Source of the DNA: a virus
Lineage: Duplodnaviria; Caudoviricetes
Length of the DNA stretch: 53,460 nucleotides
Virus record (IMG/VR): IMGVR_UViG_3300001534_000001
Coordinates: 1-53,460 of that record
Direction: 5' to 3' (one strand)
Part shown: positions 1 through 53,460 of the stretch, piece after piece
How the letters are laid out: each line of letters begins with the position of its first letter
Position numbering within the stretch: position 1 is the first letter of the stretch
Position numbers and translations under genes: made by a program
The notes under the pieces: generated by a model
Told to the model about the DNA's origin: nothing
What the model saw: the letters and a program-made list of their open reading frames with translations, nothing else
Database searches by the model: none

Positions 1-374
1 CCTTTTTTTGCTATAAAAATATTACCGTAAGATCCTATAGTATTCCCAATCTCAAATATATGGTCGTTAGTATTAATGACTGTATTTGACGCTAAATTCC
101 CCCCAAACCCTACCACACTACCTACCTTTACAAGGCCGTTGGTGAAGGTGAGGGTGTCGGTTTTTAGTGCAGCCAATTCAACACTATCAACATCTTGTGT
201 ATAGCCATAAGCTACTCCATGATACGTGTACCATCTATGGGTTATTGGATTGTAATATCTGGTAAATGTTGTAACAGGCCCTACAGTACAACACGGTGTT
301 TGCGCCATTGCCGGCAATGAACACCCGGCCATTAAGGTGATTGCAGCAAGTAAAAGGTTGATTAGTTTTTTCAT
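1..374 (-). CDS. Partial ORF running off the window; signal-peptide-bearing, tail-fibre/adhesin-like protein
   Basis: Not in the ORF track. Manual translation from ATG 374: MKKLINLLLAAITLMAGCSLPAMAQTPCCTVGP...TLTFTNGLVKVGSVVGFGGNLASNTVINT..., open to the window edge. Basic N-terminus, hydrophobic core, AMA-Q cleavage-like site. Confidence 0.65.
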   Translation of the reverse strand, partial: MKKLINLLLAAITLMAGCSLPAMAQTPCCTVGPVTTFTRYYNPITHRWYTYHGVAYGYTQDVDSVELAALKTDTLTFTNGLVKVGSVVGFGGNLASNTVINTNDHIFEIGNTIGSYGNIFIAKK

Positions 375-380
375 ATTTCT

Positions 381-962
381 TTAAGTTGTAGGCTGTACGC
401 CTGATATAAGCACATACCCACTTGTTACCACGCCATAAGCCCATGTTATTGATGTAATACCACTGGCCGGGTTGCCTGGCGTAACGTATGTATAGTCCGG
501 CGCTGTCCCGTTATCCTGTGCAAAACCACCAACGCCATCTGCAACAAATATCTGAACGTATGGTGTATTACCATACGTAGGGTAATAAGTGGCCTGGTAT
601 CCAGCCAATAAAATAACGGTTTGATTATTAAATGGAATAATTGCACTATTAACCTTTGACCCGCCTCCCGAAATAATTATAGTTGTACCTGGAATAATAA
701 CTGAAGGATCAATTGTATAATTTGAATTAAACCCGGCCAATGTTTTAAGAAGACAATTGTACAGGGTGTTGGTATCCGTATCAACTACGTTGGCGTTGAT
801 TTGGAAAGTAAGGCACCTGATAATTCTTTTTAAAGCGGTAATGTTTTTTATCCCAGGCGCGCATTGCCCGTTCTTTTGTAGTATCAGGTTAATCCCCGAT
901 TGCTGAATGGCATAAACCTTAGCACTATTAACGTCCGCAGTAATTTGTCCGATAGTAGCCAT
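381..962 (-). CDS. Hypothetical virion (tail-associated) protein
   Basis: 193-aa ORF, T/G/I-rich C-terminal half, tightly coupled to neighbours downstream of the structural block. Confidence 0.55.
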   Translation of the reverse strand: MATIGQITADVNSAKVYAIQQSGINLILQKNGQCAPGIKNITALKRIIRCLTFQINANVVDTDTNTLYNCLLKTLAGFNSNYTIDPSVIIPGTTIIISGGGSKVNSAIIPFNNQTVILLAGYQATYYPTYGNTPYVQIFVADGVGGFAQDNGTAPDYTYVTPGNPASGITSITWAYGVVTSGYVLISGVQPTT

Positions 963-963
963 A

Positions 964-1455
964 TTAAGGAGTGGTTAATAATTGGTAAGCGGCATTAATG
1001 TTATTTTGATAGTCTGCGGCACCCCCCGTAGGTAACGCAAATTCAACCCCTACAACGTACTTTGTATCCACATCGGCCATATCTATGCGCTGCATATCCC
1101 GGCACCCGCAGGCGTTCTTATTCGCGGAAATGTAAGCTAATTGGAAGTACCTGACAAACCCATACTTCTGTGTTAATGTCAACGTTAGCAGTATTCCTGC
1201 CGATACCGCACTAAACTCTATGCTTATATACGGATTTGTGCCAACAGGAACAGTATAGGTAGCCACATAAACGCCGGTAGCCATTGCAATGGTTGTAATT
1301 GGATTGCCTAAATAATCCGTAAGTATAAAACTCTTTACGAACTGGCTTTCTGTATAGCCCGATGAGTTTCCTACCCAATTACTCAAATCCGTTATGGTGA
1401 CAGTTTTACCATCTCCTGATTGAGTTGCTGAAAATGCTAACGCTAATACTGCCAT
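964..1455 (-). CDS. Hypothetical virion protein (tail hub/ring-like)
   Basis: 163-aa ORF with beta-rich N-terminus and CGC motif; AT-rich promoter-like region upstream; function inferred from position. Confidence 0.5.
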   Translation of the reverse strand: MAVLALAFSATQSGDGKTVTITDLSNWVGNSSGYTESQFVKSFILTDYLGNPITTIAMATGVYVATYTVPVGTNPYISIEFSAVSAGILLTLTLTQKYGFVRYFQLAYISANKNACGCRDMQRIDMADVDTKYVVGVEFALPTGGAADYQNNINAAYQLLTTP

Positions 1456-1491
1456 AACTTAATTTTTGATAAATATAAGTAAAAAAAAATA

Positions 1492-4400
1492 TTATTTATT
1501 TTCATGCTCTTTTTTTATTGTCGTTTCAATAGCATTCGCATTAGCTTTTATTGATTTAGCTTTCTTAGCATCATTTCCATGTGGCGACATTAATTGTGGA
1601 GCGGCAATATTCAATATTGATTTTAAAAACCTACCAGATTCATAGTCTTTCTGGTTGTAATCATCATCCAGCGATCCGCTTATTGGATTAGCCATTTCAA
1701 ACATGGGATTAATACCAAATAAACCCTGGGCAAGATTCTCCGGCATCTGCAATCCCGCAGGTGCTGTTTTTGACTTACGCAGGAATGATGGCTCTACCTG
1801 TCCCCTGAAGTTATGTATGCGGCTTAAATAAGGTGCATCTCCGGTAGTTCCGGTAAATGGTATGGAAACCAACGGGGAAGCCGTGTACTGGCTTAAATAG
1901 GTGTTTACAGCTTGTATTTCTGAAGATTCAATAACCTGGCCAATATTACCACCAAGTTTAGCAGTTTCATATCCTTTATATGCCCCAACAGCTTTTAACC
2001 CGCGATCTGCAACAATATTGGTAAACCCTATACTGAAATCATCCCAACTATTTGTGCGCTTGTTGTAATAAAACTTTTTAATGAAAGCATCTTTTTTCCA
2101 TTCTTCAGGAATGGGTACTTTTAACAGTTTTGCATGCGGATCGTCTGATGGCCACTTGCCGGTTACTTCTTTATGGATAAGCATCCAGTAGCCGATAAGC
2201 CCCAAAATACCACCTGTCATTATTTGCGCCAGCTTGTAATAAATAAACTTCCCGGCTTTTCCTGGATCATCAAATCCGCCGCCTCCTTTACTAAAAGGAT
2301 TATCAATTGGCATCTGTGTCATCATAAGCAAGTTCTTTAACCCAGCGCGATAATATGCCCTGGAGAATGTAGCAAACGGCGCAATCCCATTTTCTTTAAT
2401 AAACTTCTCTAACTTACCCTGCAATGACGATGTGTATTGTCCCATATCGGCAAGCATTTTAACGTACTGTTCAGGAGTGGCGTTCGGATTCATTGCCCGT
2501 ACCAGCCGAAACATTGTTACCCTGGCTTTCAGGTCTATCCCGTTCTTACCGTAAAGCAATGGAGAAAAGTCAAGAAATTTACCCTTGTTAAATACCTTTT
2601 TGAAATTACCGGCAAGCAGGTCCTTCCATGGTAAAGGAAATTGTGTCGGTTCAACTCCCATTGATTTTGCAAACTCATGGCTATAGGTATGTGTCCAGGT
2701 CTTTTCAGGAATTAAACCCATTGCAGCCATTTGCTGAACGTCCTGTGCAAATTCATCTGAAGATGGACTGGTAAATAAAACTTTACCCATGGCTCCGAAT
2801 ATTTTAACAATAGGGTTATTCAGCACTAATCCGGCTGCATGACCTAATATGCCATTCTGATAAGCCCATTCCTGCATATAAGGCATTGAGTTGATAATCC
2901 CCGATAATAAGCGGTATGAGTGACCTACGGCCTCCGCAGGGCCACCCAGCATAAAGTTAACCGTGGCGTTCAATATATGCCCGAACGCGGTATAATGGTC
3001 GTGATCTGAAATATCGCCCTCTATTATCGGTTTAATTTCCTGATACAGCCAATTAGGCACAAGCACATATCTTGTTGGTGTATGAATTATCTGGTTGTTT
3101 GTAATAATGGTCCTGGCATCCGCTACAGGTACTTTGGTAGCTTCGTAGGTTACGCCATTGATTGAAATATATTTGTCGCTGCTATCGCCGGAAACATGCG
3201 CTACTAACCCAGCATCATACAATGCCCTGATTGCGGCAGCTTTATTATTGGTTTTAAATGACGCTGATAGCTTCTTAGCCAGCGCTGATATTTCTGAACT
3301 ATACAAATCAGCGCTCCCTTTTGTAAAATGGTTATTTATATTGGCGGGCTCATTGTATTTTGTCTTTGCAGGCATAACAACCTTATGTGCATCCTTTCCA
3401 ACAGGTGACAATGGATAATAAGTATCAAGCGGCCCCAGCGCATCGCTGAATATACCCTCATTGGTAACGTGACTTTCCCTGAATGGTTTTTCGATTAATT
3501 GCTTGTATTGCTGTAAGGATTCCTGATATTTTGGATTAACAAACGATAAATTACCGGTACCATCCGGCTGCGTCATTTCATCAAACGTTTTCCCGTTGGA
3601 TAACTTACCAAAGAAAGAAACGTTGTCAGCTGCATTATCAAACATCTGGCCAAGGTAATCCCGCGCATCGTCATATTCCTGATTATCCAATAATGCCAGT
3701 ATGCTCTGCGCGGGGTTCTCGTCATCATCGTAGCCTTCCAGGTCTTTTATGATAGAATAAACTGCGGATGATTTGCCAGCGTCAAACAAGTCAGATAATT
3801 CAGTATCATCCATCGCCCTGATATCCCTTGCAAAGTTTTGCCACCGTTCCCGTGTACCGCGTAGCCTGCTTTCCATCAATGCTTCGCGCAATACTTTATA
3901 ACCATCTTCGCCGATCAGTTTATTTATTTTATCATTGGATAGTTTAATATTAACATTAGCTTCTGATTTTGAAGCAGCAAAATGAAGCATAGCGCGGAAT
4001 GCCGTCATATCGGTCATATCTTTGCCATAGAATTTAAGTTGCTCAAGGTTACGCACATGAACATCTTTTAACTTGCCCCATAGGCTATAATTCTTTTTAA
4101 CACCATCTGGTTCATCCGGGCTTTCTGATTCCGGCGCATCGATCAACTCCATTGGTATCTTTTCCTTTTTGGGTATCCGACGATTTGGCTCACCATCTTC
4201 CCCCCCGGTAGTTACGGGCGGAGTAACCGGAGGTTTTGGCGGAGGAATAGCGCCGCTTAAATCTGAACTCAACACACCATCCGGGTCCGCAGCCATTACT
4301 GCGGCCACTTCGATGTATTTATGCAATTGCTTTTTGCTTAGGCCAATCAAAGGCAATTTTGCAAATGTTTTTTCATCCGGCGAACTGGCTTTTATTTTTG

Positions 4401-7400
4401 ACTGCAATTCTATGGCCGCTTTCACCAGGTTGGCTTCAGTATCAGTATCGTTGGTATCCGGCGCAGTATGCCTTTGAGGAATAGTAGTTTTTGCCAGCAT
4501 TTCATTAATACTCTGCTCAAAGTCGCTTGCCTGTGCAGTATCGCCGCCCCTATCAATGATATACTTTACTGCTATTCTAACTGCCTTCTGTGTACTGTTG
4601 GTTGCTTTAACCACGTTCTTCAGTATATCAATTGCCCCGTTCCATACAGCCGGAGGTATTGGTACAAGCAACCCCATCATTTGACCACCAGGTTTAGCCT
4701 TTAGCTTATCCATAGCGTCCAGTATCGGCTTAACGTTGCTTTGGTCTAATATTTCATCAATGGCAGGAAGCCGCTCATTTTCGCTTTTTTCTTTTTCAAC
4801 CCCTTCTTCAATCATTAACCCTTTTAAAGTTTCAGACCGTACTTCAAGTTCTTTTAAATGGGTATCGTCGAATTTTTGATCAATATCATGACCAAGTTGC
4901 TCGATATTATTTGTGTTTTGGGATATAAGCGCTTTTGTCTTACCAGGCTTTTCAATAACATCTTCCAATTTTGAACGTAGTGACGATAACAAGCCAACAC
5001 CCTTACCACTCGGAACGGCTATACCTTTGCCTGTATAATAAGGATCTTTTATTCCGAGATCCAGTATGGTATATTCAAGTACCGAACCGCCTAATCCCTC
5101 ATGTAATGACAGTTGAACAGGGACACCGTTTATCTTTATTTCACCAGTGGAATATTTGGTAGGACTTTCCTCATACTTTTTATTCAGCCGGTCTAAATAA
5201 CCATCAACAGCAGCAGGGAACTTTTCGGTAGCTTCCGGCTGGCCACTAACCTCTACTTTCAATATTTCTCCATCAGGGAATGATTTTTCTACTTTGGCTG
5301 CATTAAACTCGTCCTTATTTAAAGCGGCTTTATTGCGGTTCAAATTAGACTGCGCTGATTGTAAGTCGCGTTTCGCCTGGATAACCCTGCCAAAGAAAAT
5401 ATCCTTTTTAGTTTTTTCTCTTTTTATGTTAGCGTCTGTTTTTATTTTTTCAATGGCATATTTGCTCCCGGATAGCCTGGCCATCATTTCATCAAAGGTC
5501 GGCACATCTTCGCCGGCCGCATCATCAATAACGCGCTCAACTGTCCCGGTAGTCATAAGTTGCTTGATGAACTTCTCTTTATTCATCAGAACATTATATG
5601 CCATCGCATCTGCGGTGCCTTCCATGCCGTTGTTTGAAACCTCAACTATTTTATTTTCATTACCAGGCCTTAAAATACGTCCCTCCCTCTGAACCATATC
5701 CGAAGGACGGTTGGGAACGTCAAGATGATGTTCGGCGACTAAGTGTTTTTGAGCATTTACACCTACTCCCATTTTTTCGGTACTCCCAAACACTACACGT
5801 ACCAACCCCTCGTTTACCGCTTCAAACAATGCTTGTTTACGTTCCTGTTTATCATATTTAGGGTCGGTAGCAATAGCTATCTCATTTTCAGGAATCCCGG
5901 CAGCGATTAACTTCTTCTTCATATCCTCAAAAAGATGAAACTGTTTTTTACCGTATGCCGGATTTAAAAACTCCTCATTTTCATCAAGATATTGCCGTTC
6001 GCCTGTCATGCTATTTTGACGATCTGAAAATATCATCTGCGTACCTTTAATAGCTTTGGTATCTGCGTGTTTCTTTACAATTACCTTAATAAGATTATTA
6101 ACCTTACTGTCGGGATGGTCCTGCGCCTCCGGGTTGTACATACGCGGATCAATACTGGCAACCTTAGCGTGCCCATAAAGCACCACCGGGATACTTCTGT
6201 TCCGGCCTAACCGTTTTTCTTGCGAAGATAGATTGCCCCAGGCTTTTAATTGCCTTACGATGCTATCTAAAATTTCCTTTACTGGCGGTGTAAGCGGGAT
6301 TATGTTTTTAGTCTTCTCGCCGTTTAACAATTTAGGAACAGAACCACTGTCGGTTATTTCCTTAACATCATCTTTTAAAACCACATGAGCAATCGACCTG
6401 AAGGCGGTCAATAGTTCAGGAGCATTCTTAAAGCTACGGAACCTGTTTACGTTTTTAAAAGAACCGGTAGCATTAAATTCAATATCATTTGCTATAACGC
6501 CAAATGTATTTACAAACTGGTCAAAATGCGTTATGCCTAATCGCTCAACTAATTCCGGCCTGATAAACCGCATCCATGTCCATACTTCGGCCATGGTATT
6601 GGTGATCGGGGTACCGGTGAAGAAGTTTACATTTTTACCGCCTGTCTTTTCCTGAATATGCCGGGTTTTAAGATAAAGCGATTGAGCCCTCTTTGATGCT
6701 GTCTGGTCAATTCCCTTTATGTTTTGTAGCGAAGTGGTTAGGCCAAGTTTTTTGTAGGCATGGCAATTTGATACTAAGATGCCAGCGGCGAAGTAATTAT
6801 GGTTGTCGGCAACTGTAAGGTCATAAACTCGGTCACTTGGCGAATTACTAAATCCAAATCCTGCGTCACTTGCTCGTTCGTAAACCTCAATACCTTCCAC
6901 CCTAACGCATTCAAAATTTCCGTTTTCCGCCTGTCCAAAAACTTCCATTTCTTCAACCTGTGTGTTTTCCCGTCTACCTCTATAGCTATCATCAGATCGG
7001 GCATACCAATATCCACCTTGTAATGATTTGGCAACGATGGGAATTGTCCCCATACAGGCCTCGTCGCTATCCCCCACTCCATATTGTCCTCCGGCAATCC
7101 CAATGCTTTGCATAGGGTAATTTGCTGCGGGGTTAAAGTCCCATTGCCTCCCCTTGACAAAAATGTTTTCCCCTGCATACTGGCTTTCATTTTTGCTACA
7201 GATTTCGGGTTGCTCATTGGATTGTTTAATTTCATTCTGGCTGACGAACTTGGACTTGGTATCCCCAAAGACTTTTTCCCCAACCAAATTCCGTGAAGTC
7301 TCTTTTGCTCTTGAATATGTGGCAAACTGTTCCGATACTTCGCTGCACAATGTCCCGAACAAAATCTTTTCGACCGTACTTTTACTGGATTTATTTTGCA

Positions 7401-10400
7401 CCATTCGCATATCGGCATTGGATTCAGATTTCTCCCTGTTGGATTGTCCTGTGTGACTTGGGTTGCTTTGTATAGAGACGCACATCTCGTGCTGCAAAAT
7501 ACATACTTCTCCTTTTTGACCGGGACTTTCTGACACCACCTGCAAAGTGGTAAATATAATTCTGTCGTTATTGGTGAGGTCTTTTGCTCGGATGTATCCA
7601 TTTTCGGTTAATATATGGTGGTTGGACGTACATACAAAAGTACCGTATTTATGCCTCACTTTCAACATTTTATTTACAATTGGTTTCCTCAGCCAATTGG
7701 TTATTCTTTTTGTCTCATACGTCCCCGATAATACATTATAGCTTAATACTTGCAAGTCTAATTTTTGCTCAACTATCAGCCCTATTGGTAACCAACCTTT
7801 GGTTGTTAAGACCGGGGTTTCGTAAGGGAAACACTCGTCTAAGATTAAGTTATCAATCCCCATGTCCTCAAAATGCAAGGCCGACCTATCAGTATGACGA
7901 TTTAGCAACCTTTCCATTTTAGCTTCTGTACTCAAAGCCTTTTTAGCCTCATTCTTTACATTTTTACCCTTCTTTTCAATATACTCACCCTTTGCGTTCA
8001 TTTTAAGCGCATCCGGATCATCCACCAGGCGCATCTCGTGATCAAGGTCACGTAGCTTGCTTTCGATAGCTTTTTTATCGGCGCCATTATCAGCCTCGTC
8101 GATGGATTTTTGAAGATTATCTATTTTTTCCTGAATATATGCCTTGCGCCGCTCCGGCTTATCAGGGATCATATCAAATTGAGAATGCGGCATGATGATA
8201 GCATCCCAATCCTGCGTAGAAATTTTCGCATAAAGTTTAGCCCTGTTCTCTGCGGAGAAATCTGCTTCGGATGGCGCCAGTATTTTAGCCGTAGGATACA
8301 TTCTGCGGAAACTGGTAACATATTGCCCCAGCGTTGCTTTCTGTACCACCACCATCGTCTTTTTAGCCAATCCAAGCCTTTTAGCTTCCATGGCCAGGAT
8401 GTGCTGCACGAAGCTCTTACCGAAGCCAACCTCTTGCGCTCCGAGCGTACTTTCAGCAAGCCCCCTGGCTACTGATCTCTTTTGCTCATCGTATAAACTG
8501 ATTGTTTTAGACTGCCCCGGATAATAATCAATATTAGGTGTCTGCCAATTTCGCTCAACAAAATTGTTGTAGATTTTATTATATATCGGTTCGGTAATAT
8601 CCTGTGCCTCTTTATTTGACCGCATGAAAGTCACAAACTCATCCTCGATCTGCGCTTGCCTTTCCCTTGCTTCTTCAGTTGCATGAGCATCAATACCACC
8701 GCCGTCTGCTTTTGGCATACTAACGGTTGTCTGAATGTTATTTAAAGCGTTTTCTAACAGCCGTACACCATCAACACCACCACCTGCATAGGTGGTTCTA
8801 TTCCTTGAATCATGCAGGCCATAACTTGAAGCAATATCCCATTTAGCAAGGGCCTCTTTATATTTTATTGTTGAATCAACTCCTAAAAGTGATTTAACAA
8901 AATCTTCATAAATAGCAGGGGGAACCCAGGTTGAACCAAGTGAATATTGAATAAGTGATGCTGGTATATCTTTTGGAATAACTTTTTCAAGTTCAGCTAC
9001 GTTCCTATTAAACTTTTCATCAGTTTCAACAGCCGCTTTAGCCTGATCCAGTTTGTCACGCACATAGCCAGACAAGTATTCTTCCGGGCTTTCCAATAAA
9101 CCTGTATTCGGATTTTCAAAGGCAAGGTTTTCGTTTATTAACGTATTTTTAACATCAGCTACCGGCTGACCTAACAGTTTTGAAATATAATTCAGGTCAA
9201 GGCCGTTTCTGTAATTAAATGAAATATTTATAGCATCCTTAATATTTTCTGCTGCATCCGGTTCGGTACGGGGAAAGTTTATCCGCTTTTTAAATAATGC
9301 TGATTTTTTTATTTCGGTAACTTTTTTACCACCTCCCTTACCATCATCTACAAATTTATCCTTTGCTTCCTCTAACGATTGAACCAAAGGATAGTCAACG
9401 TCATCTTCAAGAAACTTTATTGCCCTATTTTTATGCAGGGCTTTATTCTTTTCAACAAAAGCATCGTATTCTTTATTTAATTCTTTTCGGAGGGCCTCAA
9501 TATTAGCTTCTGCATTTACCGGAGATAATTCCTGCTTGATCAATTCAAGCAACGTGGTTTTAAGTGCGATATATGCTTTGGCTATTTTTACCTCGGCAGG
9601 CTTTTCATTATACTTAGCTACTCCCTCACCATCCCTCACCATATAAATCTTACCGCCCTTTTCAAACATGCTGCCCTCTTTTTTGTCAATGGCCTCTACA
9701 GTTTCCTCAACAGGCTTTTCAACCTGTGCTGATTGTTCCTGCTGCATAATATCAGATGGGAAAGACTTGATAGCTTTATTTAAGTTTGAGATAACGTTGT
9801 ACCCCGATGGCGCATGTAACGTGGCATCCTTACCTCCATATAAGCCGCCTGATCCAGCTTCATCGGCTGTCATCATCTTACCAAGCATATTTTCAGGATG
9901 CTGATGATAATATTCATTTACATTTATAGGTACCTGGTTGCCCTCTTTATCAAAATGCTTTTCTTCTATTGGATAGGTGTACCTAAACTCATTCTCCAGT
10001 GGATTAATTTTATTATTATCCCGTTTACGGAATACTACAATATCAGTCGTAACCTGTGTGCCTGCGTTCTCTGAAAATGCGTTATTTGGTAGCCTCACAG
10101 CCCCCACAAGCACGCTATTGCCACCGTCCGGGCTTGACATCCATTCGCGGAATTTTGGGTCGCCATCAAGCGTGCTTTTCGATGTGATAACCATTGCAAC
10201 ACCGCCAGGCTTTAACAACCGCATACTTTTACCGATAAAGTAATTGTGCATGTTGAATTTGGAGATGTCAGGATAGTTTTTATCGAATGGCGCTTTCTGT
10301 GCAAATGGCACATTACCGATAACAAGGTCCTGGCTATTGGGCTGCACGTTTGATTTTTCAAAACCTGACACGGTTATCTTAGCTTCCGGGTAAAGTTTTT

Positions 10401-13400
10401 TAAGCATACGCCCGGTGATACTGTCGAGCTCATAGCCGGTTAGCTTTGTGCTGTCACGCAGGTCTTTCGGCATCAGGCCAAAGAAGTTTCCTATACCGGC
10501 AGATGTTTCCAGCGTATTCCCACCTTTAAAGCCCAACTGCTTTGCCAGTTCCCACATTTTATTGATAACCTGGCGTTCGGTATAGTTCGCGTTGATAGTT
10601 GAGTTTTTAGCCGCATTCAATTCATCATTGGTAAACAATGAGCTAACCAATGATTTGCGCACTTCATCTATACCGATTGGATAACCTGAATTATTTAGCT
10701 TATTCTTTATCTCATTGGCAAGTTCGCTGAATGAGGAATAAGAAGGTGCGTTAATGGGCCCGTCTTTTGAAAAGTCCAAAATTTTATTATCCCACCGGTT
10801 AAGGCGCACCACTTCGCGCTTCCCGGCTATGGCCGCATTTACAGCCTGCTCATTGGAGTATTCACCGCCTTTAAGGTATTCAGCCAAGCCCCCCCACCCG
10901 ACAAATTGTGCCAGTACCTTCTTTTCTTCCGGGGATGGGTTACGGTCTTCACTTTCCAGTTTTTTAAGCAGGAAAATGGCATCCATGTTTTTGTTGAACT
11001 TTTCAATAGGGGAGCCTTCACCTATTTCATCATCCTGCCGGATATAGTGATTTTGATCTTCAGGCTTTAAACTACGCTTTTCAGTATTTTTTGGTACTCC
11101 TGATCCGGCATTTTTGGAACGTCCTCCCTGTCTGTCAGGTCCACTTCCGGTGCCAGCAGGGCTTCCGTTATCATCGCTTCCACCTGGTCGTACTTCAGGG
11201 ACGGTTTGTTTTCCATGATCTGCATTTCCATTTTCACCGCTGTTGTTGTCAGGTCGTCCAGGTACTTCTTCAGTTTGTTTTCCTGGTACAGCATTTGCAG
11301 CCTTTCCGGGTAATTGTCCCGCAGGAATTGAAGGTGTATTTCCTTCCACTCGCTGTCGTTCATTGTCTGTTCCATTTTCTTTCTTGGTTATATAATCCTC
11401 AAATTTTGCTTTACGTACTTCTTTGAGGTTGGTCATGGCCTCTATTTCTTCATCGGTAGCATCTGCGCTGGTGGCAAATGCTCCGTATGCGGCTTTTAAT
11501 CCATCAAAAACTTCGCCAGCTTTTTCACCGAGATCTTCGTACAGGTCTTTAACTATCTCTCCAAAGTCGTGTATGCCTATTTTAGCGTAGATGGCCAGTA
11601 GTTTGATACCTTTCTCAATGGTTTCTGGATTAATGCCGGACATGGCCTTATTGAAGGTGTCCATAAAGGCTTTCTTTGCCTTTTTAAGCTCATCTTCGTA
11701 TTGGGCACGCTTGGACTGCTTTTCGGACTTCGGTTCTTCTTTTGGCTGCTCCGGTTCAGGAGCCTTTTCATCGGTAGTTTTAAAATCATCCTCGCGTGGC
11801 TGTAATCCAACCGTTACGCCTTGCCGGGTCGGGATGATATTTACTTTTTCCTGACTGAATATGCCATTACCCTCATCTTTAGCGCGAACACCATGCTCAT
11901 TTTCGTACAAATCCTTTCCTGCGGCATTTGTACCGACATGGGTATAAGGTGTGCGGTCTTTACCAAGCGTAATAACAGAGGGCGATTCTTTTGATGGTTG
12001 CGGTAACCCGGCATTAGCCAGTTCTTTGTCAACTTCATCAATAGATGCGTCTATTTCATTAATGACCCCTGCTGACTTGGCACTTCCTCTTGTTGTAGCC
12101 TTTGCTTTTCCAACTGTAACTGTCGCTTTAGCGATAACAGCTTCAGTATTTTCGGTATCGGTGTTTTCACCTTCGGGTTTGATTGTTCCTCGTGGGGATT
12201 TAAGGCCAGATTCATAAGATTGATCTATTTTTGCCTGCAACTCTGCTGGCGTTAGTTTTGATAAATTACGTTTATATGCTTCAATAGCATCTTCTTTGGT
12301 TTTTCCTTTTCCTAAAGATAGTCCGGTAGAACCCTCTGTGACACCATATCCGTCAGTACCATGAAGTTTATGAGTAAAAACATCTAATTTATAGTTGTTT
12401 TTTAAATTCAATGGTTCACCCTCTACCTGAACATATTCAGGTTTTTCGGCAGTCCCCATGGAAACATAGTACGGATTTTCGGCTACTTTTTGGTCATTAC
12501 CTTGTACTTGCCCGGCTTCATTTTTGGCTGCACTTTCTCCGGCAGGGACTTCTGATCGGTTTTCGCTGCCCAATCCTTCGCCCATGGCTGATGATTCGCG
12601 AATGCCCACTTTTCCTGTGCTTTGCTCTGAAATGGCATTTGTTGGTTCCTCCTTATTTGTTAATGTATAAAAATATTCTTTAGCCCTGAACGGAACTTTC
12701 CAACCGCTTTCCCTGGCATCAAGCTGTAATTGTCCGTTCTTATCAATTTGCCTAATCGTAGCAATATCTTGGCCTGTTTGACTTTTTGCAGTGATTAATG
12801 CAATATTGTTCCCGTCTTTATCAACATGCTGATCAAATATTTTAGCTGTCCCCTTTTTTATTGGCTCTATCGATTGATCGGGAGATAAAAATTTATTAAC
12901 ATCAGTTGTTTCGGTTTCTGCAACTACCGGCTTATTTTCAACAGTTTTATTAACTGGCGCAATAGCTTTTCCCGCGCCTGCTGTTTCATCTGCCGGTTGT
13001 TGAGCAGATATCTCCGTATTTGTTTTGGCTTGTTCATTTTTAGGTATAGTTGCTTTGATTATTCTATCAGGATTAGCGGCCACAACCTCGTCCAGCTTTT
13101 CAGCGTTGGTTTGGGCTGGTGCCTGCTGCTGTTTAAACGCATCCAGTTCATTATCCAGGTCATCAAGCTGTGAAGCATCAACCGCTGGTGATGCAGCTAC
13201 AGGCGCAGGTGGATTAGGCTGTACTGATTCAGCAGGCGCAGCTATTTGAGCGGCTCGTTTCTTTTCCTGTTCTTTCTCGTAATCTTCAAGATCAGCCCTG
13301 TCCTTTGTTATCTCAATCGGTTCCTCGCCGTTCTGCTGCTTCCAAAACTTACCTTCCTTCTCAAAATAACGGAATGACTTATCTGTAGCCAATTCGGTCA

Positions 13401-14838
13401 ATTGATCATTAGCCTGCTCAATCTTAGCCGTTACCAGGTTCTTTAAACCCTCTACCTTTGGCTGCATTGCCGGATCAATACCTGATTCATTATTTGCAAT
13501 ACCTTCCTGTACACCTTCCAATTGCCGCCTACCCAATATCAAGCTAACTGCGGCATTGAATTTATTTGGCTGCAAACCCTTTGGTATTGAATTAACCACA
13601 TCTGCGATTTCATCGACCTTTCCTTGTGTGTGTAAAATATCAGTAGCGCTCCATCCTTTTTGTTTCCCAATATTACCTAACTGAACTTTTATTGCCTGAA
13701 CTGTTTGTGGTGAACCATCCTTTTGCAAAACATCTACCACCGGATTAAGATATGGCGACTTATCGTACAGCATACCATCCGTAGAGGCCGCGTGTAGCAA
13801 TGAAAACCCAGCGGCAGGGGTATTTATCATATTTAAGGCAAATTGCCCTAATGAGCCGTTAGCTGGTGTGCTGTCATTGTAAACTGGTGAGGAAATATCC
13901 TTTACAATTTCATCACCGGTAACACCTGGAAAAGGTGCCTTATTATTTAAAGCATTAACACCTGCCTTTAAAGCACTCCTGGCAAGATTAGCCCCGGCGA
14001 AGTCAAGCGCAATATTAGGATATGCTTTTAAATATCCCAAACCAACCTGTCCAAACTTTTGAGAAAAGGATAATGTTTTGGCAAGGGCCTGCTGGCTGTA
14101 ATATTGTGAAATATCATCAGCCGTAGCATTTGCCGGTAAATCAGCAAGTGATCTTGTAGCATCAGCGGCTAATGAAGCGGTAACCTCATTCACAAGCGGC
14201 TGTCCCCCTACTTTACTTAATATTGTGCCGGTTACTGATTTACCTAAAGCGTAGCTGATAAGGCCGCTCCCATAAATCATCAACCTGTCTGTGCCATTAT
14301 CAAACTTAACTCCCTGTGCTTTTAGGTTATCAACGGTTCTTGACATATTGCCAACGGCCTGTAACCCCATGATCTTTGCGCCCTGTGATTCACCCCCCAA
14401 TAGCATGGGTATCATTTTACCTACAGATGCGGCAGAACTATTATTTATAAAATCCTGATTATATCCAAGGTTAGCGCCTTGGTCATACTTTGCCAAAGCA
14501 TCCATTTCGCCCTGCTGTATGTTTTGTTCATGGCCCGGATCAATAAAGCCAGCCTTAACACCCAAATCACCAATATCTGAATGTACTTGTTTTAATGCGT
14601 GTAACCCTTCACCAACGGCGTTCAATACACCAGCGTCAAACGGAATAACAACGTTTCTTACATGATCTGAAAAAGAGGGCTCACCTGCGGCAACCCTATC
14701 CGGCTTTTGTTGCGGGATATTGCCTACATTCTTATCTGCGTTTAGAATATTATTAGCATTTGGATCATAGATAGGAATTAACCCTGATTTAGCATCCGAC
14801 TCTGATTGCTGTTTGGTGTAAACAGGAGGGGACGGCAT
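1492..14838 (-). CDS. Giant polyvalent virion cargo protein with DarB-like N6-adenine DNA methyltransferase and SNF2-type helicase; intein-containing
   Basis: 4448 aa. Pre-methylase motif NMDAIFLLKKLESEDRNPSPEEKKVLAQFVGWGGL; SAM-binding LETSAGIGNFFG; motif IV IGNVPF; Walker A-like QEVGFGKS; Walker B ILDE^CH split by an intein; TGTPITN; helicase C motifs GSTEKMGVGVNAQ and QREGRILRPGN. Follows ejection-protein-like genes. Confidence 0.85.
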   Translation of the reverse strand: MPSPPVYTKQQSESDAKSGLIPIYDPNANNILNADKNVGNIPQQKPDRVAAGEPSFSDHVRNVVIPFDAGVLNAVGEGLHALKQVHSDIGDLGVKAGFIDPGHEQNIQQGEMDALAKYDQGANLGYNQDFINNSSAASVGKMIPMLLGGESQGAKIMGLQAVGNMSRTVDNLKAQGVKFDNGTDRLMIYGSGLISYALGKSVTGTILSKVGGQPLVNEVTASLAADATRSLADLPANATADDISQYYSQQALAKTLSFSQKFGQVGLGYLKAYPNIALDFAGANLARSALKAGVNALNNKAPFPGVTGDEIVKDISSPVYNDSTPANGSLGQFALNMINTPAAGFSLLHAASTDGMLYDKSPYLNPVVDVLQKDGSPQTVQAIKVQLGNIGKQKGWSATDILHTQGKVDEIADVVNSIPKGLQPNKFNAAVSLILGRRQLEGVQEGIANNESGIDPAMQPKVEGLKNLVTAKIEQANDQLTELATDKSFRYFEKEGKFWKQQNGEEPIEITKDRADLEDYEKEQEKKRAAQIAAPAESVQPNPPAPVAASPAVDASQLDDLDNELDAFKQQQAPAQTNAEKLDEVVAANPDRIIKATIPKNEQAKTNTEISAQQPADETAGAGKAIAPVNKTVENKPVVAETETTDVNKFLSPDQSIEPIKKGTAKIFDQHVDKDGNNIALITAKSQTGQDIATIRQIDKNGQLQLDARESGWKVPFRAKEYFYTLTNKEEPTNAISEQSTGKVGIRESSAMGEGLGSENRSEVPAGESAAKNEAGQVQGNDQKVAENPYYVSMGTAEKPEYVQVEGEPLNLKNNYKLDVFTHKLHGTDGYGVTEGSTGLSLGKGKTKEDAIEAYKRNLSKLTPAELQAKIDQSYESGLKSPRGTIKPEGENTDTENTEAVIAKATVTVGKAKATTRGSAKSAGVINEIDASIDEVDKELANAGLPQPSKESPSVITLGKDRTPYTHVGTNAAGKDLYENEHGVRAKDEGNGIFSQEKVNIIPTRQGVTVGLQPREDDFKTTDEKAPEPEQPKEEPKSEKQSKRAQYEDELKKAKKAFMDTFNKAMSGINPETIEKGIKLLAIYAKIGIHDFGEIVKDLYEDLGEKAGEVFDGLKAAYGAFATSADATDEEIEAMTNLKEVRKAKFEDYITKKENGTDNERQRVEGNTPSIPAGQLPGKAANAVPGKQTEEVPGRPDNNSGENGNADHGKQTVPEVRPGGSDDNGSPAGTGSGPDRQGGRSKNAGSGVPKNTEKRSLKPEDQNHYIRQDDEIGEGSPIEKFNKNMDAIFLLKKLESEDRNPSPEEKKVLAQFVGWGGLAEYLKGGEYSNEQAVNAAIAGKREVVRLNRWDNKILDFSKDGPINAPSYSSFSELANEIKNKLNNSGYPIGIDEVRKSLVSSLFTNDELNAAKNSTINANYTERQVINKMWELAKQLGFKGGNTLETSAGIGNFFGLMPKDLRDSTKLTGYELDSITGRMLKKLYPEAKITVSGFEKSNVQPNSQDLVIGNVPFAQKAPFDKNYPDISKFNMHNYFIGKSMRLLKPGGVAMVITSKSTLDGDPKFREWMSSPDGGNSVLVGAVRLPNNAFSENAGTQVTTDIVVFRKRDNNKINPLENEFRYTYPIEEKHFDKEGNQVPINVNEYYHQHPENMLGKMMTADEAGSGGLYGGKDATLHAPSGYNVISNLNKAIKSFPSDIMQQEQSAQVEKPVEETVEAIDKKEGSMFEKGGKIYMVRDGEGVAKYNEKPAEVKIAKAYIALKTTLLELIKQELSPVNAEANIEALRKELNKEYDAFVEKNKALHKNRAIKFLEDDVDYPLVQSLEEAKDKFVDDGKGGGKKVTEIKKSALFKKRINFPRTEPDAAENIKDAINISFNYRNGLDLNYISKLLGQPVADVKNTLINENLAFENPNTGLLESPEEYLSGYVRDKLDQAKAAVETDEKFNRNVAELEKVIPKDIPASLIQYSLGSTWVPPAIYEDFVKSLLGVDSTIKYKEALAKWDIASSYGLHDSRNRTTYAGGGVDGVRLLENALNNIQTTVSMPKADGGGIDAHATEEARERQAQIEDEFVTFMRSNKEAQDITEPIYNKIYNNFVERNWQTPNIDYYPGQSKTISLYDEQKRSVARGLAESTLGAQEVGFGKSFVQHILAMEAKRLGLAKKTMVVVQKATLGQYVTSFRRMYPTAKILAPSEADFSAENRAKLYAKISTQDWDAIIMPHSQFDMIPDKPERRKAYIQEKIDNLQKSIDEADNGADKKAIESKLRDLDHEMRLVDDPDALKMNAKGEYIEKKGKNVKNEAKKALSTEAKMERLLNRHTDRSALHFEDMGIDNLILDECFPYETPVLTTKGWLPIGLIVEQKLDLQVLSYNVLSGTYETKRITNWLRKPIVNKMLKVRHKYGTFVCTSNHHILTENGYIRAKDLTNNDRIIFTTLQVVSESPGQKGEVCILQHEMCVSIQSNPSHTGQSNREKSESNADMRMVQNKSSKSTVEKILFGTLCSEVSEQFATYSRAKETSRNLVGEKVFGDTKSKFVSQNEIKQSNEQPEICSKNESQYAGENIFVKGRQWDFNPAANYPMQSIGIAGGQYGVGDSDEACMGTIPIVAKSLQGGYWYARSDDSYRGRRENTQVEEMEVFGQAENGNFECVRVEGIEVYERASDAGFGFSNSPSDRVYDLTVADNHNYFAAGILVSNCHAYKKLGLTTSLQNIKGIDQTASKRAQSLYLKTRHIQEKTGGKNVNFFTGTPITNTMAEVWTWMRFIRPELVERLGITHFDQFVNTFGVIANDIEFNATGSFKNVNRFRSFKNAPELLTAFRSIAHVVLKDDVKEITDSGSVPKLLNGEKTKNIIPLTPPVKEILDSIVRQLKAWGNLSSQEKRLGRNRSIPVVLYGHAKVASIDPRMYNPEAQDHPDSKVNNLIKVIVKKHADTKAIKGTQMIFSDRQNSMTGERQYLDENEEFLNPAYGKKQFHLFEDMKKKLIAAGIPENEIAIATDPKYDKQERKQALFEAVNEGLVRVVFGSTEKMGVGVNAQKHLVAEHHLDVPNRPSDMVQREGRILRPGNENKIVEVSNNGMEGTADAMAYNVLMNKEKFIKQLMTTGTVERVIDDAAGEDVPTFDEMMARLSGSKYAIEKIKTDANIKREKTKKDIFFGRVIQAKRDLQSAQSNLNRNKAALNKDEFNAAKVEKSFPDGEILKVEVSGQPEATEKFPAAVDGYLDRLNKKYEESPTKYSTGEIKINGVPVQLSLHEGLGGSVLEYTILDLGIKDPYYTGKGIAVPSGKGVGLLSSLRSKLEDVIEKPGKTKALISQNTNNIEQLGHDIDQKFDDTHLKELEVRSETLKGLMIEEGVEKEKSENERLPAIDEILDQSNVKPILDAMDKLKAKPGGQMMGLLVPIPPAVWNGAIDILKNVVKATNSTQKAVRIAVKYIIDRGGDTAQASDFEQSINEMLAKTTIPQRHTAPDTNDTDTEANLVKAAIELQSKIKASSPDEKTFAKLPLIGLSKKQLHKYIEVAAVMAADPDGVLSSDLSGAIPPPKPPVTPPVTTGGEDGEPNRRIPKKEKIPMELIDAPESESPDEPDGVKKNYSLWGKLKDVHVRNLEQLKFYGKDMTDMTAFRAMLHFAASKSEANVNIKLSNDKINKLIGEDGYKVLREALMESRLRGTRERWQNFARDIRAMDDTELSDLFDAGKSSAVYSIIKDLEGYDDDENPAQSILALLDNQEYDDARDYLGQMFDNAADNVSFFGKLSNGKTFDEMTQPDGTGNLSFVNPKYQESLQQYKQLIEKPFRESHVTNEGIFSDALGPLDTYYPLSPVGKDAHKVVMPAKTKYNEPANINNHFTKGSADLYSSEISALAKKLSASFKTNNKAAAIRALYDAGLVAHVSGDSSDKYISINGVTYEATKVPVADARTIITNNQIIHTPTRYVLVPNWLYQEIKPIIEGDISDHDHYTAFGHILNATVNFMLGGPAEAVGHSYRLLSGIINSMPYMQEWAYQNGILGHAAGLVLNNPIVKIFGAMGKVLFTSPSSDEFAQDVQQMAAMGLIPEKTWTHTYSHEFAKSMGVEPTQFPLPWKDLLAGNFKKVFNKGKFLDFSPLLYGKNGIDLKARVTMFRLVRAMNPNATPEQYVKMLADMGQYTSSLQGKLEKFIKENGIAPFATFSRAYYRAGLKNLLMMTQMPIDNPFSKGGGGFDDPGKAGKFIYYKLAQIMTGGILGLIGYWMLIHKEVTGKWPSDDPHAKLLKVPIPEEWKKDAFIKKFYYNKRTNSWDDFSIGFTNIVADRGLKAVGAYKGYETAKLGGNIGQVIESSEIQAVNTYLSQYTASPLVSIPFTGTTGDAPYLSRIHNFRGQVEPSFLRKSKTAPAGLQMPENLAQGLFGINPMFEMANPISGSLDDDYNQKDYESGRFLKSILNIAAPQLMSPHGNDAKKAKSIKANANAIETTIKKEHENK
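6766..7833 (-). mobile_element. Intein (356 aa) inserted in the helicase DExH motif
   Basis: Starts CFPYETPVLT (block A); block B CTSNHHILT; ends VYDLTVADNHNYFAAGILVSN followed by extein Cys. Removal restores LILDE-CHAYK. Penultimate residue is Ser, not His. Confidence 0.92.
6774..7601 (-). CDS. Out-of-frame endonuclease nested in the intein: two CxxC/FCSxxC Zn motifs plus DUF559/Vsr-like PD-(D/E)xK domain
   Basis: 275 aa in the +1 frame relative to the host ORF. CRWC..FCSTRC, CEWC..FCSGHC, then YKVDIGMPDLMIAIEVDGKTH...ILNALGWKVLRFTNEQV. Confidence 0.85.
   Translation of the reverse strand: MDTSEQKTSPITTELYLPLCRWCQKVPVKKEKYVFCSTRCASLYKATQVTQDNPTGRNLNPMPICEWCKINPVKVRSKRFCSGHCAAKYRNSLPHIQEQKRLHGIWLGKKSLGIPSPSSSARMKLNNPMSNPKSVAKMKASMQGKTFLSRGGNGTLTPQQITLCKALGLPEDNMEWGIATRPVWGQFPSLPNHYKVDIGMPDLMIAIEVDGKTHRLKKWKFLDRRKTEILNALGWKVLRFTNEQVTQDLDLVIRQVTEFMTLQLPTTIITSPLAS
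11067..11375 (-). CDS. Overprinted (+1 frame) TnpV-like small protein inside the giant gene
   Basis: 102 aa. WKEIHLQFLRDNYPERLQMLYQENKLKKYLDDLTTTA resembles the TnpV pattern (W...HL.YL.E..P..Y..L...G.L..YL). The host frame here is low-complexity G/P/N/R-rich. A-rich sequence precedes the ATG. Confidence 0.65.
   Translation of the reverse strand: MEQTMNDSEWKEIHLQFLRDNYPERLQMLYQENKLKKYLDDLTTTAVKMEMQIMENKPSLKYDQVEAMITEALLAPEVDLTDREDVPKMPDQEYQKILKSVV
12483..12638 (-). CDS. Overprinted (+1 frame) 51-aa basic peptide MPFQSKAQEKWAFANHQPWAKDWAAKTDQKSLPEKV...
   Basis: Manual translation. TAAGGAGG (complement of 12648-12655) lies 9 nt before the ATG. Resembles short phage proteins beginning MPFKSKAQ (my recognition, unverified). 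Confidence 0.65.
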   Translation of the reverse strand: MPFQSKAQEKWAFANHQPWAKDWAAKTDQKSLPEKVQPKMKPGKYKVMTKK

Positions 14839-14891
14839 CTGTAATGCCGATGGCGTTGAAAGCCCTGGTATTGTTAAGTTTCTTTGTGTAG

Positions 14892-15101
14892 CTAATTCAC
14901 CAGTTTCGGGCTGAAAAGGTTGAGAAACCTTGTTAGAAGGCGATGAAGTAACGACTTTTTTTTTTGAGGCGTACTACCACCGAATAGATCAATACTATTA
15001 TCTGTAGAAGCGACAACGGGTTTGACCTGATGTGTCTGGATATAATTATCTAACTCATCATCGATACTGGTTTGTCCATCTTCTACGTGTGCCTTTGACA
15101 T
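14892..15101 (-). CDS. Short ORF, probable N-terminus of the giant protein through a -1 frameshift
   Basis: ATG 15101 directly follows the upstream stop (TAA T ATG). Contains CAA AAA AAA AAG. The -1 frame is open from there to the giant ORF. Confidence 0.7.
   Translation of the reverse strand: MSKAHVEDGQTSIDDELDNYIQTHQVKPVVASTDNSIDLFGGSTPQKKKSLLHRLLTRFLNLFSPKLVN
14955..14965 (-). other. Slippery site A10G containing A-AAA-AAG
   Basis: Plus strand shows c followed by ten t. Same heptamer as the dnaX/IS3-type -1 frameshift site. Confidence 0.7.
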
Positions 15102-15102
15102 A

Positions 15103-16878
15103 TTAATCAAGATTTAAATTATACTTCTTTGACAGAAAATCAATTTTTTGTTCCGGGGTTAATCCCTGAAATTTAGGATTAGCCTGTATCGCCTTTAATT
15201 GTTCCGTTGCGTTATCAAAGGTAGTAGTATTTATCTTTTTTATATTACTTCCTTTGATAGCATCGTAAGAAAATTTTATTGGAGTATTAATGGTATGTAC
15301 ATTATTAGCATCATGCTCACTTTTTATACCGTATGCAAATGGCTGAAAGGTGATGTTATTAAGAGAAGCCCCATTTTTATTTGTTCCGGCAATGATCTCC
15401 TTTAATTGCCTTGCAGATATTTCAGAACCATTAAAAGCATCCTTTTGCAACCCCTTAAATACTGGAACCATTTGTATCTGGCTTATCTTAACGTCCATGG
15501 GCTCCGTATTTTTAACTGTTTTTCCTGTTTTCATATCAGTGACCGAAGCTGGCCTAACAACCGTAGAAACTGCTGGCAGGTTAACACCGTACAAAGATGC
15601 TCCCTTTTCAGGCTCGGCCCCGGCTGAACCTCCGTGGTCTTGGTTCACGTATTGCTTCATTACCGGCACATAGCTGTTTTGATTGCCAATTGTTAACGTG
15701 CCCGAATCATTTTGCCTGTCAGCCACATAATCAGAAAACTTTTGCCTATCCCATCCCATACGTATTCTACGATCCTGCGCCTGATTATACTCATCGCTGA
15801 ATGTAGCCATATTTTTTTTATGAACATTATCATCCAACTGTTGTGCGGTATCGGTTATATCGCTTTGTTTCATTTTAGCGGCATTAGCTCTTATTTGCGC
15901 CTCCCTTGTAATTAAGTTATCATAAGCACTTCCTGGTTGAGTTGTTGGCTGCATTGGCGGTCCTGTTTGGTCTGGTATGCCATTGCTGTTACTATTTGCC
16001 GCGCTTCCAAATGAATTACCATAGGTCGTAACCCCCTGCGCCGCTAATGATGGGATATTTGGTAGACTACGGTAATGGTCATCTAATTGCTTCTTTATAA
16101 CAGCGGGATCGGTTTCATCTCCAATCTGATCAAATGACATTCCTGTATTTTTTTCAATACGCGACCTCATTTGCGGGGTATTATTGACAAAATTTGACGC
16201 AGTACGAATATTAGCATCGTGATCTGGCAAAACCATATCCTTCACTACACCATTTTGATCGGGCAATGATTTGGTTTCTATTTCTGCTGATTTTAGTGCG
16301 TCAATACCTTTTTGCATCTGATATGCCTTTTTAGGTCCCGGCATCATATCGCCATTTTTCATGTGATCGGCCAAACTTGTTTTAAAAAATGCATGGTAGG
16401 CATCCACAGAAGCAGGATCAATTTCCCCATTATCCTCGGCAATCATTTTATCGTATTCTGCGGCTTGCTTTGTATATGCGTCCCGCACGTCACCCATTTG
16501 CATGGCTTCTTGCTTATACTGATTATAAGCATCTACGCGGGCTTGTTTGGCTGGATCATTATAATATTGAGTTGGGTCAATCTTATCCTTCATCAACCCC
16601 ATTCCCTCATTGGTTACATCGCTGACCTTTTTATTAATTTCCGGTTGCCATAGTGTACCGCCCTTGATGCTCAACCTATTTGTTTGCCAATCCTTTGCCA
16701 ACTGCTGCGCTTGTTTCTGCGCTGCCGCTTTAGCATTAGCCTCCGCTTGGGCTTTCACGTCGATATAGTCCAATCCCTGCTGTATCCCCTGACTTTGTTG
16801 AGGCAGGATATAAGCGGCTCCTGTGCCTGCTTCGCCGAGAGGAACCGTATCGCCTGAAAATGTTGCAGCGGTTGGCAT
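15103..16878 (-). CDS. Putative internal virion (ejection) protein
   Basis: 591 aa, Q/A/D/K-rich helical N-terminus; lies between the pilot-like gene and the giant cargo gene. Confidence 0.55.
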   Translation of the reverse strand: MPTAATFSGDTVPLGEAGTGAAYILPQQSQGIQQGLDYIDVKAQAEANAKAAAQKQAQQLAKDWQTNRLSIKGGTLWQPEINKKVSDVTNEGMGLMKDKIDPTQYYNDPAKQARVDAYNQYKQEAMQMGDVRDAYTKQAAEYDKMIAEDNGEIDPASVDAYHAFFKTSLADHMKNGDMMPGPKKAYQMQKGIDALKSAEIETKSLPDQNGVVKDMVLPDHDANIRTASNFVNNTPQMRSRIEKNTGMSFDQIGDETDPAVIKKQLDDHYRSLPNIPSLAAQGVTTYGNSFGSAANSNSNGIPDQTGPPMQPTTQPGSAYDNLITREAQIRANAAKMKQSDITDTAQQLDDNVHKKNMATFSDEYNQAQDRRIRMGWDRQKFSDYVADRQNDSGTLTIGNQNSYVPVMKQYVNQDHGGSAGAEPEKGASLYGVNLPAVSTVVRPASVTDMKTGKTVKNTEPMDVKISQIQMVPVFKGLQKDAFNGSEISARQLKEIIAGTNKNGASLNNITFQPFAYGIKSEHDANNVHTINTPIKFSYDAIKGSNIKKINTTTFDNATEQLKAIQANPKFQGLTPEQKIDFLSKKYNLNLD

Positions 16879-16881
16879 TTT

Positions 16882-17061
16882 TTAGCTATTTAATTTTTTG
16901 TAGTTGTTTATTTTATCCCTAATTAAAGACAAATCATCAATAAACCCCTGCTTTTGGGTAATTGGAATATTAGGATTTATTATCATCTTTTCAGTTTCCT
17001 CTTTCGTCTCAATCATTGCTGAAAAGTTATTTTGTAGTGCTAATCTCGCGTTCTGTTCCAT
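16882..17061 (-). CDS. Small hypothetical protein (59 aa, MEQNARLALQNNF...)
   Basis: Manual translation. Fills the intergenic gap; leader TAAACATCAAAAATC-ATG is identical to that of the gene at 52421. Confidence 0.6.
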   Translation of the reverse strand: MEQNARLALQNNFSAMIETKEETEKMIINPNIPITQKQGFIDDLSLIRDKINNYKKLNS

Positions 17062-17084
17062 GATTTTTGATGTTTATTGTTTAA

Positions 17085-17795
17085 CTATATATGTCCCGCT
17101 GAAGGTAAAGGATTTCCATTTGCATCAAATCGGGGAGTGCCATCAGGAAAGGTTGCGTCACTCGTGCCAAAACCCTGCGCTATTCCTGTACCGTTCCCGG
17201 TTTTGCCGCCGTTATTCTTAGTGGTAGCTGCCCCATCGCCCACCTTCGAAAACGCATACTTTGCACCAAGCGCCGAAAGTGAATCAATGGCGCCGTAGGT
17301 GTTTGTCGCCCCGGCCTGTGTTAATGCCGCTTTCTCTCTTAACGCCTGGTCGTACTGCTGACGCTCCCATTCATTCTGATTTTGATATTGCTGGCCAGCC
17401 GACGCATTGCCGTTAAGATACTCGCCCAAAATACTTTGTTTGCCCTGCGCGCCCTGTACAGCCAATTGGTTATTTGCCTCGTTTTTTCCGTAAGCCATCT
17501 TTGTGGCAAGCCCTAAAATATCATTGCCGGATGTAGCGCCCCTTGCACCGTTATTAAAAGCATTGGAAAAGTTTGTATTTATATTTCCCTGAACGGCTGA
17601 ATAGCCGGGGAGTTGGTAGTTACCGTATTGCTGGCTTAATGTCCGGGCATTGTCCAATACGCCATAATTAACCTGATATCCTGGGTTCATAGGTTTAAGC
17701 CTGTTAGCCTGCGCCTGTTGGTCAGCCCCCTGTATTCCTTTATAAGCAGCGGCACCTGCTGATACCACTGTGCCCACAACCATCGCCCAAGCCAC
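17085..17795 (-). CDS. Putative ejection/pilot protein
   Basis: 236 aa; hydrophobic G/A-rich N-terminus followed by Q/N/A/G-rich helical sequence, typical of podovirus internal proteins. Confidence 0.6.
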   Translation of the reverse strand: MAWAMVVGTVVSAGAAAYKGIQGADQQAQANRLKPMNPGYQVNYGVLDNARTLSQQYGNYQLPGYSAVQGNINTNFSNAFNNGARGATSGNDILGLATKMAYGKNEANNQLAVQGAQGKQSILGEYLNGNASAGQQYQNQNEWERQQYDQALREKAALTQAGATNTYGAIDSLSALGAKYAFSKVGDGAATTKNNGGKTGNGTGIAQGFGTSDATFPDGTPRFDANGNPLPSAGHI

Positions 17796-18250
17796 TAATT
17801 ACCTCCTTGTATTAATTTTAAATTCGTATATGGTTCAATTATGCTACGCTCTATCTTTGCCACTGCTTCTTCTATAGCTTCCTTACTGTTATTCTTCGGC
17901 TTTATTCTTGTCGGATGGATATTAAACCAAACCATATTTTCCAATGCTATGCCCATTCTCCGGGTACCTGGTAACGTTATCCCATCGTATGAAGCCTGTA
18001 GTATCACCGCCTCATGCACTCCGTCATAAACCAATATCCTACCGCCTGATACAATAAATGCGCTTTCAGTCTTATGTATCTTGCTGGTTAAAATCGCTCC
18101 TTTTGGCAAGATCATTTTACGAATATAAACACCAGGCGCAAATATATGCTCAATTTTAACGTCAACCGGGGGCAACTGTGATATAAAAACCTCCGCATTA
18201 TCCATGAAGGCGTTTATAATTTCGGTATCGGTTGGTTGAATCAGTTCCAT
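17795..18250 (-). CDS. Cupin-fold phage protein
   Basis: HIFAPGVYIRKMILPKGAILTSKIHKTESAFIVSGG cupin-like pattern. ATG 18250 preferred because a TACATTTG box lies at 18260-18267. Confidence 0.65.
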   Translation of the reverse strand: MELIQPTDTEIINAFMDNAEVFISQLPPVDVKIEHIFAPGVYIRKMILPKGAILTSKIHKTESAFIVSGGRILVYDGVHEAVILQASYDGITLPGTRRMGIALENMVWFNIHPTRIKPKNNSKEAIEEAVAKIERSIIEPYTNLKLIQGGN

Positions 18251-18281
18251 ATTTGTTACCAAATGTAATTATTTTTATTAA

Positions 18282-19199
18282 TTAATACGTATATGCACTC
18301 GGGCTTGATTTAAAATCAACCTCAAACAATAAAACCTCAACTGTGTCAGTATTGGTAAGCAATACGCTCATCACCCTACCGCGCAATGGTTCGGCATTAA
18401 ACAGCGCATTAACCTGACTGCCTGAACTGAACCGGGGATCAAGAATATTCATCAGGAAATCAGCAAAGAAACTTCCCTGGTAATTATTAAACCTGTTCGC
18501 CAATAACCGTGAACTCATACCCAATGGCCTTTCCAGTACCGGATCAATATTAATATCCCCGGAATTGGCGCAAAACCATATCCTGTTAGATTGCACCCGC
18601 ATACTGTACCATATTTTAACAGTAGCAGGATCATAGTTGGCATAAAGCTGTATCTGTGAATTATACTGCACTCCATTGAAGTTATTCCTGATCGGGTTTA
18701 CATTGTGCTGCCACAACCCGCCATTTTTTAATGAAAAGAAATTATCGCCGAATTTGATATAAACCTCCTGCTGGAATGAATATTCACAACCCCATTGCTT
18801 TGTTTTGGAGTTGAAAGAAATGGTCCCCCCTTTTACCAATCCATTCACAGTATCGTAAAATTTTAAATTACTTACAGAAAGTACCCCGTTTGAATAAAAA
18901 CCAACACTGGCAGTAGTTGTACAGGTGATGGTATCAGTATATGTGCCATTTGCAGTACGTGACGCTCCAGCTACCGACCCGCAAATAATATTAACAGATC
19001 CGCTTACAAATCCGCTTACGGTATAGATAAAGGTGTACTGCCGGCCGATAATCAGCCCGTATGAATTTTTTGAGATTATAATACCCAAATTACAGGCAAC
19101 GTGCGAGGCTATCCCACCACTTACTGACCAGCCTGTTGTTAAGGCCGCTACCGATGGTTGAATATAACCGTTTGTTCCCTGTATGATTTGAAATGCCAT
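18282..19199 (-). CDS. Tail protein resembling the C-terminal part of crAss-like muzzle/stabilisation proteins
   Basis: TISFNSKTKQWGCEYSF...FFSLKNGGLWQHN...NNFNGVQY motif; coupled to the 1394-aa gene. Confidence 0.55.
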   Translation of the reverse strand: MAFQIIQGTNGYIQPSVAALTTGWSVSGGIASHVACNLGIIISKNSYGLIIGRQYTFIYTVSGFVSGSVNIICGSVAGASRTANGTYTDTITCTTTASVGFYSNGVLSVSNLKFYDTVNGLVKGGTISFNSKTKQWGCEYSFQQEVYIKFGDNFFSLKNGGLWQHNVNPIRNNFNGVQYNSQIQLYANYDPATVKIWYSMRVQSNRIWFCANSGDINIDPVLERPLGMSSRLLANRFNNYQGSFFADFLMNILDPRFSSGSQVNALFNAEPLRGRVMSVLLTNTDTVEVLLFEVDFKSSPSAYTY

Positions 19200-19200
19200 A

Positions 19201-22200
19201 TTAGAAGCTGTTTATTTGAAGCTGAATCGTAATCGGTGAACTAACTGTTGCTGGTAAAGTAAACGTAAATGCCGGATATGTCGATGTTATTACCTGGCTA
19301 TCAACTACCACACCATTCACTACAAGATCACCTTTAACGTGCCCTGTAGGGTACGGCGTGCCGCTGAACTGAACTATTATAGTCCCGGCAGTTTGTGTTG
19401 TATATATCGCCGATAATGTACTTCCCGATGGCACGTTTGCTGTACCAAAAGCCGAAGGTGTACCTGTCGATGTTCCGTTAACAATACTCACCACTTTAAC
19501 ATTGTAAGAAGCCAGTATTTCCCAATATGACCCAACAGGTGGCGTAGGCAACGGACATGCTGTTAAGTTGGCAATAGGCGCAATATAATTACTATTTACC
19601 GCAGTATCATACAGTGGTGTCCATACCCCTGCTGTCTTTTTGTAAAGTTGGTTTGCAGGCATATTATACCAAACATCACCATTTGAACCACCCGAAGGAG
19701 TCACATTTGTTGCCTGGTTGTAAACTATCCCAGCTGTATTCGGAACCAATGCCTCCGGTGAAATAATTGGGGAATTTGGCATTGTAAGCCCGGTTACAGC
19801 ATTGGTGTCGGTATAATACTGCTGCAATATCGCCCAGCCCTGCTGACCGTTGTTAGCACCTAATCCCTGTAAACAGTAAACACTTGCAGTCATTATCTGC
19901 CATGCGGTAGCCCGTACCGGCGGCACAATAACAGTAAAACAAAAGTTCATTACCGGCGTAAGCGTAGTATCCGGCTTAGTCCCCTGAAATTTAAAGTAAT
20001 CATTACCAAGCGTATTTGTCCCGGTAACTGTAATTAAATCGCCTGTAACTGTTGCGGTGCTGTTGGCTGGCTGTTGTGTGATTGCCCATGTAGTGCCCGA
20101 TGGATAAGCTGCAATAGCTGTCGCCCAATCCGAAACGTTAATGTTATTATTAAACAGGTATTGAATAAAGTCAGGCACCGTCCATATTACCTCGCCGTTT
20201 GGCTTATCAAATCCTCCCGGTATTTGCAATCCGTGTGTTTGAGCAAAACTTAACAATTGCTTTGCCCGTTTATCGTAAAAGAATATTTCAGATATTGGGA
20301 TTGAGCCATCCTGCCCGATACGAAGGAATACACCTGAATTCGCTGATGGGATATACATAAAATCGCCGTCCTCCACAAAACCTTCCGGGTTATCTCCTAT
20401 GCCGCCCTCCCATTCCGAATAACTTAACTCGTTCAATAATTGGTCAGAGGTGGCCAATGTTTGATTCCCGGCATTATCTACGATTATTTTCTGCAATACG
20501 TGCGTCCATGTATTTTTCAGTTGTTTGAATAAATACAATACGCCCCGTTTGAACTTAGCCAGCGTCAAGCCGCCATACGGGTCATTGTAATCCATATAAT
20601 CCAACTCGTCAAAGTCATTCAGCCCGTTTACCTGTGTATCCTGAATAAAGTTGTTGGAGAAGCGCACCCGCTGGTTAAATGTCACCTGCCCGTTACCCTG
20701 CTGCTGCGGGTAAACCTTGCCTATATTATAGAGATTACTTGCATAAAAATCATTAAAATTCGGATCACATATTTTATCAATTATCGTCTGGGGGTTTGGG
20801 TTCTGGTTGTTTGACGGCATCGCCCGGTTACGCACCCATGCGTCGCCGTTGGTAACCTGAATGATTGCAGGTGTAGTTACCGGATTAGCGGGATCCTGGT
20901 TTGGCGTGCCTGAACCATTGGTGAGGTTGCCGATATGAGAAGCGCTGGTTGTTCCCCAATTTAAAATAGGAAACTTCTGCTGAAAGTCCTGAAATATCTG
21001 GAAACTTTGATTATTTATGTTTTGCTGGGGCCGGATCACCTCAACCTTGCACATATTATTTATCGTAATGGTTGACGGTGGTAAATTTATACGCATTACA
21101 CCCCGCGTATCTTTTATGGTATAGTTTGGATAAACTACCGTTGCTAACGGGCTTGAATGGTAGTCTGGATTTGGGTTTATAATTTCATCGAGAACGTATG
21201 TTCCGCCAGATACACTATTTATAGTTCGCTGTATGTTACCGATTATAATGTATTTACCAACAAAACCAGCAACTACACCGTCAGAAGGGGTAACGACTGC
21301 TGTTCCCCCAACAATAGATATACTTGCATTCCTGAATTGTTCTTCATCAATGGTATATCCCAATATTTCCGTTTCAAATATTGGCGTATAGGGTGTCGGC
21401 GGCACGGTGCTTTCATCCGAAATAAGCCTTAGCCTGTCGCCCCTGCTGAACTGATACGCCAATATAGTATCCGGGTGAACCTTCTGATAAGTAAACAAAC
21501 TACCTACAATCAGATCAAGATATGAATTCTCATTTGCTACCTGTACAATATTTACCTGCTGTATTAAAAGCTGAATAAATGTCTGCGGCCCTGCTGTACG
21601 TACCAACCGGTAATATTTAGCCCAAATCGGCGGCAGGTGCATAACAGATATAGTAACTACCGGCAACTGTAACCCTATCGGGGTTGTTTGTCCTGGAAGT
21701 ATAGATGTTTCAAAAGGGATATTCACCAGGCAATTATCGGATGTATTGCCTAATCCTGTCCGCCCGTCATCGTCTTCATAAACAAAAGCATACTTTTCTA
21801 CAGAACCCATTTTTTTAGTGTTCTGTGAACTGCCATTATCAAGCAGTGTTATTCTGTTTACCTTATTAGGAGTTGCCCCGGCAAACGTTATGGCGTTCCG
21901 GCCTTCGTGTGATCTAATACCAAACGTCCATGATACATTGCCGGGTCCATCTGTACTTTCACCCGAGATGCCTGCCCCTCCGGCGTTATCAAGCCCCCGG
22001 AGCCATTGTTTAATTGCGCTGGCTATAGTTGTAGCTGAATCAGCTATTCCCGCCGTAATAGAGAATCTGGTTGTACCACTTTCACCATTAACAAATACGG
22101 TAAAAATATTCCCGCTTATTACGTCATTACCAACAATGAAATAAGTTACCGTAGAAAAATAAGAATTACCCCAAATACCATGGCCTGTACCTGTTACGCT

Positions 22201-23385
22201 CATTGTAGTAACCGTAAGGATTGGGCTGTTTAGCCCTGATACCGTATCAGGTGGCAGGTTAAATGGAATAAATGTGAGTGCTATACTCGCATTAACAGGT
22301 ACGGAGGGGAACCCTTCATAAAAATTACCTTTGATTAGGGCAATCTTTACCAATGCCTGTATTTTAGATACACGCGGATCGAAACTGAATTGTCTGGCAA
22401 CCTTTCCCTGGTCCAGGTCACCATACGAACCATCATTATAAAATGTGTAGGTATAGTTGCCATTATCAGGAATTAATAACTCTGCTTTATTCAGGATAAT
22501 CATGCTCACCCACGGAATAGAAACATTCTCTGTCCCAATAATAAGTGGAGAAATTGAGGTCGATAGCATACCAATCTCAAGTTTAACCACCAGTTTACTA
22601 CCAGTACCTATCATTACCTGTATGGCGTTATTGGTAAATGTTGCACCGCTGGCTCCCTGAAAGTCTTCATTCGGCGCAATAGGCACTCCGCTCATATCAC
22701 TCCAATTGCCAATTTCATTATCATCATAATACGGACGTACAATAAACTTAAATTGCTGTCCGTAAACAAAATTACTCGTCCGGTTGGTATCTGTTAAATA
22801 AACAGCCGTTGGCGCATATACCATTGTTTGCTTATACGCGGTTATAAAGTCTTCGCTAATCACAGGGCCATAGCCTGTCGATGTTTTATCCAGGCACTTT
22901 TGAATATTGGTTTTACGATCTTTATTTAAGCCGTCAACCCAATAGATAAGCGTGTTTTGCTGGTTGGTTACGTCATTCTGTACGTAAGTAAGATCAACAT
23001 GACAAATGGGATGGTTAATGTCGAACTTTAAAATATCAACATTATTGGTATCTATTAGGTTTTGGATAACAGGGGTAACATTCAACGTTAGTGCGTCAAA
23101 CATATAAATGCCGTGATATGCCTGGTCATTGTAATTGAAGTAATAAATCTTGCCGTTCTGTAAATCTACGCCGTATCCAAGCCCTGTGTTATTGCCAGTG
23201 GCATATCCGGCAGCTATCAGTAAATTACCAAGAATGTTTGTGCCGAGCCCTTTATCACCCAATGAGGTGCGCCGGAAGTTTAAGGCATAAGGAGTTCTCG
23301 AATTTCTAAAGTATTCTTTGGCCGTATCGGAATCAGATCCCTCGGTGAACAGGTGAATATCGGTATCTTTCTTAGGTGCTTCCAT
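19201..23385 (-). CDS. Large tail stabilisation/muzzle-like protein
   Basis: 1394 aa, beta-rich; LIYWVDGLN..RKTN, YAFVYEDDDGR and RVRFS..FIQDTQVNGLNDF motifs; follows ring-like genes. Confidence 0.65.
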   Translation of the reverse strand: MEAPKKDTDIHLFTEGSDSDTAKEYFRNSRTPYALNFRRTSLGDKGLGTNILGNLLIAAGYATGNNTGLGYGVDLQNGKIYYFNYNDQAYHGIYMFDALTLNVTPVIQNLIDTNNVDILKFDINHPICHVDLTYVQNDVTNQQNTLIYWVDGLNKDRKTNIQKCLDKTSTGYGPVISEDFITAYKQTMVYAPTAVYLTDTNRTSNFVYGQQFKFIVRPYYDDNEIGNWSDMSGVPIAPNEDFQGASGATFTNNAIQVMIGTGSKLVVKLEIGMLSTSISPLIIGTENVSIPWVSMIILNKAELLIPDNGNYTYTFYNDGSYGDLDQGKVARQFSFDPRVSKIQALVKIALIKGNFYEGFPSVPVNASIALTFIPFNLPPDTVSGLNSPILTVTTMSVTGTGHGIWGNSYFSTVTYFIVGNDVISGNIFTVFVNGESGTTRFSITAGIADSATTIASAIKQWLRGLDNAGGAGISGESTDGPGNVSWTFGIRSHEGRNAITFAGATPNKVNRITLLDNGSSQNTKKMGSVEKYAFVYEDDDGRTGLGNTSDNCLVNIPFETSILPGQTTPIGLQLPVVTISVMHLPPIWAKYYRLVRTAGPQTFIQLLIQQVNIVQVANENSYLDLIVGSLFTYQKVHPDTILAYQFSRGDRLRLISDESTVPPTPYTPIFETEILGYTIDEEQFRNASISIVGGTAVVTPSDGVVAGFVGKYIIIGNIQRTINSVSGGTYVLDEIINPNPDYHSSPLATVVYPNYTIKDTRGVMRINLPPSTITINNMCKVEVIRPQQNINNQSFQIFQDFQQKFPILNWGTTSASHIGNLTNGSGTPNQDPANPVTTPAIIQVTNGDAWVRNRAMPSNNQNPNPQTIIDKICDPNFNDFYASNLYNIGKVYPQQQGNGQVTFNQRVRFSNNFIQDTQVNGLNDFDELDYMDYNDPYGGLTLAKFKRGVLYLFKQLKNTWTHVLQKIIVDNAGNQTLATSDQLLNELSYSEWEGGIGDNPEGFVEDGDFMYIPSANSGVFLRIGQDGSIPISEIFFYDKRAKQLLSFAQTHGLQIPGGFDKPNGEVIWTVPDFIQYLFNNNINVSDWATAIAAYPSGTTWAITQQPANSTATVTGDLITVTGTNTLGNDYFKFQGTKPDTTLTPVMNFCFTVIVPPVRATAWQIMTASVYCLQGLGANNGQQGWAILQQYYTDTNAVTGLTMPNSPIISPEALVPNTAGIVYNQATNVTPSGGSNGDVWYNMPANQLYKKTAGVWTPLYDTAVNSNYIAPIANLTACPLPTPPVGSYWEILASYNVKVVSIVNGTSTGTPSAFGTANVPSGSTLSAIYTTQTAGTIIVQFSGTPYPTGHVKGDLVVNGVVVDSQVITSTYPAFTFTLPATVSSPITIQLQINSF

Positions 23386-23388
23386 AAA

Positions 23389-24144
23389 TTAATACCGACC
23401 CGCACGATCTGTGCTTTTAAAAAGGTGAGCAAGGTACTCCGGGCTTCTCCAACTGTACAGCCTTTTTACCCTGTAATAATCCTCTTTGGCCTTCCGTTCA
23501 AAGTCGGCAGCTAAAGAAGGTTTATCTATTTCGTAAAAATATTTCTTTGCTTCATTTTCCAGGTATGGTACAATTTCAGTCGGCACCAGTTTAAACCCTT
23601 CTTTGGATATTCCATTGCTTTTATACTCAATCACGATTTCAGCGTCAGCGGGGATCTTGCTGCCAATATTCAATACACCATCAACAATATTATACCACTC
23701 ATGTGTGTGGAACCCACAACCCATACCGTACATTTCACCGACAACGGCACCCCCGCGCTGAAGGTTGTAAAACGGCATCCATAAGTCAGGAGTGATTGAG
23801 CCGTCACAATAACCGTTAATGATGTTTTGCGTCTGTGTATCGGTATATTTATTATTTTGTAGCCGCAGGTTTCGGTTTAGGTCAAGTGTGATGAAATGGC
23901 CTTTATGAATGTATCCGACCTTTGTTTCATAAACGAAGTTGCAGGGTAATTCAAATTGAACCTCGCCGTTAACCGGGTATATCTGCCCCTCCACTTCAAT
24001 TTCAGGGCAAACATAAAGGTTCAGCTTTTTATGGGCTTTCAGTAATTTCTTTTGAAAGCGCAGGTGATGGCGCTCCAAAGAATCCCCGATGTCCTCGCAG
24101 AAGTCACTGGCTATAATCGAAATTGATTCAAGGGCTCTGCTCAT
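23389..24144 (-). CDS. Putative tail ring/adaptor protein
   Basis: 251 aa, ELPCNFV...IVIEYKS pattern; position in the tail block. Confidence 0.5.
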   Translation of the reverse strand: MSRALESISIIASDFCEDIGDSLERHHLRFQKKLLKAHKKLNLYVCPEIEVEGQIYPVNGEVQFELPCNFVYETKVGYIHKGHFITLDLNRNLRLQNNKYTDTQTQNIINGYCDGSITPDLWMPFYNLQRGGAVVGEMYGMGCGFHTHEWYNIVDGVLNIGSKIPADAEIVIEYKSNGISKEGFKLVPTEIVPYLENEAKKYFYEIDKPSLAADFERKAKEDYYRVKRLYSWRSPEYLAHLFKSTDRAGRY

Positions 24145-24146
24145 GG

Positions 24147-24767
24147 TTAATTTACGTCAGTTTTATCGTCTGTCTTTTTGGCAAGCGTATTGCGCTGCGG
24201 GGAGAACCATTCAACACATTTATCCAATGCCATGCTTTCAAGGCTGGCAGGTAATGGTAAAATATCTGTATCAAGCAATACATCGCTATCAACTACCATT
24301 ACCAGGTTCACATTTGTAGCAAGGCCACTATTAAACAAATATATGCCCTGTTGCTCCGGCCTGTAATATTTAGCCCCGGTAAATATTTCTTTATAATGAT
24401 TGATTGTCCTTAAACCATTATCAGAAAGTGGCTTGTAGGTATTGCCATCACCGTCCTCAACGGTGCGTATGCCCTCATTGCCCCAAAATGCTATTGTCGC
24501 CTTTGGATAAGCAATGTATTTCCAGTTGTGTCGGTTGGTGTCGGTTAAAATGGTAAGGTTATCGTAGAACCCGTAATACAGCGAAGACATATCCCTGTCG
24601 CCTTCCTGCTGTAAACGGATATTCCTTTCGGCTTGTAGCACATAGTTAACAGCGGTTGGCAAATAGGAACGAATATCAGCCCTGCGAATAACTGAACTAT
24701 CATTAAGCACCCCGCCGTTTAGCTTCAATAAAACTTGCTCAATAAATTTGCCTTTAGTGTAAGCCAT
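24147..24767 (-). CDS. Putative tail ring/adaptor protein
   Basis: 206 aa; coupled to neighbours; function inferred from position. Confidence 0.5.
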   Translation of the reverse strand: MAYTKGKFIEQVLLKLNGGVLNDSSVIRRADIRSYLPTAVNYVLQAERNIRLQQEGDRDMSSLYYGFYDNLTILTDTNRHNWKYIAYPKATIAFWGNEGIRTVEDGDGNTYKPLSDNGLRTINHYKEIFTGAKYYRPEQQGIYLFNSGLATNVNLVMVVDSDVLLDTDILPLPASLESMALDKCVEWFSPQRNTLAKKTDDKTDVN

Positions 24768-24769
24768 AA

Positions 24770-25483
24770 TTAACCTAATTTACGTGCATCGTACCCCTGA
24801 AAATCACTCATTTTTGTGCGGATCATTTCTTTTGTTATACCCATTTCGGCATACTGAATCAACATGTTTTCTTTCACTTCTACGCCGTATTGCTCCAATA
24901 CCATGTACAAAAGCAAATTAAACATTTGTACCGGCCATCCTAAATCTGTACCCACCGTTGGGATGACGTAATCCCCGTTACTGTCAGATGTTGGCGTTAA
25001 TACTATCGTGGCGGCTGGCACCTGCTTGTAATACCGCATATTAACAACTATTGCAGCAACCTCCGGTGAAACATATAATGTCCCCGCCATAAAATAGTAG
25101 TTATTTTCATTGGGTGCTGTTGCATTACTGCCCCGTATAGGGCTTGTAGCACTCATATCAATCTCACTGGTACGTAATTTGATGCCGGGATACTTCTTAC
25201 CGCCCGCCACAAATGAAAGGCTGTCAATGTGCAAATAGTCAGAAGGAAAGGTTATTGAGCCATCGGAAGCGGTAGTTAAATTGCCGGAGGTTTTTTTAAG
25301 CCAACTTAAAGCATCAGATACTTTTTGATTTTCCTCGGCAACCTCAATCAGTAATTCAGCCAATGACTTCTGTACCGAATCTATCTTACCATTAAAGCTG
25401 GCAGCGTCATCCATACCTGAAGTGCCTGCTTTTGCAAGTCCCATCATGCGATACCAAAGGTTAACAATACTCGCAGTTGCCAT
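24770..25483 (-). CDS. Putative head-tail adaptor/ring protein
   Basis: Likely start MATASIV at 25483; FPSDYLH...LYVSP...MRYYKQVP pattern seen in tubular/adaptor proteins. Confidence 0.55.
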   Translation of the reverse strand: MATASIVNLWYRMMGLAKAGTSGMDDAASFNGKIDSVQKSLAELLIEVAEENQKVSDALSWLKKTSGNLTTASDGSITFPSDYLHIDSLSFVAGGKKYPGIKLRTSEIDMSATSPIRGSNATAPNENNYYFMAGTLYVSPEVAAIVVNMRYYKQVPAATIVLTPTSDSNGDYVIPTVGTDLGWPVQMFNLLLYMVLEQYGVEVKENMLIQYAEMGITKEMIRTKMSDFQGYDARKLG

Positions 25484-25554
25484 TAATAGTATTTTTTTGT
25501 TAAAAATAACTACTTTTATTGAATTTATTATCAATTCTTAAAAATCCCATTAAA

Positions 25555-26634
25555 ATGGACGATAAAAACCCACCAACAGGCCCATCAGTTTATAAGTCAA
25601 TGGTACATAAACAACCCATAAAAGATGAATCACAGAAAAAAACAGCCGATGCCGATGATAAAGCCGAAGTTAAACGCGGCCCTGTATCAAAGTTTATCGA
25701 AACAAACTTCCTTCACTTTAATGCAATATCCCTTGTTGAAGCTGCCAAAGCCTACGAAGAACACATAGAGAATGGCGGTAAAATGATGATCACCCTCGGT
25801 GGCGCCATGTCAACAGGTGAGTTGGGTATCACCCTGGCTGAAATGATCCGGCAGGATAAGGTACAAATCATCAGCTGTACCGGCGCAAATCTGGAAGAAG
25901 ATATTATGAACTTGGTAGCGCATAGCCATTATAAGCGCGAACCCGATTACCGTACCTTATCAGCGCCGGAAGAAAAGGGATTACTTAAAGAGGGGTTTAA
26001 CCGGGTAACCGATACCTGTATCCCCGATGGTGCGGCAATGAAGTGGATGGAAGAACATTTAAGCAAGTTATGGAAGGCAAGCAAAGAGCCAAAATTCCCG
26101 CATGAATATATGTATGAGTTGCTTTTAAGTGGAGAAATGAAAAAGCAATATGAAATAGATCCTAAAAACTCATGGATGCTGGCCGCTGCGGAAAAGAACC
26201 TGCCAATAGTCGTTCCGGGGTGGGAGGATAGTTCGGCCGGCAATATGTTCGCGGCGGGCGTTATTCGGAAGGAATTTACACCGGACATTATGAAGGGTGG
26301 TATCGACTACTTTACATGGCTGGCTGACTGGTATCCAAAAAACGCAAAAAAACCAGGGATTGGTTTCTTTCAGGTCGGCGGCGGTATCGCCGGGGACTTC
26401 CCTATCTGCGTCGTTCCGTTTCTGAATCAGGAAATGAAAAAGAAAGATACACCTGTATGGGCGTACTTCTGCCAGGTATCAGATAGTACCACCTCTTATG
26501 GCTCTTATTCCGGGGCCGTGCCAAACGAAAAGATTACCTGGGGTAAGTTAGCCGTCAATACACCAAAGTTTATTGTAGAGAGCGACGCTACTATCGTAGT
26601 GCCATTAATTTTTGCATACGTGCTTAAACAATAA
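25555..26634 (+). CDS. Deoxyhypusine synthase family protein (DHS/homospermidine-synthase-like)
   Basis: ITLGGAMSTGELG, ISCTGANLEED, GFNRV, QVGGGIAGDF, SYSGAVPNEKITWGK with the catalytic Lys position retained. ATG at 25555. Confidence 0.92.
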   Translation: MDDKNPPTGPSVYKSMVHKQPIKDESQKKTADADDKAEVKRGPVSKFIETNFLHFNAISLVEAAKAYEEHIENGGKMMITLGGAMSTGELGITLAEMIRQDKVQIISCTGANLEEDIMNLVAHSHYKREPDYRTLSAPEEKGLLKEGFNRVTDTCIPDGAAMKWMEEHLSKLWKASKEPKFPHEYMYELLLSGEMKKQYEIDPKNSWMLAAAEKNLPIVVPGWEDSSAGNMFAAGVIRKEFTPDIMKGGIDYFTWLADWYPKNAKKPGIGFFQVGGGIAGDFPICVVPFLNQEMKKKDTPVWAYFCQVSDSTTSYGSYSGAVPNEKITWGKLAVNTPKFIVESDATIVVPLIFAYVLKQ

Positions 26635-26638
26635 TCCA

Positions 26639-26773
26639 ATGGGTAAAAAGAAACTTAAAAAAAAGTTTAAGCGGCTTAAAAAAAAACTTGAACTTATTAA
26701 TGAAAATGTGATGGGCATCACAAATTTGCTTCGTCATGTTGATGAACTGGTAAACGAACAAATAAACCCTTAA
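26639..26773 (+). CDS. Lysine-rich 44-aa peptide MGKKKLKKKFKRLKKKLELINENVMGITNLLRHVDELVNEQINP
   Basis: Manual translation; starts 4 nt after the DHS stop and fills the gap to the next gene. Confidence 0.55.
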   Translation: MGKKKLKKKFKRLKKKLELINENVMGITNLLRHVDELVNEQINP

Positions 26774-26785
26774 AATAAAAATATC

Positions 26786-27214
26786 ATGGATGGATCAAAC
26801 TTTGGGCCAAAACCGCCCGACAAAACAGCAATGACGAACGCTGCCACGTATAAAAAGATTAAAACACCGGTAATTGATACCGCTGGTAAAAAACCTGCCG
26901 GAGGACTTGCCAATGACCCAAATAAACCACTGTCACCAACAAACCCGTTGATGGTACAAAAAAAAGACGGTTCAATAGGTCAATGGGGCAATCCTGTACC
27001 ACCAAATACAAACCAGGCTAAAATAACATTAGGGCCTAACAGTGATTTTGCGCCAAATGAGATCACCCAACAACATTATGATTACATAAAAAACAAAGAG
27101 CCAACAATACCTGTTCCTCAAAAACAAGGAGAGGGGTATCAACCATCGCTTCGTAATGAGCAGGCTGATCATGTTAGATCATTAATGAAAAAATACCCAT
27201 TGCCAACAAAATAA
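26786..27214 (+). CDS. Hypothetical Pro/Lys-rich protein
   Basis: 142 aa; A-rich leader AAAATATC-ATG. Confidence 0.6.
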   Translation: MDGSNFGPKPPDKTAMTNAATYKKIKTPVIDTAGKKPAGGLANDPNKPLSPTNPLMVQKKDGSIGQWGNPVPPNTNQAKITLGPNSDFAPNEITQQHYDYIKNKEPTIPVPQKQGEGYQPSLRNEQADHVRSLMKKYPLPTK

Positions 27215-27238
27215 ATTTTTAACTTAATAAAAAAAATC

Positions 27239-27814
27239 ATGCCAACAGAAACAGTACCAGGCGGACAGGAAGTAAACAATAATCCTGACACAACGCCACA
27301 AACTCCGTTTGTACCTGAAACACCGCAGCCGGAAGTACCAACACCAGGTTTTCCACCTATTGAAACTACGCCGCCGCAGGAAACATCTTTCATTCCGGGA
27401 GCACCGCCGATAGATATATCACATGCGGGGTATCCACCAGTGTATAACCAGGATGGCCAACCATTCCATGAGGCGGAAACACCGCTGCCTACTGGAGTGC
27501 CATTTACATACGGATCGCCACAAACTACTAATCCTACGGTTGATCATCCGCTGGCTGAATACCCTGCCGGAGCAGAAATAACTCACGCACCATTTGATTA
27601 TACCAACAAGGTTCGGTTAAGCCAAAACGATGCTGATGCAGTTGATAAACAACTTGCTATTGTAGCGGTTAATGATTCAAGGGTTTTGAATCATTATAAA
27701 CAGAATTTACTCAAAGGGATCAATTTTGATAACCTTGATGGCCAGTATGCCGACCTGCTGCGCCGTATATTAAAAGCGCGTGGTATGGGCGGCGCTTATG
27801 ATGGGGGACTATAA
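27239..27814 (+). CDS. Hypothetical protein with Pro/Thr/Glu-rich disordered N-terminus
   Basis: 191 aa; A-rich leader; followed by terminator hairpins. Confidence 0.6.
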   Translation: MPTETVPGGQEVNNNPDTTPQTPFVPETPQPEVPTPGFPPIETTPPQETSFIPGAPPIDISHAGYPPVYNQDGQPFHEAETPLPTGVPFTYGSPQTTNPTVDHPLAEYPAGAEITHAPFDYTNKVRLSQNDADAVDKQLAIVAVNDSRVLNHYKQNLLKGINFDNLDGQYADLLRRILKARGMGGAYDGGL

Positions 27815-27865
27815 GTAAGGTAATTTTACCTTTTTTTTGTATTTTCAGCTATAAACATAATAAAT

Positions 27866-27893
27866 AAGCCCCGGTAATTTTACCGGGGCTTTT
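27866..27893. terminator. Bidirectional intrinsic terminator between convergent units
   Basis: AAGCCCCGGTAA-TT-TTACCGGGGCTT hairpin with A/T tracts; a smaller AAGGTAATTTTACCTT hairpin with T-tract at 27817-27838. Confidence 0.8.
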
Positions 27894-27954
27894 CTGTGTC
27901 AGACTACGATAGTTTCACGCCTTTCAAGACACATCTTCACGGCTCTACGCCAGT

Positions 27955-29196
27955 TTATGCGTTTGCTTCCATTTTAAATCCCTCCAATGCCTCATTTATA
28001 TTTTCAAGGGTGATGTTCCCGTTTTTTATTTCCTCAATGAACTTTGAAGCCAGCGCCGGAGTTTTCTTGCCGATGTGTACGCCTAAGAACGCCTGTGCTG
28101 ATTTATAGTCGGTGGGTAGTTCGGTAATTTCAGCGCCATTGTCAATATCATTTACCTCTATTTTGTCGCCCTGAACATCTGGAACCGGTGACTGCATAAC
28201 TTGACGCTCATATTCGCGGGGTGACATTTCACGACTTGCCTCACGCATCATAGCCAGCACATCAACACCTTCCAACTCCTTAGTGATATTCACCTTTGCC
28301 GCCATTCCCTTGCGGGTTTCCATTAAAGCAGGCAGGAACTCATTCAACACCCCAGGCATCTGCTGTACGTGCGTAATCAATGCCTGATGGGTATTGCCTA
28401 CGCTGGTTGGCAACTCAACGATAAGCTGGTCCATCTTCGGCCCCAATGCCCATTTCCAGCGTTTAATGTTCTGTCCCTGATCAAGCACGAAGATACCCTT
28501 ATCAATACCGTCCAATATCAAGCCCTCAACCTGGTTAACTGTTGACTGTATCTTTTCCATGTATAACTTAGGGTTGTCATTGGCAAACTGCATCATTGCA
28601 GCACGTACCTGTATTGGCTCCATAGCGTGAACGCCGCCGATACGTAAACCTTTAGCCAGTACGATCATTTCATCAAGTGGCACCTGGCTTGCATGGTTGG
28701 TAGCTTTTATACGCGCTTCAAGTATTGCGATCTGCGCATTAGCTTTAGCCTCGTCGTTCTGGAACTCATATTCAAACGGCTTGTTGAAGTACTGCTGTCC
28801 TTCCAGCCTGAAGGGGCTTTGCTTATTGAAGAAGTGCAGGTAATAATAAACGGCCTTATCCTGATCTTCAGCCAAAAACACAGCCTTACCATCGAATTGT
28901 ACCTTCTTTGGCACATACTTCTCTGTACGGCCTTCGGTAGCCTTGTCCGGGGTAGCATTGGTGCAGTACCGTATCTCTACAACTTCGCCGTTTGCCTTGC
29001 GTACCCGGAACTCTGCCGGGAACTCCATCCCCTGCCGGTTCTTGCGTGACATAGGCCCATTTGCAGGGTCTTTGTAAATTAATTCCGGGTTGATCTCAAA
29101 AAGTGGCTTTTTGAGTATCTTGTCAAGCGGTATCGTTACACCGAGTGTTTTCCCAATTTCACTTAGGATAACTTGTTTTTTGTTAATGAGTATCAA
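27955..29196 (-). CDS. Conserved head-module protein of unknown function
   Basis: 413 aa, TTG start uncertain. The segment MIVLAKGL...VRAAMMQFANDNPKLYM...LILDGIDKGIF resembles proteins encoded after crAss-like capsid genes. Confidence 0.5.
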   Translation of the reverse strand: MILINKKQVILSEIGKTLGVTIPLDKILKKPLFEINPELIYKDPANGPMSRKNRQGMEFPAEFRVRKANGEVVEIRYCTNATPDKATEGRTEKYVPKKVQFDGKAVFLAEDQDKAVYYYLHFFNKQSPFRLEGQQYFNKPFEYEFQNDEAKANAQIAILEARIKATNHASQVPLDEMIVLAKGLRIGGVHAMEPIQVRAAMMQFANDNPKLYMEKIQSTVNQVEGLILDGIDKGIFVLDQGQNIKRWKWALGPKMDQLIVELPTSVGNTHQALITHVQQMPGVLNEFLPALMETRKGMAAKVNITKELEGVDVLAMMREASREMSPREYERQVMQSPVPDVQGDKIEVNDIDNGAEITELPTDYKSAQAFLGVHIGKKTPALASKFIEEIKNGNITLENINEALEGFKMEANA

Positions 29197-29208
29197 AATT
29201 GTATGTAT

Positions 29209-30369
29209 TTAATGGTTAATAATTAAACTATTACTTCCTGTTTCAATGGGTTCGTAACCTACACCCTCCACAGGCACACCGGGTATTTTTAGCCCTGCAT
29301 TTCTTATATTTATTGCCGCATTTATGTCCCTGTCAATAGAAAAACCGCAACAATCACATTTATATACTCGTTCAGATAATAAAAGAATTTCTTTTATGTT
29401 TCCACAATTGGAACAGGTTTTACTTGACGGGAAAAAGGCTCCTACTTTTATTAGTTTCCTACCATACCAGGCCGCTTTATATTCAAGTTGATTAATCAAA
29501 ATATCCCAACTTGCATCGGAAATACTTCGTGCCACTTTGTGGTTTTTCATCATGTTTTGAATTTTTAGCGTTTCAATGACAATCGTTTGGTTCTCACGGA
29601 TTAGTTCGTTGGTTACCTGGTGATAGTAGTGTTCTCTTTGTCTAAATGATTTACGATATAATTTCGCTGTTTTGATGCGAAGTTTCTCACGGTTTTTGCC
29701 TCCTTTTTTTGATTTAGCAAATTTTCTTTTTATTTTTTTAAGTTTAAATTCAGAATTGATAAGGTATTTATTATTTGGGAATGTTACGCCATTAGAAGTA
29801 ATAATCAAATTTTTCAAACCGAGATCAATACCCAAAACATTATTAGTAAGTGATGGTAGCTTTACCGCTTCAGTTTTAATCAGGCAGGTTGCCCAATAAT
29901 CACCCGATTTGTCTTTTTTAAATGTAATTGTCCTTATTTCATTCGTATCCAACAACTTCATATAAAAGTCAGATGTTTTATATTTTATTGTGTTGCCATA
30001 AAATTTAATTTTACTGTCTTTGGATGATAGGCTTTGGTGGGCAAAAAAGGAATTATATTGTTTTTTACTTTTATATCGCGGATACCCCTTTCCGCTAAAA
30101 AAAAACTTAAAAGCAGCATCTAATTTCAAAGCTACCTCTCTTATACATTCAGCCTTACATTCTTTCAAAAAAGGAGTTTCTTTTCTTATTTCAAATAATT
30201 CTTTTTGTAATTGATAAGCTGTAATATTTATTTTATAATCATTCCACAACCATGTTTTATATTGAAGGCATAAATTATAACAAAACCTATAAGCGTTAAG
30301 GTGTTTTTCAAGCACCTCTTTTTGCTTAACAGTTGGGTATAATTTAACTTTTATCCTTTTAAAAACCAT
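29209..30369 (-). CDS. tnpB: IS200/IS605-family RNA-guided endonuclease TnpB (solo, no TnpA)
   Basis: N-terminal KVKLYPT...RFCYN; RuvC-I LGIDLG; RuvC-II IVIETL; Zn ribbon CSNCG...CDCCG; RuvC-III DRDINAAINI. Confidence 0.95.
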   Translation of the reverse strand: MVFKRIKVKLYPTVKQKEVLEKHLNAYRFCYNLCLQYKTWLWNDYKINITAYQLQKELFEIRKETPFLKECKAECIREVALKLDAAFKFFFSGKGYPRYKSKKQYNSFFAHQSLSSKDSKIKFYGNTIKYKTSDFYMKLLDTNEIRTITFKKDKSGDYWATCLIKTEAVKLPSLTNNVLGIDLGLKNLIITSNGVTFPNNKYLINSEFKLKKIKRKFAKSKKGGKNREKLRIKTAKLYRKSFRQREHYYHQVTNELIRENQTIVIETLKIQNMMKNHKVARSISDASWDILINQLEYKAAWYGRKLIKVGAFFPSSKTCSNCGNIKEILLLSERVYKCDCCGFSIDRDINAAINIRNAGLKIPGVPVEGVGYEPIETGSNSLIINH

Positions 30370-30609
30370 TTATTCTTCTTTTAAAGTTTCAAGTGCTTTT
30401 GTTAACTCTTTTGGCAATTCTCCGTCAAGATGGTGGGCTATAAAAGTATTCGGATCTTCGGTAGCTTCAAACCAGTATGGTATGCAATAATAATCCTTGC
30501 CACCGGCAATGATATGAACCGAAATACCAGTAATAACAGCCGATACGCCCTCTGTAACCCGAAGCGTCTGTTTTTTAATTGCAGATCCGTTTAAATGTGC
30601 TTTGTCCAT
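30370..30609 (-). CDS. Hypothetical protein
   Basis: 79 aa; its stop abuts the tnpB ATG. Confidence 0.55.
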   Translation of the reverse strand: MDKAHLNGSAIKKQTLRVTEGVSAVITGISVHIIAGGKDYYCIPYWFEATEDPNTFIAHHLDGELPKELTKALETLKEE

Positions 30610-30827
30610 ACCAATTCTTTTTTATACCCAAAATGAAAAAATAATTTTTCGTAGCTTTCCTCTGATAGTTCGCCGTTGTTGTGGCGATGCTTCAATACCT
30701 GCGCTGCGTTTTTATCACAAAACGGTGTTGGAGGATCAAGTTCCAACCCCTCATACCAGTTTTTTGTAGCTGTTATAACCTGGAATAAATCTCTCGTGTT
30801 AAAAATTAATGCGTGTGGTCCTGCCAT
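30591..30827 (-). CDS. Hypothetical protein
   Basis: 78 aa; immediately downstream of a TATCTTTG box. Confidence 0.55.
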   Translation of the reverse strand: MAGPHALIFNTRDLFQVITATKNWYEGLELDPPTPFCDKNAAQVLKHRHNNGELSEESYEKLFFHFGYKKELVWTKHI

Positions 30828-30831
30828 GGAT

Positions 30832-30839
30832 CAAAGATA
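30832..30839 (-). promoter_or_regulatory. Bacteroidota -7 promoter box (TATCTTTG) for the tnpB-containing operon
   Basis: Matches TAnnTTTG. Similar minus-strand boxes at 18260, 35906, 38491, 41354, 46355, 46483, 47166 and 50741, at or just upstream of gene starts. Confidence 0.65.
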
Positions 30840-30930
30840 AAGCATAAAAATTGATAATTACAAATCTGTAATTAAAATAAAAAAAGCCACCCGATCCCGG
30901 ATAGCTTCAAATCTATAAATAATCAAAAAC

Positions 30931-31470
30931 TTAACTTAAAGTATATGGCGTAGAAACTTGTGCTGCCACGGCATAATACTGCGTAGCGACTGCATTTGCT
31001 AAAATATTGGCTGTCCCAGCACCAACAGGCGTAAGTATATTTCCTGCAATGGTAAATTTAGAAGTATCGCTGGAAGTCCACACAATAGGAAGCCCTGCGC
31101 TATCTGTACCCTGTAAAGCAAATGGAGCGGCGGTGTGTGCAACGCTGGCTGGTGTAACAACTGTAATGGTCTGTGCCAGTTTCGTAGGCGTAGCATAAGC
31201 TTGTGTGCCTGCAAACACCCATCCGAGTAGCACCGTGATAAGGTCGGCCAGTACGGTAGGGGCAGGTGCGCCATTGATTGTAATTGTATCGCCAATGTGT
31301 AATTTTATTTGAAATTCATTGTTTGGGCTTTTGACAATACAACCTGCAAGGTTATCAATCGGCTTAATGATGATATTTACGGTATCATCTATACCTCTCG
31401 GTATCCCACCGTTAACCGTAACGGTTGCCCCTCCGTTACTTAATCTTTCAATATCAACTGTCTTGCTCAT
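30931..31470 (-). CDS. Putative capsid decoration protein with C-terminal Ig-like domain
   Basis: AQTITV...AGLPIVWTSSDTSKFTIAGNILTPVGAGTANI, a Big_2-like pattern. Confidence 0.65.
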   Translation of the reverse strand: MSKTVDIERLSNGGATVTVNGGIPRGIDDTVNIIIKPIDNLAGCIVKSPNNEFQIKLHIGDTITINGAPAPTVLADLITVLLGWVFAGTQAYATPTKLAQTITVVTPASVAHTAAPFALQGTDSAGLPIVWTSSDTSKFTIAGNILTPVGAGTANILANAVATQYYAVAAQVSTPYTLS

Positions 31471-31533
31471 GATTTTCTTAATTTTCAATAAAAGTACATA
31501 AAAACCTTTGGTAAATAAAAATGTTACTGAAAT

Positions 31534-31698
31534 ATGAATATAGAACCGATTTATATTATAGCATCAACGATAGTTTTTACTATAATCACCCTCATCCCTT
31601 TTGCGGTACCGACAATTATTATCAGTTGGGGTATCCGGGGAACATGCGCAGTACTCGCGATAATTGGATGGTTTTTAACCTTCAAAAGTTTCCATTAA
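31534..31698 (+). CDS. Small two-TM membrane protein (54 aa), antisense to the capsid operon
   Basis: Manual translation MNIEPIYIIASTIVFTIITLIPFAVPTIIISWGIRGTCAVLAIIGWFLTFKSFH; the stop runs directly into a terminator hairpin. Confidence 0.6.
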   Translation: MNIEPIYIIASTIVFTIITLIPFAVPTIIISWGIRGTCAVLAIIGWFLTFKSFH

Positions 31699-31732
31699 AA
31701 AAGCCCTGTTACCGGAGAGATAACGAGGGCTT
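31699..31732. terminator. Intrinsic terminator
   Basis: AAAAGCCCT-GTTA...TAAC-GAGGGCTT hairpin between convergent genes. Confidence 0.65.
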
Positions 31733-31765
31733 AACCAATATAAACCTAAATTATGAGAAGACTTA

Positions 31766-32533
31766 TTAAACCATCAACCCGGCGTTTTTCAACGCTGTAA
31801 GTATAGCGTTCTGTTTTGCCGCCAATGTAGCCAAAGCATTTGCTACGCTGGCTGTTGTTGGAGCGCCTGCTGCTGTACCTCCGGCATCTACCAATACAGC
31901 AATAGTATTCCCTCCGCTTGCGCCGCCTGAATTATCGGTTAAAGCTGCAACATCAGCCGCAGGAACAGTCACGTATGATTTTATGGTAGCCGCAGTCGTA
32001 CTGGTGAAGTTAACCTCAAATTGCTGTACACCGCCTGTTGGTACTACAAACGAACCAATACCGTTTTTTGTAAACCCAGCACCAGGGGTAAATATTACAG
32101 GGTTGGCACCGGCGCTATTATCAATGGTGAAAGTGAACTTAGATCCGGCAATAGCCCCGAGCTGTGTGGCAAGCGCAGTGGCTGTAGGTCCGGTAATAGT
32201 TACCGCCGCCGCAGAGGTGCTGGTAATATACTGCTGTGCCAATTGTGCCGCAGTTAATATCCTGGTGGTATTGGCCGCATACGGGTTTGCATTTGAGTTT
32301 ATGTAGGAAGCGGCATTCGTCCATGGAAGGTTCGCAAAGGTAGTCCCCCTGAATGCCGATGGAGTAGCTGAATAAAACCCGTCACCAAGTTTAAACCTGG
32401 TATTGTCGCCTTTTACTACACCGATCTCCCAATGCATTAATGGATGACTGTCGCTATTTGCAATAGCTAATGTTTTGTAAACACGGAACCTGCATTTATT
32501 GTAGGGTGTGTAAAGAGTTGGTAAGTTTGACAT
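31766..32533 (-). CDS. Putative head fibre/auxiliary capsid protein
   Basis: 255 aa, A/T/G-rich; WEIGVVKGDNTRFKLGDG...LPW resembles Mtd-N/hyaluronidase-type fibre N-domains; C-terminal KQNAILTALKNAGLM resembles head-fibre proteins. Confidence 0.6.
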   Translation of the reverse strand: MSNLPTLYTPYNKCRFRVYKTLAIANSDSHPLMHWEIGVVKGDNTRFKLGDGFYSATPSAFRGTTFANLPWTNAASYINSNANPYAANTTRILTAAQLAQQYITSTSAAAVTITGPTATALATQLGAIAGSKFTFTIDNSAGANPVIFTPGAGFTKNGIGSFVVPTGGVQQFEVNFTSTTAATIKSYVTVPAADVAALTDNSGGASGGNTIAVLVDAGGTAAGAPTTASVANALATLAAKQNAILTALKNAGLMV

Positions 32534-32608
32534 GATGTGTTGTCTTTAAATTTTTTAATTAAAATGATGTGATTAATTAGTATAAAGGTATAACTTATTT
32601 TTAAAATA

Positions 32609-32636
32609 AAAAGGCCAACCTCGCGTCAGCCTTTTT
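32609..32636 (-). terminator. Intrinsic terminator after the major capsid gene
   Basis: AAAAAGGC...GCCTTTTT inverted repeat. Confidence 0.65.
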
Positions 32637-32701
32637 ATTTTAGTTAAATGATAAAATATTGAATAAGCGAAATGCTCAATGAATAACAAATATAGTTATT
32701 T

Positions 32702-34240
32702 CTACAATATTGTACTTGTTGGCTTTTCAATGACCATCTGGATGCCATTACCGAAGTGAGGGGCAAGTTCTGAACGTATAAACATTTCAGTGCCATCGTC
32801 TTCCAATGACTTAACAAACGCTCCAACAGAAGCAATACGACCAGCACCGCCGCGTGACCATACCTCGCTCATGCGTGAGTAACCGTCTTTACCTCTCCAT
32901 TCCAAACCAACATAAGGAACCATTGTTTTGTCCTCTGACTGGAACGTACCGATAGGAAGGTCAATCTGAACATCTTTATAGCCAAGCAAAGCCATACCCA
33001 TGATGTCGTTAAACTCTGTCATGGCGGTAGAAACAAAGCTCATGTGGCCCAGGCGATAGCCATTGAACTCAAGGCACATAAACATTGCCTCTGAACTAAA
33101 AGTAGGGTCAATTGTTTTGGCAACTTTCATCCCTTCAGACATAAAGTCTTTGGTCAGGCTATAGCTGATATTGGTATTGTCCTGAAACTCCTTCAGCATA
33201 ATATCCTGGCGGTTGATCATATTACGGCCTTTCAGCTGCATAATCAATGTTGTACCCAGGGCAAGATCATGGAAATAGTTTGATACTGCGAAAGCATCGT
33301 CAATATCATAGCTATCCACATCAGTGAAGTTAATGATGTAGCCAGCGCCTTTGATGAACGGGATTAGAGCCTCTGAACCTATCATTGGAACTGTTTCATT
33401 TAATAACGATGAAAAGTCGGTGATCTGGTCAGATGTTTCACCCCAAATAAACCACTGTGATTTTTGTAGTTCATTACGAACATCTGTATCATCCAACCCT
33501 TCCAGGTAAAGAAGATTAGACTTGCCCGGTACTGGCTCAAACGATACTCCGGTGGTCATGGTAGAACCTGAAAATACTTCATGCTCTGGCAGAATGGTAA
33601 ACCCATTGGTGTATTTAAAGCGTTGGGCTTTTAACGGATCAACTGTTTTAGCGCCCTCGCCACGTTGGGCGTTGATAAATACAGCCTGTGCGCCAACTAA
33701 TATACCTGCATTGGTATTTACGGTTGATTTAAGCGGCTGTAAGGTTAACTGGTGTAATGATGGTACAGTGGTAACATCTTTTGAAAGAATTTTATACGTA
33801 TTACCATCGGAAAACTTATAGTTTTCATAAGGGCGCGGCCTGCTGAAATAGCTGGTATGTGAAAATGTGTCCGTTACGCTGATCATATCTGTTGCCAGAA
33901 TAGATACAACAATAGACTGACCACCTGTACCACCACCTGAAACAATTGCGGAAATCCCGAAAAAGTTTTTGGTACGCGGTTTTTCATAGTGGCCGGTATT
34001 CGGGCTATCCGATTCCATCATGTTCCGTTTCATAAAGCCCATGGCCATTATCTTATTAAGAAACGGAATATTTTTTCCCTGGTTACGGAAGTAAGTGGGT
34101 AAAAGGTGGGGATGGTCAGCTAATAGCTGCGATCCCAAAATAAAGTGGTCACTATATCCACCGTCAACGTGTGATGGTGGTGATGTGGCGGCGTTTCCGG
34201 GAATTTGTGATTGCTGGAGGCCTGTATTAGAGTATGGCAT
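32702..34240 (-). CDS. Major capsid protein (crAss-like, inferred)
   Basis: 512 aa; order portal-scaffold-this gene-terminator; size and C-terminal DGTEMFIRSELAPHFGNG fit large Bacteroidota phage capsids. Confidence 0.75.
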   Translation of the reverse strand: MPYSNTGLQQSQIPGNAATSPPSHVDGGYSDHFILGSQLLADHPHLLPTYFRNQGKNIPFLNKIMAMGFMKRNMMESDSPNTGHYEKPRTKNFFGISAIVSGGGTGGQSIVVSILATDMISVTDTFSHTSYFSRPRPYENYKFSDGNTYKILSKDVTTVPSLHQLTLQPLKSTVNTNAGILVGAQAVFINAQRGEGAKTVDPLKAQRFKYTNGFTILPEHEVFSGSTMTTGVSFEPVPGKSNLLYLEGLDDTDVRNELQKSQWFIWGETSDQITDFSSLLNETVPMIGSEALIPFIKGAGYIINFTDVDSYDIDDAFAVSNYFHDLALGTTLIMQLKGRNMINRQDIMLKEFQDNTNISYSLTKDFMSEGMKVAKTIDPTFSSEAMFMCLEFNGYRLGHMSFVSTAMTEFNDIMGMALLGYKDVQIDLPIGTFQSEDKTMVPYVGLEWRGKDGYSRMSEVWSRGGAGRIASVGAFVKSLEDDGTEMFIRSELAPHFGNGIQMVIEKPTSTIL

Positions 34241-34292
34241 TGTTTTTAGTATTAATGGTTAAAATTCTGTTAACCAATCACTAAAACACTTT

Positions 34293-35441
34293 TTACGAGT
34301 TTACCCGATTTACCTTGTCTGCAAAGAATTTAGCTGTTTTCGCATCGTCAGATTGTGACTGCTGGATAGGATTATCCTGCTGTGGCTTTAAACCTGATCT
34401 GTTCTCATATTTACTTATCATACGTTCCTCTGTCATACTTACGGCTTTATCCCATGTCTGCTGCAATATTTCATGCTGGTTTTCACGGAAGTATTCAGCC
34501 CTGGCATAATTCAATGCCAATAATGTATTTTCAGGAGTAACGGGGGTAAGCCCATCAATGAAGTAATTTTCAACGTATTGACCTAATTTACCTTTGATGG
34601 TATCATCAATCGGTAATTCATAGTCAATACCCGGAGCATCGTCCTTTCCTTTTAGCGCGAATGTGCCTAAGTTGGGGATGCTGGCCATTACATCTTTTAC
34701 GTATGGTTTAACTTTGCCCTGGTGGGCCATGAGTGCTGCTTGTTGCTGTAGCTGTAGTTCTTCCGGTGGGACTTGTGTCACATTGGAAGCCTCTGCTTTA
34801 AATTGCTGTAACCCTTCTCTCGCTGCTTTAGCTGCAATACGCATTTCATCGTCTGCAATTTCGCGATCAATCGGGTCAAGGTCTTCGTTGTTCAGTTTAA
34901 AGTCCCGGTCAACTTTAAGTTCGGCGGTAGATTGCTTGGTGCCGTTGATAACCATGTTCGCTATGATAGCGTCCCGGTCTGGCATTTCAGCGATACTTCC
35001 GTACTCGTTGATTTTGTGGAAACTTTTAATCTGCTCCTTAGTAGCGCCTGCTGCTTTCAGTTCATTAAGTATCCTCACCTCATCATCTGCGAATTTGGGC
35101 GCTTTCGCCATCTCGGCTGATAAGCGTTCCGTTTCTGATTTCAGGGTGTCGTACTCTGCTAACTTTGGCAATACAGCCTTAAAGCCGTCAACATCTTTTA
35201 TAAGTCCGCCTGACATCTCGTCAAAGTACTTGTTATAATCAATTGTTGCCGGTGCGGCTGGTGCTGGCTCCGCTGCTGCCGGAGGTGGCGTATTTTGTGT
35301 TTGTGATTGCGAATTATCTACCGGTGGCGTTCCGCCTTCGCCGGGTGCAGGGGTAATCGGTTGTTCAAGTTGTTGTTCACCTGCTGCGGGTGCGGCTGGT
35401 ATCTCTACTACTGGTTCTCCTAATGCTGCTCCGAAATTCAT
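34293..35441 (-). CDS. Putative scaffolding protein
   Basis: 382 aa, acidic P/A-rich disordered N-terminus and helical body; directly upstream of the capsid gene. Confidence 0.65.
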   Translation of the reverse strand: MNFGAALGEPVVEIPAAPAAGEQQLEQPITPAPGEGGTPPVDNSQSQTQNTPPPAAAEPAPAAPATIDYNKYFDEMSGGLIKDVDGFKAVLPKLAEYDTLKSETERLSAEMAKAPKFADDEVRILNELKAAGATKEQIKSFHKINEYGSIAEMPDRDAIIANMVINGTKQSTAELKVDRDFKLNNEDLDPIDREIADDEMRIAAKAAREGLQQFKAEASNVTQVPPEELQLQQQAALMAHQGKVKPYVKDVMASIPNLGTFALKGKDDAPGIDYELPIDDTIKGKLGQYVENYFIDGLTPVTPENTLLALNYARAEYFRENQHEILQQTWDKAVSMTEERMISKYENRSGLKPQQDNPIQQSQSDDAKTAKFFADKVNRVNS

Positions 35442-35477
35442 ACGCTGATGTTTATTTTTATAGTTATAAATCCTAAA

Positions 35478-35843
35478 TTAGGCAACCAATAATTTTTCTT
35501 CATGTCGCCTATTATATGTCGCTCTACGGTGGCAATTTGCGCACCTAACGTCACATTTTTCAATTTCTTCTTTTATTTTTACAAGTGAGTGTCCGGTTTT
35601 TCTAACCATATCAGAAATGTTGAAACTTTTTTCTCCTCTTACATGGTCAAATTCTAAAACAATAGGATCTGATTCTCCGCAATCAACACAATTATTTTCA
35701 GAAAGATATTTATTAACGTAAGTTGTATGAAATATTCGTGTATTTCTCTTATGAATTATAGACCGTTCTATCACCTTAATTTTATTGTTCTCATAATGTT
35801 TTTTTGCAGATGCTGATTGGTCTTTCTTATTTTTATACGGCAT
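35478..35843 (-). CDS. HNH endonuclease
   Basis: CVDCGESDPIVLEFDHVRG...KCDVRCANCHRRAT; likely start MPYKNKK at 35843. Confidence 0.9.
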   Translation of the reverse strand: MPYKNKKDQSASAKKHYENNKIKVIERSIIHKRNTRIFHTTYVNKYLSENNCVDCGESDPIVLEFDHVRGEKSFNISDMVRKTGHSLVKIKEEIEKCDVRCANCHRRATYNRRHEEKLLVA

Positions 35844-35865
35844 AATCACTGTTTTAATTATATAT

Positions 35866-35891
35866 CGAGCTACCAACTGCTCTACCCTGCG
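35866..35891 (-). pseudogene. 5' fragment of an initiator tRNA-Met-like gene (acceptor 5' strand plus D-arm)
   Basis: CGCAGGGTAGAGCAGTTGGTAGCTCG closely matches the 5' end of bacterial tRNA-fMet; no anticodon or T-arm follows. Confidence 0.7.
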
Positions 35892-35939
35892 ATATTTATT
35901 TACGTCAAATATAAATCTTTTTATTTCACAAATGCAAAT

Positions 35940-38474
35940 TTATGCAGATTGTTGTACTTGTTGTTGCTGTCCCTGTGACGGATCACCTTCGTCCGGTTGC
36001 GCTTGTTGCGGTGACATCTGCTGTGACGCTGGCCCCGGCTGTTGTGGCGGCGGCGGGTTATCCTGCTTCAACACCCCCACGATTTCGAGGTGAGCCTCGT
36101 CAATAATTTTCTGATAAGTTCCCTGCGCTGCCGGGCCCCCCTCCTTCGCGTAATCGGTTATCAACGCGGATGAAGCTGCGGTCATGCGTTTCTCCGCCTC
36201 CTGCACGATAATGGTCATACGTTTTTCTTTTGCCTTAACCGATTCTGTTTGCTGTTTAGCGGCCTCTGCTGCCTGTGCTGACTGTACTTGAATATTACCG
36301 GTCAACTGCTGATTCTTTTCTGACGTTGCCTGCGCCTGTGCAATTTTCTTTTGCTCTACCTTCGCCATCACCCAAAGCGCCTGACGTACATTGCCCGATT
36401 TAATGGTTTCAGACAGATAAATATATTCAGACGTGGTAATACCTTCTGAAAAGTTTGTTTTTACACCCAACGCATTAAGCCCTTCAATTTTCGTCATTAA
36501 AGCAGCCAACTCCTCTTTTGTTGACCCCAATATAAGCGATATGTTCAAATCAGCATTGGTAAACTCTTTATCCAAAGCCAATATCTGCATATTCTTTCTA
36601 CCCAGTGGGCTGTAGTTTAATTTTAGATCACGGTCTTTGGCGATGATTTGCCATTTTTTAACACAATCAGTAAAAGTATCCTCAAACAAATACTGGAAGC
36701 AGTTGAACGTTGGGAACAGCGCGGCATTGGATGACTGTGCGGCAAGCTCTGTCTTGCCTACGCCGTCATATTTCTGCGGCGTAGATCCGTCTGCGCCCTG
36801 GGCAATACCCCATACTTCCCGTAAATTATTTATGCCGGCCAGTATTTGCCCGGTGAAAATATTAATATCTTCCTGTATACCCATTGGCAGGAAATCAACT
36901 AATTTCTGATTTGTGAATATCGGCTTGCCATCATCATCAACGGCGTTCACCATTAAGTAACCCAACTCCCGGAAGGTGGCCATGTTATCTTCCGGCTGTT
37001 GCTTGATGTTATTTAAAAATACATTATCAAGCAATCCGGTCTGTATCACCATGCGCGGGGCCGGGATGGCACTGGCAAGTGAATTACGCAGTTTTGTATT
37101 CGCCAGGTCAATATCATCCTGTACAGCAATGGAACGCTCAACCAAACTGATATTTCCTGTTTTTGTAGCAAAGTAGTCAAGGCCGGGGCAACGGTCGCCG
37201 TCCGGGCCGTAATAGATTATATCCTCGTCAGAACCATACTTCAGCATAACGTTTGTGCCGATTACCCATTCAGCGGCAAACTTCTTGATAACCTTTTTCT
37301 GAATATGCTTGTCGCCGTTCCTTTTTGCTTTAGCGTCCAACTCAAAATCAAAATCCTTTGCAACGAATAAAGTACGGCGGTCGTTTTTTACATAATTCTC
37401 AATATCAACGCCAAGCCATTGGTAATCCAATACCAATACCTTACACCTATTCAGTGGATCAATATTGTAACCATTAGCTGATGAATAAGCGCCCATAATC
37501 AGGTTGCCATATTGCGGATTTAAGTATTGGTAATTCCGGCATAAATCAATTAATTCCTCCGGTCCTAACTCCGGGTTTTTCTGCCTGATTTCTTTAATGG
37601 TTAACGTGCGTATCCAGCCAAACTTGCTAAGATTACTGAAATTATTATCGATGCTGTAAGGGATAAGCACCGGGCAAAGATCAAGTTCAGGATTATATAT
37701 TTCAACTTTTACCAGTTTAACAGTATTGGTTGTCTTGTCAATTTCATTCTTCCATGCGGCAATCCCGTATTTTATTAAATCATCAAACGTGCCATCCTGA
37801 ACTACTTTGTAATTGCTGACAAGTTTTGTTTTGTTGCAGGCCGCTATTGAGGCCAACTCCCTGTCAAATACATAAGCGCCGCACTCAAAGTAAAGATCAA
37901 CATCCGCTTCAGTAGCTAATCCAAGTGCCTGCGGGTCAAGTTTTGTATTGGGCTTAAACTTTGTCCGGCGCATCATTTCCTGCGTGTCCTCGTCCACCAG
38001 GTATTTAAGCATGGCCTTATCGGCCTCTTTTGCCTGTATGCTATCATCGTCAAGGCAAATGGCATCAACATCATACACCTGCCTCATGTTCTTTTCACGG
38101 ACAACATCGTATAGTTTGGAGATAATCGGCAGCCGGTCGAATGATATAGATGTTTTGGTGATGTGCTTTCCGTTTTTCTTTTTGTTCGGGCTTTTGCCGA
38201 TAAAGGTATCTTTTAGCTTTTCTGTGGAGTAGGTGCCTGTCGCATATTGGTGGAGAACCCTGAAGGGTCTCTTTTCAGCACCGAAATTATAGGTTGGGTT
38301 GTTGTAACTTAATTCGTATGCCCCGGAGAGCATTTCTGAAAGCATTGCTTTACCGTACAACATTGAATATTCTTTTTCCTGCTTTAACGCCGCGGAAGTA
38401 CGCTCATCGTTTGGAAATGCGTTGTTAGCCCTTTGATCTTTAAAACTCTCTAACCTTTGAAATGAGTTTGCCAT
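35940..38474 (-). CDS. Portal protein (crAss-like)
   Basis: 844 aa directly after the terminase; LHQYATG...LPIISKLYD and INNLREVWGI...ADGSTP motifs; Q/P-rich tail. Confidence 0.8.
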   Translation of the reverse strand: MANSFQRLESFKDQRANNAFPNDERTSAALKQEKEYSMLYGKAMLSEMLSGAYELSYNNPTYNFGAEKRPFRVLHQYATGTYSTEKLKDTFIGKSPNKKKNGKHITKTSISFDRLPIISKLYDVVREKNMRQVYDVDAICLDDDSIQAKEADKAMLKYLVDEDTQEMMRRTKFKPNTKLDPQALGLATEADVDLYFECGAYVFDRELASIAACNKTKLVSNYKVVQDGTFDDLIKYGIAAWKNEIDKTTNTVKLVKVEIYNPELDLCPVLIPYSIDNNFSNLSKFGWIRTLTIKEIRQKNPELGPEELIDLCRNYQYLNPQYGNLIMGAYSSANGYNIDPLNRCKVLVLDYQWLGVDIENYVKNDRRTLFVAKDFDFELDAKAKRNGDKHIQKKVIKKFAAEWVIGTNVMLKYGSDEDIIYYGPDGDRCPGLDYFATKTGNISLVERSIAVQDDIDLANTKLRNSLASAIPAPRMVIQTGLLDNVFLNNIKQQPEDNMATFRELGYLMVNAVDDDGKPIFTNQKLVDFLPMGIQEDINIFTGQILAGINNLREVWGIAQGADGSTPQKYDGVGKTELAAQSSNAALFPTFNCFQYLFEDTFTDCVKKWQIIAKDRDLKLNYSPLGRKNMQILALDKEFTNADLNISLILGSTKEELAALMTKIEGLNALGVKTNFSEGITTSEYIYLSETIKSGNVRQALWVMAKVEQKKIAQAQATSEKNQQLTGNIQVQSAQAAEAAKQQTESVKAKEKRMTIIVQEAEKRMTAASSALITDYAKEGGPAAQGTYQKIIDEAHLEIVGVLKQDNPPPPQQPGPASQQMSPQQAQPDEGDPSQGQQQQVQQSA

Positions 38475-38517
38475 CTATTGAAAAGTTTCTCAAATGTAAA
38501 TTTTATTTTCCACAAAT

Positions 38518-40731
38518 TTATACCTGAAATTCAGAGTAGTAAATACTTGCTTTTTGTGCAGATGTTTTTGGCTTCCAATTGGTAGGCAGTTTTGAAGCAT
38601 ATTCGCACCAGCCAACGGCTACACCTAAGTCTTTTTGCCCCCTGTTTGCCCAATTCATAGTAAGCAACTGACTGATTATATCCGGGTGATCAAGCGTATT
38701 GGCCCACTTACACGAAAGAGTCATCAGGTATCCGAAATACTCATTGATGGTTTTTTCAGTCGCGGTAACACCATCTTCCTCACTTTTGCCTTTTGCGTTT
38801 TTAGAAAGCTGTACGCCATCCATTTTGTAAAGATTATACTTCCGGTCGTCAACATGCTTCAACAAGCCGCTGGCTTTGTTTTTCTCCGGCATGAACTCAC
38901 AACCGTAGTATAAACAGGTTAAAATACAATCCTCATAAAAGTCTTCCGGGTTGGCATGGCGGTACAAATAAGTGCAGCAGTACCGATTTGTGATGAAATT
39001 GATACCGCCGTCTATCGGGTCGCCCATCTTTATACCTCTGGCTTCATCGTTAAACTGATAATACCTGTCCGGCTTACCATCAATATGCGTATCAAGGCGG
39101 CGCTTAACAGCTATTCCACCCAATGACCAGTCATCAGTAACCAATTTCTTTTGTTCGTATGGGTCAATACCGCAGATGAACGCTTGCGGGTTGCCTGGCT
39201 TCGCCCTCCATATCCCCTCAATCTTTTTATTGGCTTCGTATCCATAATCTTTCGGGTGAGCTGAAATAAGCCAGCGACCTTTTGAGTTTGGCTCCCAAAT
39301 AGCCTCTTTGCTTTCTTTATCATCGTCTTTCCACCTCAGATTACCGCGTACCCATGGTTTAAGATTGGTCCCGGTACGGGGATTTACATAATCATCAGAA
39401 TGTAGGTAGTGCTGACGCTTAGCCAATTTATCAACGTCAAACTGGCTTTCGTCTGTGATAGATGAGAATACTTCCTCAATGGTTAATGGATTGGCTCGCT
39501 GATGTTCCAGCATACCCACCATATCGCCAGATTCAAGGTAGTCTTTAGTTTTTTCCTCAATCCATTTACGTTCAGCCTCTTTTTGTGGCTTGCCAAACTT
39601 ATCGGCTGGTGCCCGGTCAAGTGCTGAACGGAATATGCGGCGCATCCGGTTAAGGCTCGTCATGCCAGTAGGCTTCATTACAGGTTTAGCCTGCGCCCAC
39701 TTTTTCTTAGCCCATAACAATGACTTTCCAGACTTCATTTCCTCAACGGTCGATGTTTCAAGTATCTTTCCTACCTGTCTGTCGAGTATCCTGCTATTGA
39801 TGGCTGGTTGAAAAACTTTTAATAATTTTGAGGGGTCAAACTTTTCAGCCTTACCAAACTCATCAATATACACGCGGCCATAGGTTCCACCGTCAAAATA
39901 ACGCTCGGTATATGGCCCGAAAAGAACTTCTGAATTTAATTCAGGGTATTCATAGTCAATTCCGGATTGTGTATTTGTGCCGGATTCTGCCTGCTGTGCT
40001 TTGATCTTCCCTTTTGTGATTGCTTCTGTAGGATATTTAAACTCCAATCCTTCGGCTGGCGCTGTTGTGCCGCGATTTATTGGCTTGAAATACCAGATCA
40101 TTTCTTTATGTCCGTAAACAAGCCTATCGTATGATTTAGCTACATGCTCATCACCCAGGCATGACTGCATACAACACTTTTGGCCTGATACGCGCGAAGT
40201 GTATTCCCATATCATAAACACAGAAAATTCAGTATCGCCGATCTGCCTGGCTTTAAAATCTGATAGTCCGTCCCAATTCGGATCGCGCACCGTATCAATC
40301 CATATCCACCATAATTCAAGGGCTGAATACAGATAACGAACTTCCTGAAGGGAGATAAGTTTCCAGTAATTTAGGAAAATATAAAATGGACCTGGCAACC
40401 AAAGTTTCTCACCTCCGATAAATATCCAAACTCCGTTATGGCGCCGCTGATATTCTCTATCTATAAAATAATCAACCTGTTCTTCTGTCCATGGGTCCTC
40501 GTGATAACGTCCCGGAAAGCGAACCTGGTCTGGAATAAATGTCTTTCTGAATATTTGTTCATCTATCGGTAATCCATAATTGATACAGTCCTCGTCTGCT
40601 GCTTCTTCAGGCATCAGTACTTGATAATCGTAAAGCTCGATAAACTTTGATTCGGCCCCCCAGCGCAGGTCGTAGGGTTTTAATCCTTGCAGGTCGATGG
40701 TTTGATTAGATTGATCAATTTCGCCCAGCAT
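38518..40731 (-). CDS. terL: Terminase large subunit
   Basis: Walker A-like KARQIGDT, Walker B VYIDEFGK, nuclease ICGIDPY, and Y.YRH..PEDFYED...YYGC...PEKN as in crAss-like terminases. Confidence 0.9.
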   Translation of the reverse strand: MLGEIDQSNQTIDLQGLKPYDLRWGAESKFIELYDYQVLMPEEAADEDCINYGLPIDEQIFRKTFIPDQVRFPGRYHEDPWTEEQVDYFIDREYQRRHNGVWIFIGGEKLWLPGPFYIFLNYWKLISLQEVRYLYSALELWWIWIDTVRDPNWDGLSDFKARQIGDTEFSVFMIWEYTSRVSGQKCCMQSCLGDEHVAKSYDRLVYGHKEMIWYFKPINRGTTAPAEGLEFKYPTEAITKGKIKAQQAESGTNTQSGIDYEYPELNSEVLFGPYTERYFDGGTYGRVYIDEFGKAEKFDPSKLLKVFQPAINSRILDRQVGKILETSTVEEMKSGKSLLWAKKKWAQAKPVMKPTGMTSLNRMRRIFRSALDRAPADKFGKPQKEAERKWIEEKTKDYLESGDMVGMLEHQRANPLTIEEVFSSITDESQFDVDKLAKRQHYLHSDDYVNPRTGTNLKPWVRGNLRWKDDDKESKEAIWEPNSKGRWLISAHPKDYGYEANKKIEGIWRAKPGNPQAFICGIDPYEQKKLVTDDWSLGGIAVKRRLDTHIDGKPDRYYQFNDEARGIKMGDPIDGGINFITNRYCCTYLYRHANPEDFYEDCILTCLYYGCEFMPEKNKASGLLKHVDDRKYNLYKMDGVQLSKNAKGKSEEDGVTATEKTINEYFGYLMTLSCKWANTLDHPDIISQLLTMNWANRGQKDLGVAVGWCEYASKLPTNWKPKTSAQKASIYYSEFQV

Positions 40732-41348
40732 TACATCAATACCCCTTTCTGTGCGTATTTTTCAGGATAGTTCTTTATTTTCCTGATAACCACAAGGGCA
40801 ACAGGTCGCGCCATCTTGCTATCCTTGAAAACAATTGCCTCAATTTCTTTTAAGTCTTTACCAACCAGGCGTATCTGATCGCGCATCTTCACCCGCCAGT
40901 TGGCATATTTCTCCATTGTTTCATCAGTATCCCGCTGGCGGTTACTTTCCGAAAGAAGCATATCGTAGGTTTGTTTGGTCATTGCCCACTCATTAAAATC
41001 AATATTTAACTGCATCTTCAGATAAGCATACCAGCATTCAGCGACCCCTTCATGTTTATATTCAACAACCTTTTTAAAAAAATCCTTCCCTTTTTTATTT
41101 TCAACCCCTATTTCAAGAAAATCAAAAATGCTTTTTATCATTAACTCCCTGTCAGCCCTCATTTTTAAAAATGGGCTATCAGCATCGGCGGTGAATACGG
41201 AAATTTTTATGATATTATCATCCTGCTGCTGTTTAAATTCAGCAAAGGCGTTCAGTTCAGGGAAGTGATCAACAAGGCGCTTACCCTTTGGAACATCCGC
41301 TGGATTGATAAGCAGTTTTGAAAAATCATAGTGTAATGCTGAACTCAT
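40731..41348 (-). CDS. Hypothetical protein, candidate terminase small subunit
   Basis: 205 aa, helical; overlaps the terL start by one base; function inferred from position only. Confidence 0.45.
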   Translation of the reverse strand: MSSALHYDFSKLLINPADVPKGKRLVDHFPELNAFAEFKQQQDDNIIKISVFTADADSPFLKMRADRELMIKSIFDFLEIGVENKKGKDFFKKVVEYKHEGVAECWYAYLKMQLNIDFNEWAMTKQTYDMLLSESNRQRDTDETMEKYANWRVKMRDQIRLVGKDLKEIEAIVFKDSKMARPVALVVIRKIKNYPEKYAQKGVLM

Positions 41349-41361
41349 TGGCTCAAATCTA

Positions 41362-41571
41362 TTAAAATCTTTTCGTTTTTTGTTTTTTTAAGAAATTTTG
41401 TCTTGCTTTTTCAATATCCTGACCTTTATCGATATATATTTTTGTTCTATGATCGATAATAACTTCTATTTTGTTACTTAAATCAAAGGGTATTGTTTTA
41501 AAAACCTTGTCCTGAACCCTTACGGCCTTCACCGCTTTTTGTTTACCGCCATTATGTATTTGTTTTGCCAT
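41362..41571 (-). CDS. Small basic hypothetical protein
   Basis: 69 aa; IDHRTKIYIDKG motif; coupled to neighbours. Confidence 0.55.
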   Translation of the reverse strand: MAKQIHNGGKQKAVKAVRVQDKVFKTIPFDLSNKIEVIIDHRTKIYIDKGQDIEKARQNFLKKQKTKRF

Positions 41572-41575
41572 GATA

Positions 41576-42568
41576 TTAAACTTTTGGTAGTCCGTTAATA
41601 TTCCCAGAAGGGAACCATCCTAAAATATCCTTACGGTGTATCCGGTGCAAAATATTCTTTTTGAAAATTACTCGGTGATGCTCTACTTCCAGCCGCTTCT
41701 TATGCCGGCCATCGAACATAATTTTATCCCCCGGCTTATTCCCCGGCGTATTCTGAACCCCATACTCTCCGCCGCGCCCCGGGAAGTCAGCATACGACTT
41801 AACACCGCAGCCACATGATAATATCGTACCGTACCAAACATTCCCATTATGCACATATTTCGCATCCGGGTGCTTCCCTTCCGGCAAAAACAAATCCATT
41901 TCAGTTTTATAGCCACGTACACCCTGGGCGCTAACCTCTGTCGCATATTCAAGTATGCGTATCAACACAAGCCCATTCAGCATGTACACATCCGGGATCT
42001 GAACATTGTTGAAATCCGTTGTCGGCTTAAACCTCATTAAAAGTAAATCATACGGAACTAAAATATAAACTCCCTCATCGGTTTCTATCCTGCGCCCTTC
42101 CTTGATAGCATCCAGCCTCGTGGTGTACTCAAAGTAAACCCGGTCGCCCTCTTTTACCTCCATAGGTACATCGTACGCCATAGAGGCTCTACGGAGGTCG
42201 GCAATCTCTTTCTGAACGCCGCTTCGCTTATACCGGGAATATTCGGCAAACTCTTTCGATTTTATCTCCCGCTCTTTGTCGGTGGACGTAGTTTCGGTGT
42301 ACTGCTTGAGCGTAGCCATCTGGTAGCCATTGAAAATAAGCTGCTCCGGTGTTTTAACCACTATTCCGGTCAGCCCCAGGTGACTTGCCTGGTTGGCTCC
42401 CCAAGGCGCCACGTACAGGCCGGTATCTTCGCCTGTTTCGCGGTTGTGGTAGCGTTCGTGGTCGCCGTCGAGCTTTATCAGTACGTAATTGAAAGGAATT
42501 TGGATGCGGTTCACATCAATTATCTCGAAACCGTAGCAATCTTTTTTTATTTCGGGTGTGTCTATCAT
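41576..42568 (-). CDS. GroES/Cpn10-like protein with tandem domains
   Basis: PFNYVLIK...TGIVVKTP...EVKEGDRVYF...YILVPYDLL and a second unit LNGLVLIR...GTILSCG...KPGDKIMF...RIHRKDILG. Confidence 0.65.
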   Translation of the reverse strand: MIDTPEIKKDCYGFEIIDVNRIQIPFNYVLIKLDGDHERYHNRETGEDTGLYVAPWGANQASHLGLTGIVVKTPEQLIFNGYQMATLKQYTETTSTDKEREIKSKEFAEYSRYKRSGVQKEIADLRRASMAYDVPMEVKEGDRVYFEYTTRLDAIKEGRRIETDEGVYILVPYDLLLMRFKPTTDFNNVQIPDVYMLNGLVLIRILEYATEVSAQGVRGYKTEMDLFLPEGKHPDAKYVHNGNVWYGTILSCGCGVKSYADFPGRGGEYGVQNTPGNKPGDKIMFDGRHKKRLEVEHHRVIFKKNILHRIHRKDILGWFPSGNINGLPKV

Positions 42569-43287
42569 ATCAAAATTAGTTTTTGTTGAATGTTATTGAA
42601 AGTATTTACTTCGTTGCACCAGATACCCTCGTACTGAATGCCCGTACGCCCTTTATGGGATCCCAAAGGTAAGAAGTCCATCCATGTAGCCCTAAGCGAT
42701 TCGCAAACCATTGTTTGGCCTATTCGGTCCCGGGACCAACCAGCTAAATATTCAAAGTCAATATTTTTTGAACTTTCGGGATAGCAGCCGCCCCCAAATT
42801 GATACGGTGGGTCGATAAACCAAGTAGCTAACTGATTTTCGATATCTTCGTACGATGCACAAATTATTTTCCAATGCCTGATTTTAAAAAGACTTTGTTC
42901 AATTTTTTTGAGAGAGTAATTTAAAAAGTTTGGCCGGAAAAAATGTTTTCTTGTAGCCGTTAGTCGGGGCTTTTCAAGTCCGTATCCAACCAAAAACCCC
43001 ATCAACATCTTTGCTTCTTCACAATCAAAAGTAAATTCTTCTAACGTTTGTCCTGATTTAATTTGATGAGGGAGTTTTTTTATATCATCAACAGAGCACA
43101 ATTGCAACCACTTCCAAATTTTAATAATCACCTCGTACTTGTCAACCAACAAAACATCTTTTTGCCAATATTTCAGTGCATAACGTGCGGTACCCGCAAA
43201 TGGTTCAATTATTTTATCATGCACCGGCGCAGGGTAAAGATCAATCACATTCGTTTTTGCTCCGTAATAACTCCACATATCATTCAA
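42565..43287 (-). CDS. Dam/D12-like N6-adenine DNA methyltransferase
   Basis: SYYGAK, IIEPFAGTA (motif I), FIDPPY (motif IV). Confidence 0.8.
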   Translation of the reverse strand: MNDMWSYYGAKTNVIDLYPAPVHDKIIEPFAGTARYALKYWQKDVLLVDKYEVIIKIWKWLQLCSVDDIKKLPHQIKSGQTLEEFTFDCEEAKMLMGFLVGYGLEKPRLTATRKHFFRPNFLNYSLKKIEQSLFKIRHWKIICASYEDIENQLATWFIDPPYQFGGGCYPESSKNIDFEYLAGWSRDRIGQTMVCESLRATWMDFLPLGSHKGRTGIQYEGIWCNEVNTFNNIQQKLILI

Positions 43288-43537
43288 AATTAGTAATTCT
43301 CCTTATTTTCGTGTACGTATCGTCAAACTCAAAGGGGTAGCCAGCGTCGATGAAGCCCTTCACCGTCTCGCTGATCTTCTCGAAGTCTGCTCGGTTGTCA
43401 ATTCGAAACCATTCAAACTTAGCCATCGTCAGCAAAACATCAAGCAACTTTTGCTCGAAGGTTTTATCCTGGTAAAAATCGGGCTTATTAGAACGGAAGG
43501 TCTTTGCTGTCTTCTTCATTTGATGAAATAAATTCAA
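43280..43537 (-). CDS. Hypothetical protein
   Basis: 85 aa overlapping the dnaB 3' end; FEFDDTYTKIRR C-terminus. Confidence 0.55.
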   Translation of the reverse strand: MNLFHQMKKTAKTFRSNKPDFYQDKTFEQKLLDVLLTMAKFEWFRIDNRADFEKISETVKGFIDAGYPFEFDDTYTKIRRITNFE

Positions 43538-45005
43538 TTTCTGATTCTTTTATGGTTTCGTGGTTTTTGTCAACAGAATATGACGGAGAATACTCCCAGT
43601 CTTTAAACCGCATCTTCGCCCCATTAAAATCAACTATAGCAGTTTCACATTTGCCATTCCTGTTTTTAGCGATAATAACTTCTGCCTTACCAACAGTTGA
43701 AAACCCATTCTTATCCTGATAAATCCCATAATATTCATCCCGGTATAAAAAAAGCACCATATCAGCATCCTGCTCAATGGAACCCGACTCGCGAAGGTCA
43801 GAAAGCATTGGCCGTTTGTTACCCGGCCTCGATTCAACTGCCCTGCTTAATTGTGACAGCGCAATCACCGGCACATTCAATTCTTTGGCAACTCCTTTCA
43901 AACACCTGGTAATACTACTTATTTCCTGTTCCCTATTTCCTGACCTGCCATCTTTTTTACCTTCCATTAGTTGCAGATAATCAACAATAATCAACTGAAT
44001 ATTCTGATCAGCCTTTAAACGACGACACTTCGCCCGGAACTCAAATATATTCAAACCTGCTGTATCATCAATAATTAATTTTGCGTCATTCAGCGGCCCG
44101 ATAAGCTGATCTATCCGTCGTTCATCTTCTTCGGATAAATTATGTGTCAGTAATTTTTCTACGTGCGTATCAGTTTCCCCGGCTATCATCCGGTTGGTTA
44201 ATTGGATATCACTCATTTCAAGTGAAAAGATTACTACCGGTATATCAAAGTTAATTGCAGCACTTTTAGCGCAAGAAACCACGAACGCCGTTTTACCCAT
44301 GCTCGGACGAGCCGCAATGATGATAAGATCTGTTTTCTGCCATCCATGTGTTAACCGGTCTATAGAATCTATCCCGGAAGATATTCCTGTTATCCCATTA
44401 AGAACTGGTTTACTGTATTCTTTACGGCACTCACTAACCAGGTCCCGCACATTCCGGGCTTGTTTTGTTGTTTTATTGTTTGTAAGGGAAAGTACTTCTG
44501 ACTGGTTTTTTTCTATTAAATCAAAAATATCTACAGTATCGTCGTATGCTTCCTGTATGGCGGTAGATGAAATTCGTATCGTTTCCCTGGCCAGGTACTT
44601 CTCATAAATAATTTTTGTATTGAAGTCCCAATTGTTACGGGTTGATTTTGATAATTCAGTAATTGCATAAGCGCCGCCTACTATTTCAAGTTCTCCCTGT
44701 CGACGCAATTGTGTGATCACGGTAAGCTCATCTATCGGATCGTGTTTCTCGTAAAGAACCCGCATCGCTGAAAAAACTTTTTGATGGTTGTCTTTATAAA
44801 AATATTCCGGCTTCATAAATTCCATTACATTGAAAATAGTATGATCATGGTTCATCATTGAGCCCAGCAACGCTTCTTCAGCATCACAAGCCTGCGGTGG
44901 TAACTTTCCTAATCCGGAATACGGAGTGTTTTTGTCATTGCGACTACGCCGTTCATTAGCGCCTTCGTTTTTACGTTCGTAATAATCTTTTGTTGCTTCA
45001 CTCAT
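43488..45005 (-). CDS. dnaB: Replicative DNA helicase DnaB
   Basis: GKLPPQA N-terminus, IIAARPSMGKT, FSLEM, IVDYLQLM, ALSQLSR, DLRESGSIEQDAD, IAKNRNG. Confidence 0.97.
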   Translation of the reverse strand: MSEATKDYYERKNEGANERRSRNDKNTPYSGLGKLPPQACDAEEALLGSMMNHDHTIFNVMEFMKPEYFYKDNHQKVFSAMRVLYEKHDPIDELTVITQLRRQGELEIVGGAYAITELSKSTRNNWDFNTKIIYEKYLARETIRISSTAIQEAYDDTVDIFDLIEKNQSEVLSLTNNKTTKQARNVRDLVSECRKEYSKPVLNGITGISSGIDSIDRLTHGWQKTDLIIIAARPSMGKTAFVVSCAKSAAINFDIPVVIFSLEMSDIQLTNRMIAGETDTHVEKLLTHNLSEEDERRIDQLIGPLNDAKLIIDDTAGLNIFEFRAKCRRLKADQNIQLIIVDYLQLMEGKKDGRSGNREQEISSITRCLKGVAKELNVPVIALSQLSRAVESRPGNKRPMLSDLRESGSIEQDADMVLFLYRDEYYGIYQDKNGFSTVGKAEVIIAKNRNGKCETAIVDFNGAKMRFKDWEYSPSYSVDKNHETIKESEIEFISSNEEDSKDLPF

Positions 45006-45832
45006 GGTCTATCATCGTGATTAATTCTTTGGTTTGTTGGCGCAATTATTGAATTTCCATTAAATGGTTTGTTAATAAATGGTTCTTTCTTTGCCCATGT
45101 TGCAAGTCGTTTAGATAATTCCCATGTTTTTTCAGATTCCCATCTCATACGACTACGTGATTTATTTGGTTCGTTCCAATATTCAAAAAAATCGTGAACC
45201 ATATCTTTTGTGTAAGGGCCTTTGTTTTTACCGTAATTAGTGAATGGAAATAAACTTGTTTTGAATTTTTCTTTTCTATCATCAAAAGTAGAAATCCACT
45301 TATTTATTGGTGGTTTGGACGGAGGCGGTGAAACCGCATCAGGCAACATAACTTTAGTTATGTCTTCTATACTCTTCTCTTCTCTTATATACTCTTCTAT
45401 AGTATGTGGTTTTACGGGTACTTTTACTCCATTAAGTACACCTAAACTGGTTAAAAGTACCCGTAAACCATCAATTGTTATACAATTATTATTTCTTTTC
45501 TTATATGCCTCTTGAATATTGTCGATAAAATACTGACACCAAATTATCTTATACTCCCATAATTCTTTATCAAACTTTCCGAGTTTAGCCAGGTAGGATA
45601 TTATTTCTAAAAGCAATTCTTCAGATACATTACACCTGGATGAAAGGTATATTAATTCATCTTCATTATTAAGATCAAGATAATGATATTCAGTGGAAGC
45701 AAGTTTGTCAAGAATTTTAAAAAAAGCGGCATAGCCGTCATTTTTATATTTTTTATCAAGAGAATACATCTTTTTACCATCTTCAACGATATGAGGATAA
45801 TAATCTACTGTATTACGTTCTGGCCTGGCCAT
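45002..45832 (-). CDS. Phage replication initiator (DUF4373/Lin1244-like N-terminus)
   Basis: MARPERNTVDYYPH...KYKNDGYAAFFKIL; EEYIREEKSIE linker; FFEYWNEPNKS...MRWE.EKTWELSKRLATW C-domain; overlaps the dnaB start. Confidence 0.75.
   Translation of the reverse strand: MARPERNTVDYYPHIVEDGKKMYSLDKKYKNDGYAAFFKILDKLASTEYHYLDLNNEDELIYLSSRCNVSEELLLEIISYLAKLGKFDKELWEYKIIWCQYFIDNIQEAYKKRNNNCITIDGLRVLLTSLGVLNGVKVPVKPHTIEEYIREEKSIEDITKVMLPDAVSPPPSKPPINKWISTFDDRKEKFKTSLFPFTNYGKNKGPYTKDMVHDFFEYWNEPNKSRSRMRWESEKTWELSKRLATWAKKEPFINKPFNGNSIIAPTNQRINHDDRP
45411..45468. repeat. Iteron-like repeats inside the initiator gene (candidate origin)
   Basis: Perfect 16-bp inverted repeat TTTACGGGTACTTTTA (45411-45426) / TAAAAGTACCCGTAAA (45452-45467), with a degenerate third copy AAGTACACCTAAAC between them. 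Confidence 0.7.
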
Positions 45833-45858
45833 AGGATTATTTATTTAAGTTTGTAGTT

Positions 45859-46131
45859 TCAAAATCCGACTATTTGTTTATCAAATTCTACCTGGAATTT
45901 TTGTTTATTATACATTAATTCAGGATAATGTAATGTCAAAAAACAAATAATCGCTTTTTCATAAACCATGGCATTTTGTTTAGATGTATTTCCATAAATA
46001 CGTCTATAACCATTAAATTTCTTATCTCTTTTATGTGCAGTTAATCGTTTAGGTATATTGTCAGAGCAGCCAACATAAACGGGAATACCGTCACTGTAGA
46101 GTACATACACAAACCAAAATCCATTTGCCAT
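45859..46131 (-). CDS. GIY-YIG nuclease family protein
   Basis: FVYVL...PVYVGCS..IPKRLTAH...E..II...YNK. Confidence 0.8.
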   Translation of the reverse strand: MANGFWFVYVLYSDGIPVYVGCSDNIPKRLTAHKRDKKFNGYRRIYGNTSKQNAMVYEKAIICFLTLHYPELMYNKQKFQVEFDKQIVGF

Positions 46132-46170
46132 AGGTTTAATTATTTTTAAAAATTAGGTGGTAGGAAAGCC

Positions 46171-46350
46171 TTAAACAGCAATCTTAGATGCTTGTAATAA
46201 GATGTTTTTAATTTTTGTTTCAATTTCTGCCGACATGGTTGCATTACCAGCCAGCATCATTGATAGGTGAGCTGAACTGATACCTACCTTGTCGGCAATG
46301 AAACTTTTTAAGAGTCCCGACGCTTCAATATCTTTTTTAAGTTTTTCCAT
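46171..46350 (-). CDS. Cro/XRE-like HTH regulator (59 aa)
   Basis: Not in the ORF track. MEKLKKDIEASGLLKSFIADKVGISSAHLSMMLAGNATMSAEIETKIKNILLQASKIAV; TATGTTTG box at 46355-46362. Confidence 0.8.
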   Translation of the reverse strand: MEKLKKDIEASGLLKSFIADKVGISSAHLSMMLAGNATMSAEIETKIKNILLQASKIAV

Positions 46351-46387
46351 GCGACAAACATATTTAATTATTTTTAAATAAACAAAT

Positions 46388-46478
46388 AAAAATAAACCGG
46401 GAGAAACATCAATAACCCCCGGTCTTTATTTCTACAGGATCATAACAACATCCCCTGGCGGGAAAGGTGTATTGCAGA
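46388..46478 (-). ncRNA. Candidate small RNA (about 90 nt)
   Basis: Own TAACTTTG box (46483-46490), no substantial ORF, ends in a GACCGGG...CCCGGT hairpin plus U-tract; complementary to early-gene leaders. Confidence 0.5.
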
Positions 46479-46498
46479 AGCACAAAGTTAAATATATT

Positions 46499-47041
46499 TT
46501 ATGCTTCAACAAGATTTAAATTAGCAAATTCTCCATGATGCACCTTAGCTGCACAGTTATATGCCAAAGCTGCCATTTTTTCATCTTTAAATGTTCCCAA
46601 ATGTATAGATTTTTCAGAGTTTTTTATTTTTGCAATCCATCTTTTTCGATTACTATCAAAATGTACACCTAAATATTTAGAAGTTGATCCAATTTTAGAA
46701 CATTTATTTTTATTATTTTGTGAAATATCAGCATCTCTTAGGTTATCTATAAAGTCATTTAGAGTATTTCTATCCTTGTGATCCACTATAGGTGGCAGAT
46801 AACCATGATGCCATAGAAATATTAATCGAGACGAATGATAATGATCTCTATTAATACCAACAACATATCTAAAACCATACTTACATTTTGCTTTTTTACC
46901 CGCAACTGTACCAATGCTTATATCACTCCTTGGTTTTATTTTCCAATAAAGCCTTCCGTCTTTGTAATCGAAAAGTGTTTTAACAAATTCTTGTGTGATG
47001 CCATTTATTTTTTCTCTGATACCACGTTTTTGATTTTTCAT
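46499..47041 (-). CDS. HNH endonuclease with C-terminal AP2 domain
   Basis: SRLIFLWHHG..P..VDHKDRNTLND.IDNLR..N; SKYLGVH...WIAKI...HLGTF.DE..AALAYN.AA...HGEFANLN. Confidence 0.92.
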   Translation of the reverse strand: MKNQKRGIREKINGITQEFVKTLFDYKDGRLYWKIKPRSDISIGTVAGKKAKCKYGFRYVVGINRDHYHSSRLIFLWHHGYLPPIVDHKDRNTLNDFIDNLRDADISQNNKNKCSKIGSTSKYLGVHFDSNRKRWIAKIKNSEKSIHLGTFKDEKMAALAYNCAAKVHHGEFANLNLVEA

Positions 47042-47051
47042 AATAAAAAGA

Positions 47052-47162
47052 CCCGGCAAATCAATGTGCGTAGTAAATCAATCCGAAAGAAGGAATTACC
47101 ATTGATCTGACCGGGAATATTTTAAGGTGAAATTTTCATTTTAAGAATTGATTAACTACGCA
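47052..47162 (-). promoter_or_regulatory. Structured leader with interleaved inverted repeats (attenuator-like)
   Basis: Pair A: 47052-47066 with 47100-47115, followed by a U-tract on the minus strand. Pair B: 47067-47082 with 47147-47162. TATATTTG box at 47166-47173. Confidence 0.6.
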
Positions 47163-47181
47163 TCACAAATATATAAATAAA

Positions 47182-47796
47182 TTACGCTGTTATCAATTCT
47201 CCCTGAACTTTTTTCAATTTATGCTCCGTGTTCACATGAGGCACATTAGGCAGTTCTATCTGCTGTTGCATCCCGGCGCCGTGCTTCTTGCGTGAATTAT
47301 ACAAATCCGCCTCTGTAAGCAACCTATCTATCTGCTCGTCCAGTATATCCACCAGCGGATAATTATATCCTTCCGGCTCACGTTTAAGTGGTATGGATGG
47401 CGTTTTCAGCTTTACTACCTCGCCTGAACTGGTCGTCTTGGTGCCAAATATCTGCACACCATCCGAAGCGTGCTTCCCCTGGATAAGAATACCGGTAATA
47501 TCCAATCCGCCAAAGCGATCCTTTTCTTCCTCGGTGTCAGCAATGAAATCATTGAAGTGGACCGCCTGTAGATAGTTACCATTGCAGTCGGTAGGCGTAT
47601 GCAACTCACAGGCGATAAGTAGGTGCGGCTTCAGCTTGTCCATGGCCCGTTCAAAGTCTGCATGGCGTGGAAGGTCGCTCCGCTTGATGTTCTTGTCGTT
47701 AATGGGCTCATTGCTGTCCCGAGGTTGCTGTGATTCATCGAAGCCGATGAATGTTTCGTCTTTCTTGAAAACGATGTGTTTGATTTTAATTGCCAT
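47182..47796 (-). CDS. Hypothetical phage protein
   Basis: 204 aa; PRHADFERAM..LKPHL and VKLKTPSI motifs; function unknown. Confidence 0.65.
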   Translation of the reverse strand: MAIKIKHIVFKKDETFIGFDESQQPRDSNEPINDKNIKRSDLPRHADFERAMDKLKPHLLIACELHTPTDCNGNYLQAVHFNDFIADTEEEKDRFGGLDITGILIQGKHASDGVQIFGTKTTSSGEVVKLKTPSIPLKREPEGYNYPLVDILDEQIDRLLTEADLYNSRKKHGAGMQQQIELPNVPHVNTEHKLKKVQGELITA

Positions 47797-47817
47797 AATT
47801 GATTATTTATTTGATTT

Positions 47818-48114
47818 TTATTTATTCGGGTCAAGTCCAAGAGTTTTATTGGCGAACGTGGCATCTCTTAACCATTCACAAAGAGCCGCTTCAATTTCTG
47901 TTAGATAAATTATATCTTTTAAATACACTGGATTATAAACATCCAGTAACACCGCGCTATGATATGATACTGAACCAATATCATCCGGGGTAACATCTTC
48001 TTCTGTTAATAAATCTTCAACATCATCTTGTATGAAGTCTATTAATATTTGCGCTGGTTTAACTTCCATCAAACGGTCACAGATGTCTTTTACTTTTTGT
48101 TTCGATGCTATCAT
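47818..48114 (-). CDS. Acidic hypothetical protein
   Basis: 98 aa; abuts the upstream stop. Confidence 0.55.
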   Translation of the reverse strand: MIASKQKVKDICDRLMEVKPAQILIDFIQDDVEDLLTEEDVTPDDIGSVSYHSAVLLDVYNPVYLKDIIYLTEIEAALCEWLRDATFANKTLGLDPNK

Positions 48115-48285
48115 TTATTTAATTTTTAGATAAAAAGTTACTTCTTTTCCACGGATATTTTTCGGTATTGTACGGGAGTTATCCAGTTTGTACCGCCTGA
48201 AGGCCTCCGCCAAATATGGGTAAAGGTCGCTATCTTCGGTCACTTTTAAAACATCTGCGTCAGGTAATTTTGTTGGTGTTTCCAT
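48115..48285 (-). CDS. Hypothetical protein (56 aa, METPTKLPD...)
   Basis: ATG 48285 follows the upstream stop; shorter than the 87-aa track ORF. Confidence 0.5.
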   Translation of the reverse strand: METPTKLPDADVLKVTEDSDLYPYLAEAFRRYKLDNSRTIPKNIRGKEVTFYLKIK

Positions 48286-48287
48286 TA

Positions 48288-48677
48288 TTAAAATAAAAAA
48301 GGTGAATATCTGAACCCTTGAAACCCTTTCATGGGAATATCGTATGGTGCGGTAATAGTGGGCCCCTGCAGCACACATAGATTGCGATTCTCAAAAGAAC
48401 GGGTCACGCCACCATCGGCAAACTCGCCGGTGCACCCTTTTATAAACTCTCGTATATCGCACCGGTATTGCACTTTACCGCCCCAAATAACATAACAATA
48501 TTGTACTTTAATGGTCGGTATACCCGATCCGCAGAATTGCATCCATTGAAACTGATCGCCGTTATTCATGCGCTCAAGGTAATGGCGGACACGTTTTTCG
48601 CCGCCAGGGTATACTTTGTGTAAAAAATTCTGACCCAATGTAAGGCAAATAGCGTCAATTTTTTCGTTTGGTATCAT
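48288..48677 (-). CDS. Hypothetical protein, possibly ASCH/PUA-like
   Basis: C-terminal IPMKGFQGFRY resembles the P.KG.QG ending of ASCH-like domains. Confidence 0.5.
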   Translation of the reverse strand: MIPNEKIDAICLTLGQNFLHKVYPGGEKRVRHYLERMNNGDQFQWMQFCGSGIPTIKVQYCYVIWGGKVQYRCDIREFIKGCTGEFADGGVTRSFENRNLCVLQGPTITAPYDIPMKGFQGFRYSPFLF

Positions 48678-48687
48678 TGTTTTAGAT

Positions 48688-49128
48688 TTAATATTCTATT
48701 TCAGATTGCTCCCCTGGTGAAGGAATTACAATATTTAGGAAGGTTAATGCCCACCGCTGTATCTCGTCAATGTAATCCATCATGTCGGTAGTTGATAAAT
48801 CGGTTGTTGACTTGGTAAGCGTAATAAACTCTCCGCTATCAACCGCAACATCTTCATGGAGAAACTTATTTTTAAGCAGGTCGTGAACATTTTCATTGGT
48901 AAGTAAACGTTTCTCAAATCCCATACCGACTAACCCATCCATCACGTAAGGAATCACACAACCCCAATAGTAAGCGTTTTGATTATTGCTACGGGACTTA
49001 CGGTACTTCTTGCAGGTGAATATATATCTGCCCGCCGGAGCGCTGTCCATATCGCAGCGCATGGATTTCAAACCCTTCCAGGTCCCATCCTCCCGCTTCT
49101 CTCCGACATATCGCAACTCGCCAGCCAT
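48688..49128 (-). CDS. NinB/YbcN-like recombination protein
   Basis: RSNNQNAYYWG...VHDLLK...STTDLSTTDMMDYIDEIQRWA...IPSP. Confidence 0.75.
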   Translation of the reverse strand: MAGELRYVGEKREDGTWKGLKSMRCDMDSAPAGRYIFTCKKYRKSRSNNQNAYYWGCVIPYVMDGLVGMGFEKRLLTNENVHDLLKNKFLHEDVAVDSGEFITLTKSTTDLSTTDMMDYIDEIQRWALTFLNIVIPSPGEQSEIEY

Positions 49129-49131
49129 AAA

Positions 49132-49257
49132 TTATTTTTTTATAATTAAATAGTACCCACAAAACTCGCACGAAAGAATACTACCAGGTATAAAAAAACC
49201 ATTCTTCCTGCACTTTGGACATTCAACACCCGTGTATAAAAAAAGACAATCAGTCAT
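49132..49257 (-). CDS. Small Zn-ribbon protein (41 aa)
   Basis: Manual translation MTDCLFLYTGVECPKCRKNGFFIPGSILSCEFCGYYLIIKK with two CxxC pairs. Confidence 0.6.
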   Translation of the reverse strand: MTDCLFLYTGVECPKCRKNGFFIPGSILSCEFCGYYLIIKK

Positions 49258-49269
49258 TTAATTTACTAT

Positions 49270-49503
49270 TTACGCTTCCTCAATCTGCTCGTAATCGTCG
49301 TTGATCGGTACGATTACCCGCAACTGTATCTTATGCTCCGGGTGCCGGGCCTTCGCCAGCGGGACGAACTTATGGTAAGCATCCGCTTCATCACTTCCCT
49401 GGGCTATCCCCACCTCGTTCTGTATCGAGATATTCGGCTGGCCATTCTCATGCAGTACCGGCATTACCCGGATCAGCACTACTGAAATTATGTATTTATT
49501 CAT
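49270..49503 (-). CDS. Hypothetical protein
   Basis: 77 aa; ATGA overlap with the upstream gene. Confidence 0.55.
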   Translation of the reverse strand: MNKYIISVVLIRVMPVLHENGQPNISIQNEVGIAQGSDEADAYHKFVPLAKARHPEHKIQLRVIVPINDDYEQIEEA

Positions 49504-49742
49504 ACCATTTTGATGTTTTTAAGTAATCTGAAACAAGTAACCATCGTATCAAACGCCTCTGCTTGTACGTTAATATAATGCCCACCTTCATAAACATTCT
49601 CATAAGCCGCCTTTGCAAGCTCTCCATGTTCCTCGCTGATGATAGCCAGCCCATGAAGTATATCATCAGGCCATACCGGATGTTTTGCCTCCGCTTCTTT
49701 CACGCCACGCAAAAGGATTTCAATAATTTGTTGCTCTTTCAT
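49500..49742 (-). CDS. MazG-like NTP pyrophosphohydrolase fold protein
   Basis: IISEEHGELAKA...AEAFDT acidic motif; likely start MKEQQ at 49742. Confidence 0.65.
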   Translation of the reverse strand: MKEQQIIEILLRGVKEAEAKHPVWPDDILHGLAIISEEHGELAKAAYENVYEGGHYINVQAEAFDTMVTCFRLLKNIKMV

Positions 49743-49750
49743 ATTTAATT

Positions 49751-49966
49751 TTAAATTATATCGTAACCAAATAACCGAAGGCATACCGAGTAGCCAAACA
49801 CCCGTTTGCCCATGTGCCCCTGACGGCGGCTGTATAAACAATCACCAATAGGCTTAATTGATAGCCAAAACTTGATCGGCTTAATTGTAAGTTGCGTCTG
49901 ACCATTTGATTTTTTAACCTTTGTAACCTTTAAATGGGCATTGTTAAACATATCGCCTTTTTTCAT
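49751..49966 (-). CDS. Hypothetical protein
   Basis: 71-aa ORF in a tightly packed run. Confidence 0.45.
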   Translation of the reverse strand: MKKGDMFNNAHLKVTKVKKSNGQTQLTIKPIKFWLSIKPIGDCLYSRRQGHMGKRVFGYSVCLRLFGYDII

Positions 49967-49973
49967 TTGAATA

Positions 49974-50174
49974 CTATTTTACAACTTTTTGATCAACCCC
50001 TGAATTTTCAATTGATATATATCCGTCAATCCTAATACAAAAACCATTCTCAAACTCAATTAATAAATTATTACCCCTATGGGTAGAATTCTTTACCTGT
50101 ACATCTCTAATGTTTTTAACCTGGCTATCCCCAATAGTCGCAAGAAGCTTGGTTATAAAGTTTTCTATAATCAT
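49974..50174 (-). CDS. Hypothetical protein
   Basis: 66-aa ORF in a tightly packed run. Confidence 0.45.
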   Translation of the reverse strand: MIIENFITKLLATIGDSQVKNIRDVQVKNSTHRGNNLLIEFENGFCIRIDGYISIENSGVDQKVVK

Positions 50175-50233
50175 TTTACTTTTACATTATCAGGAAACGC
50201 CTTGATCCGCGAACCGTTGAATAGGAAATACGC

Positions 50234-50743
50234 TCATTTTTTTGTCTCCACGCTAATTTTTGTCTCAACACCAGCCTTAAACTCCATCATATACTTAATC
50301 GACTTAACACGCTCATCATCCCCGGCTTTGAAATATAGATCAGGATTAACCAGGTACATGCCGCGCGCCACGCTCACTAAAAAACCATCGTCTGCCAAAT
50401 TCTGGAATGCCTTTTTAACGGCATGATCGCTATAAACTTTATTCTTTGGCTTTTTCCACTTCGCATAAAATGTAATAAATGCCTTCCTGGTAATTTCATT
50501 ATTATGAACATATCCTCCATCGGTCATATTATTCGTTAGATAGTCCAGCAGGTGGTGATCACATCCTGTAACACCCATCAAAAGGCATATCGCATTATTG
50601 AAACGCTTTACATGGGAGGTACTGGCAAGTACATAATCATATTGATATTCAGAATACTTTTTACCATCTATCACACCCTTGTGCATAATACCCTTCCTAT
50701 ATCGAACCTTTATTATCTTTTCCTCTTTCATATAATACATCAA
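50234..50743 (-). CDS. RepL-like winged-helix protein
   Basis: AVKKAFQNLADDGFLVSVARGMYLVNPDLYFK; true start probably slightly downstream, since the TACCTTTG box overlaps 50741-50748. Confidence 0.65.
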   Translation of the reverse strand: MMYYMKEEKIIKVRYRKGIMHKGVIDGKKYSEYQYDYVLASTSHVKRFNNAICLLMGVTGCDHHLLDYLTNNMTDGGYVHNNEITRKAFITFYAKWKKPKNKVYSDHAVKKAFQNLADDGFLVSVARGMYLVNPDLYFKAGDDERVKSIKYMMEFKAGVETKISVETKK

Positions 50744-51305
50744 AGGTATTTTTAATTATATTAACTTCCAAATTAAAAGTAAAATATTTTATACCGGTGA
50801 TAGAAGGACGTTATACCTCAAATAGAAGGTCTTTACATTAACTTTTGCCATATATGCCCTTTTTAACCCCTACAAGACACTTTTTGATATGAAAGTTACT
50901 ATAATAGACTTGTGGGTATATTTATGCATATACTTTTGCTATATAGTCAGCTATATCAAACGACCTATCCCCCCAAAAGGCACCCGGTTGATTTCCATTT
51001 TTAAAACGCGATTTGGCGGACCGGGTGGCCAGGCAATTCTTTTGGTGTTTGGGCGCGTGATCGTTCGCGTGTAGGCATCCAAAAGCTTGTGTTTGATAAT
51101 CTGATCTTATAATTATATCATAAACCTATAATTGATTATCAAGTGGACCATAATCGCAGGTCATAACGCATTATCCTTGCGTTGTAGCAAAGCAATACCT
51201 ACATTTGTCCATACAACGCAGCCATTAAAGCGTTACAACACGCCAAAAGCTACAAAACATCATTAAACGTAAATGCATTTTAAAGCCCTCTAATCAATTC
51301 ACACC

Positions 51306-51698
51306 TTGCAGACAACAACTAATCCATTAAACACTACGAACGTGTCACAGAGCGCAAACAGGCAGGCAGGAGAAACGGATTATCCATCAAATAAAGTAAT
51401 TAGTCTTTTGGCTCTTGAAACAATTGTAAAAAAATTGAATAAATTCAAGATGCACACCTACTCATTAGAGATCTTGATAAAGATATCAAGGCGATGGGTT
51501 TATGAAAATAAACCAAGTACAATTTATTATATAAGCGATGGTGATAATAACAGGATGGCGGCAAATTACGAGAAGGTAAGCCTATTGATAAAAAAGGGGT
51601 TGATAGAAGTTGTTGCTGTTGGTCGGTACAATTCTAAGTCATACGCGCCGACACCGGCAGGATTGGATGCACTGAAGCCGTTGTGTTCAGTCGCATAG
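51306..51698 (+). CDS. Winged-helix DNA-binding protein (start uncertain)
   Basis: YEKVSLLIKKGLIEVV...KSYAPTPAGLDAL wing pattern; TACATTTG box at 51200-51207. Confidence 0.55.
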   Translation: MQTTTNPLNTTNVSQSANRQAGETDYPSNKVISLLALETIVKKLNKFKMHTYSLEILIKISRRWVYENKPSTIYYISDGDNNRMAANYEKVSLLIKKGLIEVVAVGRYNSKSYAPTPAGLDALKPLCSVA

Positions 51699-51732
51699 AA
51701 AGACGTTCAACAAATCCGCTTCGCTCCTTTGA

Positions 51733-51758
51733 GGCCTTCGGCAGATAGGCCTTTTTTT
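51733..51758 (+). terminator. Intrinsic terminator
   Basis: AGGCCT...AGGCCT hairpin followed by a T-tract. Confidence 0.6.
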
Positions 51759-52045
51759 GTTTTATGCTTCGCATCCTTGATTATTGGTAAATCCAGGCAA
51801 ATTGGCCATTTGGCAATAGAGGGCATTTTCAGGCGATTTGCGGGACTTTGGTGTTTGGACATAAAGTAACACGGCGGAAAAGAGATGATTTGGGGTTGAT
51901 TGGCTGGGGGCTGGTGGTTGAGTTAATAAGCGGTGGCGTGAATAATTATAGCCAGTTCAGGTAATAATTGTGTGCGATGAAAATAAATGTTGCGAAACAC
52001 TTGCGTAAGTAGGAAATAAGTTGCAGGTTTGTATTCGAATTAACA

Positions 52046-52276
52046 ATGCAGTTAATTCTTAAGCTTGACGGCACCGTGACAACTACTCCAATTACCTCTT
52101 TAGGGGATTTCAAAGAAAAATCATTTTACACAATTACCGGACATTGCAAACATGCAAGGTTTGAGGGAACAGAAGTGTTTACTTATGTATTCCGCAAACA
52201 AGATGGAAGCCTTGAATTGATCGTTTGTGATAAATTAAGCAAACTTATTTCAGACGGTAACGTAATAGCGCATTAG
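52046..52276 (+). CDS. Hypothetical early protein
   Basis: 76 aa after a promoter-like sequence. Confidence 0.55.
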   Translation: MQLILKLDGTVTTTPITSLGDFKEKSFYTITGHCKHARFEGTEVFTYVFRKQDGSLELIVCDKLSKLISDGNVIAH

Positions 52277-52420
52277 CCCGATAAGATGCCCGTCAAGCTA
52301 CGGGTTTAATCTGCCAGCCCTGCCTAACACGCGGGGTTTCGGCAGTAGAAGCGCATCCCAACATCAAATCAGGTTATGCGGTTCGGTAAATAAATACAGG
52401 ACAATTAAACATCAAAAATC

Positions 52421-52621
52421 ATGAATGAGATTACCACAAGACCAAAAACAAGGTCAATCACCACAACAGTTAAGAAATTCGTAACATTGTCAGCTATTGC
52501 CGTAGTGTTGTTCGCCAGCACAGCCAGCGCACAGCGTCACAGGAAGGCCACAGGAGGGCCGAAAGCGCCGCGGGAACACAAAGCAAGTGCGCATAAGAAT
52601 CAGGGCGGACACTACGAATAA
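52421..52621 (+). CDS. Small secreted basic peptide precursor
   Basis: KKFVTLSAIAVVLFASTASA-Q signal peptide; 29-aa H/K/R/G-rich mature part. Confidence 0.6.
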   Translation: MNEITTRPKTRSITTTVKKFVTLSAIAVVLFASTASAQRHRKATGGPKAPREHKASAHKNQGGHYE

Positions 52622-52914
52622 CAGCCATTCACCAAAGCCAGGCAGCGCGACATCTAACAAGGTTCGCGCATTTGGCAATACAAAATAGTAGCATTATGAC
52701 AACTAAGGAAATTTTAAAACTAAAAAAAGGTGATATAATTAGGCACAGGCTTAAATGTTCATGCCGTTCGTAAAAAGATCATGGAGAGGCCGGGATGCTT
52801 GTATTGTAGTTCTTTGAATGTTAAAAACGCCAGAAAGAAGTTTTTAAAGATGTATAAAATTTTAGTTCAGGCTGGCATTATAATACAGCCAAAAAAATAA
52901 AAATTAGTAAGTAC

Positions 52915-52945
52915 TTTGTAATTAGAAATAAGTTACTTACATTTG
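52915..52945 (+). promoter_or_regulatory. Consensus Bacteroidota sigma-70 promoter
   Basis: TTTG (52915-52918), 19-nt spacer, TACATTTG (52938-52945). Confidence 0.75.
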
Positions 52946-52983
52946 ACTTACGAAAATACAGGATAACATCAAAACATCAAATC

Positions 52984-53214
52984 ATGGACTTATACAACTT
53001 CTTAGGCGCTTGTTTGCGGCCATTGGGCAGTCAACAGCGTTTATTTAAACTCAAAGATCATTGGGCAGCCATGCTTGTTGATCGGGCCGGTGAAATGTGC
53101 GATGCTTGCATCGAAGCCCAGGACATGACAAAGGCGCTAAAATACAGCGCTATTTCCATCCGGCTGATAAAGTACCGTCAAAACTTAATAGAACGCTACC
53201 CTTTAGGTTATTAA
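52984..53214 (+). CDS. Hypothetical early protein
   Basis: 76 aa after the consensus promoter and an AACATCAA leader. Confidence 0.6.
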   Translation: MDLYNFLGACLRPLGSQQRLFKLKDHWAAMLVDRAGEMCDACIEAQDMTKALKYSAISIRLIKYRQNLIERYPLGY

Positions 53215-53216
53215 TC

Positions 53217-53426
53217 ATGGAAATCACACCAAGCAAATCAGTTATAGAGGGCCGTAACGGTACTGTTTCCGGGCTTAAGGCTTTGGCTGCCTCATTGGAG
53301 CGCACTCAACAGATAGAGCTTTATTCGCAGTATGGGCACCACGTATTTGAATCAATGGAAGACTTTGTTGATCGTATGCGCGAAAACCACGGTTCCGATT
53401 GGATTGATAAATTTATCAGGAAATAA
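53217..53426 (+). CDS. Hypothetical early protein (69 aa, MEITPSKSV...)
   Basis: ATG 53217 follows the upstream stop; another ORF begins at 53428 and runs off the window. Confidence 0.55.
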   Translation: MEITPSKSVIEGRNGTVSGLKALAASLERTQQIELYSQYGHHVFESMEDFVDRMRENHGSDWIDKFIRK

Positions 53427-53460
53427 CATGGAAGAACTAACAGTAGATAATCTGAAAGCT

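Follow-up and report, generated by a model that had tools for sequence, protein, structure and literature searches.

An intein in a giant phage methylase-helicase protein with a putative Vsr-like homing endonuclease gene overprinted in the +1 frame

The DNA analysed here, a virus record of 53,460 nucleotides (IMGVR_UViG_3300001534_000001; CheckV completeness 73%) referred to as the window, very probably carries a mobile intein and, overprinted in the +1 frame of the intein's own coding sequence, the gene of its homing endonuclease. An initial sequence-only reading had proposed such a dual-coded element, with a nuclease expressed independently of splicing. This proposal fits the two predicted folds, the recurrence of the layout at 141 of the 160 best related loci, the selection seen in relatives and a TAA shortly before the nuclease ATG, which together point to a nuclease that would be expressed on its own. 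The features concerned are as follows.

1492-14838, minus strand: host gene (ORF, 4448 aa) for a giant phage protein that combines an Eco57I-type adenine methylase with a helicase module of DEAH/SNF2 type
6766-7833, minus strand: intein in the host frame, 356 aa, with Cys1, block B T69-x-x-H72 and terminal Asn356, followed by an extein Cys (sequence and Pfam)
7537-7833, minus strand: N-terminal splicing domain, intein residues 1-99 (AlphaFold2, AF2, on alignment A4)
6922-7536, minus strand: host-frame linker, intein residues about 100-304, stop-free, no predicted structure (AF2)
6766-6921, minus strand: C-terminal splicing domain, intein residues about 305-356, blocks F and G (AF2 on alignment A4)
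6774-7601, minus strand: +1-frame ORF, 275 aa plus TAG, putative Vsr-like/EDxHD (DUF559) homing endonuclease (ORF, Pfam, AF2)
7599-7601, minus strand: nuclease ATG, with a TAA in the same frame two codons upstream (sequence)
7482-7544, minus strand: zinc finger 1, C20-x2-C23 ... C36-x3-C40 (sequence; AF2 pLDDT about 90)
7347-7409, minus strand: zinc finger 2, C65-x2-C68 ... C81-x3-C85 (conservation in alignment A1, profile matches)
6813-7094, minus strand: catalytic domain, nuclease residues about 170-263, with E175, D197, E208, D210, H214, D223 and K226 (A1, Pfam, structure match)

Anatomy of the intein and of the nuclease frame

A Pfam search of the host protein matched Eco57I and Intein_splicing, and its homologues are named in their sources as 'N12 class adenine-specific DNA methylase' or 'helicase-related'. 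The intein lies inside helicase motif II, with junctions reading LILDE/CFPYETPV...GILVSN/CHAYKK (slashes mark the splice junctions). In 119 of the 120 best homologues listed, the site is uninterrupted and reads DEAH (..DEAH.[FY]K..), the window's own protein being the sole intein carrier among them, and in the closest homologue listed, 75% identical over the searched C-extein region, it reads LILDEAHDYKKLG. These intein-less homologues are thus candidate homing targets, and natural intein-less alleles carry DEAH instead of the DECH that had been supposed from the sequence alone.

The insert is predicted to be a class 1 intein. Once excised, it scores 40.7 bits against Pfam Intein_splicing (cutoff 35.8), and block B (T69-S-N-H72) and the C-terminus (...ILVSN/C) are intact, as the sequence-only reading held. 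In an alignment of 66 inteins (A4), C1 and N356 are invariant, and H72 (at least 90%), Y337 and V354 are near-invariant. The penultimate residue of inteins is commonly, not universally, His; here it is Ser355, and the VSN ending is frequent among related inteins. AF2 models both halves as beta-rich domains at pLDDT above 90 (residues 1-99 and 307-356), as fits a Hint fold: the N-terminal domain consists entirely of beta strands (pLDDT 92-98 for residues 1-90 and 82 for 91-100), and the C-terminal domain contains strands at 307-319, 335-341, 346-349 and 352-355 (pLDDT 89-96, falling to 70 in the loop 321-330). Between them, the linker has a pLDDT of 45-55 (residues 100-300), and Pfam and PHROG searches of it returned no domain. 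The earlier description of a middle lacking a recognisable domain therefore stands, while its length, put at about 230 residues, is about 200 by AF2.

The +1 ORF begins 232 nt from the first intein codon (77x3+1) and runs from the ATG at 7601 to the TAG at 6776-6774. Its start codon spans the Asn78 and Gly79 codons of TENGY, just after block B, and its stop ends 8 nt short of the splice junction, both much as first described, so that the 3' end of the gene and its stop codon overlap the C-terminal splicing domain except for the last 8 nt. The product matches Pfam DUF559 over residues 193-259 (45.1 bits, cutoff 20.6; 1e-11), and its AF2 model has a mean pLDDT of 87.9, reaching 97-98 in the catalytic domain. 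The region of zinc finger 1 has weak profile similarity to FCS/MYM/YacG-type fingers, and zinc finger 2, whose four Cys are each at least 90% conserved in a 77-sequence nuclease family alignment (A1), has profile matches to 2l8e, 2das and 2w0t (0.013-0.03). In the same alignment, E208, D210 and H214 of the EDxHD motif are invariant and D223 is at least 90% conserved; the window nuclease keeps all 11 invariant and 22 near-invariant residues. A Foldseek search with the model placed 3r3p, the structure of I-Bth0305I, at ranks 1-2 (probability 1.00, TM 0.66-0.68 on the target), followed by 3hrl and 1vsr, with weak E-values (6.4e-3) because the match is limited to the catalytic domain of about 100 residues. 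Profile matches of A1 to PDB entries include 3hrl, a DUF559 protein (6.6e-13), and 3r3p (0.015). The +1 product is thus predicted to fold as an EDxHD/Vsr-like homing endonuclease, in line with the zinc-finger and DUF559/Vsr-like nuclease first proposed for this frame, and it would probably cleave DNA as one. No listed representative exceeds 57% identity to it, and in the nuclease tree its branch is long and lacks a resolved position.

Openness of both frames and conservation of the layout

Both frames are free of stops over 828 nt, bearing out the initial count of more than 800. When the +1 ORF was shuffled among synonymous codons, none of 5000 cases kept the host frame open (mean 12.3 stops, minimum 4), and shuffling the order of codons gave the same count (mean 14.3 stops). 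Among seven hand-checked relatives, the count of synonymous shuffles with an open host frame was 0 of 5000 for six and 13 of 5000 for the G+C-rich L006.

Since intein endonucleases are normally in frame, and relatives of the window nuclease that are in frame exist (L009-L011, L014, L015, L017, L018), it could be supposed that two compensating indels from sequencing or assembly have put an in-frame nuclease out of frame. The probability of this is negligible. In such a case the host frame, being off-frame and free of selection, should hold about 12 stops, as opposed to the none found, and the in-frame relatives have 14-65 stops in the equivalent frame. Indels, the error against which the sequence-only reading had warned, are absent from a second sample's contigs over the stretch, where no letter is inserted, deleted or different (at least 99% identity; the comparison concerns assembled contigs of one study as opposed to raw reads). 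In addition, no indel pair yields a continuous protein with both splicing domains, because the +1 frame of the intein has 13 stops, all within its first 226 nt and before the open stretch, a TAA precedes the ATG, and the +1 ORF runs through blocks F and G. Neither chance nor sequencing error can be the source of the double openness.

The same offset recurs in many samples and in finished genomes of phages such as CP-T1, which likewise speaks against an artefact. The loci surveyed were the best-scoring 80 of 332 viral and 80 of 270 bacterial/archaeal relatives, a selected and not a random set, and the nuclease lies in the +1 frame of the longer open frame in 79 of these 80 viral loci and in 62 of the 80 from bacterial and archaeal genomes. 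The expectation that both frames stay open in homologues was thereby borne out. Both splicing-domain profiles were matched under a position filter in 78 of the 79 viral loci; L023 matched both profiles while failing the filter, and L046 ends at a contig edge. Inteins of this family reside in SNF2 helicases, other helicases, clamp loaders, a terminase and giant polyvalent proteins, and their carriers are phages and many bacterial and archaeal metagenome-assembled genomes (MAGs).

The relative L098 is a split intein with 15 host-frame stops in the overlap region; its halves lie in one frame, and its nuclease is a separate ORF in +1 with the same start region, which groups among the dual-coded nucleases in a quick tree with weak support. 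The relative L012 is a mini-intein with nuclease remnants.

Proposed translation of the nuclease and selection on the two frames

Around the window ATG, no Shine-Dalgarno-like motif was found in the A/T-rich upstream sequence, promoter-like matches were not in excess (5 versus 3.0 +/- 1.4 expected), and RNA structure was nothing unusual (z -0.64). Both frames share one mRNA, and the lack of a promoter or Shine-Dalgarno signal would suit a nuclease without a start codon of its own, made by programmed +1 ribosomal frameshifting and fused to the N-extein and the N-terminal intein domain; in some relatives, moreover, the +1 frame is open for 24-46 codons ahead of the first ATG. Such a route is nevertheless highly improbable. 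In the window, merely two +1 codons separate the TAA from the ATG, which argues for initiation at the ATG itself. The gap between the upstream +1-frame stop and the ATG is at most 10 codons in 46 of 72 unique relatives and zero in 7, an ATG ahead of the first CxxC, and so of the first zinc finger, is kept in 71 of the 72, and Shine-Dalgarno-like motifs are enriched among them (31 of 72 versus a background frequency of 0.20). The separate nuclease ORF of L098 speaks for independent initiation as well.

No close relative of the window intein was found, so that the evidence on selection rests on other copies, namely six near-gapless related inteins (15 non-independent pairs). In these, the host-frame dN/dS is 0.24 in the N-splicing region, whereas in the overlap it is 1.09-1.42 in the host frame versus 0.25-0.28 in the +1 frame. 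Where the overlap begins, the fastest codon position ceases to be host position 3 and becomes host position 1, the third position of nuclease codons, and amino-acid identity within the overlap is 0.46 in the host frame versus 0.61 in the nuclease frame. Purifying selection moves from the host frame to the +1 frame at the start of the overlap in these six relatives, the pattern that the sequence-only reading had proposed to look for in homologues.

These figures also bear on the host-frame linker, which might itself be functional, for example as a disordered regulator or spacer tuning splicing, with both frames functionally coding throughout the overlap. The linker never contains a stop, relatives share recurring short motifs in the host frame (E..QS, R.RW, RVES.E), and the last 150 nt or so do code for function in both frames (nuclease C-terminus, intein blocks F/G). 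Yet the recurring motifs are explained as a shadow of the most conserved nuclease motifs (RMKLNNPM, RGGNG, GW.VLRF), over which they lie. With no predicted structure, a host-frame dN/dS of 1.09, the lower host-frame identity and a split relative (L098) that manages without it, a linker functional throughout has very little probability.

It could further be speculated that the +1 ORF is the inactive relic of an earlier invasion, in an intein that now persists by vertical descent alone, its host frame being open because the giant protein is needed. The confinement of the intein to one of the 120 best homologues listed would agree with this, as would the origin of the selection figures in other copies and the existence of mini-inteins such as L012. 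However, the window ORF retains 275 intact codons, the full set of invariant and near-invariant residues and a confidently predicted fold, while an unselected frame would gather stops, as the third same-strand frame has done with 26 over the same 828-nt stretch. A relic is unlikely, and an overprinted nuclease gene in a mobile intein is the reading adopted below.

Relation to known systems and proposed mechanism

Out-of-frame intein nucleases are in print for cyanobacterial dnaX and for actinophages (EndoVII-like and antisense Vsr-like). As a kind they are therefore not new, and the initial caution over novelty was justified, these reports concerning other nuclease types. Our literature search found no report of the same-strand +1 Vsr-like layout or of its abundance, and both appear to be undescribed.

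The preprint on cyanobacterial dnaX, which cites Gorbalenya 1998 ('Non-canonical inteins'), concerns an intein that likewise is contiguous and interrupts an ATPase at its Walker B site. Its in-frame middle is disordered, a nuclease in an overlapping frame is predicted to fold with confidence, and, as in relatives of the window intein, dN/dS is lower for that hidden frame than for the host frame; secondary invasion of a mini-intein is proposed as the origin. That nuclease is LAGLIDADG-like and in a '+2 ORF', in contrast to the zinc-finger, Vsr-like/EDxHD protein in +1 of the window, and the case as described concerns one gene in one phylum, whereas the window family occupies many hosts in phages and bacterial and archaeal MAGs. 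The actinophage inteins of Gosselin et al. (bioRxiv 10.1101/2025.01.02.630785) likewise have intact splicing domains and an unstructured in-frame middle, with a nuclease in another frame (EndoVII-like, 'frame 3') or on the opposite strand (LAGLIDADG, VSR-like). Their VSR-like nuclease is antisense, and a same-strand +1 VSR-like nuclease is absent from the four types given in the available text. The same preprint states that VSR-like nucleases are otherwise known only with split inteins, and predicts that such inteins are under-annotated and commoner than known.

The split inteins in question are the 'fractured genes', where a free-standing Vsr-like endonuclease gene lies between the halves (Dassa et al. 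2009, PMC2677866). They share with the window the nuclease family (catalytic Asp/His/Asp and an invariant Glu), hosts of the same kinds in phage DNA metabolism and an overlap of the nuclease 3' end with the C-terminal intein part. L098 belongs with them by its 15 stops, unlike the window, whose stop-free host frame makes the intein contiguous, so that it should splice in cis. In the evolutionary model of Dassa et al., as far as the available text sets it out, an out-of-frame nuclease within a contiguous intein does not figure as a state. I-Bth0305I, the prototype EDxHD homing endonuclease, in which H213 and D222 were mutated (Taylor et al. 2011, PMC3239194), is the best structural match of the window catalytic domain, where E-D-x-H-D corresponds to E208, D210, H214 and D223. 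The two proteins are similar in length (266 versus 275 aa), and in each the N-terminal region is for DNA binding and the C-terminal domain for catalysis, but I-Bth0305I resides in a group I intron and has NUMOD-type DNA-binding motifs, while the window gene overlaps an intein and has CxxC...CxxxC zinc fingers. Finally, the ShiLan domain of a mycobacteriophage methylase (Arsenault et al. 2025, PMC11855218) also hides a homing nuclease, in this case of HNH type, in another frame of an insert whose host frame is open. The ShiLan domain is without splicing domains and stays in the mature protein, whereas the window insert is a bona fide intein.

Under the adopted reading, translation of the giant gene would give a precursor in which the N-domain (about 99 aa) and the C-domain (about 50 aa) are joined by an unstructured linker of about 200 aa, whose sole requirement would be the lack of a stop codon. 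The intein would splice out, restoring helicase motif II as DECH. From the same DNA in +1, independent initiation at the ATG at 7601 on the same mRNA would give the 275-aa enzyme, comprising two zinc fingers, a helical linker and the Vsr-like/EDxHD catalytic domain. The enzyme would cut intein-less DEAH alleles in co-infecting relatives, and recombinational repair would copy intein and nuclease into them. The choice of +1 may lie in the code: every potential host-frame stop would take the form NNT/AA, NNT/AG or NNT/GA, and because the T of the stop is the third position of a nuclease codon, it could be removed silently for the nuclease.

On balance, although by a modest preference, +1 overprinting can be regarded as the prevailing condition within an unrecognised, very large family of Vsr-like/EDxHD homing inteins that target the Walker B/DExH motifs of ATPases in phages and bacteria, its hidden gene lacking annotation even where the genome of a cultured phage is finished. 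The nuclease C-terminus may have become fixed to the intein C-terminal domain in +1 through a single ancestral fusion, with later spread across SNF2 helicases, other helicases, clamp loaders, terminases and giant polyvalent proteins, and split-intein 'fractured genes', free-standing nuclease genes and mini-inteins may have arisen repeatedly from this state. If so, with nuclease translation uncoupled from that of the host protein, the element would be able to control its own nuclease dose.

The intein and its overlapping nuclease

The sequence-only reading had proposed an intein whose homing endonuclease is encoded in a different reading frame. The ORF and sequence check returned the same coordinates for both, and the arrangement was confirmed by ORFs, shuffles, folds and relatives; with good confidence, the intein and the nuclease of the window are read as one dual-coding element, in support of the earlier interpretation. 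The features are as follows (slashes mark the intein boundaries).

1492..14838, minus strand: giant host ORF of 4448 aa (ORF call)
7833..6766, minus strand: intein of 356 residues within helicase motif II, LILDE/CFPYETPV...AAGILVSN/CHAYKK
ATG at 7601 to TAG at 6776-6774, minus strand: +1 ORF of 275 aa, the nuclease, at an offset of 232 nt (77x3+1)

The window, a virus record of 53,460 bases, has an estimated completeness of 73%. Pfam recognizes only an Eco57I-type methylase and the intein splicing domain in the giant ORF, whose homologues are 2,700-6,000 aa long and are named 'N12 class adenine-specific DNA methylase' or 'helicase-related' in their sources, several of them being Bacteroidota (Dysgonomonas, Prevotella, Bacteroidaceae). 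The giant protein is presumably one of the DarB-like 'polyvalent' methylase-helicase proteins found in phages and conjugative elements. The intein displays Cys1, T69-x-x-H72 in splicing block B and a terminal Asn356 followed by an extein Cys, and it matches Pfam Intein_splicing with 40.7 bits (cutoff 35.8). The nuclease ATG lies across the Asn78/Gly79 codons, directly 3' of block B, while its stop codon ends 8 nt short of the splice junction. After splicing, motif II (window 6763-6765 and 7834-7842) would read DECH, the obligatory +1 Cys standing in for the conserved Ala of DEAH.

The nuclease matches Pfam DUF559 (1e-11, residues 193-259). Among 1.84 billion representative proteins, 2457 were related to it at E ≤0.001 and 84 at ≤1e-30, most of them 140-430 aa long. 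Invariant positions in a 77-sequence family alignment include E175, D197, E208, D210, G211, H214, W235, R239 and N242, and conservation is 90% or higher at D223, K226 and all four Cys of zinc finger 2; the fingers weakly match profiles of FCS/MYM/YacG-type zinc fingers. Using AlphaFold2 with the family alignment, the nuclease was predicted with a mean pLDDT of 87.9, falling below 50 in the first 12 residues only and averaging ~70 in the last 12, which lie over splicing blocks F and G. The best structural match in the PDB was the catalytic domain of I-Bth0305I (3r3p; probability 1.00, TM 0.68 on the target), followed by the DUF559 protein 3hrl and then E. coli Vsr; profile-to-PDB sequence matches were 3hrl (6.6e-13) and 3r3p (0.015). 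According to the available text on I-Bth0305I (PMC3239194), the 'EDxHD' homing endonucleases, a group defined by a composite E-D-x-H-D motif, have this enzyme as their prototype, and H213 and D222 were mutated to inactivate it. Residues E208, D210, H214 and D223 of the window's nuclease fit this motif. For the host frame, AlphaFold2 with an alignment of 66 inteins gave pLDDT values of 92-98 for residues 1-90, 82 for 91-100 and 89-96 for the strands at 307-356, with one loop dipping to 70. Residues 100-300 scored 45-55 with almost no secondary structure, and the host-frame middle of the intein matched no Pfam or PHROG family.

Two open frames could arise by chance or by sequence error. When the synonymous codons of the +1 ORF were permuted, keeping protein and codon usage, the host frame contained 12.3 stops on average (minimum 4) and was open in none of 5000 trials; codon-order shuffles had the same outcome, ruling out chance. 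Three natural controls point the same way. Across the overlap, the third same-strand frame contains 26 stops; the equivalent of the host frame has 14-65 stops in five relatives with an in-frame nuclease, and 15 in the split-intein relative L098. Together with the shuffles, these controls show that the host frame is held open by selection. The other possibility, two compensating indels that displaced an in-frame nuclease, cannot explain the layout, as the +1 frame has 13 stops in the intein, all within its first 226 nt and ahead of the open stretch, and a TAA two codons 5' of the nuclease ATG; at its 3' end, the +1 ORF traverses blocks F and G out of their frame. The whole stretch is spanned at ≥99% identity by contigs from another sample of the same study, and the indel check, made on assembled contigs in three sets of one study (X1-X3) rather than on raw reads, with X1 possibly the window's own source and X3 reaching just 8 of 30 bins, found second-sample contigs without inserted, deleted or different letters. 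These contigs, the stops and the layout in relatives rule out compensating errors.

Layout across relatives and the probable homing cycle

Relatives were sought in two collections, using the nuclease or its profile as query, and a script assigned each locus to a class. Viral contigs scanned with the profile gave 332 relatives; in the best 80 loci, one was split and 79 carried the nuclease in the +1 frame, surrounded by an open host frame of 617-1924 aa. Species-representative bacterial and archaeal genomes yielded 270 relatives, the best 80 comprising 62 loci in +1 and 18 nucleases standing alone (six full-length free-standing genes and 12 matching the DUF559 core only). Homologous inteins thus keep both frames open in the great majority of these loci, and no +2 or antisense nuclease was seen in either set of 80. 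Both splicing-domain profiles matched in 78 of the 79 viral +1 loci under a position filter. Two loci were excluded from later counts: L023, which did not pass the position filter even though both domains scored, and L046, which is cut by the contig end. In the genome set, loci L156 and L177 were classed as dual-coded without an [HSGKNQ]N[CST] junction, and in L177, which weakly matches just the DUF559 core, both frames may be open by chance.

Nearly all insertion sites read ..DE/C...[HS]N/CH.. or lie directly after DEAH, corresponding to Walker B or helicase motif II. By Pfam, the 67 unique hosts include 29-31 SNF2 helicases, 13-29 DEAD/ResIII helicases and 10-17 clamp-loader (DNA polymerase III delta'/gamma-type) ATPases; the first scan added a single terminase host (L008). 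Seventeen dual-coded inteins (L062, L071, L086, L090 and 13 others, host cluster 1) are located in phage clamp-loader (DnaX-like) ATPases at Walker B DE/CH. By C-extein, the window's host clusters with five more giant ORFs (L021, L025, L029, L055, L089), whose dual-coded inteins use two adjoining sites, inside DE/xH or right after DEAH and then Ser/Cys. The host ORFs of L001 (681-4787), L004 (208-4170) and L005 (840-4445) have another intein besides the dual-coded one; it is of the classical type, contains an in-frame LAGLIDADG domain and lies close to the P-loop, upstream of its dual-coded neighbour. Pfam LAGLIDADG_3 was found in 7 of 67 N-extein segments. Locus L002 tracks L001 to near the nuclease end (about 3650-3665), after which both frames stop early; either L002 is a deletion variant or the two samples were assembled differently. 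Among cultured phages, 40 GenBank records matched, 37 of them Vibrio phages, Vibrio lentus phages included, and in the 30 listed the region of the nuclease match carries the host-gene annotation only. The finished genome of CP-T1 is an example: the helicase alone is annotated there, and nothing marks the +1 frame, which is open for 250 aa from stop to stop.

A homing cycle would be expected to pass through further states, and these too occur among the relatives. Among the 120 best giant-protein homologues listed, 119 lack the intein and keep DE[A]H.[FY]K intact. The nearest of these has 75% identity across the part of the C-extein that was searched, and its insertion site reads LILDEAHDYKKLG; intein-less alleles therefore exist. 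These homologues came from the protein search; a viral-contig scan using the C-extein's first 300 aa yielded no relative of the window's gene. Three loci illustrate the intein-bearing states.

L180 (NC_019457, Vibrio phage CP-T1), 1570-4551: helicase gp10 with a dual-coded intein, VTDE/CFPAG...VVHN/CHH
L098, 1723-3660: split-intein 'fractured gene', with helicase N-half and N-intein ending at 2304, nuclease ORF at 2201-2941, and C-intein and C-half from 2848
L012, 474-929: mini-intein of 152 aa in a helicase, with a 46-aa +1 remnant of the nuclease C-terminus (43% identity, E 4e-6)

In L098, both intein halves share one frame with 15 stops between them, and the nuclease lies in +1, its 3' end overlapping the C-terminal half. 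The mini-intein of L012 looks like a loss of the nuclease gene. The six full-length free-standing nucleases (L102, L110, L113, L120, L127, L138) come from bacterial genomes (Polaromonas, Massilia, Pontibacter and others), and no splicing domains were found near them save a weak C-domain remnant in L102. In a nuclease tree from a quick search, L102, L110 and L113 group with the giant-protein inteins L021, L025 and L029 (SH-aLRT 97), and the in-frame relatives form a separate branch (96), their hosts being head-morphogenesis-like and archaeal radical-SAM-like proteins as assigned from translations rather than by family search. This tree carries SH-aLRT support only, has 39 of 81 inner branches unresolved and lets long branches meet (L068 with L098), and was used for its starred groupings only.

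In dual-coded and split members alike, GW.VLRF of the nuclease lies over RVE.IE of the intein strand, and this conserved overlap points to a probable common ancestry of the nuclease-intein fusion. The frame standing to the nuclease as the window's host frame does is by default the richest in stops. With the nuclease in +1, each host-frame stop (NNT/AA, NNT/AG, NNT/GA) would place its T at a nuclease third position and could thus be removed without changing the nuclease, a possible reason why the layout is always +1.

Selection and expression

Selection was estimated by the Nei-Gojobori method in six related inteins, the only near-gapless set among 72 unique ones, using 15 non-independent pairs.

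Table. Selection along six related inteins (host positions 1/2/3: mean difference per codon position)
Region; host dN/dS; +1 dN/dS; host positions 1/2/3
N-splicing domain, before overlap; 0.24; –; 0.19/0.14/0.39
Linker part of overlap; 1.09; 0.25; 0.39/0.27/0.24
Overlap with C-splicing domain; 1.42; 0.28; 0.26/0.18/0.16

The fastest codon position is host position 3 before the overlap and host position 1, the nuclease third position, inside it; purifying selection therefore changes frame at the overlap. The +1 frame is under purifying selection at the level of the family: the window's intein has no close relative, its nuclease being at most 57% identical to any representative listed and on a long unresolved branch, so the result holds for the family and not for this copy.

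The nuclease could be made by programmed frameshifting from the host frame or by initiation at its own ATG. An ATG precedes the first CxxC in 71 of the 72 unique inteins and lies within 10 codons of the upstream stop of its frame in 46 (two codons in the window), and a Shine-Dalgarno-like motif, in several cases a full AGGAGG, occurs 3-18 nt upstream in 31 of 72 against a background of 0.20. This pattern makes frameshifting unlikely and favours independent internal initiation, by which the nuclease would be expressed. The leader of the window's nuclease is A/T-rich with no Shine-Dalgarno-like motif. Bacteroidota use Shine-Dalgarno pairing little, and such a leader would fit a Bacteroidota host. 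Around the window's ATG, promoter-like sites were not in excess (5 against 3.0 ± 1.4 expected) and RNA folding revealed no notable structure (z -0.64); the single terminator-like site in the window search was on the other strand, and none of the sequencing runs listed was of RNA.

Known hidden nucleases and implications

Hidden-frame nucleases, whose prior report the sequence-only reading had suspected, are already in print. The accessible part of a preprint on the cyanobacterial dnaX intein describes an out-of-frame, LAGLIDADG-like nuclease in a '+2 ORF', offers the same kind of fold and dN/dS evidence as here, and credits the first proposal to Gorbalenya 1998. Its reported site is of the same kind as the Walker B DE/CH of the 17 phage clamp-loader inteins, while its nuclease is LAGLIDADG by description, and it was not among the best 80 of the 270 genome loci. 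In actinophage inteins, frame-3 EndoVII-like, antisense LAGLIDADG and antisense VSR-like nucleases are described in the available text of Gosselin (10.1101/2025.01.02.630785), where VSR-like nucleases are otherwise placed only with split inteins and such inteins are predicted to be under-counted. The portion available of Dassa et al. 2009 (PMC2677866) reports the Vsr-like family in fractured genes, 3' overlap included, and its model as given there has no state in which the intein is contiguous and the nuclease out of frame. ShiLan, from the part available (PMC11855218), differs in having a hidden HNH nuclease and no intein, and a VSR nuclease flanked by Hint domains is mentioned in the accessible part of a 2022 bypass preprint. 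A literature search covering few subscription journals found no description of a same-strand +1 Vsr-like/EDxHD nuclease in a contiguous intein, or of its abundance; the supplements of Gosselin 2025, Dassa 2009 and the 2022 preprint, which lay outside this search, could contain such cases.

The +1 layout is apparently the main state of a large family. It supplies a missing state in intein evolution between free-standing nuclease genes, 'fractured genes' and inteins of the classical in-frame type. Two frames share about 830 nt, one being selected for its protein and the other almost only for the lack of stops, while about 150 nt function in both, providing a natural system for measuring the sequence constraint of overprinting. 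Since gene callers miss the nuclease, dual-coded inteins may be misread as decaying or mini-inteins. They also offer many natural cases for studying internal initiation within a translated gene, and the family is a large, so far unexploited source of EDxHD nucleases whose zinc-finger DNA-binding regions are modular.

What the first reader, a model, noticed from the sequence alone, without database searches (positions are those of the whole stretch)
6774..15101. One gene acting as a multi-layer expression unit
Seen together: a frameshift entry, an intein and three or four nested ORFs, all in the +1 frame, all starting at AAT-G (host Asn codon) after A-rich sequence and confined to linker or intein regions. 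Inference: giant polyvalent virion proteins may grow by reading through neighbouring small genes while keeping them translatable, a hidden operon that standard annotation misses. This is my best candidate for an undescribed system here.
Basis: inference. Interest (0 to 1): 0.85.

Follow-up and report, generated by a model that had tools for sequence, protein, structure and literature searches.

The report
Hidden genes inside giant phage gene
A 13-kb phage gene for a giant injected anti-restriction protein also carries three smaller genes in a shifted reading frame, so some of its apparent linkers are the read-through of hidden genes that annotation misses.

Summary
The 4448-codon ORF (1492-14838, minus strand) is a DarB-like methylase-helicase whose helicase motif II is split by an intein.

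Three same-strand +1-frame ORFs inside it have independent support:
- A 275-aa DUF559/Vsr-like homing endonuclease lies inside the intein.
- A 102-aa TnpV-like ORF lies just upstream of the methylase domain.
- A 51-aa phrog_1375 ORF lies in a linker.

Relatives of each recur nested in the +1 frame of other large phage ORFs, including cultured phages where they are unannotated. In close phage pairs, substitutions move from the host's third codon position to the nested ORF's third position. This is clear in all three endonuclease pairs and in 2 of 4 TnpV-like pairs. The host frame stays open because nested codons never end in T before AA/AG/GA.

The other five +1 ORFs, the uniform +1 frame and the AAT-G starts are what chance gives. 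The "frameshift entry" (an A10 run) exists but is untested. Growth of giant proteins by read-through of small genes is plausible, not shown. Out-of-frame intein endonucleases were reported in 2025. My searches found no report of the TnpV-like or phrog_1375 nesting. No expression data were available.

The parts
1492..14838 (-). Giant ORF, 4448 aa: DarB-like / PLxRFG-type methylase-helicase polyvalent protein
   Evidence: ORF list and translation. phrog_10089 'DarB-like antirestriction' E=0, 1336 bits. Pfam Eco57I, SNF2-rel_dom and Helicase_C. 87 GenBank phage records match its methylase region.
14892..15101 (-). Upstream 69-aa ORF, +1 relative to the giant frame; candidate 'frameshift entry'
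   Evidence: No Pfam or PHROG match. No homologue among longer proteins.
14956..14965 (-). A10 homopolymer (T10 on the + strand), the longest run in the window, inside the 69-aa ORF
14839..14973 (-). Open extension of the giant frame upstream of its first ATG (45 codons); it begins 9 nt before the A10 run
12483..12638 (-). Nested +1 ORF, 51 aa, phrog_1375 family (MPFQSKAQ...LPEK); host residues 734-786
   Evidence: phrog_1375 E=5.5e-7. Two homologues at 72% identity. 158 viral loci, of which 80 were fetched. 56 of the 80 are nested in +1.
12648..12654 (-). AAGGAGG, 9 nt upstream of the 51-aa ORF's ATG
   Evidence: Upstream sequence. Such motifs are rare before the window's other genes.
11067..11375 (-). 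Nested +1 ORF, 102 aa, TnpV-like (second in-frame ATG at 11363 aligns with MNLN.W of relatives); host residues 1155-1258
   Evidence: Pfam TnpV E=7.9e-4, below the curated cut-off. 8 hits at E<=1e-3 among 1.84 billion proteins. Profile of 7 of them scores it E=1.6e-23. AlphaFold mean pLDDT 85.4. Same +1 ORF found in 9 of 10 cultured-phage relatives.
9580..10992 (-). N6-adenine methyltransferase region of the giant protein (about residues 1283-1753)
   Evidence: phrog_11801 'DNA methyltransferase' E=3.9e-159. Pfam Eco57I.
7834..7848 (-). Helicase motif II, N-extein side (LILDE)
6766..7833 (-). Intein, 356 aa in the host frame: Cys1, TSNH block, C-terminal ...ILVSN followed by Cys+1
   Evidence: Pfam Intein_splicing E=5.2e-8, 33.3 bits against a cut-off of 35.8. 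Alignment with 7 related inteins. Model: residues 1-99 and 305-356 are confident beta structure.
6774..7601 (-). Nested +1 ORF, 275 aa: homing-endonuclease gene with two CxxC..CxxxC motifs and a DUF559/Vsr-like nuclease
   Evidence: Pfam DUF559 E=1e-11, 45.1 bits against a cut-off of 20.6. PDB 3HRL E=0.0012 and 3R3P E=0.29. Reached in 0 of 1000 shuffles. 13 viral loci and 40 GenBank phage records hold relatives.
6825..7025 (-). DUF559 nuclease domain of the nested endonuclease (residues 193-259; IEVDGKTH at 6960-6983)
6922..7536 (-). Host-frame read-through of the endonuclease gene: a 205-residue stretch modelled at low confidence, inside the intein
   Evidence: pLDDT below 50 for intein residues 100-304. 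Low-complexity translation.
6877..6906 (-). Dual-coded junction: endonuclease LGWKVLRF (+1 frame) over intein strand VRVEGIEVYE (host frame)
   Evidence: The same overlap appears in all the +1 loci shown.

Best explanation
WHAT IT IS
The 13.3-kb gene encodes a DarB-like giant protein with methyltransferase and SNF2-type helicase modules. In relatives this protein is virion-associated. The same DNA strand also holds three older, independent genes, one base out of register (+1).

THE THREE NESTED GENES
1. A Vsr/DUF559-type homing endonuclease lies inside the intein that splits helicase motif II. The intein's two splicing halves are in the host frame. Between them the host frame only reads through the endonuclease gene, giving a roughly 205-residue stretch with no confident predicted structure. 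Protein splicing then removes that stretch together with the intein. The endonuclease's last conserved motif is dual-coded with the first strand of the intein's C-terminal half.
2. A TnpV-like 102-aa helical protein lies directly upstream of the methylase domain. This arrangement is inherited across DarB-like genes of phages of Proteobacteria and Cyanobacteria.
3. A 51-aa basic phrog_1375 protein lies in an N-terminal linker.

HOW THE HOST FRAME STAYS OPEN (shown)
The host frame is the nested gene's -1 frame. Every possible host-frame stop there has the form NNT|AA, NNT|AG or NNT|GA. Each can be removed by a synonymous NNT-to-NNC change in the nested gene, and exactly that is seen.

EXPRESSION (inferred)
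Each nested gene is translated from the giant gene's mRNA by internal initiation at its own ATG. Shine-Dalgarno motifs precede the ATG in relatives from hosts that use them, and precede the 51-aa ORF here.

FUNCTION (inferred)
The endonuclease drives homing of the intein-endonuclease unit. The roles of the TnpV-like and phrog_1375 proteins are unknown. My best guess is small partners of the injected giant protein or of its packaging.
For: IDENTITY
- Giant protein: phrog_10089 E=0.
- 275-aa ORF: DUF559 E=1e-11, above Pfam's cut-off.
- 51-aa ORF: phrog_1375 E=5.5e-7.
- 102-aa ORF: 8 hits at E<=1e-3 among 1.84 billion proteins. 2 of the 8 alignment members hit Pfam TnpV, best E=3.1e-11. A profile of 7 of the hits picks this ORF alone among 850 six-frame segments, E=1.6e-23. 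The fold is confident, mean pLDDT 85.4.

RECURRENCE OF +1 NESTING
- Endonuclease: 9 of 13 viral loci are nested in +1 inside intein-bearing helicase, clamp-loader or terminase ORFs. One more holds a +1 remnant and 3 are in frame. The same holds in Vibrio phages CP-T1 and 1.088.O.
- TnpV-like: a +1 open segment just upstream of the methylase domain in 9 of 10 cultured-phage relatives. 7 of 9 give weak Pfam TnpV hits. tblastn finds it in 21 records from 12 phages, and no separate feature is listed under any of these matches.
- phrog_1375: 56 of 80 loci are nested in +1.

SELECTION ON THE NESTED FRAME
- Vibrio lentus phage pairs, nested region: substitutions at host codon positions 1/2/3 are 32/3/0, 35/5/1 and 8/2/1. 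Elsewhere in the host gene they are 74/43/268 and similar (p from 4e-6 to 8e-19).
- In those pairs the endonuclease differs at 4-6 of 260 residues, and the host frame over it at 29-34 of 260.
- SopranoGao against LASTA, TnpV-like region: 9/2/2, against 3/1/37 in the flanks. Nested protein 4 differences, host frame 11.
- PEp14 against Pavtok: p=8e-6.
- phrog_1375 in the 39-sequence group of about-400-aa hosts: the most variable host position is 1 inside the nested region and 3 outside it.

HOST FRAME KEPT OPEN
- Synonymous shuffles of 10 endonuclease ORFs give a mean of 4.5-22 host-frame stops per ORF; 0 are observed. The probability of zero was 0 of 2000 in 9 loci and 0.0045 in one.
- In-frame relatives carry 29-34 stops in that frame.
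- In the window, P(host frame open) is 0 of 3000 for the 275-aa and 102-aa ORFs and 0.027 for the 51-aa ORF.
- NNT:NNC before AA/AG/GA is 0:167 in the endonucleases, 0:102 in relatives' TnpV-like ORFs, and 0:9 and 0:5 in the window's two small ORFs. In six ordinary window genes it is 449:254.

INTEIN AND MOBILITY
- Intein model: splicing halves confident, residues 100-304 below pLDDT 50.
- Exteins are 20-24% diverged while the intein plus endonuclease is 2.7-6.5% diverged.

VIRION ASSOCIATION
- In a relative, JC1 gp69 was detected by virion proteomics (passages read in PMC9144972).
Against: - No expression or translation data exist for any nested ORF. The sequencing-run tool did not answer in 4 tries.
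- The window phage has no close relative in the collections. All selection tests therefore come from relatives of each part, not from this genome.
- The window's TnpV match is below Pfam's cut-off (19.8 against 27 bits). So are all 7 weak hits in relatives.
- The 7 proteins used for the TnpV-like profile were chosen by similarity to the query. They come from contigs of 847-10,505 nt, so their own context (free or nested) is unknown.
- 2 of 4 TnpV-like pairs show no significant switch (p=1 and p=0.16). In UAM5 against Gervaise the nested frame has more residue differences (13) than the host frame (9) over the open segment.
- USP_18 (1 of 10 relatives) shows no TnpV-like segment.
- The phrog_1375 loci were found through N-terminal peptide patterns. 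40 of the 56 nested loci belong to one host group.
- The window's genes mostly lack Shine-Dalgarno motifs. Initiation signals for the 275-aa and 102-aa ORFs cannot be read from sequence.
- No solved structure resembles the TnpV-like model.
Confidence: 0.8

Rival explanations
1. All nested ORFs are chance products. The +1 frame of an A-rich, purine-loaded gene is poor in stops, and a 4448-codon gene offers many trials.
For: - The +1 frame has 247 stops against 513 in +2.
- Shuffles give a longest +1 ORF of 98.5 aa on average and 4.5 ORFs of 50 aa or more.
- With the host protein fixed, the +1 frame over the 102-aa and 51-aa regions is open with P=0.50 and 0.34.
- Four of the other +1 ORFs have no family match.
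Against: - The 275-aa ORF was reached in 0 of 1000 shuffles.
- All three supported ORFs have homologues.
- The same nesting recurs in many genomes.
- Selection follows the nested frame in close pairs.
- This rival is correct for the remaining short +1 ORFs only.
Confidence: 0.03
2. The nested domains are not separate proteins. They are reached by ribosomal frameshifting or transcriptional slippage from the giant frame. The products would be an N-terminal part of the giant protein ending in the TnpV-like, phrog_1375 or endonuclease domain, alongside the full-length protein, as with dnaX or tail-chaperone G/GT.
For: - In phage PBC5 the upstream 2100 residues run in frame into the TnpV-like domain, and the methylase-helicase part lies in the -1 frame. 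The switch falls at the nested ATG.
- phrog_1375 is fused in frame to the start of large ORFs in L017-L019 and L034.
- DUF559 is in frame with the intein in L009-L011.
- An A10 run lies at the entry to the giant gene.
Against: - Homology to phrog_1375 begins at Met1 in all 80 loci, though the loci were found through N-terminal peptide patterns.
- The nested TnpV-like ORFs of SopranoGao and Itty13 start with ATG, 8-9 nt after GAGG/GGAG. In SopranoGao a +1-frame stop lies 3 codons upstream of that ATG.
- Several endonuclease ORFs carry Shine-Dalgarno-like motifs.
- No slippery run was noted in the 30 nt shown upstream of the three nested starts in the window.
- PBC5 is an old record, and its switch may be a one-base error.
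Confidence: 0.12
3. The nested ORFs are relics. Genes once inserted into, or were overrun by, the giant gene, and they are now silent. Only the host frame is under selection.
For: - L012 shows a mini-intein holding a 31-aa +1 remnant of the endonuclease, so decay does occur.
- No expression data exist.
- The UAM5/Gervaise and Bcep22/BcepIL02 pairs show no significant frame switch.
Against: - Full-length open nested frames persist in distant genomes.
- Nested proteins are conserved while the host-frame residues over them vary: 4-6 against 29-34 differences, and 4 against 11.
- Host third positions are nearly invariant inside the endonuclease gene: 0-1 of 11-41 substitutions.
- The intein-endonuclease unit is far less diverged than its exteins, as expected for active homing.
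Confidence: 0.05
4. Assembly or sequencing frameshifts make in-frame domains look out of frame.
For: - The window comes from a metagenome-derived virus record estimated 73% complete.
- Homopolymers are present.
- L002 and PBC5 may hold single-base errors.
Against: - Two compensating errors would be needed per nested gene, and the host frame would then carry stops. Instead it is open across 275, 102 and 51 codons.
- The same geometry is seen in independent isolates sequenced by different groups.
Confidence: 0.01

Closest known systems
Non-canonical inteins with homing endonucleases in a separate reading frame (Gosselin, Arsenault & Gogarten, bioRxiv 10.1101/2025.01.02.630785; passages read)
   Same: - A contiguous intein whose splicing domain is in the extein frame, while the endonuclease is encoded elsewhere in the same DNA.
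- The in-frame middle part has no recognisable structure.
- Annotation misses the endonuclease.
- There are signs of continued transfer between genomes.
   Different: - That survey of actinophages lists antisense LAGLIDADG, antisense VSR-like and a frame-3 endonuclease VII-like type.
- Here the endonuclease is VSR/DUF559-like, on the same strand and in frame +1. Its 3' motif is dual-coded with the intein's C-terminal strand.
- It occurs in marine and Vibrio phages and in a DarB-like gene.
- Their supplementary tables could not be seen and may list more types.
Fractured genes: split inteins with a free-standing Vsr-like endonuclease gene between the halves (Dassa et al. 2009, PMC2677866; passages read)
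   Same: - The same endonuclease type, on the same strand.
- The same position between the intein halves.
- The 3' end of the endonuclease gene overlaps the start of the C-terminal intein part (6-69 bp there).
- Mostly found in phage.
   Different: - There the N-terminal half ends at a stop, followed by 27-51 non-coding bases, so the host gene is in two pieces joined by trans-splicing.
- Here the host frame runs through the whole endonuclease gene without a stop, so the host gene stays in one piece.
Embedded spanin gene Rz1 within Rz (the embedded class is mentioned in PMC9144972; that it lies in the +1 frame in lambda is recalled)
   Same: A complete small gene inside a larger one, on the same strand, with its own start.
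   Different: - Rz and Rz1 are two functional partners of similar size, and both frames encode structured proteins.
- Here the host-frame product over the nested genes is a low-complexity linker, or an intein stretch with no confident predicted structure.
- Here one host gene carries three unrelated guests.
DarB of phage P1 and the DarB-like / PLxRFG giant proteins (Bcep22 gp75, SopranoGao gp6, JC1 gp69)
   Same: - Methylase plus helicase modules, giant size, and a position at the end of the virion module.
- Virion-associated in JC1.
   Different: - This one carries an intein in motif II and a phrog_1375 guest, neither found in the 10 relatives scanned.
- Its N-terminal part is unrelated to theirs, which start with a transglycosylase.
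TnpV (Pfam PF14198)
   Same: - Length of about 100-120 aa and an all-helical prediction.
- Weak but consistent matches to profile positions of about 20-83.
   Different: - Scores lie below the curated cut-off.
- Those whose context could be read are all nested in the giant genes.
- The function of TnpV itself is unknown to me.

Membership tests
Intein (Hint splicing domain) | Profile match to the intein splicing domain | tested here: inconclusive
   PF14890 E=5.2e-8 but 33.3 bits against a cut-off of 35.8. Related inteins in L001, L004, L005, L007 and L008 pass the cut-off.
Intein (Hint splicing domain) | Nucleophile at residue 1, TxxH block, C-terminal Asn followed by Cys/Ser/Thr, in-frame insertion in a conserved host motif | tested here: met
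   Cys1 (CFPYET), TSNH...ILVSN|C, inserted in helicase motif II LILDE|CHAYKK. The penultimate residue is Ser, not His, as in L001, L003, L004 and L007.
Intein (Hint splicing domain) | Hint fold of the two splicing halves | tested here: met
   AlphaFold model: residues 1-99 and 305-356 are beta-rich with block pLDDT mostly above 80. Residues 100-304 are below 50. The model was not compared with solved Hint structures.
Intein (Hint splicing domain) | Protein splicing activity | not testable with these tools
   Inferred only, from the need for an intact motif II.
DUF559 / Vsr-like (EDxHD-type) homing endonuclease | Profile match above the curated threshold | tested here: met
   PF04480 E=1e-11, 45.1 bits against 20.6. 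PDB 3HRL E=0.0012. I-Bth0305I (3R3P) only E=0.29.
DUF559 / Vsr-like (EDxHD-type) homing endonuclease | Association with a mobile intervening sequence and signs of lateral spread | tested here: met
   It lies in inteins of at least five host gene types. In Vibrio lentus phages the intein plus endonuclease is 2.7-6.5% diverged against 20-24% for the exteins. Not testable for the window's own copy.
DUF559 / Vsr-like (EDxHD-type) homing endonuclease | Site-specific DNA cleavage | not testable with these tools
   None.
DarB-like / PLxRFG giant antirestriction protein | Profile match and a methylase plus SNF2-type helicase architecture | tested here: met
   phrog_10089 E=0. phrog_11801 methyltransferase E=3.9e-159. 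Pfam Eco57I, SNF2-rel_dom and Helicase_C.
DarB-like / PLxRFG giant antirestriction protein | PLxRFG motif | tested here: not met
   A pattern search for PL.RFG or PL..FG in the protein found nothing. The motif spelling is taken from the family's name only.
DarB-like / PLxRFG giant antirestriction protein | Packaged in the virion and protects DNA from restriction | not testable with these tools
   Virion association was shown for JC1 gp69 (PMC9144972). Antirestriction activity is known for P1 DarB only (cited there).
TnpV (PF14198) | Profile match above the curated threshold | tested here: not met
   19.8 bits against 27. 7 of 9 relatives score 13.3-21.2 bits. 2 of the 8 members of the wider alignment match, best E=3.1e-11. 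I call it TnpV-like, not a member.
phrog_1375 | Profile match | tested here: met
   E=5.5e-7 over residues 3-28. PHROGs has no curated cut-off. No Pfam match.
Functional overlapping (embedded) gene | Both frames open beyond chance | tested here: met
Functional overlapping (embedded) gene | Purifying selection on the embedded frame | tested here: met
   Met in relatives: endonuclease 3 of 3 pairs; TnpV-like 2 of 4 pairs significant; phrog_1375 group shows a shift in entropy. Could not be tested in the window's own lineage.
Functional overlapping (embedded) gene | Evidence of translation | not testable with these tools
   The sequencing-run tool was unreachable.
Programmed frameshift / transcriptional slippage at the gene's entry | Slippery run with the target frame open from it | tested here: met
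   A10 at 14956-14965. The giant frame is open from 14973.
Programmed frameshift / transcriptional slippage at the gene's entry | Downstream stimulatory structure | tested here: not met
   95 nt downstream fold at -12.7 kcal/mol, z=-0.11. Slippage on long A runs does not need one (recalled).
Programmed frameshift / transcriptional slippage at the gene's entry | Conservation in relatives, or a fused product | tested here: inconclusive
   Relatives have unrelated N-termini. No homologue of the 69-aa ORF was found among proteins of 122-2000 aa.

The most novel reading that the evidence does not exclude
Low-complexity 'linkers' of giant injected phage proteins are often not linkers by origin. They are the -1-frame read-through of complete small genes that are still translated.

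Because every stop in that frame (NNT|AA, NNT|AG, NNT|GA) can be removed by a synonymous T-to-C change, any gene can be made transparent to an upstream reading frame at no cost to its own protein. That gives phages a general, cheap route to two outcomes:
(a) fusing neighbouring genes into one polyvalent protein while keeping the small gene, and
(b) tolerating invading genes such as homing endonucleases inside essential genes.

On this reading the TnpV-like and phrog_1375 proteins are obligate small partners of the giant effectors, and their synthesis is coupled to the giant mRNA.
Probability: 0.35. Interest if true: 0.85.

Novelty: new variant of a known kind. Interest (0 to 1): 0.78.

Why it matters
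- **Hidden genes in sequenced phages.** Three protein-coding genes lie under a single annotated CDS, and not only in this metagenomic phage. The TnpV-like ORF lies under an annotated giant CDS in 21 GenBank records of 12 cultured phages. The endonuclease lies under 'helicase' CDSs in 40 records (two checked for frame, both +1). No separate feature is listed in the rows I saw.
- **A simple rule for dual coding.** NNT is never followed by AA, AG or GA. This explains why such nesting is always +1. It can be turned into a scan for further hidden genes.
- **A third state for inteins.** The case adds a state between in-frame intein endonucleases and split-intein 'fractured genes'. That bears on how split inteins arise.
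- **An unnoticed partner for DarB-like proteins.** These proteins take up about a fifth of their genomes and are poorly understood. A conserved embedded partner is a concrete handle on how they work.
- **Testable now.** All of this can be tested in cultured phage-host pairs.

Tried and rejected
- DNA similarity of 6000-8500 to GenBank phages: no match.
- Relatives of the 102-aa ORF: none in viral contigs, none by the word-based protein search, none in GenBank phages by tblastn.
- The 51-aa ORF in GenBank phages: no match at E<=1e-3.
- Alignment A2 was too diverse for a pattern scan (error).
- Metagenome scan with P0007, meant to read the context of a TnpV-like homologue: 3 loci, all a chance peptide match inside an unrelated 691-743-aa ORF.
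- Cluster look-up gave contig lengths only and no context.
- tblastn of the giant protein against all fetched loci: only the intein region matched. The hosts of the phrog_1375 ORF are therefore not detectably related to this protein.
- Pfam and PHROGs on those hosts: mostly nothing. Exceptions were L035 His_Phos_1 and the L045 C-terminus, which is DarB-like.
- Other +1 ORFs (11577-11789, 11841-12038, 12051-12215, 8169-8459) and the 69-aa ORF: no Pfam or PHROG match. Ten antisense ORFs inside the giant gene: no Pfam match. I treat all of these as chance.
- TTAACC-like motif as a start signal: 4 of 28 minus-strand copies lie within 40 nt upstream of the 32 listed gene starts, and one lies 10 nt before the endonuclease ATG. 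Too weak to use.
- Fold search of the TnpV-like model against the PDB: no match at E<=0.001.
- RNA fold downstream of the A10 run: unremarkable.
- Profiles for phrog_1375 and for the endonuclease found nothing at E<0.01 in the 10 DarB-like relatives.
- Plasmid search with the SopranoGao nested ORF: one record, again under a PLxRFG CDS.
- The look-up of sequencing runs did not answer in 4 tries.
- Literature searches for a prior report of genes nested in DarB-like or polyvalent proteins found none in the listings or in the passages read.

Full report
ANATOMY

The window is a phage fragment. It encodes a terminase large subunit, a DnaB-type helicase and virion proteins, nearly all on the minus strand. 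The record is a virus contig estimated 73% complete.

The finding's span is dominated by one ORF, 1492-14838 (-), of 4448 aa. It is a DarB-like antirestriction-type giant protein:
- phrog_10089 matches at E=0 (1336 bits) and a methyltransferase PHROG at E=3.9e-159.
- Pfam finds Eco57I-type methylase, SNF2 and Helicase_C pieces.
- Its methylase region matches 87 GenBank phage records, including Bcep22, SopranoGao, PEp14 and PBC5.

Helicase motif II is split by a 356-residue intein, LILDE|CFPYE...ILVSN|CHAYKK (window 6766-7833).

All same-strand ORFs of 40 aa or more inside the gene lie at offset +1.
- 6774-7601 (275 aa), inside the intein;
- 11067-11375 (102 aa), in a Gly/Asn/Pro/Glu-rich stretch just before the methylase domain;
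- 12483-12638 (51 aa), in another low-complexity stretch, preceded by AAGGAGG.

IS IT MORE THAN CHANCE?

By length, only partly. I made 1000 synonymous-codon shuffles of the giant gene.
- The longest +1 ATG-ORF averages 98.5 aa (maximum 226 aa). There are on average 4.5 ORFs of 50 aa or more, against 8 observed (P=0.053).
- The 275-aa ORF was never reached. The 102-aa ORF is ordinary by length.
- The +1 frame has 247 stops against 513 in +2, which explains why everything is in +1.
- AAT-G is one of four possible contexts. Relatives of the small ORF use GAT-G and CAT-G too.

Four further +1 ORFs, the 69-aa upstream ORF and ten antisense ORFs gave no family match. I take them as chance. The case for the other three rests on homology and comparative evidence.

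THE ENDONUCLEASE IN THE INTEIN

Identity. The 275-aa ORF matches Pfam DUF559 above threshold (E=1e-11). It also matches a solved DUF559 protein (3HRL, E=0.0012) and, weakly, the homing endonuclease I-Bth0305I (3R3P, E=0.29).

Recurrence. A scan of viral contigs found 13 loci with relatives.
- In 9 of them the relative lies in frame +1 of a far larger open frame. In one of these, L002, the host frame stops 5 nt after the endonuclease stop.
- One locus holds a short +1 remnant, and in 3 the domain is in frame.
- The large ORFs are intein-bearing SNF2 and ResIII helicases, a clamp loader, a terminase and MuF-type proteins.
- 40 GenBank phage records also hold a relative. In Vibrio phages CP-T1 (gp10 'putative helicase') and 1.088.O, the two records I checked for frame, it is again +1 of the annotated CDS and not annotated itself.

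The host frame is kept open by selection.
- Synonymous shuffles of 10 such endonuclease ORFs give a mean of 4.5-22 host-frame stops per ORF; none is observed.
- Zero stops occurred in 0 of 2000 shuffles in 9 loci, and with probability 0.0045 in the G+C-rich one.
- The in-frame relatives have 29-34 stops in that frame.

The endonuclease frame is under purifying selection. In three pairs of Vibrio lentus phages, substitutions in the nested region fall at host codon positions 1/2/3 as 32/3/0, 35/5/1 and 8/2/1. In the rest of the gene they fall as 74/43/268 and the like (p from 4e-6 to 8e-19). The endonuclease differs at 4-6 of 260 residues, and the host-frame translation of the same DNA at 29-34.

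The unit is mobile. Exteins are 20-24% diverged, while the intein plus endonuclease is 2.7-6.5% diverged.

The intein is a mini-intein with a stretch of no confident structure. A model of the window's intein in the host frame has confident beta structure for residues 1-99 and 305-356. Residues 100-304 are below pLDDT 50.

A dual-coded junction is conserved. The endonuclease's last conserved motif (LGWKVLRF) is dual-coded with the first strand of the intein's C-terminal half (VRVEGIEVYE, 6877-6906). The same overlap appears in every +1 locus shown. This argues that the composite element has a single origin and has moved between genes. All insertion sites are at or next to Walker B / motif II 'DE'.

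THE TnpV-LIKE ORF

Homology.
- Close-relative searches failed. An exhaustive HMMER search of 1.84 billion proteins gave 8 hits at E<=1e-3. Seven of these are 95-124 aa long and align over most of their length.
- 2 of the 8 alignment members match Pfam TnpV (best E=3.1e-11). The window ORF itself stays below the cut-off (19.8 against 27 bits).
- A profile of the seven picks out this ORF alone among 850 six-frame segments of the window (E=1.6e-23). There is some circularity, because the seven were chosen by similarity to it, and they come from short contigs whose context is unknown.
- The ORF folds confidently as a helical protein (mean pLDDT 85.4 with 8 sequences), with no solved look-alike.

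Comparative evidence, which carries the most weight.
- In 9 of 10 DarB-like genes of cultured phages, the profile finds an open +1 segment immediately upstream of the methylase domain (E from 1.5e-7 to 0.033). The phages are Itty13, SopranoGao, LASTA, PBC5, Atu_ph08, UAM5, Bcep22, PEp14 and Mwe-JY07. USP_18 has none.
- 7 of 9 give weak Pfam TnpV matches, all below the cut-off.
- tblastn with the SopranoGao copy finds it in 21 records of 12 phages at 48-63% identity between genera. Each match lies under an annotated giant CDS, with no separate feature.
- In SopranoGao and Itty13 the ORF starts MNLN.W, 8-9 nt after GAGG/GGAG.

Selection tests on four close pairs gave a mixed result.
- SopranoGao against LASTA: 37 of 41 flank substitutions are at host position 3. 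In the nested 330 nt, 9 of 13 are at host position 1 (the nested third position). There are 4 nested against 11 host-frame residue changes.
- PEp14 against Pavtok also differs from its flanks (p=8e-6).
- Bcep22 against BcepIL02 and UAM5 against Gervaise do not (p=1 and 0.16), though their nested regions are 2-3 times less diverged than the rest.
- In UAM5 against Gervaise the nested frame is not the better conserved one (13 against 9 changes).

THE phrog_1375 ORF

- The 51-aa ORF matches phrog_1375 (E=5.5e-7) and has two homologues at 72% identity. The Atlas listed viral clusters of 48-54 aa at a score of 0.95, which is a lead only.
- A viral-contig scan found 158 loci, of which 80 were kept. 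The match starts at Met1 in all 80, though the scan used N-terminal peptide patterns.
- 56 of the 80 are nested in +1 in a larger open frame. 40 of these lie in one group of acidic ORFs of about 400 aa. Most of the rest lie in giant ORFs of 1371-2450 aa.
- The other 24 are free-standing, directly behind a large ORF, or fused in frame as the N-terminus of an 883- or 1344-aa ORF.
- These hosts are not detectably related to the window's protein. One has a DarB-like C-terminus.
- Variation peaks at the small ORF's third position whether it is nested (entropies 0.46/0.47/0.70) or free (0.93/0.88/1.47). In the 39-sequence host group the most variable host position is 1 inside the nested region (0.375/0.153/0.298) and 3 outside it (0.48/0.31/0.83).

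HOW THE TWO FRAMES COEXIST

The host frame is the guest's -1 frame. Its only possible stops are NNT|AA, NNT|AG and NNT|GA. In the standard code NNT to NNC is always synonymous. The counts of NNT:NNC before AA/AG/GA are:
- endonuclease ORFs, 0:167 (elsewhere 522:227);
- relatives' TnpV-like ORFs, 0:102;
- the window's two small ORFs, 0:9 and 0:5;
- six ordinary window genes, 449:254.

With the guest protein fixed and codons drawn from the phage's usage, the host frame would be open in 0 of 3000 trials for the 275-aa and 102-aa ORFs, and in 2.7% of trials for the 51-aa ORF. This explains why such nesting is always +1.

THE 'FRAMESHIFT ENTRY'

The sequence features are there. A 69-aa ORF starts 1 nt after the preceding gene's stop. 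It holds an A10 run, the longest homopolymer in the window. The giant frame is open from 9 nt before that run to its first ATG, 45 codons later. One extra A in the mRNA, or a -1 slip, would fuse about 46 residues to the giant protein.

Nothing further supports it:
- there is no downstream structure (z=-0.11);
- no homologue of the ORF was found;
- relatives have unrelated N-termini;
- reads could not be examined.

An assembly miscount of the run is equally possible. I put the fused reading at roughly one in three.

MECHANISM, ORIGIN AND RIVALS

Shown:
- three guests with homologues;
- recurrent +1 nesting;
- guest-frame selection in relatives, clear for the endonuclease and mixed for the TnpV-like ORF;
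- host-frame openness maintained at the guests' synonymous sites.

Inferred:
- internal initiation of the guests;
- splicing that removes the read-through stretch;
- homing by the endonuclease.

Origin. For the endonuclease, invasion of a mini-intein fits best, as in the model of Dassa et al. but without breaking the gene. The varied states of phrog_1375 fit a fusion series but do not order it. So does PBC5, where the frame switches exactly at the nested ATG, so that the upstream 2100 residues end in the TnpV-like domain. PBC5 may also be a one-base error.

The rivals (chance, relics, sequencing error, frameshift-fused products) are weighed in their own sections. Only the frameshift-fused reading keeps appreciable weight.

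NOVELTY

- Embedded genes in phages are classical (Rz1 in Rz).
- Inteins whose endonuclease is in another frame or strand were reported in a 2025 preprint on actinophages: antisense LAGLIDADG, antisense VSR-like and frame-3 endonuclease VII-like (passages read). VSR-like endonucleases free-standing between split-intein halves were reported in 2009 (passages read).
- The same-strand +1 VSR/DUF559 type with a dual-coded junction is a further variant. It is widespread outside actinophages.
- For genes nested in DarB-like or polyvalent proteins I found no report in six full-text searches or in the JC1 paper's passages.
Subscription journals are not covered.

LIMITS

- There are no expression data.
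- The window phage has no close relative.
- The functions of two guests are unknown.
- The scans of viral contigs were seeded by exact peptide patterns.
- Counts of loci include close relatives.

Noticed in passing
L099 (Sinorhizobium phage PBC5) about 11125-11128: Homology to the Atu_ph08 giant protein changes frame exactly at the ATG of the TnpV-like ORF. As a result orf33 ends in an in-frame TnpV-like domain, and orf23 (methylase-helicase) lies in the -1 frame. This is either a natural split state or a one-base error in an old record.
   Followed up: partly
L097 (Pseudomonas phage Itty13) 6625-18960: A 4112-codon open frame homologous to the giant gene carries no annotation. The record instead lists three CDS on the opposite strand across it.
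   Followed up: no
L002 10650-10668: In a near-copy of L001 the host frame stops 5 nt after the endonuclease stop and continues in another frame. This is either a 'fractured' (split-intein-like) state or an assembly indel.
   Followed up: no
L012 4241-4363: A mini-intein in a ResIII helicase keeps only a 31-aa +1 remnant of the endonuclease, while the dual-coded strand (IRVESIEIQK) is retained. This looks like a decayed stage of the same element.
   Followed up: partly
L001, L004, L005 host ORFs: The same host proteins carry a second intein with a LAGLIDADG domain, upstream of the one that holds the +1 endonuclease.
   Followed up: no
window 6766-7833 and loci L001-L008, L095, L096: These related inteins nearly all sit at or next to the Walker B / motif II 'DE' of different P-loop NTPases (helicases, clamp loader, terminase). 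This fits jumps between genes through a shared nucleotide-binding motif.
   Followed up: partly
window 6774-7601 and relatives: The endonuclease N-termini carry a variable number (about 2 to 5) of CxxC...CxxxC zinc-finger-like repeats. These could set target specificity.
   Followed up: no
window 29209-30369 (-): A transposase gene (phrog_506, E=1.6e-106) lies inside the phage's gene array.
   Followed up: no
window 1481-1489: An A9 run on the + strand (T9 on the gene's strand) lies directly after the giant gene's stop codon.
   Followed up: no
L011 4382-7072: A MuF-type phage protein has an in-frame DUF559 intein and a C-terminal ADP-ribosyltransferase domain. It is an example of the in-frame state of the same endonuclease within another polyvalent protein.
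   Followed up: no
window, upstream of several genes (e.g. 978, 24150, 29219, 34262) and 7611: A TTAACC motif lies 6-23 nt upstream of four gene starts and 10 nt upstream of the endonuclease ATG. The enrichment is mild and its meaning unknown.
   Followed up: partly

Follow-up and report, generated by a model that had tools for sequence, protein, structure and literature searches.

The locus considered here raises the question of whether a stretch of 309 bases inside a giant phage gene specifies one protein or two. It lies in a virus record (Duplodnaviria; Caudoviricetes; IMGVR_UViG_3300001534_000001), and the whole stretch of 53,460 nucleotides that was analysed is referred to below as the window. 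Long overlaps between genes of one strand are regarded as rare in bacteria and phages and are dropped by gene callers. The evidence from the window and from homologous loci makes two proteins, read from one strand, very likely, namely the disordered spacer of a DarB-like protein and a 102-residue, acidic protein of five helices that would be a divergent member of the TnpV superfamily.

The host gene occupies positions 1492..14838 on the minus strand and was identified from the ORF list, its translation and Pfam as a DarB-like polyvalent methylase-helicase of 4448 codons with an intein in the helicase. The Pfam Eco57I methylase model matched residues 1498-1567 with 26.4 bits against a cut-off of 25.3, and Intein_splicing, SNF2 and Helicase_C were also matched, the latter two below their own cut-offs. 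The succession of an N6-adenine methylase module and an SNF2-type helicase within a single giant ORF places the gene among the DarB-like, polyvalent proteins. Its protein had 1593 homologues at an E-value of at most 0.001 among 1655 scored candidates; they are annotated as DarB-like, PLxRFG or LPD38, with those from phages described as 'DarB-like antirestriction'. Three parts of this protein frame the question. A pre-linker helical domain (residues 1045-1154; 11377..11706, minus strand) is conserved in homologues, as it was found by BLASTP in all 26 of the closest homologues examined, with invariant columns in A1 and A3. It is followed by the dual-coded linker (residues 1155-1258; 11065..11376, minus strand), recognised by its G/P/N/S-rich composition, whose length is 95-113 AA in 25 of the 27 proteins examined. 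The methylase module starts behind it (residues 1259-1700; 9739..11064, minus strand), and its start, located with BLASTP and tblastn anchors, served as the anchor for all locus comparisons.

The nested gene, P0001, covers positions 11067..11375 on the minus strand and, according to the ORF list, comprises 102 AA from an ATG start and a stop codon at 11067-11069. It is contained entirely in the host ORF on the same strand, and its codons start at host codon position 2, i.e. in the +1 frame (14838-11375 = 3463 = 3x1154+1). The first-pass annotation had claimed a 102-AA ORF in this frame and position, ending just before the methylase module (QNHYI) and overlapping a G/P/N/R-rich linker, and each of these points was recovered. 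The stop codon precedes by 5 nt the codon of P1259 in 'PEDQNHYI', the first residue of the conserved methylase module. In the host-frame reading of the same bases, G/P/N/S/T/D/E/R/K/Q/A make up 91 % of the residues (the most frequent of the 102 being G with 19, N with 11 and P with 11) and L/I/V/F/M/W/Y/C 8 %. A small +1-frame gene inside a giant anti-restriction gene is overlooked by routine annotation.

For the comparison of both readings across loci, a homology database of 12,116 six-frame pieces from 150 homologous loci was used, comprising viral and metagenome contigs of which the best share only 38-40 % host-protein identity with the window. A phmmer search with P0001 returned 10 matches at an E-value of at most 0.01 (7 distinct sequences, best 4.8e-7), all of them +1 linker pieces, whereas the host-frame reading of the same DNA retrieved no linker below an E-value of 5 from the same 12,116 pieces. 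Starting from P0001 alone, jackhmmer found 16 matches, every one in the +1 frame, and reached a locus with a canonical TnpV, L090 (E-value 4e-12). The A4 profile had 61 matches among the six-frame pieces, 60 of which were in +1, and the A2 profile matched 541 cluster representatives at an E-value of at most 0.001, with most of the 150 listed being about 100 AA long. Lack of conservation of the +1 ORF among homologues had been named beforehand as the result that would speak against the gene. When the +1 frame of the pre-methylase linkers in other loci was translated, related peptides were found, and the conservation is specific to this frame. A word-index search with P0001 for homologues of similar length, blastn of the region and tblastn of P0001 against phages, and single-sequence searches for related loci with the methylase segment, P0175 and P0185 returned none, and a metagenome scan reached 38 % identity at most. 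Where proteins of about 100 AA that resemble TnpV are called on short contigs, many of them may belong to nested genes, and giant genes annotated as 'split' may have been called wrongly.

The pattern of substitutions agrees with a conserved +1 product. When TnpV-like loci were compared in 11 pairs, the overlap was in every pair most variable at host position 1, which corresponds to the +1 third position, and the methylase in every pair at host position 3. Loci with a second, shorter nested family described below had mean pairwise differences at host codon positions 1/2/3 of 0.341/0.177/0.139 in the overlap and 0.177/0.123/0.388 in the methylase. In the window's own lineage, all three listed variants within the P0001 ORF fall on +1 third positions and are silent in +1 (L, Y, K) but alter the host residue (E>Q, P>S, T>A). 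Of the 35 variants beyond the P0001 ORF, 29 occupy host third positions and 31 leave the host protein unchanged (Fisher p = 0.01); this window-specific signal consists of three variants on contigs of depth 2-3 with further differences absent from the table. The +1 product is therefore conserved and under purifying selection that is stronger than the selection on the spacer. The host frame is nevertheless maintained as well. When the P0001 ORF was synonymously resampled, the host frame was free of stops in 0 of 20,000 cases, with a mean of 9.4 stops, so it is kept open across the overlap by selection through codon choice. It contains 0 stops over the upstream region in 41 of 41 distinct stretches, and in 145 of the 150 loci it stays open up to the edge of the locus. 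Since both the +1 product and the spacer frame are maintained by selection, both readings are used.

The resemblance to TnpV, which the first-pass annotation had noticed and for which an HMM search was run, is measurable but partial. P0001 matched Pfam TnpV (PF14198) with an E-value of 7.9e-4 and 19.8 bits, below the curated gathering cut-off of 27, and the match aligns residues 8-56 with profile positions 24-72 of 111 instead of the full model. TnpV was the only Pfam family that recurred among the nested members (4 of 17, and 19 of 71 in a larger set), whereas NCBIfam matched 0 of 17 and PHROGs 0 of 17 apart from one stray endolysin match. In six other loci, a full-length Pfam TnpV is nested in the +1 frame with 61.5-70.5 bits, the score in L090 being 61.5. 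An hhalign comparison of A2 with A5, which represents the canonical nested TnpV, gave a probability of 90.5 % and an E-value of 1.3e-6 over 66 columns; both ends of canonical TnpV are aligned, with a gap of about 17 residues over the middle. By remote homology, P0001 is a divergent member of the TnpV superfamily. It shares with the TnpV of Tn4451/Tn4453 (PF14198), which is also small and helical, about 100-125 AA long and encoded on mobile elements, the N-terminal helix pair and the C-terminal 'AEE...' helix, but differs from canonical TnpV in that the middle of the model is missing and in being nested out of frame rather than stand-alone. In the available text of PMC3158075, TnpV is an ordinary separate gene of small clostridial transposons, and a role like that of lambda Xis is merely postulated.

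An AlphaFold2 model of P0001 built with 71 sequences has five helices, a pLDDT of 93.7 and a pTM of 0.84, and the nested family is acidic, with a pI below 6 in 64 of 71 members. As modelled, P0001 fits a small all-helical mobile-element protein, and the window is a virus record. The predicted fold has no informative structural neighbor among the PDB and BFVD comparisons. A PDB sequence search with the A2 profile returned designed helical proteins only (best E-value 0.0089), Foldseek of the model against the PDB gave no match at an E-value of at most 0.001, and the best hit in BFVD was Q8W6J4_2 with an E-value of 0.12. The best Z score of VIA-align wide, 5.9 (2apl_A, rmsd 2.8, 68 residues), is below the meaningful level for helical bundles. 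In the ESM Atlas, the nearest clusters were unnamed proteins of about 100 AA (0.92), and a cluster tagged as TnpV appeared at rank 12 (0.83), which is a lead only.

The small protein would be made by independent initiation at its own ATG within the giant mRNA. The sequence ahead of this ATG (11376..11400, minus strand) is an A-rich leader and a putative internal translation start region. It has no Shine-Dalgarno motif, as is the case for most other genes in the window. In loci from hosts that use Shine-Dalgarno sequences, GAGAGGAG, AAGGAG or AGGAGG stands ahead of the nested ATG; in Firmicutes-like and GC-rich loci, the motif is strong and separated from it by 6-10 nt. Each of the 30 distinct +1 peptides has an ATG, and in 28 of them the position of the +1 stop relative to the methylase start falls within -53 to +10 nt. 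In the window, the nested ATG spans the host codons AAT-GGA, and replacement of its T by C (ATG>ACG) would not alter the host residue (AAT>AAC).

An open +1 frame alone is no proof of a gene, as it is expected from the composition of the linker. Since only 9 % of the second codon positions in the linker are T, the +1 frame readily stays open: with the host protein fixed, it was open over at least 106 codons in 54 % of 20,000 synonymous resamplings, and an ATG-initiated ORF of at least 102 codons was present in 27 % of 20,000. A chance ORF in such a hydrophilic linker, with a weak, composition-driven TnpV match and nothing made from it, would also fit the Pfam score under the cut-off and the presence of another open +1 stretch of 99 codons in the same host gene (8172-8468), which is junk-like with a best E-value of 0.0095. 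However, +1 peptides recognize each other across loci with 30-40 % host identity and host-frame linkers do not, 60 of the 61 profile matches are in +1 although +1 pieces make up 18 % of the database, and the substitutions are phased on +1. The conservation of the +1 product, the selection seen in its codon phase and its confidently predicted fold go beyond chance, and an ORF without a product is very improbable.

Two further explanations accept the TnpV-like sequence but not an independently initiated gene. Programmed +1 ribosomal frameshifting could yield a truncated giant protein, consisting of the N-terminal 1154 residues and a TnpV-like end, beside the full-length protein. An A-rich run (AAGAAAGAAAA) ahead of the nested ATG would be compatible with this, as would natural fusions in P0175 (on a 36-kb contig), P0185 and P0194, in which the pre-linker helical domain is joined in frame to a TnpV-like end. 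Nevertheless, a frameshift would have hardly any space: in 17 of the 30 distinct versions, the first ATG follows a +1 stop at a distance of 0-5 codons, and in the window at a distance of 4. Together with the ATG in all 30 versions and the Shine-Dalgarno motifs before it in loci of that type, this renders frameshifting improbable. The same three fusions could point to a TnpV-like domain that was once in frame or separate and was displaced by paired frameshifts, so that P0001 would be a decaying relic or, alternatively, an assembly error. An in-frame TnpV domain in other giant proteins was considered and rejected, as BLASTP and phmmer detected no in-frame similarity to P0001 in any of the 120 listed giant homologues (best E-values 0.35 and 0.49, respectively). 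Moreover, the ATG and the stop position are retained across the 30 distinct versions. Present-day variants are silent in +1 and the codon phase follows this frame, neither of which is expected of a relic, and the X2 and X3 run contigs from the same study match the window without listed differences, which speaks against an assembly error. A relic or an artefact is accordingly a very remote explanation, and a gene translated from its own ATG is the preferred reading.

Regarding its origin, the TnpV-like frame is the dominant and probably the older one and the linker the derived reading, because selection and composition are asymmetric and TnpV also exists as a separate gene in the elements covered by the available text of PMC3158075. 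The spacer would then be the overprinted reading, which may have arisen when the flanking modules were joined into one ORF. The first-pass annotation had proposed that the small gene once preceded a free methylase-helicase gene. A genuine TnpV-like overprint with a probably older +1 frame is in line with that proposal, but the free ancestor itself is unsupported: no unfused tnpV-methylase pair was seen among the loci, in 145 of which the host frame runs open to the edge. The free methylase-helicase gene darB of phage P1 was also inspected, and no TnpV-like gene is located upstream of it. The arrangement of P0175, P0185 and P0194 suggests that a different unfused form may exist.

The position inside the giant gene is not exclusive to TnpV-like sequences. 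It is filled in 114 of the 150 loci by two families, in the same frame and with the same stop position. The second family comprises proteins of 56-62 AA with the motif 'EACMEIMCLTR', likewise in the +1 frame. The possibility that it is a truncated TnpV was rejected, as hhalign gave a probability of 4.6 %. In Klebsiella phage LASTA, the +1 ORF (L159:2630-2959) scores an E-value of 1.6e-19. This phage and Burkholderia phage Bcep22 are cultured carriers of a nested gene, and their records annotate the giant gene only. Neither family was detected at the thresholds used in 36 of 150 loci, many of which hold just 1500 nt upstream.

What the small protein does is a matter of weighing two readings. 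As a guess that falls somewhat short of even, it works with the giant protein that carries it, for example in folding, packaging or activity, and nesting would guarantee co-expression. The first-pass annotation had taken it for a small partner or regulator, which is likewise a guess. Of comparable probability is the reading that the gene is real but its function is unrelated to the giant protein, for instance as an independent establishment, transfer or anti-defence factor, with the nesting being an accident of fusion. The acidity of the family is consistent with such independence, as many small anti-defence proteins are acidic. P1 darB has no nested ORF, and P1 DarB functions without a nested small protein; likewise, the 36 loci have neither nested family at the thresholds used. 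Homologues of TnpV are, in addition, separate genes in Tn4451- and Tn6104-type elements, for which the available text of PMC3158075 describes no giant genes. On the other hand, in 114 of the 150 loci the slot, its frame and the position of the stop are shared by two sequence-unrelated families, and it is difficult to see why this should be so unless there is some reason for a small protein to be made there. A more specific, tentative and rather doubtful proposal is that giant anti-restriction proteins which are injected or transferred have, in the pre-methylase spacer, a conserved slot from which a small acidic helper must be made within the giant mRNA. Under this slot proposal, the small protein could, for example, assist the giant protein as a chaperone during translation, adapt it for packaging or switch its activity.

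Embedded same-strand genes with their own start in another frame are known from Rz1 inside Rz, the spanin genes of phage lambda, and from comS inside srfAB of Bacillus subtilis. Like P0001, these are complete small genes wholly embedded in another gene. They are limited to one functional system, whereas the host of P0001 is a 13-kb anti-restriction gene, the overlap affects a disordered spacer, and the pair is kept in very distant phages and loci resembling conjugative elements. Another gene hidden inside a gene of a mobile element is the anti-restriction-related ardD, which, in the available text of PMC3533173, lies antisense within tniA of Tn5053. It is thus encoded on the complementary strand of a transposase gene, whereas P0001 is on the same strand, in +1, and inside the anti-restriction gene itself. 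With DarB of phage P1 and the polyvalent proteins (Iyer et al. 2017, PMC5512222), the host gene has the methylase-helicase core and the multidomain build in common. It differs from P1 darB, which begins directly with the methylase. The available main text of PMC5512222, supplements aside, mentions neither TnpV nor overlapping, frameshift or linker. No description of a small gene nested in the linker of a giant methylase-helicase was found in the literature searched, supplements aside.

In mobile elements that are very distant from one another, selection retains both frames of the overlap, and it provides a clean natural case of a disordered linker written over the gene of a structured protein. 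An unrecognised component is added to the DarB-like anti-restriction loci, which are of importance for the host range of phages and the spread of plasmids, and the uncharacterised TnpV family gains a fixed genomic partner. If the slot proposal is true, it would provide the first function for TnpV, and few dual-coding regions in the mobile elements of prokaryotes would be as widespread as this overlap.

The giant polyvalent ORF occupies positions 1492-14838 on the minus strand (4448 codons according to the ORF list and its translation) of the 53,460-base virus record, whose completeness is estimated at 73%. Its protein combines an Eco57I-type adenine methylase, detected with Pfam at 26.4 bits against a cut-off of 25.3, with an SNF2/Helicase_C helicase split by an intein and with long N- and C-terminal regions. 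Homologues from cultured phages are annotated as 'DarB-like antirestriction'. The leader of the first ATG (14839-14868) is G+C-rich, while most other genes of the window have A/T-rich leaders, and the true start may be a later ATG. The nested ORF lies wholly within the giant gene at 11067-11375 (minus strand), starts with ATG and has 102 codons, which by coordinate arithmetic begin at the second position of the host codons, i.e. in +1. In the host frame, the spacer over this ORF contains 19 G, 11 N and 11 P per 102 residues while hydrophobic and aromatic ones make up just 8%. The conserved part of the methylase module begins 5 nt downstream of the +1 stop. The first-pass annotation, which had described a TnpV-like +1 ORF in a G/P/N/R-rich linker ending before the methylase, was correct as written.

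The open +1 frame alone is no evidence of a gene. When the host protein was kept fixed and synonymous codons were redrawn from the giant gene's own usage in 20,000 trials, the +1 frame was open for at least 106 codons in 54% of the resamples and contained an ATG-initiated ORF of at least 102 codons in 27%. This openness is cheap because +1 stops require a T at the second host codon position, which is found in just 9% of the linker codons. The case must therefore rest on other evidence. Another open +1 stretch of the giant gene (8172-8468, 99 codons) is W/R/C-rich and junk-like, and no convincing relatives of it were found.

Conservation was assessed in 1593 giant homologues and 154 related DNA loci (74 from IMG/VR and 80 from metagenomes), in 150 of which the methylase start could be placed. 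Stops were surveyed over 330 nt ahead of the methylase, using 41 distinct stretches from 70 first-batch loci and the window. The host frame was stop-free in all 41 and the +1 frame open for 58-109 codons, whereas the +2 frame contained 3-16 stops. The +1 peptides are visibly similar across loci despite host proteins sharing merely 30-40% identity. As a frame control, the window's linker stretch (306 bases) was translated in the +1 and the host frame and searched against 12,116 six-frame pieces from the 150 loci. The +1 product, P0001, gave 10 matches at E<=0.01 (7 distinct sequences, best 4.8e-7), all of them +1-frame linker pieces, while the host-frame reading gave no match below E 5. A jackhmmer search seeded with P0001 alone converged on 16 matches, all in +1, as were all 33 matches of a 17-sequence profile and 60 of the 61 matches of a 71-sequence profile. 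The exception is L088, where a host-frame stop separates the TnpV-like ORF from the methylase, so that the ORF is +2 relative to the latter. L088, L106, L130 and L143 each have a host-frame stop at a distance of 96-570 nt before the methylase; frameshifting, sequencing error or gene splitting may explain these four loci. The conservation of the +1 ORF among homologues, proposed earlier as a check, was thus found and sits in the +1 frame, not in the host frame. A domain lost from the giant gene by frameshift is ruled out as the source of P0001, since none of the 120 giant homologues listed has in-frame similarity to it.

Selection over the overlap also follows the +1 frame. This phasing is clearest in a shorter +1 family of 56-62 AA, which occupies the same slot in 53 loci (L007-L075, e.g. 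L022:2425-2592), ends 2-35 nt before the methylase and has the invariant core 'EACM..M.LTR.EAE.Y'. It has no Pfam match, and hhalign (probability 4.6%) detects no relation to the TnpV-like family. Host position 1 corresponds to the third codon position in +1. Pairwise differences at host positions 1/2/3 averaged 0.341/0.177/0.139 in the overlap of this shorter family (51 codons, 31 distinct sequences) and 0.177/0.123/0.388 in the methylase of the same loci (288 codons). In all 11 TnpV-like locus pairs, which were aligned via the host frame so that +1 was not favoured, host position 1 was the most variable in the overlap and host position 3 in the methylase. Variants of the window's lineage came from contigs of two runs of another study at a depth of 2-3, with further differences not tabulated. 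The three listed inside the nested ORF are all at +1 third positions and silent in +1 (Leu, Tyr, Lys), and they alter the host residue (E>Q, P>S, T>A). Outside it, 29 of 35 hit the third position of a host codon, and 31 leave the host residue unchanged (Fisher p = 0.01 for this small sample of 3 vs 35).

The host frame is likewise selected to stay open. It is open up to the locus edge in 145 of the 150 loci, and with the +1 protein fixed and synonymous codons drawn at random, a mean of 9.4 host-frame stops arose and none of 20,000 resamples was stop-free. The two nulls are asymmetric in that the linker sequence opens +1 almost for free and the small-protein sequence does not open the linker frame, a pattern expected if the gene of a structured protein was overprinted by a tolerant, disordered reading. 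The data show two readings of one DNA stretch, both kept by selection. The nested 102-codon gene is real, and the overprinting proposed in the first-pass annotation is borne out by frame-specific conservation and selection phased on +1.

The link to TnpV is a remote one. TnpV (PF14198) is the top Pfam match of P0001, below the cut-off, and the sole recurrent Pfam family among its relatives (4 of 17, then 19 of 71). Six metagenome loci of Firmicutes-like style carry a full-length canonical TnpV (61.5-70.5 bits) in +1 within an open giant ORF, preceded by GAGAGGAG-type Shine-Dalgarno motifs, and the host frame there is a G/R/D/S/T-rich spacer. Phage-type peptides align with these nested TnpVs in hhalign (probability 90.5%, E 1.3e-6) over the N-terminal helix pair and the C-terminal helix, with the middle skipped. 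PHROGs and NCBIfam contain no family for the small protein. A profile of the nested family matched 541 cluster representatives among 1.84 billion at E<=0.001, most of about 100 AA among the best 150 of the 541. Since 9 of 10 checked sit on contigs of 1-2.6 kb, many of these matches may be nested genes that were called just because the giant ORF was cut. The family is acidic (pI <6 in 64 of 71 members; 4.6 for P0001). AlphaFold2 with 71 sequences gave a five-helix model (pLDDT 93.7, pTM 0.84) without an informative structural neighbour. The best BFVD neighbour of model m7aeb1f47eb11 was Q8W6J4_2, which covers 1093 residues of a long viral protein (probability 0.99, TM 0.61 on the query, E 0.12) and might hold a TnpV-like fold in frame.

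Further nested ORFs occur in giant genes. Within the intein of the window's giant gene, a second +1 ORF (6774-7601, minus strand, 275 AA) matches DUF559 (PF04480, Vsr-like endonuclease fold) above the cut-off with E 1e-11. The in-frame middle of the intein reads junk-like, and homologues lack the intein, the consensus of the giant-protein alignment running uninterrupted across the helicase motif. This ORF has the look of a homing-endonuclease gene that the intein carries in another frame. The 16.6-kb 'DarB-like' gene of Bacteroides phage BKO1-TP3 (PQ571269) has, in the same slot before the methylase, an open +1 ORF (L157:2465-2794) that measures about 87 AA when counted from its ATG. This ORF matches neither nested-family profile and may be a third family or chance.

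The evolutionary story is partly supported. It is plausible, as suggested earlier, that the small gene once stood ahead of a free methylase-helicase gene and that fusion led to its being read through, although no unfused tnpV-methylase pair was seen. The database proteins P0175 (on a 36-kb contig), P0185 and P0194 (221-428 AA) join the giant protein's helical domain from before the linker to a TnpV-like C-terminal part in a single frame and end there. They may represent an unfused or differently fused architecture, a variant of the fusion origin.

Same-strand nested genes are a known kind, and the gene described here resembles Rz1 in Rz in this respect. In the records of Bacteroides phage BKO1-TP3, Burkholderia phage Bcep22 and Klebsiella phage LASTA, the giant CDS is the sole annotation over the linker stretch; the profile detects the +1 ORF in LASTA (E 1.6e-19) and Bcep22 (E 1e-4). 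A literature search found no description of the nesting, nor does the main text of the polyvalent-protein paper (PMC5512222) contain one. The pairing of a TnpV-like gene with the giant gene, and its breadth, appear to be undescribed.

The small protein would be initiated at its own ATG inside the giant gene. All 30 distinct nested versions have an ATG, and with a +1 stop 0-5 codons upstream in 17 of them (4 codons in the window), a frameshift would have little space in which to occur. Shine-Dalgarno motifs precede the nested ATG in loci whose hosts use them, and the window's A-rich leader lacks one, as do the leaders of most other genes in the window. Regarding its role, the main alternative is that the small protein is an independent factor of mobile elements. 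This is consistent with P1 DarB having no nested ORF and with TnpV also being a separate, stand-alone gene in small clostridial transposons (PMC3158075). However, slot, frame and stop position are held in 114 of the 150 loci by two nested families without detectable relation. For this reason, the favoured reading, albeit a tentative one, is that the small protein may be a helper that would necessarily be made along with the giant protein.

Follow-up and report, generated by a model that had tools for sequence, protein, structure and literature searches.

A probable MPFxSKAQ-type small gene hidden within a giant phage gene, in its +1 frame

In the spanin gene pair, Rz1 is read in the +1 frame of Rz. 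The spanin genes of phage lambda and its relatives are described as occurring in embedded, overlapped and separated architectures (PMC6139136), and overprinted virus genes, that is, overlapping genes that arose de novo, are the subject of a review (PMC8227390). MuF-type head-anchoring modules are a third system of comparison; the paper concerned (PMC5512222) presents InPase as a domain of virion-packaged polyvalent proteins, and the words 'overlapping' and 'frameshift' do not occur in it.

The locus described here resembles Rz/Rz1 in that a small gene lies wholly inside a larger gene on the same strand, in the +1 frame and with both frames intact; a further likeness is that the Rz/Rz1 pair is itself overlapped or separated in other phages. 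The Rz/Rz1-type embedded architecture was found in all 40 embedded copies that we collected (+1 frame, no host-frame stop) and at 34 of 40 independently chosen loci. Rz1, however, is an outer-membrane lipoprotein in a lysis cassette, whereas the nested protein, whose N-terminus is not hydrophobic, lacks a signal peptide, a lipobox and any Cys, and is therefore not an o-spanin; its gene lies in a head/virion gene block. Furthermore, Rz/Rz1 involves one dedicated partner, whereas the nested family is found in several unrelated large genes and, unlike Rz1, is also fused in frame as an N-terminal domain. Overprinted genes share with our case two proteins from one stretch of DNA, one frame being conserved and the other biased and disordered, but the roles are reversed: here the short nested frame is ancient and widespread and the long host frame young and poorly conserved. 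Nothing points to a de novo birth of the small protein.

The window, meaning the whole stretch of 53,460 nucleotides that was analysed, is a complete phage genome (53.5 kb). Its giant ORF (1492..14838, minus strand; 4,448 aa) appears to encode a multidomain, polyvalent-type phage protein in which an N-terminal domain of unknown function is followed by a linker, then by a methylase region of Eco57I type and lastly by an SNF2-like helicase, into which an intein is inserted. The Eco57I match passes its Pfam cut-off (26.4 bits vs 25.3), whereas the matches to Intein_splicing (33.3 bits, cut-off 35.8), SNF2-rel_dom (17.2 bits) and Helicase_C (17.1 bits) fall below theirs. A DUF559 endonuclease ORF is nested in the +1 frame of the intein (6774..7601). 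The closest protein homologue of the giant ORF, P0108, is 47% identical over the N-terminal domain and carries the linker motif NDAIQKQGPGEVGVRQSPAVGE at the matching junction, the linker stretch also being given as NDAIQKQGPGEVGVR. No DNA relatives of the giant ORF were found in viral, genome or metagenome contig collections, and BLAST at E <= 1e-3 detected no similarity to gp20 of Flavobacterium phage elemoC (a structural protein according to GenBank) or to the giant protein of MW202828. The giant ORF lies in the same-strand block as a virion structural protein gene (phrog_14478), with terminase, portal and virion genes as neighbours, and gene order and domain content suggest that its product may be located in the virion.

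The nested gene occupies 12483..12638 on the minus strand and consists of 51 codons followed by TAG, with the ATG at 12638..12636 and the stop codon at 12485..12483; its phase relative to the start of the giant ORF, (14838-12638) mod 3 = 1, places it in the +1 frame. Its translation is MPFQSKAQEKWAFANHQPWAKDWAAKTDQKSLPEKVQPKMKPGKYKVMTKK, and the giant-ORF reading of the same bases is TNKEEPTNAISEQSTGKVGIRESSAMGEGLG. The dual-coding segment of the giant ORF (12483..12660, minus strand) runs in frame 0 across the nested gene and encodes the acidic, glycine-rich linker KEEPTNAISEQSTGKVGIRESSAMGEGLGSENRSEVPAGESAAKNEAGQVQGNDQK. Upstream of the nested ATG lies a Shine-Dalgarno (SD)-like octamer, TAAGGAGG (12655..12648, minus strand), separated from it by the 9-nt spacer AACCAACAA; in the giant-ORF frame the octamer falls within the codons AAT AAG GAG GAA (N-K-E-E). 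An earlier note on this DNA had proposed a hidden 51-aa gene inside the giant ORF, preceded by a perfect SD and 9 nt and starting with ATG in the +1 frame; each of these elements is present, and the observation is confirmed, on the minus strand at 12638..12483. On comparative grounds we consider it likely that this ORF is a real gene, coding for a protein in the +1 frame inside the giant one.

The octamer TAAGGAGG occurs once in the window against 1.24 copies expected, and 68 of 100 shuffles contained at least one copy; AGGAGG is under-represented (9 vs 14.3 expected). The stop-free +1 run that contains the nested ORF spans ~58 codons, and further open +1 runs within the giant ORF reach 277, 106, 99, 78, 69 and 60 codons. 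Neither the SD motif nor the ORF length is beyond chance, and it is homology that decides.

The nested peptide matched phrog_1375 (E 5.5e-7, residues 3-28) and phrog_5320 (E 9.1e-5), and it has the N-terminal motif, length and basic tail of the standalone members. PHROG lists phrog_1375 without a function, and the nested form is absent from the GenBank feature tables of both NC_062743, one of 68 elemo records, and MW202828. With phmmer, 103 representative clusters matched at E <= 1e-3; the majority are 40-90 aa long and align at residues 1-40 (best short match P0006, 47 aa, E 4.4e-11), and a relative is encoded in 203 of 600 pattern-matched viral stretches; the 'MPFKSKAQ-type' small phage proteins that the earlier note had pointed to thus exist. 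The standalone relatives on which its reading depended also came to light, P0003 and P0004 being 72% identical to the nested protein. Across an alignment of 50 members, S5, Q8 and A20 never vary and M1, P2, F3, F13, W23, T27, L32 and P33 are at least 90% conserved; the window protein, whose 51 aa lie within the family range of 40-60 aa, has all the conserved residues, the L-P motif and the basic tail. The AlphaFold2 model of the nested protein (mean pLDDT 84, above 90 over residues 1-30) contains helices at residues 6-14 and 20-26 and a low-confidence tail. Its best BFVD matches are uncharacterised phage proteins of 44-60 aa with 41-47% identity and a probability of 1.00, the Foldseek E-values being only 0.013-0.046. 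Neither a family-profile sequence search nor Foldseek found anything in the PDB, and PDB sequence searches with the portal-like protein and a 512-aa protein gave nothing meaningful. Pfam DUF3008 (PF11450), an Atlas lead at score 0.86, was rejected, as 0 of 50 family members matched it at E <= 1; P0002 had no Pfam match at E <= 10.

These comparisons show an old and widespread family of 40-60-aa phage proteins with an MPFxSKAQ N-terminus, a two-helix core of ~30 aa with conserved aromatic residues, an LPE motif and a disordered Lys/Arg tail. Its members also exist as standalone genes within head-gene blocks, and longer proteins carry the family as a domain at their extreme N-terminus. Among the long matches, 30 of 32 begin with the family domain, as do L007 and L009, and in-frame fusions place it N-terminal of an InPase domain in P0093 (E 6.5e-45) and, in another case, of DUF5661. 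Ten long fusion proteins matched no Pfam family and, among PHROGs, only phrog_1375 or one unknown PHROG; the long in-frame fusions P0096 and P0028 had no match among GenBank phages.

Nesting recurs in other phages. The 40 embedded copies (37 IMG/VR loci, the window, elemoC gp20 and MW202828) all lie within a large ORF on the same strand and are read in its +1 frame, and the giant or large ORFs around them form at least 8 clusters unrelated by BLAST. The frame-0 motif [N/D/H/Y]A[V/I]..S..E..VR was found at every embedded locus, and other giant phage proteins with 'NAIxEQS' linkers, which the earlier note had suggested might conceal the same ORF, do conceal it, always in +1. One giant family was fetched through its C-terminal region (about 51-58% identical in most members), i.e. 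without selection on the small ORF, and 34 of its 40 loci carry the nested ORF, invariably in +1 and, in the sequences displayed, with a Met ahead of the motif; the 6 loci that lack it comprise 4 truncated by a contig end and two distant members, L205 and L206. A family of ~400 aa encoded just after the portal gene, likewise assembled without selection on the small ORF, contains it in 26 of 78 members, all in +1 and all with a Met start. The remaining 52 of 78 are close relatives without the nested gene, which indicates that the gene is dispensable or replaceable in this family. In L047 the gene that immediately follows the portal gene (phrog_6547) contains the small gene in nested form. With tblastn against GenBank phages, the L027-type member matched Flavobacterium elemo phages (68 records), and P0002 and the L047 small protein gave no match. 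We found no mention of the motif 'MPFKSKAQ' in the literature, the present case is not described among the matches listed for overlapping genes, and searches under the elemo phage name yielded only unrelated virome papers.

The weight that the earlier note placed on a strong SD did not hold up, as the octamer is at chance frequency in the window and is not conserved: the closest embedded relatives lack an SD and have A-rich leaders such as ACAGAAGAAA-ATG. An SD-like 4-mer precedes 8/39 of the embedded copies and 9/34 of the standalone ones, compared with 5/39 and 2/39 in two upstream control windows, and any SD-like motif precedes only 2 of the 34 listed genes of the window phage. For lack of conservation and excess over chance, the suggested 'foreign origin or special translational control' finds no comparative support; the same two facts and the rarity of SD-like motifs in the phage's own genes leave the role of TAAGGAGG as an initiation signal uncertain. 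According to two papers (PMC13000457, PMC7797042), Bacteroidia pick starts by means of upstream adenines and are blind to SD sequences; in embedded copies, A makes up 56% of the 20 nt before the start. Indirect evidence makes a Bacteroidota host plausible, and the SD is probably not read if the host is a member of the Bacteroidia; as a host clue, a transposase-like gene gave only 33-38% identity, to unrelated bacteria. The nested start lies in unstructured RNA (MFE of a 70-nt segment -4 kcal/mol, z +1.06 vs shuffled sequence). The nested gene is most likely translated from its own start, by internal initiation at the conserved ATG in an A-rich, unstructured stretch of the giant mRNA, which would yield a free 6-kDa protein; in the window phage TAAGGAGG could be either an initiation aid or a by-product of the Lys-Glu-Glu codons.

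We think it unlikely that the small ORF is instead one arm of a programmed frameshift cassette and not a free protein. Ribosomes starting at the nested ATG could slip -1 in the Lys-rich tail and make an MPFxSKAQ-tagged C-terminal product, or ribosomes on the giant ORF could slip +1 and terminate, leaving a truncated N-terminal product. A fused product would be biologically sensible since the family is so often an in-frame, extreme N-terminal domain; the tails are indeed Lys-rich, and the internal SD-like motif recalls frameshift stimulators, as in the prfB case in F. johnsoniae (PMC10798248). Slippery sites are lacking, however, and on that ground the reading was rejected: X_XXY_YYZ heptamers occur in the nested frame of 8 of 40 embedded copies vs 16 of 39 standalone copies, at non-conserved positions, and there is none in the window. 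Moreover, no embedded copy has lost the ATG, although the host residue that overlaps it may be N, D, H or Y. Standalone copies share the basic tail and end at a stop codon beyond which no frame is available for a shift, and the 9-nt distance from SD to ATG is as expected for initiation.

It is also quite unlikely that the ORF is a fossil, an independent small gene swallowed by the fusion of its neighbours and now unexpressed, with only residual intactness. Its absence from two thirds of the ~400-aa family (52/78) and from L205 and L206 of the giant family would fit such a relic. Yet it is intact, with Met before the motif, at 34 of 40 giant-family loci whose C-termini are only about 51-58% identical, and an unselected 50-codon ORF could not survive at such divergence; substitution within the nested state is biased to third positions, and the copy is the only one of its family in the window genome (the second-best six-frame match had E 1.5).

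Substitution patterns bear on which frame is selected. When the window is compared pairwise with the 6 embedded relatives closest to it, codon positions 1, 2 and 3 of the nested frame show 88, 87 and 268 differences. In the giant family, host-frame entropies at positions h1/h2/h3 are 1.31/1.20/1.64 upstream of the overlap, 0.89/0.58/0.54 within it and 1.02/0.96/1.46 downstream, so that the host-frame wobble signature is back on both sides; the ~400-aa family shows the same flip across the overlap. Both entropies and difference counts ignore phylogeny and are inflated by related sequences. The host codon that holds the AT of the nested ATG is GAT in 23 copies, AAT in 15, TAT in 1 and CAT in 1, which places the constraint on the ATG and not on the host residue. 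Host-frame stops are present in 0 of 40 embedded vs 20 of 35 standalone copies, the other 15 of 35 having an open host-equivalent frame, so that the embedded/standalone split is not clean. T occupies 3% of nested third positions in embedded copies vs 15% in standalone ones, and among pyrimidine-ending codons before AA, AG or GA, T is used in 0 of 162 embedded vs 98 of 235 standalone cases. On this evidence the nested small-protein sequence is under purifying selection, host-frame stops are removed through synonymous recoding of the nested gene, and the host frame is merely held open and hydrophilic.

It is very improbable that selection acts instead on the host-frame peptide ([N/D]A[V/I]QEQS..E..VR), or on a signal in the RNA or DNA, and that the small ORF is a shadow of it. 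The host-frame motif does recur as widely as the small ORF, and an overlap less variable than its flanks is expected from any conserved element, but more than half of the standalone members (20/35) have stops in the host-equivalent frame, the host wobble is the least variable position of the overlap and the host first position the most variable, dissimilar host residues (e.g. N/D/H/Y) swap exactly as the nested wobble permits, and RNA near the start is no more structured than shuffled sequence. An artefact, whether an indel that displaced an in-frame domain or a chance open frame in a purine-rich linker, was tested, found unsupported and can be dismissed as extremely improbable: although Glu/Lys-rich linkers leave the +1 frame compositionally open and five more +1 ORFs (34-102 aa) lie within the same 1.7 kb, none of those five matches any PHROG at E <= 0.01 while the homology of the nested ORF is significant, the +1 offset is identical in 40 of 40 embedded copies, other loci included, and contigs of runs X1 and X2 (depths about 50 and 250-1,000) span 12000-13200 without inserted or deleted letters, so that the offset is not an assembly indel.

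If the nested frame is a genuine gene, the small gene would be the older partner, with the host linker frame running across it. Only this phase would be workable, as every host-frame stop (TAA, TAG, TGA) begins at a nested wobble position, and such stops could be avoided because every NNT codon has NNC as a synonym.

As for function, in L016 and L018 a standalone copy precedes the gene for the major head protein by two genes, and context suggests a head-associated protein or packaging module. That the nested protein acts in head assembly or inside the virion is our most speculative proposal, one that we advance tentatively and hold to be rather less likely than its opposite. In this picture a component of the head would be the docking site of the helical hairpin, leaving the basic tail to touch either DNA or acidic proteins of the scaffold or ejection type. 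Alternatively, the nested protein might serve to package effector proteins that the virion delivers. Gene neighbourhood is the only pointer to a portal or scaffold partner, which is speculative. The MPFxSKAQ proteins resemble the MuF-type modules of PMC5512222 in standing at the N-terminus of unrelated proteins, one of them with InPase, and in being encoded in or beside giant multidomain phage proteins; they differ in that no sequence or fold relation was found, and an anchoring role for MPFxSKAQ is our inference. It is doubtful, though conceivable, that MPFxSKAQ is a general head-targeting or packaging adaptor and that out-of-frame nesting is a recurrent fusion route to giant polyvalent proteins which keeps the small gene, silent T-to-C changes in the old gene erasing, in this phase, every stop of the new frame. 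Were this true, the giant ORF of the window would hold at least two passengers, the nested gene and the DUF559 endonuclease gene in the intein, and 'read-through capture' would be a mechanism, widespread among phage genomes but overlooked, by which genes become fused and DNA dual-coding.

Gene callers drop ORFs nested in longer ORFs, and the nested gene is probably hidden in hundreds of metagenomic phage contigs. The case offers clean and comparatively well-supported long-term same-strand dual coding in double-stranded DNA phages, with a polarity reversed from the usual one, an old small gene lying beneath a young host frame, and it suggests a simple, code-based rule for which overlap phase can evolve. 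Isolates exist, which makes the proposal testable: changing ATG to ACG would remove the nested start and be silent in the host gene (NAT to NAC). If the nested protein is head-targeting or DNA-binding, it would help to explain how giant effector proteins are loaded into capsids.

The earlier note had claimed a hidden 51-codon gene with a perfect Shine-Dalgarno (SD) sequence inside the giant ORF, and both were present, on the minus strand: the octamer TAAGGAGG (12655..12648) is followed by a 9-nt spacer, an ATG at 12638 and 51 codons ending in the stop TAG (12485..12483), and the translated peptide (P0002) was identical to the one proposed. The nested ORF is offset +1 relative to its 4,448-aa host ORF (1492..14838, minus strand), which reads ...KEEPTNAISEQSTGKVGIRESS... 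across it. Judged by the octamer and the open frame on which that note relied, the ORF was not beyond chance: the octamer occurs once in the window versus 1.24 expected, AGGAGG is if anything depleted (9 versus 14.3 expected), and the purine-rich giant ORF contains stop-free +1 runs of 277, 106, 99, 78, 69 and 60 codons, compared with ~58 for the run of the nested ORF. Homology is the decisive evidence that chance is exceeded, P0002 matching the profiles phrog_1375 (E = 5.5e-7) and phrog_5320 (E = 9.1e-5); it had no match in Pfam. The Glu/Lys-rich linker at 11067-12764 (-) holds five further +1 ORFs of 34-102 aa, none of which matched a PHROG and one of which gave a sub-threshold TnpV match (E = 7.9e-4, 19.8 bits versus a cut-off of 27); these are most likely compositional.

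An exhaustive phmmer search recovered 103 clusters at E <= 1e-3, most of them of 40-90 aa with the match in the first ~40 residues, and two standalone proteins, 44 and 71 aa long, were 72% identical to P0002. Scanning viral contigs yielded at least 600 pattern matches, 203 of those 600 encoding a relative, and the best 80 of the 203 were kept; 78 of these 80 begin with MPF.SK.Q and the other two with MSPF. In a 50-member alignment S5, Q8 and A20 were invariant, and M1, P2, F3, F13, W23, T27, L32 and P33 were conserved at 90% or more. With this alignment as input, AlphaFold2 predicted helices at residues 6-14 and 20-26 of P0002 and a low-confidence basic tail (mean pLDDT 84; >90 for residues 1-30). 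Foldseek searches with the model returned nothing from the PDB and only uncharacterised small phage proteins from BFVD, and an Atlas lead to DUF3008 (score 0.86) was rejected, as 0 of 50 family members matched. The nested proteins of a Flavobacterium elemo phage (L081, 9001-9129) and of MW202828 (L082, 9001-9132) contain two cysteines (…KACY…KWDCKKW…) absent from the window copy, a pattern that we read as a subfamily difference.

In 41 of the best 80 loci the small ORF was covered, on the same strand, by an open frame 250 or more codons long. Four were set aside, three as terminal overlaps (L013, L051, L055) and one (L037) because its +2 frame does no more than begin at the small gene. Adding the window and two GenBank phages to the other 37 gave 40 embedded copies. 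The suggestion that similar linkers in other giant phage proteins might hide the same ORF was borne out, as all 40 copies lie in the +1 frame under a host frame that encodes [N/D/H/Y]A[V/I]..S..E..VR. The GenBank hosts are gp20 of Flavobacterium phage vB_FspP_elemoC (3,694 aa, annotated 'structural protein'; one among 68 matching elemo-phage records) and a 3,859-aa protein of MW202828, and neither record annotates the nested ORF. After masking of the overlap, the host ORFs formed at least 8 clusters without BLAST similarity between them, and BLAST found no similarity between the window's giant ORF and the two GenBank giants. The only retrievable homologue of the window's giant ORF, P0108, shares 47% identity across the N-terminal domain and carries ...EEPNDAIQKQGPGEVGVRQSPAVGE... 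at the matching junction.

The perfect octamer, which overlaps the host codons AAT AAG GAG GAA (Asn-Lys-Glu-Glu), is an idiosyncrasy of the window phage. SD-like 4-mers preceded 8 of 39 embedded copies versus 5 and 2 in control windows, and among the 34 listed genes of the phage an SD-like motif preceded just 2. The only such motifs before other listed ORFs are AGGAGG at 17802-17807 (-), before GTG 17795, and AGGAG at about 43290-43310 (-), before TTG 43287, both starts being non-ATG and uncertain. According to PMC7797042, PMC9976891, PMC13000453 and PMC13000457, Bacteroidia ribosomes are blind to the SD and choose starts by upstream adenines, with rpsU, read by ribosomes lacking bS21, as the exception. 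Given this mode of start selection, the A-rich leader (56% A in the 20 nt upstream of embedded copies) and the unstructured start region of the window ORF make internal initiation at the nested ATG plausible. Programmed frameshifting as an explanation of the small ORF was not supported, since slippery heptamers occurred in 8 of 40 embedded copies versus 16 of 39 standalone ones and in none in the window.

We then considered loci chosen independently of the small ORF. A giant host family, fetched via its conserved C-terminal region (members mostly 51-58% identical), had the family ORF upstream in 34 of 40 loci, in the +1 frame in all 34 and, by the start pattern, with a Met start within the host open frame in 32; in the other two (L174, L192) Met immediately precedes PFKNQAQ. 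Four of the six loci lacking the ORF are cut at a contig end, and two (L205, L206; 32% identity) are truly without it. A second family, encoded by a ~400-aa gene directly after the portal and fetched via its C-terminal 286 aa (68-100% identical), had assessable upstream sequence in 78 of 80 loci; the MPFxSKAQ ORF was present in 26, every one +1 with Met, and absent from 52. One host family thus retains the small gene stably, whereas in the other it forms an exchangeable cassette. In 43 of the 78 (within L083-L162), relatives without the MPFxSKAQ ORF, an alternative +1 ORF (MKLKK..LTT.EWL...KNKKKYNRK..., more fully MKLKK..LTT.EWLQSLKMPTP.KNKKKYNRK.KHKKLQY) occupies the same place, for example L094 1313-1432, L109 1295-1414 and L160 1325-1444. 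Read in its own frame, its variability is that of coding sequence (entropy 0.29/0.31/0.70, compared with 0.99/1.44/1.06 when a control region is read in +1), and the host-frame signature also flips across it. Atlas leads were weak (recognition 2082; unnamed clusters of 42-45 aa scoring 0.94). This ORF may represent a second family of small, basic nested proteins.

Among the window and the six embedded relatives nearest to it, positions 1/2/3 of the nested codons differed 88/87/268 times in pairwise comparison, single comparisons with the window giving 3-6, 3-7 and 16-21; these counts are uncorrected for phylogeny. Host-frame entropies (h1/h2/h3), likewise uncorrected, were 1.31/1.20/1.64 upstream, 0.89/0.58/0.54 over the overlap and 1.02/0.96/1.46 downstream in the giant family, and 0.63/0.46/0.78, then 0.48/0.27/0.23, then 0.52/0.26/0.65 in the ~400-aa family. 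The host wobble signature is lost exactly over the small ORF, with a nested-frame signature in its place. The host codon supplying the AT of the nested ATG was GAT in 23 copies, AAT in 15, and TAT and CAT in one each (also ignoring phylogeny), variation that points to the ATG, not the host residue, as the constrained element. That the small ORF is a fossil is contradicted by this selection pattern, by its retention in independently fetched host families and by its being the sole family copy in the window genome. The reading in which the host-frame peptide or an RNA element is the selected thing is likewise contradicted, because standalone copies exist and the variation is position-specific. 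An artefact is excluded by contigs from two runs without indels across 12000-13200 and by the same +1 offset at the other embedded loci. We conclude that the nested gene at 12638..12483 (-) is real, conserved and unannotated.

Embedded and standalone copies differed in whether the second frame is kept open. Stops in the host or host-equivalent frame occurred in 0 of 40 embedded versus 20 of 35 standalone copies; T made up 3% versus 15% of nested third positions, and in pyrimidine-ending codons before AA, AG or GA it was found in 0 of 162 versus 98 of 235. In embedded copies G fills 55% of the nested third positions, biasing the host frame towards Glu, Asp, Gly, Ala and Val. By the genetic code, the first base of each host-frame stop in the +1 phase would fall on a nested wobble base, where a change of NNT to NNC would always be silent, so that any gene could be made readable through in this phase with its protein unchanged; that stops can be erased silently in the +1 phase alone would explain why only +1 was observed.

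The window is an entire assembly, one 53,460-bp contig, and constitutes a phage genome encoding a DnaB-like helicase, a large terminase (phrog_6681), a 1,394-aa match to the virion structural protein family phrog_14478 and an 844-aa homologue (E = 5e-23) of a protein identified as a portal by phrog_6547 (E = 1.8e-154). A Bacteroidota host is plausible from the affinity of the terminase, nearest to those of Cellulophaga and Maribacter phages at only 22% identity, and from the source name of P0108 (a partial protein of 919 aa), a Mucilaginibacter MAG. Within the giant ORF, an intein in the helicase region (about 6766-7776 (-), residues 2355-2691) has the junction motifs ...DECFPYETPV... and ...ILVSNC..., with Intein_splicing (Pfam) at 33.3 bits, just under the cut-off of 35.8. 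Inside this intein, which interrupts an SNF2-like helicase, lies a second nested ORF (6774-7601 (-); 275 codons, ATG start, +1 frame), the longest stop-free +1 run of the giant ORF (277 codons versus 106 for the next), the intein frame being open throughout. It has a DUF559 endonuclease-like domain (Pfam E = 1e-11; 45.1 bits, cut-off 20.6), along with zinc-ribbon-like repeats matching HNH-endonuclease PHROGs, and resembles a homing-type endonuclease gene embedded out of frame in the intein. Together with an HNH endonuclease gene that separates the portal-like gene from the next one of the head block (35478-35876 (-); phrog_2255, E = 2.7e-26) and a mid-genome transposase-family gene (29209-30369 (-), 386 aa; phrog_506, E = 1.6e-106), the intein indicates several selfish elements in this genome.

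A literature search found no paper containing MPFKSKAQ. In architecture the closest known case is Rz/Rz1, as described in PMC6139136, although its spanin features are absent from the nested protein; in contrast to classical overprinting, as outlined in PMC8227390, the nested gene here is the old partner. In two loci (L016, L018) the small gene stands alone, two positions upstream of the gene for the major head protein (phrog_9953); in three (L010, L020, L026) it directly follows a gene of ~1,900-2,000 aa; and in L047 it is nested in the gene that separates the portal from a virion structural protein. In longer proteins the module is also found as the domain at the extreme N-terminus, with fusions including DUF5661 and an InPase domain (E = 6.5e-45), the latter being typical of virion-packaged polyvalent proteins according to PMC5512222, which does not mention overlaps. 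These neighbourhoods, the fusions and the InPase link point, with low confidence, to a head-associated role in which the helical hairpin would dock and the basic tail would lie on DNA or acidic internal proteins, or in which the protein would serve as a packaging tag.
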